Below are positions 1 through 32,000 of a DNA stretch of 32,000 nt, one piece after another. The notes below the pieces were generated by a model. It saw nothing but the letters and a program-made list of their open reading frames with translations, was not told where the DNA came from and searched no databases. Made by a program: the position numbers and the translations under genes. The stretch is from NCBI GenBank assembly GCA_016700015.1, contig CP064995.1:180001-212000 (forward strand). The letters are read 5' to 3'. Source of the DNA: Candidatus Saccharimonadota bacterium (GTDB lineage: Bacteria; Patescibacteriota; Saccharimonadia; Saccharimonadales; Saccharimonadaceae). Numbering within the stretch: the first letter of the stretch is position 1; each line of letters opens with the position of its first letter.

Positions 1-2813
<2,813 letters not shown>

Positions 2814-2817
<4 letters not shown>

Positions 2818-3488
2818 ACCTGGGGTGCACGCGAAGCCCACACCGCCTCAAAGCCGAGTTGTATGAGTCTTGCATGCGAGCCATGTAAATGTTTCATGTC
2901 TAGCTCATCAAAGCGTAACCACTCGGCGGAACCTGGCACCGCGTCATCTCCCGCAACTGCCGGTGAAAATTCTGGATGACGGAAGAGAAAAGCAGTAGTA
3001 TGTGGCCAGGCGTTGGCTGTCTCTCGGTCGTCCCTCACAAACTCGTCGTAGAGTATTTCCCATCTATCCCTCGCTATGTTAACCGACGTCTCTTCCAGCG
3101 CTTCTCGCACAGCAGCACTATGCTTGTTTTCATAGACACCGTCAACAAGGTCGACAAACCCGCCGGGAAGCGCACGTTTTCCATTACTCTTACGTATAAT
3201 AGTCAGTACTCGGTCGTCCGCCACGCGTCCATTCTTGCCGTATTCTGTCGCAATAATAACGGGATCTACTGTGTAATTGGGCCCCCACCGATAGAATTCG
3301 CCTTTACCAAATCGTGCCCCACGCTCGCCGAGCAGAGTGAGAAATTCTGGATGTAGGGGCCTGCCTTCCGTGTCAACAATCAGGCCCCCAAGCTTAAATC
3401 TCGCCGTTTCCTCGGCAGTGGGTATGGCGATTCCTGCCGTGTCGGGAAAATACAAGCCTGCAGGAGTAAGTTCTAATTGCACTGTCAT
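2814..3488 (-). CDS. Nudix hydrolase (ADP-ribose pyrophosphatase-like), last gene of the pncA-pncB operon
   Basis: Intact Nudix box core E-x7-REALEETSV, preceded by LPGGFVDLVDGVY. Its 3' end overlaps the Ham1 gene 3' end convergently by 4 nt. No promoter-like gap to pncB. Confidence 0.8.
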
Positions 3489-3529
3489 AATATTTCTTAT
3501 ACCATAATATATAATATTTTACAATATTC

Positions 3530-4765
3530 CTAACAGGGGGCGGATACATCTTCAGTTTGAGCGGGTTGCTGCAATCTCTCTTGACGTAGTCTTTGGTAGC
3601 GCGCCACGTCGCTCAGGTTACCCATATGTTTTCCTTCGTCATCACTTAGCTTAACAGTGCCGTATCCATTTACGGCTACTGCTTTACTAACGATATTAAG
3701 ACTCGGAGTGTATGACATATTATTGGTAGTGCCGCCGCCAATTCCGAACGCTACGCCAATCTCGCCTTCAAAATGATGCTTTAGCTCGACAGCGCGCTTG
3801 CCGGTAAGGCTATTGGTAAACATGAGCGATTTTGTCTTTGGATCAATACCTAGCCGTAGTAGCTGTCGGATCACTTTCGCCCCGATTATTTCTTCCACAC
3901 CCGAATCAATACGAAAACTTTCGACTCGCTCAAACAGGTCGCGAGTCATGTCGTGCAGTGTGACGTCACTGGTGAATGTATCGATGAGTGCTACGGGCAT
4001 CGAGGGAAATCGGTCGAGCCATTCCTGGATCACCCTCGTTTGACCATCAAGTGGGTTGCCGCCGCGCTGTTCTTCGAGGGCGGCGAACACCATACTGAGC
4101 TCATGGGCATTCGTACCTATGGCAGGCACGTTATATTTTGCTGCAAGCCACGGATTTGAAGTGCCGATGAACTGCTCGGGGCACTCACTAACAAAACGCT
4201 CTACCATATGGTCTTGCCAGTGACTCGATGCGCGACGCCTCGTGCCAAATTCGGCAAATTTTATATCGTGTGTTTTCATGAGACCAATAAATTCATCGCC
4301 ACGCCGATTGCCTTCACGACACCATTCGGTGAGGGTAGTATAGTTTTTGTCGAGCAGTCGGGGATAGTATAGCTCAGGGATAGCTTGGAGCATCGGGATT
4401 TCCCACTGCGACACATCGTTCCAGGGCCCGGTTGTTTCTGCGGTGAGATCGTCGGTATCTGAATCAATACTGACGCGTATCTCGGGTAGGCGAAACGCGG
4501 CTAAATAGCCAAGGTATTCTGTCGAGTAGTTTTTGCCTTGTTGTTTCTCAAGCATTGCAAGTTCTTCAGGTGTATAGCGAAGTTTGCGTAATTCGTCGTA
4601 GTATTCTTGTAGTTCCCGCACCGAAACAAGATTTGCAATTCGCATGCCTTTTCGAGCCTTACGATTTGTCATACGAAATGTTACCTCGGCATCTGGCTCC
4701 TGCTCATGGATAAACTGTCCCATAGGAAATTTGTATTGGTCTTGGAGATTGAGTAAGTTTTCCAT
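3530..4765 (-). CDS. pncB: Nicotinate phosphoribosyltransferase
   Basis: 411 aa. The N-terminus LLNLQDQYKFPMGQ, the FGTRRR motif and GIGGG near the C-terminus are typical of PncB-type NAPRTase. Starts 2 nt after the pncA stop. Confidence 0.9.
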   Translation of the reverse strand: MENLLNLQDQYKFPMGQFIHEQEPDAEVTFRMTNRKARKGMRIANLVSVRELQEYYDELRKLRYTPEELAMLEKQQGKNYSTEYLGYLAAFRLPEIRVSIDSDTDDLTAETTGPWNDVSQWEIPMLQAIPELYYPRLLDKNYTTLTEWCREGNRRGDEFIGLMKTHDIKFAEFGTRRRASSHWQDHMVERFVSECPEQFIGTSNPWLAAKYNVPAIGTNAHELSMVFAALEEQRGGNPLDGQTRVIQEWLDRFPSMPVALIDTFTSDVTLHDMTRDLFERVESFRIDSGVEEIIGAKVIRQLLRLGIDPKTKSLMFTNSLTGKRAVELKHHFEGEIGVAFGIGGGTTNNMSYTPSLNIVSKAVAVNGYGTVKLSDDEGKHMGNLSDVARYQRLRQERLQQPAQTEDVSAPC

Positions 4766-4767
4766 TA

Positions 4768-5487
4768 CTAGCGCTCCAGTCGTCCACGGTCAATGACAAT
4801 GCTGCCATCAACAATTTCTTGACTTGTAATCGGGTGAGCACCTGCGGCTAGCATTTCGGCAAGCGCACGCGCTCCATCTTCAGGGTGAATATTCACGGCC
4901 TTCATTGCATCGGTGACTACGTAAACATCAACTATTTCTTGTGACGTGTTGTTAAGTGCATCGACGACGGTCGCTCTATCGCAGTAGTCAGTCGCTAGTC
5001 CTTGTATGAGCACGGCAATTCGATCGCCTTTCTCGGCGGCCTGGCGTGCCAAGATACCAATGGCGCGTCCGACAGTGCGTTCGCTTCTATGGAGGTGTGA
5101 TAAGGCATGAAACAATGCGCCCGTTTGGAGTTCGGCCCCCCAGCCCGAATAGCCATCATCCTCTAGGTACATGCCTTTCTGGGCGATCGTATCATCTGCA
5201 ACTACATCGAGGTTGTCGTGTAGTGCTGCACCAGCTTTGTGCTGCACACAGTGAACGGGCCATTTTTCAAAGTGTTTTTTATTATCGGGCCTATGCCAAT
5301 CTTGAGTAAAAATAACTTGTCCACTATTCTCACGTACGAATTTGTTGGTGCTATTCGCAGGATTTACAATATCTTCACCTCCGTTGACAGATAGGGCGCC
5401 AGAGGGCAGAGCAAAATCATTCTGTATATCAACATTTATGGCGATAACTTCGCTATATGTCCTAGGTAATTTATTCACTGCGTTCAT
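4768..5487 (-). CDS. pncA: Nicotinamidase / isochorismatase-family hydrolase
   Basis: INVDIQNDF...GALSV N-terminal motif, FTQDWH, and a conserved Cys context (GLATDYC) typical of PncA. SD AAAGGAG lies upstream. Confidence 0.85.
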   Translation of the reverse strand: MNAVNKLPRTYSEVIAINVDIQNDFALPSGALSVNGGEDIVNPANSTNKFVRENSGQVIFTQDWHRPDNKKHFEKWPVHCVQHKAGAALHDNLDVVADDTIAQKGMYLEDDGYSGWGAELQTGALFHALSHLHRSERTVGRAIGILARQAAEKGDRIAVLIQGLATDYCDRATVVDALNNTSQEIVDVYVVTDAMKAVNIHPEDGARALAEMLAAGAHPITSQEIVDGSIVIDRGRLER

Positions 5488-5499
5488 AGTAACTCCTTT

Positions 5500-5522
5500 G
5501 ATAATGTTGTTATCACACTATC
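5500..5522. promoter_or_regulatory. Candidate NrtR operator S1 (GATAATGT-TGTTATC-ACACTATC)
   Basis: 13/16 arm positions match the palindrome GTTAGTGT-N7-ACACTAAC. Lies between the predicted pncA -10 and the SD, 43 bp from S2. Confidence 0.5.
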
Positions 5523-5524
5523 TG

Positions 5525-5553
5525 TATATAGCATATAGTATAGTAAGTGTAAA
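5525..5553 (-). promoter_or_regulatory. Predicted pncA-pncB-nudix promoter (TTTACA-N17-TATATA on the minus strand)
   Basis: -35 is the complement of 5548-5553 and -10 the complement of 5525-5530, with a 17-nt spacer, about 38 nt upstream of ATG 5487. Confidence 0.45.
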
Positions 5554-5565
5554 AGCAACACTATT
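5543..5565. promoter_or_regulatory. Candidate NrtR operator S2 (GTAAGTGT-AAAAGCA-ACACTATT)
   Basis: 13/16 arm positions match the palindrome. Overlaps the predicted -35 of the pncA promoter. Confidence 0.5.
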
Positions 5566-5600
5566 TATATAAAATTTGTAATTAATTTATAATCTATCTT

Positions 5601-6572
5601 TTAGTGAATTATTTGACCCTGTTTTATCATTTTCTTGGCAGCAGTAAGCGATTTTGCTAACCGTTCTGAATGTGACCCCCGAACAACAAGGCAGGGAACA
5701 CGAAGCTTTGCAATATACGTCGTAAACCATCGGTGCATTTCATGCCGAATATGCTCACCGTCACGGATACCGTCTTGCACGAACGGTATTTCATCCCCAG
5801 TGATAATATAGAGGTCGGCTTTATCACGGGCGGCTATTTGCCGCATTATGCTCGTTGTTTTACCTAGGTACCGTCGCTGCCATAGTTGGGTCGCAACCGC
5901 GTTGGTGTCACACACAATCACACCCTTGCTGCGAGCGGCGATCTCTCTTTCGTAAGCTTGCTGGAGTCGTCCGATCCGATAGAAATCATCATTTTGCCAA
6001 TCGGCTCCGCAAGTGAGAATTGATTCAGTGTAGTAGCGACCAATTTCGGGCACCCAGGGTACGTGTAGCGCTTCTGCAAGATCGCGCGCGAGCGTGGTAG
6101 TGCCGGTTGATTCGGCGCCGACAACAACAATACGAAGGCAAAGCCCAGCCCGGACTTCATCACTAAGATACTGCCAGGATTCTAGCAGATTGGCGCGTAC
6201 CTTTGTTCCAGAAATTGGTACGGTCTCTCGAGCTTTGTCGACAACAACACTTCGAGCACCCATGTAATGCGCCCATGGCCCACCATAGTCCTCAGAGCTG
6301 TAGACGACATCTGGCTTGTAGCCTAAAAACTGCATCGTATGTGCTGCCCAAGCGACCGAATCATCATCGTTGTTGATATCGGGGATAATCATAACATGGG
6401 CAGATGGATGATGGGCCTGTAGCCATGCGCGACGCAACTCGGCTGCAATGTTATACGCCGGGTTGTCGACAACAAGTACGTCGACGTCATTACAATCCTT
6501 GAGCGCGGTATTGATTAAGAAATTATGGCCGAGGTGTGGTGGATAGAATTTGCCGATCACAAGTCCACGCAT
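5601..6572 (-). CDS. nadR: NadR-like NMN adenylyltransferase fused to a ribosylnicotinamide-kinase-like domain (no HTH domain)
   Basis: The N-terminal GKFYPPHLGH is the (H/T)xGH nucleotidyltransferase motif. The C-terminal P-loop-like domain VVVGAESTGTTTLARDL resembles the NadR RNK domain, but its Walker A lysine is replaced by Thr. Confidence 0.85.
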   Translation of the reverse strand: MRGLVIGKFYPPHLGHNFLINTALKDCNDVDVLVVDNPAYNIAAELRRAWLQAHHPSAHVMIIPDINNDDDSVAWAAHTMQFLGYKPDVVYSSEDYGGPWAHYMGARSVVVDKARETVPISGTKVRANLLESWQYLSDEVRAGLCLRIVVVGAESTGTTTLARDLAEALHVPWVPEIGRYYTESILTCGADWQNDDFYRIGRLQQAYEREIAARSKGVIVCDTNAVATQLWQRRYLGKTTSIMRQIAARDKADLYIITGDEIPFVQDGIRDGEHIRHEMHRWFTTYIAKLRVPCLVVRGSHSERLAKSLTAAKKMIKQGQIIH

Positions 6573-6574
6573 GG

Positions 6575-7111
6575 CTAAGTGCTCCTTTCTCTAATAAGAC
6601 TAATTGCTTCGCTGAGTCTTTCGTTTCGCGCCGCTGATTCGACGACAGCGTAGGGAAGTTGGTATCGCTCACACAGATCAATCCAGTAGTCGTCGTGGCT
6701 TTCTCGTGTGTCACCGCCATAGCGCAAAGGGTCTGGTTCAAACGGTATGTTGCTTTTTGTGATGAGGTATAGGTTTGACTTGAGGCTTGCCGCATCTTGT
6801 TCCAGGAGCTTGGGGCAGTCGCGAATTACTGGTCTCACGTGTGGCAGCTGCCAATAGCCTACAGTAGCGTAAAGGTCGGTATCCTGTATAACGATGCTTT
6901 GTAGTGAACGTCGAGCTTCATGCTGAAGTGCGCGCTGCCCCCACCAGATCGCCTTCATTGACTTAGGGGTCACTTGTCCATCTGTCGTTTCTAGGTAACT
7001 TCGCGCAAACTCTGGGACCCAGTTGGCGCTTAACTGCTGTGCAAGTTCTCGTGACAGGCAGGTTTTGCCAGTTGATTCGGCGCCAATGATTGTGACAATA
7101 AATGGTATCAT
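6575..7111 (-). CDS. Stand-alone NadR-C-terminal-like P-loop ATPase (putative ribosylnicotinamide kinase)
   Basis: Intact Walker A IIGAESTGKTCL followed by WVPEFARSYLE, as in NadR RNK domains. Start set to ATG 7111 (MIPFIVT...), which is preceded by AAGGAGG with a 6-nt spacer. The pnuC stop TAG lies inside that spacer. Confidence 0.75.
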   Translation of the reverse strand: MIPFIVTIIGAESTGKTCLSRELAQQLSANWVPEFARSYLETTDGQVTPKSMKAIWWGQRALQHEARRSLQSIVIQDTDLYATVGYWQLPHVRPVIRDCPKLLEQDAASLKSNLYLITKSNIPFEPDPLRYGGDTRESHDDYWIDLCERYQLPYAVVESAARNERLSEAISLIRERST

Positions 7112-7112
7112 G

Positions 7113-7829
7113 CTATGCCTCCTTGAGTGCTTTGGTGGTGGGAGCATCTAGCGCGTCGCTCATCTGCTTGCTCCGATGCCATACCACATAGCCATAGACG
7201 GTGTTGGCGAGAAAAAGTACGTATTGAAGCGCCACAAGTGGCAAGCCGGTGGTGGCATAGGTATAGATAGCGAATACATTGACGACTGCCCAGACAATCC
7301 AGTTTTCGAGCTTCTTATTGTCGAGGAGGAACTGAGCGAGAATTGTCGCAGCTAGCACCATTGCGTCTGTCCACGCCATCGCACCGCCAAGTCGCTGACT
7401 GATGAGCGCGGCGCCAGTATACCCAAGAAGTGAGACTAATAAATATACTGGGATCCACCGTAATTGTACATGGCTAACACGGCGGGTATCTATGTCCTTA
7501 CGCCAGCGAATCCAACCGTAAATAAGGGTTGGTGTGAGATACGCGTTGAGGATGGCGCTGGACAGCAATCCGCTCTGGAGAAAGAGAACAGCGTAGGCGG
7601 CCGTACTGACTGCTCCGATGGGATAGTTCGCTCGCCGCTCCTTCACGCATAAGTAGGTGCTTGCATACGACGTAAAGACGGCGAATACCTCAAGCCAGTT
7701 AAGATTGGTAATCCATTGTGCCGCGATTGCCACGCAATAGGAGAGCGTGGTGAGCACTACTCCGACTAATAGGCTTTCCGCAAGATCGCGCTTTGCACTA
7801 ATGCGTGTGATGGTAAGTAGCTGCTTCAT
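7113..7829 (-). CDS. pnuC: Nicotinamide riboside transporter PnuC
   Basis: 238 aa polytopic membrane protein. WLEVFAVFTSYASTYLCVKERRANYPIG and the W-rich TM helices are typical of the PnuC family. SD GAAAGGG lies upstream. Confidence 0.9.
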   Translation of the reverse strand: MKQLLTITRISAKRDLAESLLVGVVLTTLSYCVAIAAQWITNLNWLEVFAVFTSYASTYLCVKERRANYPIGAVSTAAYAVLFLQSGLLSSAILNAYLTPTLIYGWIRWRKDIDTRRVSHVQLRWIPVYLLVSLLGYTGAALISQRLGGAMAWTDAMVLAATILAQFLLDNKKLENWIVWAVVNVFAIYTYATTGLPLVALQYVLFLANTVYGYVVWHRSKQMSDALDAPTTKALKEA

Positions 7830-7846
7830 AATATGCCCTTTCTGTA

Positions 7847-7869
7847 CTTATTGTACGTAATACACTAAC
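7847..7869. promoter_or_regulatory. Candidate NrtR operator S3 (CTTATTGT-ACGTAAT-ACACTAAC)
   Basis: 14/16 arm positions match the palindrome. Sits immediately downstream of the predicted pnuC -10, over the TSS and leader, 43 bp from S4. Confidence 0.5.
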
Positions 7870-7876
7870 TATTCTC

Positions 7877-7905
7877 AGTCTAACGTAGAGTTATTGTTTT
7901 GTCAA
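7877..7905 (-). promoter_or_regulatory. Predicted pnuC-rnk-nadR promoter (TTGACA-N17-TAGACT on the minus strand)
   Basis: -35 is the complement of 7900-7905 and -10 the complement of 7877-7882, with a 17-nt spacer. Confidence 0.45.
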
Positions 7906-7912
7906 CACTATT
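7890..7912. promoter_or_regulatory. Candidate NrtR operator S4 (GTTATTGT-TTTGTCA-ACACTATT)
   Basis: 13/16 arm positions match. The pnuC -35 hexamer overlaps the spacer and right arm, and the right arm touches the -35 of the divergent histidine-phosphatase promoter. Confidence 0.5.
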
Positions 7913-7939
7913 TACAAATATGGTGAAATACGTTATGAT
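7911..7939 (+). promoter_or_regulatory. Predicted promoter of the histidine-phosphatase/ADP-ribosylglycohydrolase operon (TTTACA-N17-TATGAT)
   Basis: -35 at 7911-7916, -10 at 7934-7939, 17-nt spacer, about 29 nt upstream of ATG 7968. SD TAGGAG at about 7951. Confidence 0.45.
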
Positions 7940-7967
7940 GTTGGCATAGATAGGAGTAATCACTGCC

Positions 7968-8870
7968 ATGACAATGCCTAGGCGTCTTGTTCAGGTCCGG
8001 CACGGACAATCAGAGGCAAATGTAGTCCAAAAGGAGTTGCTGCCCGACCTTGATCCAGTGGTTGCCGCAGAGATTATGAATCGTCCTGACTGGGAGCAAC
8101 GTCTATCACCACTTGGGATCGAGCAGGCAAAAATTGCGGGTGATTGGATTCGGCACCATATTGGTTCACTCGCAAGTTTTGACGTTATATATGTCTCGCC
8201 ATTTATGCGCACGTTTGAGACGGCATGTTATGCGGCGGGAGACGAAGAGGTGCAATTTACCCCAGAAGATCGGATTATTGAGCGTGACTGGGGCCTCTAT
8301 GGTAAGTTATCGAAGGCTGATCAAAAACGCTTTTACCCAGAGACCTATCGTAACAAGAAGGAGAACCCACTCTATGCTCGGCTGGATGGCGGGGAGAGTC
8401 AAATGGATTCTTACTTACAGATTCGTGATATCAATGGCACTATGCACCGAGAATACCCGAGCGGAAGAGTACTCATGTTCGGTCACGGTGACAAGCTTGC
8501 AATGTATCGCTATGTTCTCGAGCGCATGCTTCCTGAAGAGTGGGTTAAGATGGTGCAGGATTCCTTCTTTGATATTCGAAACTGTACGGTAATTGACTGG
8601 ACGCGTGATAACCCGGGGGACCCTGGTGACGTACGTGAAAAGATTAACTGGATGCGCATTGTCCATCCCACGGTACCCGGACTTTCGCCATTTGGTGGTG
8701 AATGGGTTGAGCTTACTGGCAAGCGTACCTATTCGGTACGCGAAGGGCTGGCTCGCGTAGCAACATCGTCGACACTCCTGCCTGATGGCTTGCTTGATCG
8801 ATTGAGACAGATTGAGGCGCGCAAGATTGCAGATGATGCGGAGAACTTTAGGAGAGAGGGTCGTATATGA
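7968..8870 (+). CDS. Histidine phosphatase family (phosphoglycerate-mutase-like) protein
   Basis: N-terminal catalytic RHG motif (LVQVRHGQSEAN) and a second His context (FGHGD). 300 aa. Substrate not inferable from sequence. Confidence 0.8.
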   Translation: MTMPRRLVQVRHGQSEANVVQKELLPDLDPVVAAEIMNRPDWEQRLSPLGIEQAKIAGDWIRHHIGSLASFDVIYVSPFMRTFETACYAAGDEEVQFTPEDRIIERDWGLYGKLSKADQKRFYPETYRNKKENPLYARLDGGESQMDSYLQIRDINGTMHREYPSGRVLMFGHGDKLAMYRYVLERMLPEEWVKMVQDSFFDIRNCTVIDWTRDNPGDPGDVREKINWMRIVHPTVPGLSPFGGEWVELTGKRTYSVREGLARVATSSTLLPDGLLDRLRQIEARKIADDAENFRREGRI

Positions 8871-9856
8871 ATTCGTGGCGCGCAATAGGTGAGCAGCTAT
8901 TGCCTGCGATTGCCTATGGTGATGCGGCGGGACTACCGGTCGAGACACGTAGCGCCAAATACATCACTGATCATTATGGTCATATTGATCGTCTTTTACC
9001 AAGCAAAGAAAACCCATTTTATCAAGGTGAATTTCAGCCAGGTACCTGGAGTGACGACACACAACTAAGTCTGGTGGTCGCGCGTAGTCTTAGCCGTGTT
9101 GGGGCGTTTGATATACGAGATATTGCCAATCTTCATGTTCAGGCCTATGGTGAGACCGAACAGGTCATCCGTAAAGGCCAGGTGGTAAAGCGTGGCTGGG
9201 GCGGCTCAACAACCCGGAGTGTTGAGCGGTATATGAGCGGTATTGCGGCAGAGCAGTGTGGCGAAGTCCAGGGCAAGGGAAACGGTGTCATTATGAAGCT
9301 AGCCCCACTCGTCTATTGGCATGAAGTACGTGGTGTTGATCGCGTAGAAGCTTACCGTGACTGTGATCAACTAACGGCATTTACCCATAATCATGTCACC
9401 GCGAAAGTTGCTTCGAGAGTTCACCACGACGTACTGAGCTACTTGATGCACATGCCGTATGAACAAGACGATTTTGTGCGCTTTGTGCTTGAAAGCGCAA
9501 AGTATCATGAATACCTACTGGGTGATCGCTCGAATGACATCTCAAGCGAGCTTGCTTACCTCAATGAGCATTTCTATTTCGATACCGATAGTATTCTTCG
9601 TAATACTGATGGAAGAGGTTTTGTTGTGTCGCAGACTCTTGCAATGGCATATGGTGCATTTTTAGCCCACGATGGCGAATTCGTGACGAGTGTCTACGAA
9701 GCGGTCAACCTGGGGGGCGACACCGACAGTACTGCTTCAATCGTGGCAGCGATGACAGTTATGAAAAACCGAGGAGTGTTTGAAAAACCGCACGATTACG
9801 AGACCACTCTCAACCATGATATGCTTTGTGAAGTATCATGTGCGCTTAGCTGTTAA
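8867..9856 (+). CDS. ADP-ribosylglycohydrolase family protein (DraG/ARH-like)
   Basis: ATG 8867 overlaps the upstream stop (ATGA). Family motifs are AYGDAAGLPVE, WSDDTQL and GGDTDSTASIVAAM (metal-binding Asp/Thr cluster). Confidence 0.85.
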   Translation: MNSWRAIGEQLLPAIAYGDAAGLPVETRSAKYITDHYGHIDRLLPSKENPFYQGEFQPGTWSDDTQLSLVVARSLSRVGAFDIRDIANLHVQAYGETEQVIRKGQVVKRGWGGSTTRSVERYMSGIAAEQCGEVQGKGNGVIMKLAPLVYWHEVRGVDRVEAYRDCDQLTAFTHNHVTAKVASRVHHDVLSYLMHMPYEQDDFVRFVLESAKYHEYLLGDRSNDISSELAYLNEHFYFDTDSILRNTDGRGFVVSQTLAMAYGAFLAHDGEFVTSVYEAVNLGGDTDSTASIVAAMTVMKNRGVFEKPHDYETTLNHDMLCEVSCALSC

Positions 9857-10530
9857 TCAAAACTACGAGAGAGAACTTCGAGTGATTCATTATTGAAGGC
9901 GTAGAGTTTCGCTGGTCGATGTGCGCCCTCTCGCCACATATCAGGTGTTTCATGGATCAGGCCAAGGCTTAGGAATTTTTTACGAAAATTTCGTTTATCA
10001 AGTACGCGTCCTATAACCGCTTCGTACGCAGTTTGCAGCTGACTCAGAGTAAATTTTTTGTCGAGCAAGCCTGACACGGCATTAGTATAGGTAAGTTTCG
10101 CGCTCAGTCGTGCGCGCGCGTATCGAATAATCTCTGCAGGATCATAGGCGAGGCTAGGAAGTTTGTCGACCGGGTAAAATGTCGATATTTGCTCGGCGGA
10201 TTTTGGAATAATATTGCGACCACACCCCATGTAGGTTACTGATACCGCATGACCGCGCGGATCACGGGCGACCGTGTCGAAGGTGTACAGCTGTTCGATG
10301 TAGGCAAGGTCATTATCGAGGTCCACACCAGTCTTGCGTTTCACAACCACAGAGAGAGCCTCAATCGTTGTACTACCCGCAGCGTTGTAACCCCCTGGGA
10401 GTGCCCATTCTCCACGGAATGGATCATCACTTCGCTGAGTGAGCAACACTACAAGTTCATCACCAAGTAGTTGAAAAACTACCACATCAACAGTCAATGT
10501 CGGGGGAATATAGGGCGTGCTGTACTTCAT
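9853..10530 (-). CDS. nrtR: NrtR-like regulator: degenerate Nudix domain plus C-terminal winged-helix domain
   Basis: The Nudix-fold N-terminus has a degenerate box (GGYNAAGSTTIEALSVVVKRKTGVD, lacking the REUXEE glutamates). The C-terminus FTLSQLQTAYEAVIGRVLDKRNFRKKFLSLGLIHET...HRPAKLYAF resembles the NrtR DNA-binding domain as I recall it. Confidence 0.75.
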   Translation of the reverse strand: MKYSTPYIPPTLTVDVVVFQLLGDELVVLLTQRSDDPFRGEWALPGGYNAAGSTTIEALSVVVKRKTGVDLDNDLAYIEQLYTFDTVARDPRGHAVSVTYMGCGRNIIPKSAEQISTFYPVDKLPSLAYDPAEIIRYARARLSAKLTYTNAVSGLLDKKFTLSQLQTAYEAVIGRVLDKRNFRKKFLSLGLIHETPDMWREGAHRPAKLYAFNNESLEVLSRSFD

Positions 10531-10575
10531 ACACTAAGTCTACAATAGAATATGCAGCTTGAAAAGGTGTGTTTA

Positions 10576-11379
10576 CTAAAACGCTACTGGATTCTCTCGT
10601 TTGTGCGCGGTCGCATCGTATTTACGTTCGATCACTGTTGCTATTGTGTCTACCATCTCTTTCCCCTCAAGGTAATCGTCAATACTGCTGTAGGTTAGTC
10701 CGAGTTCAGTCTCATCGGGCTGTGAAGGAGTGCCATCGAGCAGGTCGGCGGTTGGCGCTTTTGAAGTAAACACTTCTGGTACCCCTAGATATCTTAACAA
10801 TTGTCGCCCTTGGCGCTTGTTAAGCGTTGAAATTGGAGCTACGTCTGCTGCACCATCACCGAATTTTGTAAAAAAGCCTACCAAAGCTTCGGCTGCGTGA
10901 TCAGTACCAAGCACCAACATATTGTGCATGCCAGCAAGGGCGTATTGGGCTACCATACGTGATCTAGCCTTGGCATTGCCTTTGTGAAAATCAGTCAGAT
11001 TCTCCATAGTTGCGCTATCGTATGTTGTAGCGAATGCGTCTACCATTGGCTTTATATTAAAATCGATTACTCGATCAGGTTTAATGACGTTTATTGCCAA
11101 TTCAGCGTCAAGCCGGTCACTCTGGTCGCCATATGGCAATAGCATTGCGCAAAATTGTGCTGTATAGCCTTCGGCTCTGCTGAGAACTGCGGCTCGTTGT
11201 GCGAGAAGTCCCACGAGAAGAGAGTCTTGTCCGCCAGATACACCGAGTACAAACCCTGCTTTACTATTTTCGCGTAGATAATCCGCAAGCTGACGAGTTC
11301 GCCGTTCGATTTCTTCTTTTGGTTCGATCGACGGTTTTACCCCTAAAGTTGTTATGATTTCATGCTGACGCTCACACAT
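10576..11379 (-). CDS. nadE: NH3-dependent NAD+ synthetase
   Basis: PP-loop SGGQDS (VLGVSGGQDSLL). 267 aa, the typical single-domain NadE length. C-terminal KRENP-type motif. SD AAAGGA upstream. Confidence 0.92.
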   Translation of the reverse strand: MCERQHEIITTLGVKPSIEPKEEIERRTRQLADYLRENSKAGFVLGVSGGQDSLLVGLLAQRAAVLSRAEGYTAQFCAMLLPYGDQSDRLDAELAINVIKPDRVIDFNIKPMVDAFATTYDSATMENLTDFHKGNAKARSRMVAQYALAGMHNMLVLGTDHAAEALVGFFTKFGDGAADVAPISTLNKRQGRQLLRYLGVPEVFTSKAPTADLLDGTPSQPDETELGLTYSSIDDYLEGKEMVDTIATVIERKYDATAHKRENPVAF

Positions 11380-11393
11380 GACGCATCCTTTCT

Positions 11394-11416
11394 GTTAGTG
11401 TACTATACACACTAAC
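11394..11416. promoter_or_regulatory. Candidate NrtR operator S6 (GTTAGTGT-ACTATAC-ACACTAAC), perfect 8-bp arms
   Basis: Perfect inverted repeat with a 7-nt spacer. Overlaps the predicted nadE -10 by 2 nt and covers its TSS. Also fills the -35/-10 spacer of a divergent plus-strand TATAAT promoter. Confidence 0.6.
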
Positions 11417-11422
11417 TATAAT
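11395..11422 (+). promoter_or_regulatory. Possible promoter of the divergent membrane-protein gene (weak -35 TTAGTG, N16, perfect TATAAT)
   Basis: TATAAT at 11417-11422 directly abuts the operator right arm. The -35 region is the operator left arm. Confidence 0.35.
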
Positions 11423-11443
11423 AAAGTACTGCAACAGAGTCAA
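11415..11443 (-). promoter_or_regulatory. Predicted nadE-nrtR promoter (TTGACT-N17-TATAGT on the minus strand)
   Basis: -35 is the complement of 11438-11443 and -10 the complement of 11415-11420, with a 17-nt spacer. Confidence 0.5.
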
Positions 11444-11476
11444 CAGAAAAGAGTTAAATTTTTAAAACGGTATTCT

Positions 11477-12259
11477 ATGAGTAGCTGGTATACTGTGTGT
11501 ATGCGACATATAAACAAAAACACACTCTATTGCTTTTCGCCACCAGTGATGTTGGCGACATTTGCCATCGAAATTAGTCTTGCTGCCTATGTTACATGGC
11601 GCTATAAATTGACGAGTATTACAAAGCTTGCTGTTTCGATCCTGTTCTTTCTCGCTGTCTTTCAGCTTGCTGAATACAATGTGTGTGAAGGAAGTTTTGG
11701 CGTCGATAGTTTGTCGTGGTCAAGACTCGGTTATATAGCGATCACGATGCTACCGCCACTGGGCTTTCATTTGGCAACCCGGCTAGCGGGTAGGCGTGAT
11801 ACGGTAGCAGTAGCAATCGGCTATACAATGGCTGGAATGTTTGCTGCTTTTTTTATGTTTGCTGGTAATGGGTTGACGGCAAGTGCTTGCCTCGGCAATT
11901 ACGTCATATTCAAAACCGCACCTGGCACATCGACGCTCTACGGTCTTTACTACTACGGCTGGTTAATTGTAGGCACCGTCTATTGCTGGATGATGGCCAA
12001 ACGACAGGCCAAACCTAACCAAGCGGCCGCACTGCGCGCTTTGATGGTGGGCTATTTGGCTTTCATTACTCCTACTACATTTGTTAATATCGTCAATCCA
12101 GAAACAGTAGCCGGCATACCCTCTATTATGTGTGGATTTGCCGTCTTGCTTGCGATTATTTTAGCCGGTGAGGTGATTCCAAAGTACTATAAAATGCCCG
12201 GCATTCTTCAATTTTCGGGTGTAGCAAGAGGAAGAGCAAATGCGAAAACTGCCAAATAG
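11477..12259 (+). CDS. Polytopic membrane protein of unknown function (about 7 hydrophobic segments)
   Basis: 260-aa ORF with regularly spaced hydrophobic helices. No family recognised. An alternative ATG lies at 11501. Divergent from nadE. Confidence 0.6.
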   Translation: MSSWYTVCMRHINKNTLYCFSPPVMLATFAIEISLAAYVTWRYKLTSITKLAVSILFFLAVFQLAEYNVCEGSFGVDSLSWSRLGYIAITMLPPLGFHLATRLAGRRDTVAVAIGYTMAGMFAAFFMFAGNGLTASACLGNYVIFKTAPGTSTLYGLYYYGWLIVGTVYCWMMAKRQAKPNQAAALRALMVGYLAFITPTTFVNIVNPETVAGIPSIMCGFAVLLAIILAGEVIPKYYKMPGILQFSGVARGRANAKTAK

Positions 12260-12599
12260 TACTCGTAAAATACTCATTGGATTTTCCGGATGGGCCGTTC
12301 TGCTTGTGGGTGTCATTATGATTCCTTACCCTGGTCCCGGTTGGGTAGTAGTGTTTATTGGATTATCTATTCTCGCGACTGAATTTGAATGGGCAAGCGA
12401 TGCTCATAACTATGTTCATACAAAATATGATGCTTGGCAGAAGTGGCTTGTTTCGCAGCCATTTTTTATTAAAGCTTTATTTTGGTGTCTGACAGCACTG
12501 ACGGTTGTTGTGACCGTGTGGCTTCTCAACGGCTACGGTTTGCTTGCCAGTTGGGCCGGACTTAATCTGCCGTGGCTTAACTCACCGCTTGTAAGGTAG
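12240..12599 (+). CDS. PGPGW-motif small membrane protein (TIGR02611-like)
   Basis: The motif IPYPGPGWVVVFIGLSILATEFEWA is characteristic of the PGPGW transmembrane family. Overlaps the upstream gene by 20 nt. Confidence 0.65.
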   Translation: MRKLPNSTRKILIGFSGWAVLLVGVIMIPYPGPGWVVVFIGLSILATEFEWASDAHNYVHTKYDAWQKWLVSQPFFIKALFWCLTALTVVVTVWLLNGYGLLASWAGLNLPWLNSPLVR

Positions 12600-12610
12600 G
12601 TCGTAGTTTT

Positions 12611-14410
12611 ATGGCAAAACGCAAAATGTCAACTAAGCAGGTTTTGACAGCGCTCTGGAGTGTTGCTCGTACGACCTATAAGGCGTCACCCATTGCGGTA
12701 GCACTTAAACTTGTGGGCGCAGTGATTGAGGCAATTCTGCCGATTACGATAGCTTATTTTGCTGCTGCAACAACAACAGCGCTTGTGGCGGCGTATTCAG
12801 GAGATGCTGCGGCCGGCCGAACAGCACTTACCTACGTATTTATAACAGCCATGCTTGGGCTTATATCGACAGCCTGGGGCAGTATTTCACGCTATATTGG
12901 AGAGCTGGCCAAGTATAAGATTGACGCCGAAATTACCGACAGCCTATACTGTCATTTTGTTGAGCTAGAGTACTGGTATTATGACGACAAAGAAACGGCA
13001 GATCTGTTCGATAAAGCGCAAAATTTTGCCTTTTATTTTTCGCGATTTTTCGACGATATCGCGAGTATGCTGAGTGGCATTTTGCGTGCAGTCGTAGCCA
13101 TCATCGCTGTATCATCCGTTGCTTGGTGGATGTCGCCTCTCCTTGTCGCAGCTGTTATACCAAGCATGTATTTCCAGTTTAGGCTTTCGAGAATGCAGAG
13201 CGCACACTGGAAAGAAAACGTTGTCACGCGTCGGACGATGAGTCAGATTAAATGGAGTGTCTTCCAGTCGCGCAATATTGCCGAGCTACGCATCTATGGA
13301 CTGGTAAAATATATGCTAAACTGGCACGCCGATTTGCGCGCTCAAGACGAAAAAACGCGTATTGATTTTGAGCGAAGCTATATTGGTAAGCGTCTTTTGG
13401 CGCAACTGCTGGAAGCTTTTGTAGAAGTAGGAGCACTGATATACGTGGTACTAGAGATTATTGCGCGTCGCCAGGCGGTAGGACAGTTTTTGTATGCTCA
13501 GCAAATGGTCTCGCAGACGCTATCAGGCACCCGCGAGGTGATTAGTCGCTTTAGCGGAATGGATGAGGATCTGGCGACGCTTTTTGACTATGAAGCATTC
13601 ATGAAACTTACAAAAAACACTGGCGCTGGCACTATATTGAAGTCTGTTCCTGGCCGGATACGGCTCGAACACGTCTCATTCACGTATCCGCAGTCAAAAG
13701 CCCGCGTACTAAACGATATTAGCTTTGCTATCGAGACCAATCAGCATATAGCCATTGTCGGCGAAAATGGCGCTGGAAAAAGTACTCTCATTAAACTTAT
13801 TCTTGGCATATACCGTCCGACTAGGGGCAAGATATTTCTTGACGGTAAGAATCTAGCGGGGGTACAGTTGTCTTCTTGGCATGCCATGTTGGGTGTGTTG
13901 AAGCAAGATTATCTGAGCTTTTGGTTTACGACCGCACGCAACAATGTGGCTTTTGGGGACGTTTCTCGTCCGTACGATGAAGATCGATTCCAGCAGGCAC
14001 TTGTTCGCGCTGAGGCAAAGAGTTTCGTTGACAGACTTCCGCAAGGTTCTGACACCTTTGTTGATAAGTGGGCTGAAGACGATGACGGTAACCCGGGCAC
14101 TGATTTATCTGGGGGACAATGGCAACGCCTTGTACTGGCCCGCAACTTTTATCGAAATAGCCCAATTATTATTCTCGATGAACCGACCAGTGCAATTGAT
14201 GCGCTCGCTGAGGCGCGTATATTCGACCATTTGTTTGCCGATAAAAACCGCACGGTAATTACGATTAGCCATCGATTGACAACTGTCCAGAAAGCAGACG
14301 TGATCTATATGATGAAGGCGGGGAGAATTGTTGAATCAGGGACACATACCGAGCTTGTGAAGTTGCGTGGTGAATACTACACCATGTTCAAAGCACAACT
14401 ACACGAATAA
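12611..14410 (+). CDS. ABC transporter, fused permease/ATP-binding protein (exporter type)
   Basis: N-terminal 6-TM-like region. Walker A GENGAGKST, signature LSGGQWQR, Walker B IIILDEPTSAID, H-loop ISHR. Confidence 0.9.
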   Translation: MAKRKMSTKQVLTALWSVARTTYKASPIAVALKLVGAVIEAILPITIAYFAAATTTALVAAYSGDAAAGRTALTYVFITAMLGLISTAWGSISRYIGELAKYKIDAEITDSLYCHFVELEYWYYDDKETADLFDKAQNFAFYFSRFFDDIASMLSGILRAVVAIIAVSSVAWWMSPLLVAAVIPSMYFQFRLSRMQSAHWKENVVTRRTMSQIKWSVFQSRNIAELRIYGLVKYMLNWHADLRAQDEKTRIDFERSYIGKRLLAQLLEAFVEVGALIYVVLEIIARRQAVGQFLYAQQMVSQTLSGTREVISRFSGMDEDLATLFDYEAFMKLTKNTGAGTILKSVPGRIRLEHVSFTYPQSKARVLNDISFAIETNQHIAIVGENGAGKSTLIKLILGIYRPTRGKIFLDGKNLAGVQLSSWHAMLGVLKQDYLSFWFTTARNNVAFGDVSRPYDEDRFQQALVRAEAKSFVDRLPQGSDTFVDKWAEDDDGNPGTDLSGGQWQRLVLARNFYRNSPIIILDEPTSAIDALAEARIFDHLFADKNRTVITISHRLTTVQKADVIYMMKAGRIVESGTHTELVKLRGEYYTMFKAQLHE

Positions 14411-14433
14411 ACCCCGCCACAAAGACGAGGTTT
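14409..14433. terminator. Possible bidirectional terminator between the convergent ABC and RRM genes
   Basis: AAACCcCG-N9-CGaGGTTT imperfect hairpin (one mismatch) flanked by A/T runs. Confidence 0.35.
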
Positions 14434-14454
14434 ATTACAGGTACGGGGAAGTGA

Positions 14455-14769
14455 TTACCAGCTACGCTGACGGAATGAACCGCCGTTGCCACCACCGAAG
14501 TCGCCACGTGGACGATCTTCTTTAGGGCGAGCTACGCTGACTGCAATGGTGCGGCCATCGAGCTCTTTGCCGTTTAACTGGTCAATAGCTTTTTGGTTGT
14601 CATCTTCGTTTTCGAACTCGACAAAACCAAAACCTTTGCTGCGACCGCTATCACGATCAGTGATAACACGCGCGCTAGCAACAGGACCAACGGTTGCAAA
14701 AAATGCTTGCAAGCTGTCGTCAGTGGTTGCGTAGGCAAGGCTGCCTACAAATAGATTTGCTTTTGACAT
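14455..14769 (-). CDS. RRM-type RNA-binding protein with Gly/Arg-rich tail
   Basis: RNP-2 (LFVGSLAY) and RNP-1 (KGFGFVEF) motifs. C-terminal RPRGDFGGGNGGSFRQR tail. Confidence 0.9.
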   Translation of the reverse strand: MSKANLFVGSLAYATTDDSLQAFFATVGPVASARVITDRDSGRSKGFGFVEFENEDDNQKAIDQLNGKELDGRTIAVSVARPKEDRPRGDFGGGNGGSFRQRSW

Positions 14770-14933
14770 ACTATTCTTTCTTATTACTTTACCGTCAGAT
14801 CGACCAAAGTTCCGTTTGTCCTGAAAGAATAGTAGATACTAATTTTCATTTCTCGTGTGTACTTGTTTCTGAACATGTATAGTTAAGCACATTTATCCAG
14901 ATAATACTAGCAGTAGCTGTATGCAATAATGAC

Positions 14934-14961
14934 TTGCATTTTATTAGCATATGCATAATAC
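14934..14961 (+). promoter_or_regulatory. Possible promoter TTGCAT-N16-TAATAC
   Basis: -35 at 14934-14939, -10 at 14956-14961. About 120 nt upstream of the intrinsic terminator at 15056-15087. Confidence 0.3.
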
Positions 14962-14967
14962 TATGTT

Positions 14968-15087
14968 CATGCTGGTACGCATACGGGGTACCCGTAGCGT
15001 AAAAACAAACAAATCTTACACCACACCAGTGCCCCGGGTGGGCGCGTAACAGCAGAAAATTACCTCTTATCACGAGAGGTAATTTTT
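14968..15087 (+). ncRNA. Candidate ~120-nt small RNA (or tRNA-Ala leader)
   Basis: Contains a 5' hairpin (TACGCaTACGGG-GTA-CCCGTAGCGTA, about 14977-15003), a CA-rich unpaired stretch, a GC-rich hairpin (GCCC-CGGGT-GGGC) and a perfect 12-bp terminator stem. No family recognised. Confidence 0.25.
15056..15087. terminator. Intrinsic terminator hairpin (AAAATTACCTCT-tatcacg-AGAGGTAATTTT)
   Basis: Perfect 12-bp stem and 7-nt loop. Carries T-tracts on both strands. Confidence 0.6.
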
Positions 15088-15105
15088 GCTACACTATTTA
15101 TATCT

Positions 15106-15181
15106 GGGGCACTAGCTCATCTGGTAGAGCGCTTCCATGGCATGGAAGAGGTGAGCAGTTCAAGTCTGCTGTGCTCCACCA
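15106..15181 (+). tRNA. tRNA-Ala (anticodon GGC), CCA encoded
   Basis: Cloverleaf by hand: acceptor GGGGCAC/GTGCTCC with the G3:U70 Ala identity pair, D arm GCTC/GAGC, anticodon arm CTTCC-ATGGCAT-GGAAG, T arm AGCAG-TTCAAGT-CTGCT, then ACCA. Confidence 0.9.
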
Positions 15182-15235
15182 AATTACTTTAGTTTATAGT
15201 ATTTCCCGATGCGTAGTATAGTAGATGTATAGCTT

Positions 15236-15808
15236 ATGCATAAAAAACTAGGTTTTACTGTTGTAGAGATACTGGTCGTCATCACTGTTATTGGTGTCAT
15301 ATCCACTGTAGTGGTTGTGGCATATCGGGGTGTGCAAGAACGGGCATATATGGCACAGGTTTATACAAATGTCAGTAATACCGCTAAGCTTATGAACACT
15401 TACCACACGTTTAATGGTACGTATCCTATTGTTGCCAATACAAATTGCTTGGGCAAAGTAGGCGAATACCCAGCGGCAAACGGATTTCAAGCAGGTTCAT
15501 GTGGGATTGATACTGCGAACGGCTCTTCATGGGGCCAGGCAAATGACAGTCTTGTCACTATGCTTACCACTATAGGTACCGTGCCCTCGGGCGCAATAAG
15601 GACCTCAACTAATTATGGCATTAAATATCGAGGAGTTTATTTTCAGATTAACGACTATCCTGGCGGTTCTGCATGGCCTGATTCGGTCTTTTTCGAATTT
15701 TCTGTATCAGGTAACCTATCTTGTCTCGGTAAGCCCTATATTAGGAGGTATGATTCATCTGCGAACACCACTTACTGCTCGTACTACTTCGATGCGTCGG
15801 GGAATTAA
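15236..15808 (+). CDS. Type IV pilin / pseudopilin with prepilin N-terminal cleavage-methylation motif
   Basis: MHKKLG|FTVVEILVVITVIGVI has the class III signal peptide with Glu at +5. A C-terminal Cys pair (SCLGK...YCSYYF) is compatible with a pilin disulfide loop. No obvious SD. Confidence 0.8.
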   Translation: MHKKLGFTVVEILVVITVIGVISTVVVVAYRGVQERAYMAQVYTNVSNTAKLMNTYHTFNGTYPIVANTNCLGKVGEYPAANGFQAGSCGIDTANGSSWGQANDSLVTMLTTIGTVPSGAIRTSTNYGIKYRGVYFQINDYPGGSAWPDSVFFEFSVSGNLSCLGKPYIRRYDSSANTTYCSYYFDASGN

Positions 15809-15885
15809 TGGCACCCCTTTAAATACACCGTCGACTGTGGTATACTGTTAATAAGGAAGGTCTGTCGTACGCAGACCATTATTTT

Positions 15886-17703
15886 ATGAAAGACGCATTA
15901 TATATTCGCAATATCGCTATCATAGCGCACGTCGACCACGGTAAAACAACACTTGTCGACGGGTTATTAAAACAGAGCAATACATTTCGGGATAATCAGG
16001 CTGAAATGAACCAAACACTCATTATGGACAGCGGCGACCAAGAGCATGAGCGCGGCATCACTATTACCGCCAAGCAGACGAGCATCTACTACGGTGACTA
16101 TAAGATTAATATCATCGACACACCTGGACACGCTGATTTTAGCGGAGAAGTCGAACGAACACTCAATATGGCAGATGGCGTGCTGCTGGTTGTTGATGCC
16201 CAAGAAGGGCCAATGCCGCAAACAAAATTCGTGCTGACAAAAGCACTAGAGCTTGGTCTTGCTCCGGTGGTGGTTATCAACAAAATTGACAAACCGGCCC
16301 GACGCATCGCCGAAGTGGAAGACGAGCTGGCGGATTTGTTTCTCGAGCTTGCAACCGATGAGTCACAGCTTCACTATCCGACCTACTATGCGATTGCGCG
16401 CGAAGGCAAAGCATGGAAATCTCTTCCTGATAATCCAAGTGAGCATGCTGACCTAACGGCAATATTTAAGGCTATTTTAGAACATATTCCTGTACCAAAG
16501 GTATCAGACGGGCCCTTGCAGCTGCTTGTCACGGCTTTACAGTACGACTCATTTGTAGGTAAGTATGCCATTGGACGCATTTCGCGCGGTATCGCTACGC
16601 GTGGTCAAGGGGTGGTGGTGATGAAACGTGATGGAGAGGCTGTTGCTGGTAAAATTGAACGAGTTTTTGGTTATCGAGGTCTGACTCGTGAAGAAATCAG
16701 CGAAGCAGGAGCGGGCGATATTGTCGCACTTGTTGGCCTGGGCGATGCGCACATCGGCGATACTGTTGCTGACAAAGCCGCACCGGAGCCGCTACCTACA
16801 ATTAGCATCGAAGCTCCAACAATAAGCATGTATCTTGGCCCCAATACCAGCCCTATGAAGGGTCGTGAAGGCGAGTTTAATACCAGCCGACAACTCGGCG
16901 ATCGATTGCAGCGTGAACTGGAAAGCAATGTCGCGCTTCGCGTGGTAGAAAATGGTATCGGATTCACTATTAGTGGGCGTGGAGAGCTCCACCTTTCTGT
17001 TTTGATCGAATCCATGCGACGAGAGGGGTATGAATTTGAAGTTGGACGTCCTGAGGTTGTGACGATTGTAGAAAATGGGGTGACAAAAGAACCAATGGAG
17101 GAGTTGCAAATTGAAATTGGCCAGGAATTTATCGGAGTAGTTAGTCAGGAGTTAGGCTCGCGCCGTGCCGAACTTGTGCGACAAGAAACGACAGCCAGCG
17201 GCAGTGCTCGTATGACATACCACTTGCCAACTCGAGCAATGATTGGTTTACGCAATCTTCTTCTGACCGACACAAAAGGCACGGTTATTATGAACAGCTT
17301 GCCGCATGGATATGCACCTATGGGCGGCAAGCTGCCGCGTACACGAAACGGCGTGCTAATCGCGTTTGAAGCTGGTACGACAACTCCCTACGCACTCGAA
17401 GCTGCTGAAGCGCGTGGCGAGCTGTTTGTAGGGCCAGCTACAGAGGTGTATGCCGGCATGATTGTCGGACGCTATAACCGACAGGATGATCTAGAAATCA
17501 ATGTCTGTAAGGCTAAGCACCTTACGAACATGCGCTCAAAATCAAGTGACGGTACCGTTCAGTTGACCCCCTATATCGACTTAAGTCTCGAACAGTGTAT
17601 TGATTTCATTGAAGACGATGAGTTACTTGAAGTCACGCCGAAAAATTTGCGTTTACGCAAGAGATACCTTGATTCAAACCAAAGAAAACGAGTAAATAAA
17701 TAA
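15886..17703 (+). CDS. typA: Translational GTPase TypA/BipA
   Basis: IRNIAIIAHVDHGKTTLVD (G1), DTPGHADF (G3), NKID (G4). 605 aa with the BipA-specific C-terminal domain. Confidence 0.95.
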   Translation: MKDALYIRNIAIIAHVDHGKTTLVDGLLKQSNTFRDNQAEMNQTLIMDSGDQEHERGITITAKQTSIYYGDYKINIIDTPGHADFSGEVERTLNMADGVLLVVDAQEGPMPQTKFVLTKALELGLAPVVVINKIDKPARRIAEVEDELADLFLELATDESQLHYPTYYAIAREGKAWKSLPDNPSEHADLTAIFKAILEHIPVPKVSDGPLQLLVTALQYDSFVGKYAIGRISRGIATRGQGVVVMKRDGEAVAGKIERVFGYRGLTREEISEAGAGDIVALVGLGDAHIGDTVADKAAPEPLPTISIEAPTISMYLGPNTSPMKGREGEFNTSRQLGDRLQRELESNVALRVVENGIGFTISGRGELHLSVLIESMRREGYEFEVGRPEVVTIVENGVTKEPMEELQIEIGQEFIGVVSQELGSRRAELVRQETTASGSARMTYHLPTRAMIGLRNLLLTDTKGTVIMNSLPHGYAPMGGKLPRTRNGVLIAFEAGTTTPYALEAAEARGELFVGPATEVYAGMIVGRYNRQDDLEINVCKAKHLTNMRSKSSDGTVQLTPYIDLSLEQCIDFIEDDELLEVTPKNLRLRKRYLDSNQRKRVNK

Positions 17704-17743
17704 ATCTATCGCGCAGTGTCGATAAAAGCACGATAGATTGTTT
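17703..17743. terminator. Hairpin between typA and the convergent mini-gene (AATCTATCG-N19-CGATAGATT)
   Basis: 9-bp perfect stem. On the minus strand it is followed by ATTTATTTATTT. On the plus strand only GTTTG follows. Confidence 0.45.
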
Positions 17744-17756
17744 GAGAGACACCGAC

Positions 17757-17819
17757 TTAGCGCAGTGCAATAACTGCAGCTTCGCCCAAATACTGAACTG
17801 GAATTTGCTTGCTTTTCAT
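17757..17819 (-). CDS. Candidate 20-codon small ORF (MKSKQIPVQYLGEAAVIALR)
   Basis: ATG is preceded by AAAGGAGAG with a 2-nt spacer. It has its own TTTACA-N17-TATGAT promoter and a hairpin plus T-tract 16 nt after the TAA. No homolog recognised. Confidence 0.3.
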   Translation of the reverse strand: MKSKQIPVQYLGEAAVIALR

Positions 17820-17856
17820 GGCTCTCCTTTTTATTTTTCCACCGTTTTATGTCTCT

Positions 17857-17885
17857 ATCATACTACTCGAAGCACAAGCTGTAAA
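17857..17885 (-). promoter_or_regulatory. Predicted promoter of the mini-gene (TTTACA-N17-TATGAT on the minus strand)
   Basis: -35 is the complement of 17880-17885 and -10 the complement of 17857-17862, with a 17-nt spacer. Confidence 0.45.
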
Positions 17886-17919
17886 TACGTAAATAAGACA
17901 AAGTTTACTACCGTTACCC

Positions 17920-17948
17920 TTGTTATTTGACCACACAAGCAGTATAAT
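17920..17948 (+). promoter_or_regulatory. Predicted promoter of the GH13 gene (TTGTTA-N17-TATAAT)
   Basis: -35 at 17920-17925, -10 at 17943-17948. Implies a ~160-nt leader. Confidence 0.4.
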
Positions 17949-18112
17949 AATCAAAGTATGCTACACTGGCTGCTCCAACGAAAATCAACATCTGACAAAG
18001 TCACGAATACGGCAAAATCCACCACCGCAACTGCGGTGGTTGCAATCATGCCTGTATATGGGTCGCTCAATCCATTGTATGGCGAGTCTCTTGATGACAA
18101 AATCGAGTATAC

Positions 18113-19768
18113 ATGATACCTTGGCGCGATGTTAACGCAATTTATCAAATATACCCGCGAAGTTTCATGGATGGGAATGGTGATGGTGTTGGTGATTTAC
18201 GCGGAGTAATTGAGCGAATTGACTATCTACAAGGTACAAAAGATTCACTTGGTGTCGATGCTATATGGTTCTCGCCCATATTTCCTTCACCGATGGCCGA
18301 CATGGGCTATGACGTGAGTAATTACTGTGATATTGATGAAACATTTGGTAGTATCGAGGACTTTAAGGAGCTGATTGCCAAAGCGCACGAAAAAGGGATC
18401 AATGTGATGATTGACTTCGTGCCCAACCACTCATCCGACCGTCACGCGTGGTTTCAGGCGTCGCGAAAGTCGAAAACGAATCCCTACGCCGACTATTATG
18501 TATGGCGTGATGGTAAATCGGACGGTGGACCGCCAAACAACTGGGTGAGTATATTTGGAGGTCCAGCCTGGGAATACGATGCATCTCGCAAGCAGTACTA
18601 CCTGCACACATTTTTGGCCAGTCAGCCAGACTTGAACTGGGATAATGCTGCTGTGCGCAGAGAAATGAAAAATGTTCTAAGGTTTTGGCTTGATATTGGC
18701 GTTGACGGGATTCGAGCTGACGCGGTTCGCTGGCTCAGTAAAGATCCAAAATTTCGCGATGATCCTCGCAATAAGTTGCACGTTCATTCATACGACGGTG
18801 CGTCACAGGAATACGATGCGCTCGTCCACAAATATAGTCGCTTCTGGAAAAATCTTTTTCCGTATTTACGTGAACTAACTGATGTGATTGCCGAATACGA
18901 TAATCGAATAATGATATTCGAAGACTACCCAGACGCTAACTATAGCACCAAAGAGCAGTATCTCGGTTTCTATGGCATCAACCCGAAAGTTAGTATGCCA
19001 TTCAATTTTGAAGGTGTCTGGACGGATTTTTATGCCGATGCTTTCCGCACGTTTATTACCGAGTTTCAAGGTATGTTAAACCAAGATGAACATACGCCGG
19101 TATATTGTTTTGGCAATCATGACCAAGCACGTATCGTTAGTCGTATGGGCGGTGAACCGCAGGCTAGGTTGATCGCACTGATGCAGATGTCACTGCCTGG
19201 ACTCCCTACGATTTATTACGGCGACGAGATTGGTATGCCAAATACGCCAATTGCAGAAAATGAAATTAAAGATCTACGTGCGTTTAGCTCTGGTGATGTC
19301 ACGACAACTCGCGACCCCGAACGTACACCGATGCAATGGAGTAACGAAGTGTTCGCTGGTTTTAGTACTGCGGCGCCGTGGTTACCAATAGGTCGCACGG
19401 TAGCTAGGCATAACGTTGCTACCCAGCAGCGCGAGCCTGACTCTTTTCTTGCGCTCTACCGCCGCTTACTTAAGCTGCGAAGTCGTCATGATATTTTACG
19501 AAACGGCACATATGAGGCATTTGGTGAGCTTGAGGCAGAGGTATTTATGTTTGCTCGTTGGTTGGGGGATCAGCACATTTTCGTCGCTTTAAACTTTGGC
19601 CGTACCGACAACACAGTAAATTTGCCGCATAAAGGAAGAGTGCTGTGTTGCACCAATCCGGTAGACTACCCCGATATCGACGACGAAGGCAGGCTGTGCC
19701 TCAGGCCATACGAAGGTGTGATTGTAGAGTGCTACGAACATCCGCTGACCGACACATTAGCTGAGTAG
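18113..19768 (+). CDS. GH13 alpha-glucosidase / oligo-1,6-glucosidase-like enzyme
   Basis: YQIYPRSFMDGNGDGVGDLRG N-terminus. GH13 regions I (DFVPNHSS), II (GVDGIRADAV), III (IMIFEDYP) and IV (FGNHDQAR) all have catalytic Asp/Glu/Asp present. Confidence 0.9.
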   Translation: MIPWRDVNAIYQIYPRSFMDGNGDGVGDLRGVIERIDYLQGTKDSLGVDAIWFSPIFPSPMADMGYDVSNYCDIDETFGSIEDFKELIAKAHEKGINVMIDFVPNHSSDRHAWFQASRKSKTNPYADYYVWRDGKSDGGPPNNWVSIFGGPAWEYDASRKQYYLHTFLASQPDLNWDNAAVRREMKNVLRFWLDIGVDGIRADAVRWLSKDPKFRDDPRNKLHVHSYDGASQEYDALVHKYSRFWKNLFPYLRELTDVIAEYDNRIMIFEDYPDANYSTKEQYLGFYGINPKVSMPFNFEGVWTDFYADAFRTFITEFQGMLNQDEHTPVYCFGNHDQARIVSRMGGEPQARLIALMQMSLPGLPTIYYGDEIGMPNTPIAENEIKDLRAFSSGDVTTTRDPERTPMQWSNEVFAGFSTAAPWLPIGRTVARHNVATQQREPDSFLALYRRLLKLRSRHDILRNGTYEAFGELEAEVFMFARWLGDQHIFVALNFGRTDNTVNLPHKGRVLCCTNPVDYPDIDDEGRLCLRPYEGVIVECYEHPLTDTLAE

Positions 19769-20893
19769 TGAACTGTAGATAGATTCGATCGAAGTATCTG
19801 TCGATTCTTTAGGGCCTCGACCAATATGGACAGGAAGCTGGGTACGGTGTCCTTCGAATTGTCCGTCGTACCATAGGCAAAGCCCGGGCATAGCCAGTAG
19901 CTGCTGGCTATATGTTTGGATCTGTTCGTTGGTGAATACCGAAGCAGCTCGTCTCTCGTCGTGATTTTCAAGAAAATGGACGAGTTTCTCGCTAATATCG
20001 ACGAGCTGCTGGTTGCGCCGTGCGATTGATTCGGTGTCATTATTTACCATCGCATCATATATCGGCTTGTCATAGCAGGCATTAAAACCAAGTTGAATCA
20101 GGTTGCGCTCAGTGTCCCAATAGCTTTCGGCAATAAATATGAATGCCGGATTTGTGATTTTTACTGCTTGAATAACCTCACTCCAATATTCTTGGTCTGG
20201 AGCTTGTCCGGCCCTATCTCCCCAGGTTCGCCCGACGACATCAGTTAGTAGTAACATCGCCATATCACAGCGCACCCCATCACAGAGAGTGGCAATATGC
20301 TGTAGTGTGGCGATGCTGGCTTGGCGGTAGCCACGAGAAAATGCATTGACCTGTGCGACATCAGGCCAAGGCGACAGGTTTGGATCCGCCGCTTTTGCAA
20401 TAGCCAAAGTGCCAACTTGGTAGTAGTGTTCGGGCTGATTGAGCGCGAGCCTCGACTCGCCAGTGATATAAAAATCAGGATGCTCACGGAGCCACGCGTG
20501 ATCAAACGCCGTATGATTAGGAACGAAGTCGAGTATGAGTTGTATCCCATGACGGGCAAGTTGTTGTCGGAATACAGCAAGCCCAGCATTGCCGCCAAAG
20601 CGCTCGTCGACCACATATGCTTTTACTGCATATGCTGAGCCAATAATATCGCCAGGGGAGTAGTCTGGGAGCAGTTGTCGGACCTCGCTAACAAGCTTAG
20701 TGTCTTGACGGCTGATGTCGGCTGCGACCTGACTTCGCTGCCACACTCCCATAAGCCACACAGTGTCCATATGGTAGGTTTTTAGGCGGTTAATGATATC
20801 GTCAGGGACGGTGGCGAGGGTGATTGTTTGTTTGTAGCGCCTGCTTAGGTCTTGGAGCCATACTGCAGTGTGTATTTCATAAATATGCTTCAT
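19757..20893 (-). CDS. Alpha-amylase-family (GH13-like) glycoside hydrolase
   Basis: Regions I (LDFVPNHTAFDH), II (GVRCDMAM), III (IFIAESYW) and IV (FLENHDERR). Its 3' end overlaps the 3' end of the convergent GH13 gene by 12 nt. Confidence 0.8.
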   Translation of the reverse strand: MKHIYEIHTAVWLQDLSRRYKQTITLATVPDDIINRLKTYHMDTVWLMGVWQRSQVAADISRQDTKLVSEVRQLLPDYSPGDIIGSAYAVKAYVVDERFGGNAGLAVFRQQLARHGIQLILDFVPNHTAFDHAWLREHPDFYITGESRLALNQPEHYYQVGTLAIAKAADPNLSPWPDVAQVNAFSRGYRQASIATLQHIATLCDGVRCDMAMLLLTDVVGRTWGDRAGQAPDQEYWSEVIQAVKITNPAFIFIAESYWDTERNLIQLGFNACYDKPIYDAMVNNDTESIARRNQQLVDISEKLVHFLENHDERRAASVFTNEQIQTYSQQLLAMPGLCLWYDGQFEGHRTQLPVHIGRGPKESTDTSIESIYSSLLS

Positions 20894-20904
20894 AGCTCTC
20901 CTTA

Positions 20905-22077
20905 CTATAGTGTAGACCCTGTTATTTCGTCAGGCAAAAAGCCGTGTGATGGCACGAAGCCAGCTTGCCACTGGTAGTCCTTGCTGTAACCAAGCTCGTG
21001 CATGAGTTTGGTGGGTGCGTTACGAATATGAAGCGGAACGGGTGAATGGGGGTGGCGCTGTGCGAGGCTTTTCGCTTCGTGCATAGCTTCCGTGACTTCA
21101 CGCGATTTTGCTGAGCGTGCTAGAGCGATAGCACAGTGGTATAAACTATAATTTGCTTCTGGCATGCCAATTCGCTCGACGGCTTGAAAAGTAGCTACCG
21201 CAAGTGCTAAAGCGCCGTTTCCCGCAAGACCTATGTCTTCACTGGCAAAAATCACCATGCGTCTGGCAATGAATTTTGGATCTTCACCCGCATCGATCAT
21301 ACGACTAAGATAATAGGTTGTTGCGCGCTCATCGCTACCTCGCATGCTTTTGATGAAAGCACTGATAACGTCGTAATGCATGTCACCGGTTTTGTCGTAG
21401 CCCGGAAGTTTCTTTTGGGCAGCAACCTTCACTATATCGGGTGTAATTTTTTCTCCATTGATACTAAGTGCTAACTCTAGGTTACCAAGTGCCACTCGAG
21501 CGTCACCACCGCTCAATTCGGTCAAATAGTCGAGAGCACTCGGTGTTATTGCTTTTGTCTTCCTGAGATATTTGAGTGCTCGCCTAAGAACTGTCTTGAT
21601 TTCGTCGTGGCTAAGCGGTTGCAATACCAGAACATGACTACGACTCAAAAGTGGACTAATGATTTCAAAACTGGGGTTTTCAGTTGTTGCACCAGTAAGC
21701 GTTATGAGCCCGCTCTCAACATGTGGTAAAAAAGCATCTTGCTGTGCTTTATTGAATCGATGGATTTCATCAACAAATAACATTGTACGCACACCCAAGT
21801 TCCAGTTTTGTCGTGCGTGTTCGACCACCTTCAGGACATCTTTTTTACCTGCGGTTACAGCTGACAATTCGATAAAATCGGCGTTTGCTTCCTTAGCAAT
21901 AATACGCGCAAGTGTTGTTTTGCCGGTGCCGGGTGGGCCCCATAGGATGAGGTTTACGGGTTCTTTATATTCGGCAATCTTTCGGATTACTGCATCCTTG
22001 GAAAGAAGATGTGATTGACCGATCACATCATCCAAGTTTGTTGGTCGCATTTGTTCCGCCAGCGGCACACGTGTCAT
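20905..22077 (-). CDS. rarA: Replication-associated recombination protein A (RarA/MgsA AAA+ ATPase)
   Basis: Walker A LWGPPGTGKTT, Walker B LFVDEIHRFNK and the MgsA C-terminal domain (HYDVISAFIKSMRGSD, YLSRMIDAGEDP). Confidence 0.9.
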   Translation of the reverse strand: MTRVPLAEQMRPTNLDDVIGQSHLLSKDAVIRKIAEYKEPVNLILWGPPGTGKTTLARIIAKEANADFIELSAVTAGKKDVLKVVEHARQNWNLGVRTMLFVDEIHRFNKAQQDAFLPHVESGLITLTGATTENPSFEIISPLLSRSHVLVLQPLSHDEIKTVLRRALKYLRKTKAITPSALDYLTELSGGDARVALGNLELALSINGEKITPDIVKVAAQKKLPGYDKTGDMHYDVISAFIKSMRGSDERATTYYLSRMIDAGEDPKFIARRMVIFASEDIGLAGNGALALAVATFQAVERIGMPEANYSLYHCAIALARSAKSREVTEAMHEAKSLAQRHPHSPVPLHIRNAPTKLMHELGYSKDYQWQAGFVPSHGFLPDEITGSTL

Positions 22078-22100
22078 GTATGTAGTATACTAGAGTCACC

Positions 22101-23120
22101 ATGACTCGAAAAACCGTACTATTACTATTCGGCGGAGAGTCGTCTGAACACGATGTATCTATTATGGGTGCGCGTAATGTGTATGCGGCGATGGATGGTG
22201 ACAAATACCAAGTGCTGCTGTGCTATATTGATCGGCAAGGAAAATGGTGGCTACTCGATAGTTGGCAAGATAGTCTATCCCAGCACGGTGGCGTGCAGCT
22301 GCTTGTTGCACCCGGAAGCGGAAGCTTAATGACCTTGCCGGGAAATACTATTATTCATCCGCATGTCATATTGCCTATTCTGCACGGTAAAAATGGTGAG
22401 GATGGCACCGTACAGGGCTTGGCAGCACTAGCGCATATACCGATTGTCGGGTGCGACACGACAGCAAGCAGCGTTTGTATGGACAAAGTATTAACCAAGC
22501 AGGTGCTCGAGGCAAGCGGGATTCGCACCGCACCATTTATCGTCTATCGGCGCGGAGATACCAAGCCTGGATACGAAGTTGTCGCGGAACGGTTGGGTAC
22601 AGTATTGTTTATTAAGCCCTCACGCGCGGGTAGCTCAGTCGGCGTATCCAAAGCGCGCACTGCAACCGAATTTGCTGCAGCCCTTAAGCTTGCGCTCGAA
22701 TATGATGACACGGTGCTTATTGAAAAAGCAATTGTTGGTCGTGAGCTTGAAACGGCCATCCTTGGAAACCCGCCACACCATAAAGTAAGTGGAATTGGAG
22801 AAATTATTACAGGTGCGGAATTTTATGACTACAACGATAAATATGCACCTGATAGTACGGCGCAAGTCTTAACGAACGTAGAGTTAGCAGATGGAGTTGA
22901 AGAGAAAATCCGCACCACGTCTTTGAATGTATATACAGTTCTTGGCTGTAAAGGGTTGGCACGAGTAGATTATTTACTTGAAGGCAATACGCCCTACGTC
23001 ATTGAGGTGAATACGCTACCGGGGTTTACCAATATCAGTATGTATCCCAAGTTATGGCGTGCGGCAGGTATGCACTATCCGGAGCTGATCGATGCGCTTA
23101 TCGCTAATGCGCTGAAATGA
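22101..23120 (+). CDS. ddl: D-alanine--D-alanine ligase
   Basis: LLFGGESSEHDVS N-terminus, HGKNGEDGTVQGL, and an ATP-grasp region ending EVNTLPGFT. Confidence 0.93.
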   Translation: MTRKTVLLLFGGESSEHDVSIMGARNVYAAMDGDKYQVLLCYIDRQGKWWLLDSWQDSLSQHGGVQLLVAPGSGSLMTLPGNTIIHPHVILPILHGKNGEDGTVQGLAALAHIPIVGCDTTASSVCMDKVLTKQVLEASGIRTAPFIVYRRGDTKPGYEVVAERLGTVLFIKPSRAGSSVGVSKARTATEFAAALKLALEYDDTVLIEKAIVGRELETAILGNPPHHKVSGIGEIITGAEFYDYNDKYAPDSTAQVLTNVELADGVEEKIRTTSLNVYTVLGCKGLARVDYLLEGNTPYVIEVNTLPGFTNISMYPKLWRAAGMHYPELIDALIANALK

Positions 23121-23148
23121 TATAGTGTAGGTATAACAAGGAGGAAAT

Positions 23149-23928
23149 ATGGAAGTAATTGTAGGCTTAATGACATTGGTATTCCCAGGGTTTATATTTT
23201 TATTGATATTTTTGTTCAGTGGACTCAAGATTGTTAACCAGTATGAGCGTGGTGTTGTACTGACTCTTGGTAAATATACTGGTGTACGCGAGCCGGGTCT
23301 TCGCTATATCGTGCCTATTTTTCAAAAAATGATGCGTGTAGATGTACGCAGCATGCCTATTGATGTACCAAAACAAGAAGTTATTACGAAAGATAATGTG
23401 ACGATTGGTGTCGATGCGGTAGTATATCTGCGTGTCGTCGATAGCGCCAAAGCCATGCTTGAAACCACCAACTATGTCTATGCGACAAGCCAGTTTGCCC
23501 AGGCGGCGCTGCGTGACGTGACGGGCGGTGCCGACCTTGATGAGCTGCTTGCCAGCCGTGAAGCAATTAGCGAAAAGATCAAGGAAATTGTCGACAGCGA
23601 AACCGACAAGTGGGGTATTGATGTCGAGAATGTCAAAGTACAGAATATTGAACTCCCACAAGAAATGAAGCGAGCTATGGCCAAGCAGGCCGAAGCCGAG
23701 CGTGAGCGACGTGCCAAGATTATTGCCGCTGAAGGTGAGCAAATGAGTGCCAAGAAGCTTGGTGAGGCCGCTGATATCATTGCTGCGCACCCGATTGCGC
23801 TACAGCTACGCAACTTGCAGGTCTTGACCGAAATCGCTGTCGAAAAAAACAGTACCATTATCTTCCCAAACCAGTTCATGGACACGGTCGACAGCGTGAA
23901 GAAATTCATGGCAAAAGAAACAAACTAG
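23149..23928 (+). CDS. SPFH/band-7 (stomatin/prohibitin-like) membrane protein
   Basis: N-terminal TM helix, then IVNQYERGVVLTLGKY...EPGL and a Glu/Ala-rich coiled coil (AMAKQAEAERERRAKIIAAEGE). SD AAGGAGG upstream. Confidence 0.9.
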   Translation: MEVIVGLMTLVFPGFIFLLIFLFSGLKIVNQYERGVVLTLGKYTGVREPGLRYIVPIFQKMMRVDVRSMPIDVPKQEVITKDNVTIGVDAVVYLRVVDSAKAMLETTNYVYATSQFAQAALRDVTGGADLDELLASREAISEKIKEIVDSETDKWGIDVENVKVQNIELPQEMKRAMAKQAEAERERRAKIIAAEGEQMSAKKLGEAADIIAAHPIALQLRNLQVLTEIAVEKNSTIIFPNQFMDTVDSVKKFMAKETN

Positions 23929-23939
23929 TGACAAATGTT

Positions 23940-23976
23940 AAATACGCACTCCAAGCGAGTGCGTATTTTTAATTTT
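23940..23976 (+). terminator. Rho-independent terminator after the SPFH gene
   Basis: AAATACGCACTC-caagc-GAGTGCGTATTT, a 12-bp perfect stem, followed by TTAATTTTTT. Confidence 0.8.
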
Positions 23977-24049
23977 TTGTAGACTAGGAGTTTTGGGCAA
24001 TGGTCAATTCTTGCCGTAAATCGTGTTGATAGGGGGTCGTGCGCAAGCT

Positions 24050-24078
24050 TTCACATGGTGAGTAATGGGTGATAAAAT
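24050..24078 (+). promoter_or_regulatory. Predicted promoter of the MazG-like/DUF2797-like pair (TTCACA-N17-TAAAAT)
   Basis: -35 at 24050-24055, -10 at 24073-24078. SD AAAGGGGA lies before ATG 24100. Confidence 0.4.
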
Positions 24079-24099
24079 AGCACTAACCAAAGGGGATTT

Positions 24100-24483
24100 A
24101 TGACGAAAAAAGTTACGTTTGAGGAAGTATATTCCACTGTCATGCAGTATGTTATGGCACGTAAGTGGGATAAAACCAACGATTCACGAGGGCTTGCAGT
24201 ATCACTCTCGCTAGAGGCCAACGAACTGCTAGAGTACTTTCAATGGCATGACGATTCGTTTGGCAGCAAAGAAGACATGGCAAGCGAATTAGCAGATATT
24301 ATGATTTATGCCATTCAATTTGCCGACAGGTACGGCATAGACATACCCGATGCGATTGCAAAAAAGATTGAAATGCAAGATAAAAAGTATCCGAAGGAAA
24401 TATTTGAAATTGAAGACGAAAAAGAACGTAATGCGCGCTGGCTAGAAGCGAAAAGGAACTACAGGAAAGACACAACTTTGTGA
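24100..24483 (+). CDS. MazG-like nucleotide pyrophosphohydrolase (dCTPase-type, single all-alpha domain)
   Basis: LSLEANELLEYFQW and ELADIMIYAIQFADRYGIDI carry the EExxE/D metal-binding helices typical of small MazG-like NTP-PPases. 127 aa. Confidence 0.8.
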   Translation: MTKKVTFEEVYSTVMQYVMARKWDKTNDSRGLAVSLSLEANELLEYFQWHDDSFGSKEDMASELADIMIYAIQFADRYGIDIPDAIAKKIEMQDKKYPKEIFEIEDEKERNARWLEAKRNYRKDTTL

Positions 24484-25334
24484 GCACACGCGGTCTAGTC
24501 ATTGTTTCGCGCCCTATCGTGCCAAATGCACCACCATACCTTTTGCTTGGGACTAACAAATCCTTGCACAAATATATATTGAGTAAAGACATGCCGATGT
24601 CGTTGACAGTAGACTACCATACGAAGTATTGCACGGGCTGGTACGATATTAACGCTCACAAGAACCATGCCTGCGACAATGATGCTCAAGTAGACTCATC
24701 GTATGACTCATGTTTTGTCTGCCGCAAAAAGACTGATTTCAATCCGGCATTTTATAACACAACTCAAATATCTCAAAAGCAGGCCATCTATAACGACCAG
24801 CCACATTCGGTATATATTGCCTATTTTGGGAACAGTGTAGCGAAAGTGGGCATTATGTCGGACTCAAGGGGGCGCGAGCGACTATACGAACAGGGTGCAA
24901 TGCTGTATGTGGTTATTGGTTCATATTCAAATGCAACAATGGCACACAACCTGGAACAAAGGCTTATTCAAAAAGGACTGAAAAATAGTGTTACCAAGAA
25001 GCAAAAAGCTGCCGCATACGAATCCGTCATACGCATCGCTGACGAAGAGCATGTCTTTCTAGAAATATTAAAAAATTTAGGGTATGAAGAGAGTAAGATC
25101 GTATCGAACCTAGACATGTTCTTTTTTGGGTTATACCCCAAAGAGCCCATTGAGCCATTTGGCAATAAACCCATGTCAGGACACGTAGCGGGAGTTGTTG
25201 GCAGATACTTGGTGCTACAAAATAATGATCGTTATTACGGTGTATGGCTTACAGACATGTTTGGGTATAGGGTTGAAGTTGGCTCAGCTATCACTATGAT
25301 TGACAGAAAACCCCAACAAGCAAGCCTGTTCTAA
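24480..25334 (+). CDS. Uncharacterised Cys-containing protein, DUF2797-like
   Basis: GTG 24480 overlaps the MazG-like stop (GTGA); an alternative ATG lies at 24591. It has Cys/His positions (YCTGW...HACD...CFVCRKKT). The core HSVYIAYFGNSVAKVGIMSDSRGRERLYEQGA resembles the VYLA..G.KVGIT....RW.DQGA core I recall for DUF2797. That assignment is from memory, not a search. Confidence 0.6.
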   Translation: MSTRGLVIVSRPIVPNAPPYLLLGTNKSLHKYILSKDMPMSLTVDYHTKYCTGWYDINAHKNHACDNDAQVDSSYDSCFVCRKKTDFNPAFYNTTQISQKQAIYNDQPHSVYIAYFGNSVAKVGIMSDSRGRERLYEQGAMLYVVIGSYSNATMAHNLEQRLIQKGLKNSVTKKQKAAAYESVIRIADEEHVFLEILKNLGYEESKIVSNLDMFFFGLYPKEPIEPFGNKPMSGHVAGVVGRYLVLQNNDRYYGVWLTDMFGYRVEVGSAITMIDRKPQQASLF

Positions 25335-25383
25335 TTCAAAACCATTTATTACAGCTGAGTTTGGGATAAAATGTAAATAAATA

Positions 25384-25408
25384 AGAAAAAGCCGCCCACC
25401 TGGGCGAC
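25384..25408 (-). terminator. Rho-independent terminator of the minus-strand tRNA operon
   Basis: On the minus strand, the GTCGCCCAGGTGGGCGGC hairpin is followed by TTTTTCTTATTTATTT, 23 nt after the tRNA-Gly 3' end. Confidence 0.7.
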
Positions 25409-25430
25409 AATTTCCTGATTAGTCCAATTC

Positions 25431-25505
25431 TGGTGCGGGTAGAGAGAGTCGAACTCTCGTTTCTACCTTGGGAAGGTAGCATAATAGCCGTTATACGATA
25501 CCCGC
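25431..25505 (-). tRNA. tRNA-Gly (anticodon CCC), CCA encoded
   Basis: Minus strand: acceptor GCGGGTA/TACCCGC, anticodon arm CTACC-TTCCCAA-GGTAG, 4-nt variable loop, T arm GAGAG-TTCGACT-CTCTC, then ACCA. The D stem is weak (G-U, two Watson-Crick pairs, one mismatch). Confidence 0.85.
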
Positions 25506-25523
25506 GCGCAGGCTATCAAAACT

Positions 25524-25606
25524 TGGTGGCTCCTCCCAGACTTGAACTGGGGACAGAGCCCTCAGCCATTATTTGCTCTGAAGGCCAAGGCCTGAAGAGC
25601 CTTGTG
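25524..25606 (-). other. tRNA-Phe-derived chimeric tRNA-like element (probable pseudo-tRNA)
   Basis: The 3' 33 nt are identical to the tRNA-Phe T arm, acceptor 3' strand and CCA (25523-25555 versus 25646-25678). The 5' part carries a 19-nt inverted copy of the tRNA-Phe anticodon arm (25588-25606 versus 25677-25695). The centre forms an 8-bp hairpin (GCCTTCAG-N12-CTGAGGGC). No D arm or standard anticodon arm can be drawn. Confidence 0.4.
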
Positions 25607-25646
25607 GATACCAAAAGAGAATAATCGACTATTGTTAGGTACAGTT

Positions 25647-25722
25647 TGGTGGCTCCTCCCAGACTTGAACTGGGGACACAAGGCTCTTCAGGCCTCTGCT
25701 CTACCAACTGAGCTAAAGAGCC
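25647..25722 (-). tRNA. tRNA-Phe (anticodon GAA), CCA encoded
   Basis: Minus strand: GGCTCTT-TA-GCTC-AGTTGGTA-GAGC-A-GAGGC-CTGAAGA-GCCTT-GTGTC-CCCAG-TTCAAGT-CTGGG-AGGAGCC-ACCA. This is a canonical 76-nt cloverleaf. Confidence 0.92.
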
Positions 25723-25850
25723 ACACATATGTCATGATATCACAATAATCTGTGTTTTTACAGAGTGTGATATCATATAAACAAATGTTGCGAGGGAATG
25801 TTTCACCACGACCACACCGACCAAATATTAAGCGTATCGGTAAAAAAACG

Positions 25851-26198
25851 ATGTCGATATACCGTACATCGGCATTGCTTGAAAAGAAATCGGTGCAAAA
25901 TAAGCCACGACGTACACTGCGTCTACCCAGCTGGAGACCGTCTCGCCGACAGTATATAATTGCGACAACTATCCTGGTGTTCGGGCTTATGTCATCTGGG
26001 GCATATTTGTATTGGCGGGGTGAGCAAGACAAGGCAAGCCGAGCTGCCGAGCGGGCGCAACAAGAACGCGCGCGCCAGGCGAGTATCAAGTCGAACGAAT
26101 GTCGTAAACAAAAACTTGCGGCAAAGGCTGATCAACTGGGCAAGATTACCTATGATGAGCTTTATGACTATACGGTTTGTGACTACTCTGGACAATAA
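25851..26198 (+). CDS. Hypothetical single-pass membrane protein
   Basis: Basic N-terminus, one TM helix (YIIATTILVFGLMSSGAYLYW) and a charged coiled-coil-like tail. The start is uncertain (ATG 25851 preferred; ATG 25785 and the track start 25752 are possible). Its stop overlaps the next start (TAATG). Confidence 0.5.
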   Translation: MSIYRTSALLEKKSVQNKPRRTLRLPSWRPSRRQYIIATTILVFGLMSSGAYLYWRGEQDKASRAAERAQQERARQASIKSNECRKQKLAAKADQLGKITYDELYDYTVCDYSGQ

Positions 26199-26584
26199 TG
26201 AACGATATCCTAGACGCTGAGTTTGACACAATGATTACGCAGGCGATGGATGAATTGCCTCAGGAATATATAAAAAACCTGAATAATGTTGTTATTACAT
26301 TTGCCGACGAACCAACCGCTCAACAGCTACAGAAGCAGGGTGTGCGCAGTGGCCAGCTGCTACTCGGACTTTACGAAGGCATTCCGCAAACCTCGCGACT
26401 TAGCTCGAGCTATAGCGGTATATTGCCAGATAAAATTACACTCTTTAAACTACCGCTCTGCATGACTTCTCGTGATGCAGGGGAACTTTTTCAACAGGTA
26501 AAGCGAACCTTGTGGCATGAGATCGCACATCACTATGGGCTAAAGTATGAACATATCGATAAGCGCGAACGACGTCATGGCTAG
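26198..26584 (+). CDS. Minimal zinc metallopeptidase family protein (Zincin_1/DUF1025-like)
   Basis: C-terminal HEIAHHYG (HExxH) motif and an N-terminal FDTMITQAMDELPQEY...NVVITFADEP layout typical of this ~120-aa family. Confidence 0.8.
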   Translation: MNDILDAEFDTMITQAMDELPQEYIKNLNNVVITFADEPTAQQLQKQGVRSGQLLLGLYEGIPQTSRLSSSYSGILPDKITLFKLPLCMTSRDAGELFQQVKRTLWHEIAHHYGLKYEHIDKRERRHG

Positions 26585-26643
26585 CAGCTCGAATACTTAG
26601 TATATTTTGTGCTTAAGAGAGACGGACGAATTGAACTTATGTC

Positions 26644-27153
26644 TCATGCTACTTTTAGCGCAATAATTAAAAGCGCAATCAGAGCTTGCGCGGCCAGTGA
26701 CATGAGTATTGAAGTCACGCTATTTTTTGGAGTCACTGCAGCGCGTACCATGATTACGCTGAGGTTAAATATGCTGAGAACGATATCGACAATGAGCGCC
26801 GTACGAAGTGAAACAATCTGTAAGATAGATGCTGTAAGAAAGATAAGCGAAGGAACTGCCGCAACAAGTATACCGTTGTGTTTGACAACATGACGCATTA
26901 GCTCGCGCTTTGGTAGTGGCGCATCATGGACAACACGGTATGCTACTAATTCGGAGAAGACGCCAGCTACCCACAGGCTTAGCGCTGCGGTTGTAATCGC
27001 CGCTAGTGCGTAGGGTGCTGTGACGGTACTGCTATTGATGAGCAAGCCGATGCTTATGCCAAGGAGTGTGATTACTCCATATATCCGCTCTCTAAGACGG
27101 GCGATGTGTTCATATATTTGTGATTTAGCCGGAGTGTTTTTTTCTGTAGACAT
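26644..27153 (-). CDS. Membrane protein of unknown function (4-5 TM helices)
   Basis: 169-aa ORF with clear hydrophobic helices. No SD and no family recognised. Confidence 0.6.
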   Translation of the reverse strand: MSTEKNTPAKSQIYEHIARLRERIYGVITLLGISIGLLINSSTVTAPYALAAITTAALSLWVAGVFSELVAYRVVHDAPLPKRELMRHVVKHNGILVAAVPSLIFLTASILQIVSLRTALIVDIVLSIFNLSVIMVRAAVTPKNSVTSILMSLAAQALIALLIIALKVA

Positions 27154-27247
27154 GTCTATACAATTTTAGCAGATGGTCGAGCTTTCAGCTCTGATTCTTT
27201 CCTAAACAGAATAATCACTTGAGAACGTTTGGCTCTGGAAAGCGAAG

Positions 27248-27272
27248 GCCGCCCGTTTGGGCGACGATTTTT
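27248..27272 (+). terminator. Orphan hairpin plus T-tract (GCCGCCC-GTT-TGGGCGAC-GATTTTT)
   Basis: The stem and loop architecture is nearly identical to the hairpin at 25391-25408. T5 follows on the plus strand, yet no plus-strand gene lies upstream. Confidence 0.35.
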
Positions 27273-27394
27273 CGGAAAGTCTATTTCTGATGCCACATTA
27301 CCGACGTATTTCAATCTACCGAAACAGATAAAGTTGACGTCTATAAACTTCAAGGTCTTGCTGAATCTTTCAGTCTTCGCAGACAACCTACTAG

Positions 27395-27912
27395 CTAGTT
27401 AATCCCCTCAACGGTATAATTTACGCGAATTACACCTTTCTTTTCTTTGAGCTTTGGTACATACACATGACCAATTTTGCTAAGATTCTTGACGTGAGTT
27501 CCACCACAAGGTATGCCAAAATTTTCACTGTACATTACAACTCTGGCTGGTTTGTTTGTCGCGGTATATTGCTCGGTACGTGACGAACCACCGTGTGCAT
27601 ATCAGCAACAGGCACAAAGACCAATCTAACATCTGTCGCTCGTGGTCGACAGTACAATGAACCGTATCGCTGATAGCTAGTGAACCTTGTTCGTAAGCGC
27701 CGATATGATGAACAATCCCTTCTTCATCGAGCCCGCACTTCCTGAACGAGAAGTACTGCTTCATCTGTTGTGGCTGTACCCGTGTCCCAATCTTGACCGC
27801 CACCACGATGATAAAAGCATGTCTTGTCGAGCTCGATATCGACTCGGCCGCCTTCGATAGAGCTAATTTTTGTCACGTTAGCATTGCACGTTTCTATGTC
27901 AAAATCATTCAT
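27395..27912 (-). pseudogene. Frameshifted AlaX-like (alanyl-tRNA-synthetase editing/second additional domain) pseudogene
   Basis: Three consecutive minus-strand frames carry the family landmarks. These are ...LDKTCFYHRGGGQDWDTGT (FYPxGGGQPxDxG-like), GIVHHIG...VHCTVDHER, and ...FGIPCGGTHVKNLSKIGHV...RVNYTVEGIN ending at TAG 27395-27397 (the CGGTHV zinc motif). At least two frameshifts and one in-frame stop separate them. Confidence 0.6.
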
Positions 27913-28129
27913 CTAGATTAGGCCTGTGATACAACAATAATAACAAAATACCTTCTAGCGATTTAAAAGTAGTTTTGGTGGAGCTTTATAACCAAGTTCG
28001 AACTGAGATTGAGCAGAGCGACTAAGCTTCATCTCGACACCTGTGCCACGCGATGTATTCCGACAAACTAAAAACTCTTGGATTATTTTCTGAGATTTCA
28101 CCCGCCGTGTTTTTTGGAAGTTGAAGAAG

Positions 28130-28458
28130 GTGTTTTAGTTTTGCGGTTCTCCCGCTGATAAATCAGCGGAGGCACCGGGCGGGTCGTCTATACGTGTTTC
28201 TTCCCGAGATGAAGTACTTTTTTGAGGTACTGCTTACGTGTCACCTTATTCGCCGTCCGAACCGCACCAAATATAATACATGTGTCGTTTTTATCCCACA
28301 GTTAAAACGAAGCACCCGAGTCTTGAGTTACTCCACCAGTTTGGGTAGACGAACACTATATGCTCTGCCCAGGTGATTTCATCACGCACGGCCTGAATCT
28401 TTTTGCCAACAGGTTTGCGCTCATAGTACGCGTAGCGTAGATACTTTTCAAGAGCTAA
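28130..28458 (-). pseudogene. Truncated and frameshifted flavodoxin-like-fold NAD(P)H oxidoreductase remnant
   Basis: Minus frame 28458-28291 reads LEKYLRYAYYERKPVGKKIQAVRDEITWAEHIVFVYPNWWSNS..., matching the D..EQ..L..AD.IVFQFP.WW core of the Flavodoxin_2 (KefF/MdaB/YwrO) family. About 45 N-terminal residues are missing, since it abuts the MarR stop. A TAA at 28291 is followed by out-of-frame GKKHV*TTRPVP-like remnants. Confidence 0.45.
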
Positions 28459-28889
28459 CTAACCTTATTGTTTAGTGTGTTTACAAGTTTTTCGACGTCT
28501 TTGTCGAGCTGAGCGAGGCGTCCTTTTGGCAGCACAGAAAATAAGTGCTTTGACGACTCCTCAAGCTTGGCGTACAGGCTCTCTACGAGTGTGATGCCTT
28601 CGGGTGTAAGCCTAACGGTGTTTTTTCTGGTATCAAACGTTGATTTACTAACAGATATTAGCTTTGCATCAGATAGCTTCTGTATGGTGTAACTGACCGT
28701 TGCTTCAGCCACTCGAAGCCAGCCTGCGACAAACTTTTGGGTTGTGTTTGGATTCTGATAAACACACAGCAGCGTCAGAAACTGTGAAAAGTTGATAGAT
28801 GAGCTTTGTGTGATGACTCGGTCGGCGATAGCGTCGAGCGTATAGACGAGCGTATGCAAACGAAAACTGAGCGAAGAGTGTATGTCCAT
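28455..28889 (-). CDS. MarR-family transcriptional regulator
   Basis: Winged-helix core QFLTLLCVYQNPNTTQKFVAGWLRVAEATVSYTIQKLSDAKLISVSKSTFDTRKNTVRLTPEG. ATG 28889 is preferred to the TTG at 28895. Confidence 0.8.
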   Translation of the reverse strand: MDIHSSLSFRLHTLVYTLDAIADRVITQSSSINFSQFLTLLCVYQNPNTTQKFVAGWLRVAEATVSYTIQKLSDAKLISVSKSTFDTRKNTVRLTPEGITLVESLYAKLEESSKHLFSVLPKGRLAQLDKDVEKLVNTLNNKVS

Positions 28890-29049
28890 GCACAAAATAT
28901 ACTTAGAGTTCTAATAGAAGTCAATATAAAAATCAAACAACAATAGGTTCAGTATTTATTGGTATACATTTTTTTGCACAATAAGTCTCTTGAACTCACA
29001 CACGATATGTGCTATCGTTTTATTATAAGCGTTAGAGGGAACAAATATT

Positions 29050-32000
29050 TTGAAAGCTATAGGTAAGGAAAAGCTAGTTATCACACTTGCCGTGGCATTT
29101 GCATGCGGCATTGGGATTATTGCGCCGCACTTTATTGCAGCAGATGCTATAAATAATACTGATTTTGTGACAACCTGGAAAACAGACAATGCTGGGACAA
29201 CCAGTTCCACCTCTATTGGTATACCACTTGCGCCATCAACTGCCTACAATTTTCAGATTGACTGGAACAATGACGGCGTGTATGACCAAACGTATAGCGC
29301 AACTACCCCTGCAAGCCCAGCAACGTTTGTTACCCATGACTACGGTGTAGCAGGTACTTACAAAGTGCGAATAGGTGGTACATTCCCGCGCATTTATTTT
29401 GCAAATGCTGGTGATAAACTCAAACTTCTCAGCGTTGACCAGTGGGGCACCATCAGCTGGAGAAGTATGAATAGCGCGTTTTGGGGCTGCGCCAACCTGC
29501 GCATTCCAGCTGTAGATGCGCCAAATCTTTCGCTCGCGGTAGATTTTTCTCAGATATTTAATGGTGCGGCGTCACTCAATGACCCTATGAATCATTGGAA
29601 TGTATCAACTATAAATAACATGACAAGTGCATTTAGTGGTGCATCATCATTTAACCAGCCCCTCAGCAACTGGAATGTCGGAAACGTTGCGAATATGGCA
29701 CAGATGTTTTCAGCGGCAACGGCATTCAATCAAGACCTTACGAGTTGGAATACGGGTAATGCCACTACCATGCTTAATATGTTTGTTAATGCAACTAACT
29801 TCAACAACGGTCAAGCATCGGGTGCAAGCACAGCACCACTGACGTGGAACACCAGCAAAGTAACTAGTATGCAAGCCATGTTCCAAAACGCCAAGGCGTT
29901 TAACCAACCGATCGGCACCTGGGATGTATCGAAAGTAACAGTTATGTCGTCTATGTTCTTTGGGGCGTCGGTATTTAACCAACCGCTCGCAAGCTGGAAT
30001 GTCGGCGCCGCTACTACTATGATAAACATGTTCAGGAGCGCCACAGTCTTCAATCAGCCAATAGGTTCATGGAATACCGTAAATGTGACAAATATGAGCG
30101 GTATGTTTGCTGATGCAATTGCTTTCAACAACGGACAAGCATCGGGTGCAAGCACGGCGCCACTGCTGTGGGATACTGGCAAAGTTACTGATATGTCGTC
30201 GATGTTTTATAGCGCAACTACCAATGCATTTAATCAGCCTGTCGGTTCTTGGAATACATCTAACGTTACTATGATGCAGGGTATGTTCCAAAACGCACAG
30301 CTGTTTAATCAGCCTGTCGGTTCTTGGAATACCGGCAAAGTTACTAATATGTCGTACATGTTCTTCAATGCAAGGGCTTTTGATCAACCGATAGGCACTT
30401 GGAATACCGTTCAAGTAACAACTATGAGGTACATGTTTGCCAGCGCTGTGCTGTTTAACCAAGACATAGGTGCATGGAATACAGCAAATGTCACCGACAC
30501 TTCGTATATGTTTCTCAATGCCGTGAAGTTTAATCAGGCAATTGGTACGTGGAATACCGTAAAAGTAACTACTATGGCATCTATGTTTGATGGTGCAACC
30601 GTGTTTAACAACGGCCTAGCCGCTGGCATAAGTGGTCCAATGCCCTGGAATACCGGCCTGGTGACCAATATGTCCTATATGTTTAATAATGCCAAAGCCT
30701 TTAACCAAGACATAAGTACCTGGAACGTCAGCAACGTTACTACTATGCAGCGCATGCTTTCGTATCTGACGTACTTTAACCAACCTATTGGCGTTTGGAA
30801 TACGGCCAAACTACTCGATATCAACAATATGCTTCATACGAGCACTTCATTTAACCAGCCACTCGGAAATTGGAATGTGACAGGCGTAGCAAATGCTACA
30901 AACTTTTTGGCGAATGTGAAACTTTCCATAGTGAACTATGACAACCTCCTCATTAACTGGAATTCTCAAGCGGTCAAGACGAGCGTTATTTTTCACGGAG
31001 GTCTGAGCCAATACTGTGCCGGCGCAGCTGCACGTACAAACCTGATAACAGTCAAAACCTGGACATTTACCGCAGATGGCGGGCAAAATTGTGCACCAAC
31101 AGATATAGGGCTCACTAACGCAACTGTTGCTGAAAATACGACACTGGTTGGTACGCTCTCATCAGTTGACCCGGATGCGGGTAATACCTTTACCTATTCG
31201 CTTGTTGCAGGTACGGGCGATGAAGATAATGCCAAATTTAGTATCAATAACACCACGAAAACCTTGTCATTTGCTTCAGTGCCAAACTTTGAAAACCCGA
31301 CAGACCTTGGTGACATTGCAGGCAACAATACCTACTCCATCCGTATTCGTAGCACAGATAACCTAGGTGGTACCTACGACGAAGTGTTTGTTATCACTGT
31401 TACTAATATTGATGAAGCTGCGCCTGTCATCACGATCACCGCACCAACTAAGCTCGACAATGTCACGATCACCGATACGACTATACGAGTTGTTGATGAA
31501 ACAGCCGTGAATGCCGCAAGCGTCGTTATAGCCCCGACTGGCTCAACAGCTGGTACAAGTAGTTTTAGCTGTACGCAGACATCTGCTACCCAGGTAGATT
31601 GTACAGTTTCTGTTACCAGTTCAGGTGACCTCAACATACAAGCAACTGACGTAGCTGGCAATGTGGCGACCAAGAAAGAAACAAACTATGTTATCGATAC
31701 TACACCGCCTGCGTTTGCTAGTAGCTCAGTCGATGTCATAACACATGGTATTAATCAGCCGATCGTGAGCTTTAGTGCAACTGATAACATATCAGTTGAC
31801 CACTATGAAATCATCTATACTGCCGACAATGGCGGCGCAGGCGTCAGTGGTTCTACAACAACGATTAACCCGGCAACGAGCCCCGTGACACTCACGCTTG
31901 ACCCAGATGAAGCGGTACACACGGTCACTATTCGTGTCTATGACACAGCCGGCAACTACGCTGACCGCGTGATAAAATTCCCGCCAATCGTCAACTTTAC
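29050..32000 (+). CDS. Giant secreted surface protein (partial): signal peptide, about 17 DUF285/BspA-type 26-residue repeats, then cadherin-like and Ig-like domains
   Basis: Frame 1 is open from TAA 29026-29028 to the window end. TTG 29050 is preceded by GAGGGA with a 9-nt spacer. Signal peptide MKAIGKEKLVITLAVAFACGIGIIAPHFIAADA. Repeats follow W(N/D)(V/T)xxVTxMxxMFxxAxxFNQ(P/D)(I/L)G. Downstream features are VAENTTLVGTLSSVDPDAGNTFTYSL...FENP...YSIRIRSTD (cadherin-like) and ITAPT.../IDTTPPAF modules. It is absent from the ORF track only because it has no stop in the window. Confidence 0.85.
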   Translation, partial: MKAIGKEKLVITLAVAFACGIGIIAPHFIAADAINNTDFVTTWKTDNAGTTSSTSIGIPLAPSTAYNFQIDWNNDGVYDQTYSATTPASPATFVTHDYGVAGTYKVRIGGTFPRIYFANAGDKLKLLSVDQWGTISWRSMNSAFWGCANLRIPAVDAPNLSLAVDFSQIFNGAASLNDPMNHWNVSTINNMTSAFSGASSFNQPLSNWNVGNVANMAQMFSAATAFNQDLTSWNTGNATTMLNMFVNATNFNNGQASGASTAPLTWNTSKVTSMQAMFQNAKAFNQPIGTWDVSKVTVMSSMFFGASVFNQPLASWNVGAATTMINMFRSATVFNQPIGSWNTVNVTNMSGMFADAIAFNNGQASGASTAPLLWDTGKVTDMSSMFYSATTNAFNQPVGSWNTSNVTMMQGMFQNAQLFNQPVGSWNTGKVTNMSYMFFNARAFDQPIGTWNTVQVTTMRYMFASAVLFNQDIGAWNTANVTDTSYMFLNAVKFNQAIGTWNTVKVTTMASMFDGATVFNNGLAAGISGPMPWNTGLVTNMSYMFNNAKAFNQDISTWNVSNVTTMQRMLSYLTYFNQPIGVWNTAKLLDINNMLHTSTSFNQPLGNWNVTGVANATNFLANVKLSIVNYDNLLINWNSQAVKTSVIFHGGLSQYCAGAAARTNLITVKTWTFTADGGQNCAPTDIGLTNATVAENTTLVGTLSSVDPDAGNTFTYSLVAGTGDEDNAKFSINNTTKTLSFASVPNFENPTDLGDIAGNNTYSIRIRSTDNLGGTYDEVFVITVTNIDEAAPVITITAPTKLDNVTITDTTIRVVDETAVNAASVVIAPTGSTAGTSSFSCTQTSATQVDCTVSVTSSGDLNIQATDVAGNVATKKETNYVIDTTPPAFASSSVDVITHGINQPIVSFSATDNISVDHYEIIYTADNGGAGVSGSTTTINPATSPVTLTLDPDEAVHTVTIRVYDTAGNYADRVIKFPPIVNF
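29590..30915 (+). repeat. Tandem ~75-78-nt coding repeats (DUF285 units) with longer variants
   Basis: About 17 units. A 29-nt perfect direct repeat, tttaatcagcctgtcggttcttggaatac, occurs at 30229-30257 and 30304-30332. A ~72-nt, ~85% identical pair lies at about 29800 and 30124 (offset 324 nt), encoding the NNGQASGASTAPL insertion variant. Confidence 0.85.

Follow-up and report, generated by a model that had tools for sequence, protein, structure and literature searches.

A 23-bp palindrome recurs at the promoters of an NAD-salvage cluster in the window, the whole 32-kb stretch of DNA that was analyzed, and this recurrence is real and far beyond chance. There are five such copies and a sixth, degenerate one, and we consider these six sites very probably to be the operators of an NrtR repressor that is encoded within the cluster (9853-10530) and controls all of it. 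This reading builds on what was observed of the sites and their statistics, of where they lie within the promoters, and of how they are conserved and tied to NAD genes, and on DNA-reading residues of the regulator that are identical to those of a relative of solved structure. The regulation would be of a known kind, ordinary but well supported, and is met here in a little-studied phylum (Saccharibacteria, TM7).

Palindromic sites in the NAD-salvage cluster

Three promoter regions serve the pncA-pncB-nudix, pnuC-AAA_28-nadR, His_Phos_1-draG and nadE-nrtR units. The first of these (2814-5487, minus strand) comprises pncA (4768-5487), pncB (3530-4765) and a gene for a Nudix hydrolase in which the REALEE box is intact (2814-3488). 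The pnuC operon (5601-7829, minus strand) consists of pnuC (7113-7829), an AAA_28 kinase-like gene (6575-7147) and a NadR-type gene (5601-6572), the product of which has the NMN adenylyltransferase and ribosylnicotinamide kinase parts only, without an HTH. Divergent from this operon, His_Phos_1-draG (7968-9856, plus strand) encodes a His_Phos_1 phosphatase (7968-8870) and an ADP-ribosylglycohydrolase (8867-9856). The remaining unit, on the minus strand, starts with nadE (10576-11379), which encodes an NH3-dependent NAD synthetase, and includes nrtR (9853-10530), whose product, a regulator of 225 aa, combines a Nudix-like sensor domain with a winged-helix domain of the NrtR type.

Direct sequence reading confirms the five palindromes that the earlier note had described. 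S1 (5500-5522, GATAATGTTGTTATCACACTATC) is the predicted promoter-proximal operator of pncA-pncB-nudix, and S2 (5543-5565, GTAAGTGTAAAAGCAACACTATT; minus strand AATAGTGTTGCTTTTACACTTAC) the predicted promoter-distal operator of pncA. S3 (7847-7869, CTTATTGTACGTAATACACTAAC) is the predicted promoter-proximal operator of pnuC-AAA_28-nadR, and S4 (7890-7912, GTTATTGTTTTGTCAACACTATT) is predicted to be common to two divergent promoters. S6 (11394-11416, GTTAGTGTACTATACACACTAAC), a perfect palindrome, is the single predicted operator of nadE-nrtR. All five are intergenic, and each lies in one of the NAD cluster's three promoter regions. As had been claimed, TGT-N7-ACACTA is invariant in all five, with a spacer of constantly 7 nt, and in each the TGT-N7-ACA sits inside an 8-N7-8 palindrome. 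The degenerate S5 (10516-10538, minus strand CTTAGTGT-ATGAAGT-ACAGCACG) lies over the nrtR start codon; its TGT-N7-ACA core and 5' arm are intact, and its 3' arm falls in coding sequence. With S6 preceding nadE-nrtR and S5 overlapping the nrtR ATG, nrtR sits within its own predicted regulon, but a function of S5 in the control of nrtR is uncertain.

Allowing up to three mismatches, a search of the 32 kb for GTTAGTGT-N7-ACACTAAC returned exactly five matches, against 0.15 expected from shuffles. TGT-N7-ACACTA had eight strand-specific matches in seven distinct places of the window (0.18 expected); S6, being perfect, was counted on both strands, and the two places other than S1-S4 and S6, at 10516-10538 and 23120-23142, are partial sites. 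When the window was scanned with a PWM, no further site exceeded the shuffle range, the next-best match (26282-26304) scoring 13.8, approximately the 95th percentile of shuffle maxima. Both the mismatch search and the PWM scan uphold, within the 32-kb window, the claim that full palindromes are confined to three intergenic regions of the NAD cluster. Short palindromic repeats that occur in intergenic DNA only are also typical of small repeated or mobile elements (REP or MITE-like), of which the sites could be copies. However, the sites share just the 23-bp core and differ in their flanks, they hold fixed positions relative to the -35, the -10 and the SD, and the same gene families lie downstream of them in distant phyla. 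We regard an origin from such elements as exceedingly improbable.

Promoter geometry and tandem spacing

The promoter hexamers considered here are consensus matches only, and start sites are predicted from them. On this basis, a hexamer scan and hand reading agree with the earlier description of where the sites lie relative to promoter-like hexamers. At pncA, S2 encloses the -35-like TTGCTT (5553-5558), which is part of a TTGCTT-17-TATGCT pair (8/12; read by hand and under the threshold of the promoter scan). S1 begins 8 nt past the -10 hexamer and stops 4 nt short of the SD, so that it occupies approximately +1 to +23 in the predicted transcript. At pnuC, the -35 TTGACA (7900-7905, minus strand) is inside S4, and S3 begins 8 nt past TAGACT (7877-7882), the -10 hexamer. 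S4 also shares 2 nt with the -35 of His_Phos_1-draG, TTTACA (7911-7916, plus strand). At nadE, the predicted start site lies within S6, which also takes in the final 2 nt of the -10 TATAGT (11415-11420, minus strand). In each tandem pair, the -35 falls in one site and the predicted start in the other, an architecture consistent with the promoter occlusion that had been proposed.

Alternatively, the palindromes could act in RNA, as 5'-leader hairpins affecting mRNA stability or translation. The S1 and S6 leaders do fold 5'-terminally (-8.1 and -10.1 kcal/mol, z approximately -2.7 to -2.8), but the S3 leader has no hairpin (z -0.9), and S2 and S4 are upstream of the predicted starts, where they enclose the -35. 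In the 52 related sites described below, the arms are kept as specific bases (G, T, A/C at 70-100%) and not as covarying pairs, and GTGT/ACAC is found on both arms in only 20 of them. Moreover, no terminator-like run follows the sites, nor is there an Rfam match. Taken as a whole, the data make a role in RNA highly improbable. A hairpin may still arise as a by-product of the palindrome. Rfam covariance-model searches of the whole window detected no riboswitch, with only three tRNAs reaching the gathering score, and an NAD-responsive riboswitch was rejected for lack of a match in the leaders.

The start-to-start distance is exactly 43 bp for both S1/S2 and S3/S4, as the earlier note had stated, and this distance had been read as about four helical turns, possibly with cooperative binding. 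On that reading, the two NrtR dimers of each pair would bind cooperatively in helical phase, and the mechanism would depend on the phasing. The pnuC pair of Candidatus Saccharimonas aalborgensis (Ca. S. aalborgensis) is likewise exactly 43 bp apart, and the family offers precedents for tandem sites, in SoNrtR at prs-nadV and in BtAraR, where the gaps are 3 bp or 42 nt. However, orthologous pairs in relatives are 33-50 bp apart (33, 34, 36, 37, 39-44 and 47-50 bp), half-turn offsets included. Single sites are present at nadE here and at pncA in Ca. S. aalborgensis, and the layout of the promoters accounts for the spacing (-35 in the first site, 17-bp spacer, -10, second site). As the 43-bp spacing is not conserved, helical-phase cooperativity is unsupported comparatively, and we think it rather unlikely. 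What the pairs do conserve is their placement, with the -35 occupied by one site and the start by the other.

Conservation in Saccharibacteria and other phyla

Phylogenetic footprinting, which the earlier note had proposed, recovered the motif in 18 loci of related Saccharibacteria (302 kb), where it again precedes orthologous NAD genes. The loci contain 52 sites, against 0.45 expected, and all but three are intergenic (49/52). The sites are upstream of pncA-pncB, pnuC-nadR and both nadE types, and they also adjoin nadD, SIR2, NAD kinase, Nudix, His_Phos_1, draG and nrtR genes; the association with NAD genes persists despite rearrangement of gene order. The consensus of the 52 sites is GTTAGTGT-N7-ACACTAAC, and the commonest type is a variant with an embedded TTGACA, as in S4. 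In loci L002-L012, tandem sites are followed by the pncA-pncB-Nudix gene order seen here, and His_Phos_1/draG homologues adjoin sites in L002, L006, L007 and L010-L012. In several relatives, nrtR is immediately preceded by a full site. In Ca. S. aalborgensis (CP005957.1, locus L154), sites are found at orthologous positions, with counterparts of S1 (L154 2894-2916), S3 (L154 5171-5193) and S5 (L154 6000-6022, PWM score 14.4). Its nadE has a counterpart of S6 and a second site on the -35 (L154 6895, 6934); the His_Phos_1-draG operon is absent from its NAD cluster.

We also scanned metagenomes with a composite -35/operator 21-mer, a query chosen without reference to nrtR. Of the 72 loci retrieved, 67 had a callable downstream gene, and in 55 of these it was pncA (34), nrtR (13), pnuC (7) or nadE (1). 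For other phyla, a set of 80 loci that share the DKRNFRKK helix was examined; the motif recurs there even in genomes with 60-70% GC, and in many cases it immediately precedes nrtR. The motif is not confined to this lineage, and in many phyla it is found together with the DKRNFRKK helix.

The NrtR-family regulator

The protein encoded at 9853-10530 had been called NrtR-like, and domain and structure searches bear this out. It has a NUDIX domain (PF00293) at residues 13-133 and an NrtR_WHD domain (PF21906) at 155-212 (E 1.3e-23), and it matches over its full length the structures of BtAraR (5BS6, 4.6e-29), the best match in the structural database, and SoNrtR (3GZ5, 1.4e-24). By sequence, it is slightly nearer to the arabinose-responsive BtAraR than to SoNrtR. 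Its recognition helix reads D178-K-R-N-F-R-K184 and its wing arginine is R205. In the BtAraR-DNA co-crystal (PMC4666351), GTGT is defined by K179, R180, N181, K184 and R205, and the regulator has the identical residue at each of these positions. Validated BtAraR operators are AGTGT-N7-ACAC (PMC4666351), the NrtR family motif is a 21-bp palindrome with a GT-N7-AC core (PMC2330246), and the mycobacterial NrtR site is likewise 8-N7-8 (PMC6800001). By this comparison, the DNA-contacting residues fit the observed motif. The family core, the residue identity with BtAraR and the tie of the motif to NAD genes support NrtR as the candidate regulator that the earlier note had named.

Our view of this genome is limited to 32 kb, and the palindromes might be operators of another transcription factor, NiaR-like or unknown, that is encoded outside the window, with NrtR a mere neighbor. 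That the motif tracks nrtR across phyla speaks against this, as does the identity of the DNA-reading residues to those of BtAraR, whose crystal structure reads GTGT-N7-ACAC, and we consider it very unlikely. Within the cluster, the NadR homologue (5601-6572) was rejected as a repressor of the enterobacterial type. Enterobacterial NadR likewise represses NAD synthesis and salvage genes (pnuC and pncB among them) via a palindromic operator, but it does so with an N-terminal HTH, which the homologue lacks, and its 18-bp box, TGTTTA-N6-TAAACA, differs from the motif here in sequence and spacer.

BtAraR itself (Bacteroides thetaiotaomicron, NrtR family; PDB 5BS6/5DD4/5DDG/5DEQ; PMC4666351) has the identical D-K-R-N-F-R-K helix and wing Arg205, the same operator core, AGTGT-N7-ACAC(T), and tandem sites too, including the variant with a 42-nt gap. 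However, it senses L-arabinose and controls arabinose-utilization genes, and its nucleotide pocket is filled (Gly89, Phe36, Leu67). An arabinose regulon of this type was rejected here, as the targets are all NAD genes and the regulator has Arg92, comparable to Arg98 of SoNrtR, for Gly89 and Asp35 for Phe36. The ADP-ribose contacts R41 and R98 of SoNrtR are kept as R33 and R92, and R89 is also conserved; N43 aligns to D35 and K76 apparently to D70, in a loop whose alignment is unsure. The Nudix box is degenerate, with VKRKTG instead of REUXEE (GGYNAAGSTTIEALSVVVKRKTGV is without the REUXEE glutamates), as is true of most characterized NrtR members, though not all.

We infer that NrtR binds the sites, as well as the sign of the regulation and its effector, and suggest the following model. 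The two recognition helices of an NrtR dimer (K179, R180, N181, K184) would engage the GTGT and ACAC cores on either side of the 7-bp spacer. The pncA and pnuC promoters would each bind two dimers, one on the site containing the -35 and a second over approximately +1 to +23, while at nadE the single site would cover the end of the -10 and the start site. S4 also reaches into the -35 of the His_Phos_1-draG promoter, which points the other way. Repressor bound at the sites would keep RNA polymerase from binding and from escaping. Upon accumulation of an NAD-derived ligand, most likely ADP-ribose by analogy with SoNrtR, syNrtR and MsNrtR, a rotation of the winged helices would free the repressor from its sites. 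Its release would induce nicotinamide/nicotinate salvage, uptake and conversion of nicotinamide riboside, and the final amidation step, together with nrtR itself and the Nudix hydrolase, which may remove ADP-ribose. The NrtR-family member NdnR has been reported to respond to NAD, not ADP-ribose (PMC4666351).

Known NrtR regulons (Rodionov et al., 2008, PMC2330246; SoNrtR, PDB 3GZ5/3GZ6/3GZ8; syNrtR; MsNrtR, PMC6800001) have the same combination of Nudix-like sensor and winged helix, the same palindromic operator of 21-23 bp built around GT-N7-AC (8-N7-8 in mycobacteria), and the same NAD synthesis and salvage targets, including nadE, pncA/pncB, pnuC/nadR and draG. As here, the regulator gene lies inside its own regulon and tandem sites occur. 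The system described here differs in its host, a Saccharibacterium (CPR/Patescibacteria), a group that no paper in the literature searched links with NrtR, and in that the predicted regulon covers salvage only. A further difference is the ligand-contacting His131 of relatives, SoNrtR and BtAraR, which is Pro in the regulator of this genome. Finally, the arms, TTAGTGT/ACACTAA, are unlike both the mycobacterial GTTTTCGA and the motif that PMC6800001 quotes for Streptococcus.

Predicted operator sites in the NAD-salvage cluster

Gene identification with NCBIfam and Pfam gives the following order along the window: ligA (146-2266, plus strand), a Ham1-like gene (2263-2817, plus), a Nudix hydrolase gene with an intact REALEE box (2814-3488, minus), pncB (3530-4765, minus), pncA (4768-5487, minus), the site pair S1/S2 (5500-5565), a gene for a NadR-type NMNAT/RN kinase without HTH (5601-6572, minus), an AAA_28 gene (6575-7147, minus), pnuC (7113-7829, minus), the site pair S3/S4 (7847-7912), a His_Phos_1 gene (7968-8870, plus), an ADP-ribosylglycohydrolase gene (8867-9856, plus), nrtR (9853-10530, minus), nadE (10576-11379, minus), the single site S6 (11394-11416), and a gene for a conserved membrane protein without Pfam family (11477-12259, plus, probable start 11501). 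Gene order and site coordinates together show that every promoter region of this compact NAD-salvage cluster carries sites, and that nrtR lies inside the cluster.

Direct reading of the sequence confirms the positions and sequences that the earlier note had given for five palindromes: S1 (5500-5522, GATAATGT-TGTTATC-ACACTATC), S2 (5543-5565, GTAAGTGT-AAAAGCA-ACACTATT), S3 (7847-7869, CTTATTGT-ACGTAAT-ACACTAAC), S4 (7890-7912, GTTATTGT-TTTGTCA-ACACTATT) and the perfect palindrome S6 (11394-11416, GTTAGTGT-ACTATAC-ACACTAAC). With up to three mismatches to the consensus, these five are the only matches in 32 kb (0.15 expected from shuffles). The invariant core TGT-N7-ACACTA has eight strand-specific matches in the window versus 0.18 expected, and the places beyond the five sites are 10516-10538 and 23120-23142. 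The first, read on the minus strand (CTTAGTGT-ATGAAGT-ACAGCACG), overlaps the nrtR start codon and is a degenerate sixth site that keeps one arm and the TGT-N7-ACA core; it is probably S5, the number that the earlier note skipped in its S1-S6 series. S5 is nearly identical in Ca. Saccharimonas aalborgensis (6000-6022 of the fetched locus L154); other genomes have more complete versions ahead of nrtR. Its role may be weak autoregulation, or that of a roadblock between nadE and nrtR.

Scanning the window with a PWM of the five sites gave no additional convincing site. The stretch at 26282-26304 was rejected: it lies within an ORF, and its PWM score of 13.8 is at about the 95th percentile of the shuffle maxima, within the shuffle range. 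The core match at 23120-23142 was also set aside. It is a half-site, ATATAGTGT-N7-ACAAGG, with one good arm and the ACA core, and probably reflects chance; on either side of it are ddl (22101-23120) and an SPFH/Band 7 gene (23149-23928), whose SD it overlaps.

A consensus scan places promoter-like pairs with 17-nt spacing upstream of nadE (minus; TTGACT, 11443-11438, and TATAGT, 11420-11415), pnuC (minus; TTGACA, 7905-7900, and TAGACT, 7882-7877) and the His_Phos_1 gene (plus; TTTACA, 7911-7916, and TATGAT, 7934-7939). The corresponding pair for pncA, also spaced by 17 nt, was assigned by hand (TTGCTT, 5558-5553, and TATGCT, 5535-5530) and scores only 8/12. All these hexamers are consensus matches rather than mapped starts. 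Starts are predicted near 5523, 7870 and 11408 on the minus strand and at about 7946 on the plus strand. With that reading, the scan and an alignment of the upstream regions bear out the placement of the sites relative to -35, -10 and SD that had been proposed. The -35 hexamers sit within the spacer region of S2 and S4, and S4 reaches into the -35 of the divergent His_Phos_1 promoter as well. S1 and S3 begin 8 nt past the -10 hexamer and reach to 4-6 nt from the SD, while S6 covers the start region and the final 2 nt of the -10; in the alignment of the three upstream regions, S1, S3 and S6 share one register relative to the SD. The nadE promoter in the window has no site on its -35, though Ca. 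S. aalborgensis keeps one, and we take it to have been lost here.

The offset between S1 and S2 equals that between S3 and S4, 43 bp, as had been noticed before. The four-turn phasing and possible cooperativity that had been read into this spacing did not hold up, since orthologous pairs are 33-50 bp apart and some promoters have a single site. Phased cooperative binding is thus without comparative support; what is conserved is a site over the -35 together with another over the start region.

Could the sites act at the RNA level, as a riboswitch or hairpin element? This reading fails on three counts: the predicted starts are downstream of S2 and S4, no hairpin forms in the S3 leader, and it is the sequence of the arms that is conserved, not covarying pairs. 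Besides three tRNAs, no Rfam families were found in the window. The pncA and nadE mRNAs (minus strand, 5488-5523 and 11380-11416) would start with hairpins of 8-9 bp (-8 to -10 kcal/mol), because the proximal operators begin at about +1. These hairpins are likely a by-product of the palindromes, and could stabilise the 5' ends.

On the other side of S6, a perfect plus-strand TATAAT (11417-11422) abuts the site towards the membrane-protein gene; no -35 was found for it. The product of this gene, which is divergent from nadE, is a 260-aa multi-pass membrane protein conserved in Saccharibacteria, and PGPGW and ABC-ATPase genes follow downstream (12240-12599 and 12611-14410). Its synteny with nadE is confined to the S. 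aalborgensis lineage and is not seen in more distant relatives. Membership in the NrtR regulon is no more than a possibility for this gene, and that its product is an NAD-precursor transporter is speculation.

The probable regulator and its possible effector

The 225-aa NrtR protein has NUDIX and NrtR_WHD (PF21906) domains and matches, over its full length, both BtAraR, the NrtR-family arabinose regulator of Bacteroides thetaiotaomicron (E 4.6e-29), and the Shewanella regulator SoNrtR (1.4e-24). Its best matches are Candidatus Saccharibacteria proteins, the closest 91% identical; the Ca. S. aalborgensis protein is 81% identical.

We compared the motif with the stated core of the NrtR family and with BtAraR, mycobacterial and streptococcal sequences. 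The founding paper gives the site as a 21-bp palindrome around the core GT-N7-AC (PMC2330246), the mycobacterial NrtR site is likewise 8-N7-8 (PMC6800001), and the EMSA-validated BtAraR operators (AAGAGTGTATTTGATACACC, AAAAGTGTTACTTTTACACCC and AAAGTGTAAAAAAGACACTT) have the form AGTGT-N7-ACAC (PMC4666351). In the BtAraR-DNA structure, GTGT is defined by four residues of the recognition helix (K179, R180, N181, K184) and two of the wing (K204, R205) (PMC4666351). The window protein has D178-K-R-N-F-R-K184 and R205 at these contact positions, without variation among its homologues. Both helix and operator core of BtAraR are the same as in the window system, which makes the pair an example within the NrtR family of DNA specificity being kept while effector and regulon change. 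The suggestion that the protein encoded at 9853-10530 reads the motif gains weight from this comparison: the invariant bases are those contacted by this helix in the solved BtAraR complex, so that on structural grounds we infer a link from helix to motif. Binding by a different regulator is unlikely, as the helix-motif match and the co-occurrence of the motif with nrtR favour NrtR. NadR was rejected as the regulator, since the homologue in the cluster has no HTH.

Most likely, NrtR dimers would occlude the promoters and so repress them, and a ligand from NAD breakdown, with ADP-ribose as best guess, would relieve the repression. ADP-ribose dislodges SoNrtR, syNrtR and MsNrtR from DNA. Both R41 and R98 of SoNrtR are conserved in the window protein, as R33 and R92, and the second of them is a Gly in BtAraR; SoNrtR N43 aligns to D35, and K76 appears aligned to D70. 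Because the Nudix box of NrtR is degenerate, its Nudix domain is considered a sensor, not an enzyme. Position 131 is a Pro in the window protein (codon 10138-10140, minus) and a His in every other sequence compared: 21 aligned homologues, SoNrtR, and BtAraR, in which this residue contacts the ligand. The Pro may stand for altered effector sensing, or for a sequence variant or error. NdnR, another member of the family, has been reported to respond to NAD (PMC4666351). The regulon would also fit a feedback loop, in which the catalytically intact Nudix hydrolase could remove ADP-ribose and the ADP-ribosylglycohydrolase could produce it.

Conservation of the motif in Saccharibacteria and beyond

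The phylogenetic footprinting that the earlier note had called for was done on 80 genomic loci fetched via NrtR alignment, and the motif proved conserved at orthologous NAD promoters. In the 18 Saccharibacteria loci (302 kb), 52 sites reach a window-PWM score of at least 15, versus 0.45 in locally shuffled sequence; three of them are in artefactual ORFs and the remaining 49 are intergenic. Their consensus is GTTAGTGT-N7-ACACTAAC, with the TGT-N7-ACA core retained in 48 of the 52 and TTGAC present in 22. The sites lie upstream of pncA-pncB(-nudix), pnuC-nadR and NH3- or Gln-dependent nadE(-nrtR), and also adjoin nadD, SIR2, NAD kinase, Nudix, His_Phos_1, draG and nrtR, in a gene order that varies by genome. 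In Ca. S. aalborgensis, whose genome CP005957.1 is complete, the orthologous cluster has one site before pncA, two before pnuC (43 bp apart), one at the nrtR ATG and two before nadE (39 bp apart). The His_Phos_1/ADP-ribosylglycohydrolase operon (7968-9856), between pnuC and nrtR here, is absent from that cluster; homologues of this pair, of which the first encodes a 300-aa histidine phosphatase, also adjoin NrtR sites in other genomes.

As the relatives' loci had all been selected through nrtR, we added a metagenome scan without reference to any gene, with the composite -35/operator 21-mer TTAGTGTTGACAATACAHTWA as query. It returned 72 loci, and the gene downstream was callable in 67: pncA in 34, nrtR in 13, pnuC in 7, Gln-nadE in 1, DUF7736 in 5, and other or unclassified genes in 7. 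Held against the genome-scan condition that the earlier note had named as refuting, and within the reach of the tools, the motif is not common, and its enrichment at NAD genes is strong. The DUF7736 proteins (about 150 aa; L087, L097, L119, L129 and L148) stand behind a tandem NrtR site pair and a conserved leader of about 170-190 nt. Their genes are candidate new members of the NrtR regulon; no DUF7736 homologue was found in the window.

Most of the 80 loci carry TAGTGT-N7-ACACTA sites; all share the DKRNFRKK helix, a peptide that was among the search patterns. Carriers include Planctomycetota, Acidobacteriota and Verrucomicrobiota contigs of 55-70% GC, in which AT-rich palindromes are very unlikely to arise by chance. 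About 22 of the 58 loci from outside Saccharibacteria have a site immediately 5' of nrtR, and contigs labelled Woesearchaeota, Nomurabacteria and Victivallales have helix, motif and NAD-salvage genes clustered. With such breadth, the motif is best seen as the site read by a widespread NrtR subfamily, not as an invention of the window's lineage. The idea that the sites are copies of a repeat element fails on their position relative to promoters and their cross-phylum tie to NAD genes.

Seven contigs labelled as DPANN or other archaea (L025, L039, L044, L048, L061, L070 and L079) encode an NrtR with the DKRNFRKK helix and carry the same palindrome, together with clustered pncA, pncB, nadE, pnuC, nadR, draG and nadD. 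Taking the contig labels as binned, this suggests that the NrtR module is shared or was transferred between CPR bacteria and DPANN archaea. A more sweeping reading, which we consider doubtful, is that the window is an instance of a frozen helix-operator pairing (DKRNFRKK and TTAGTGT-N7-ACACTAA, often with the -35 in the spacer) that travels with NAD-salvage clusters in CPR bacteria, DPANN archaeal MAGs and several further phyla. The pairing could then be the main host-NAD-precursor switch in genome-reduced, host-dependent Saccharibacteria, and the regulon would also point to uncharacterised participants: the His_Phos_1/ADP-ribosylglycohydrolase pair, the relatives' DUF7736 proteins and possibly, as a precursor transporter, the membrane protein divergent from nadE.

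A predicted regulon in an under-studied phylum

The description of NrtR regulons dates from 2008, and that of structures from 2009 and 2015. In Saccharibacteria and other CPR bacteria the genomes are tiny and regulators few, and cofactor precursors have to come from host cells; to our knowledge, almost nothing is known about transcription control in CPR bacteria. No mention of NrtR together with Saccharibacteria, TM7 or Patescibacteria was found in the searchable literature, so that the regulon adds a further case of a known kind, from a phylum that is genome-reduced and little studied. Support from the comparisons is unusually clean, yet the result will not surprise a specialist and offers no new mechanism. 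What it provides is a confident, testable predicted regulon of six sites, four transcription units and one regulator, as well as usable promoter/operator parts and a pointer to the likely -35/-10 architecture in the phylum.

The predicted regulon of the relatives adds a SIR2 deacetylase, a NAD kinase and a nadD-like adenylyltransferase divergent from nadE (L006 17368-17431; L020 8053-8075; L002, L006, L007 and L011 upstream of nadE), none of which tblastn found in the window. Directly 3' of nrtR in three of the fetched loci (L013 10822-11088, L015 7009-7230 and L016 3686-3919) are ORFs of 73-88 aa with a strong SD and no Pfam family, each behind a tandem site pair.
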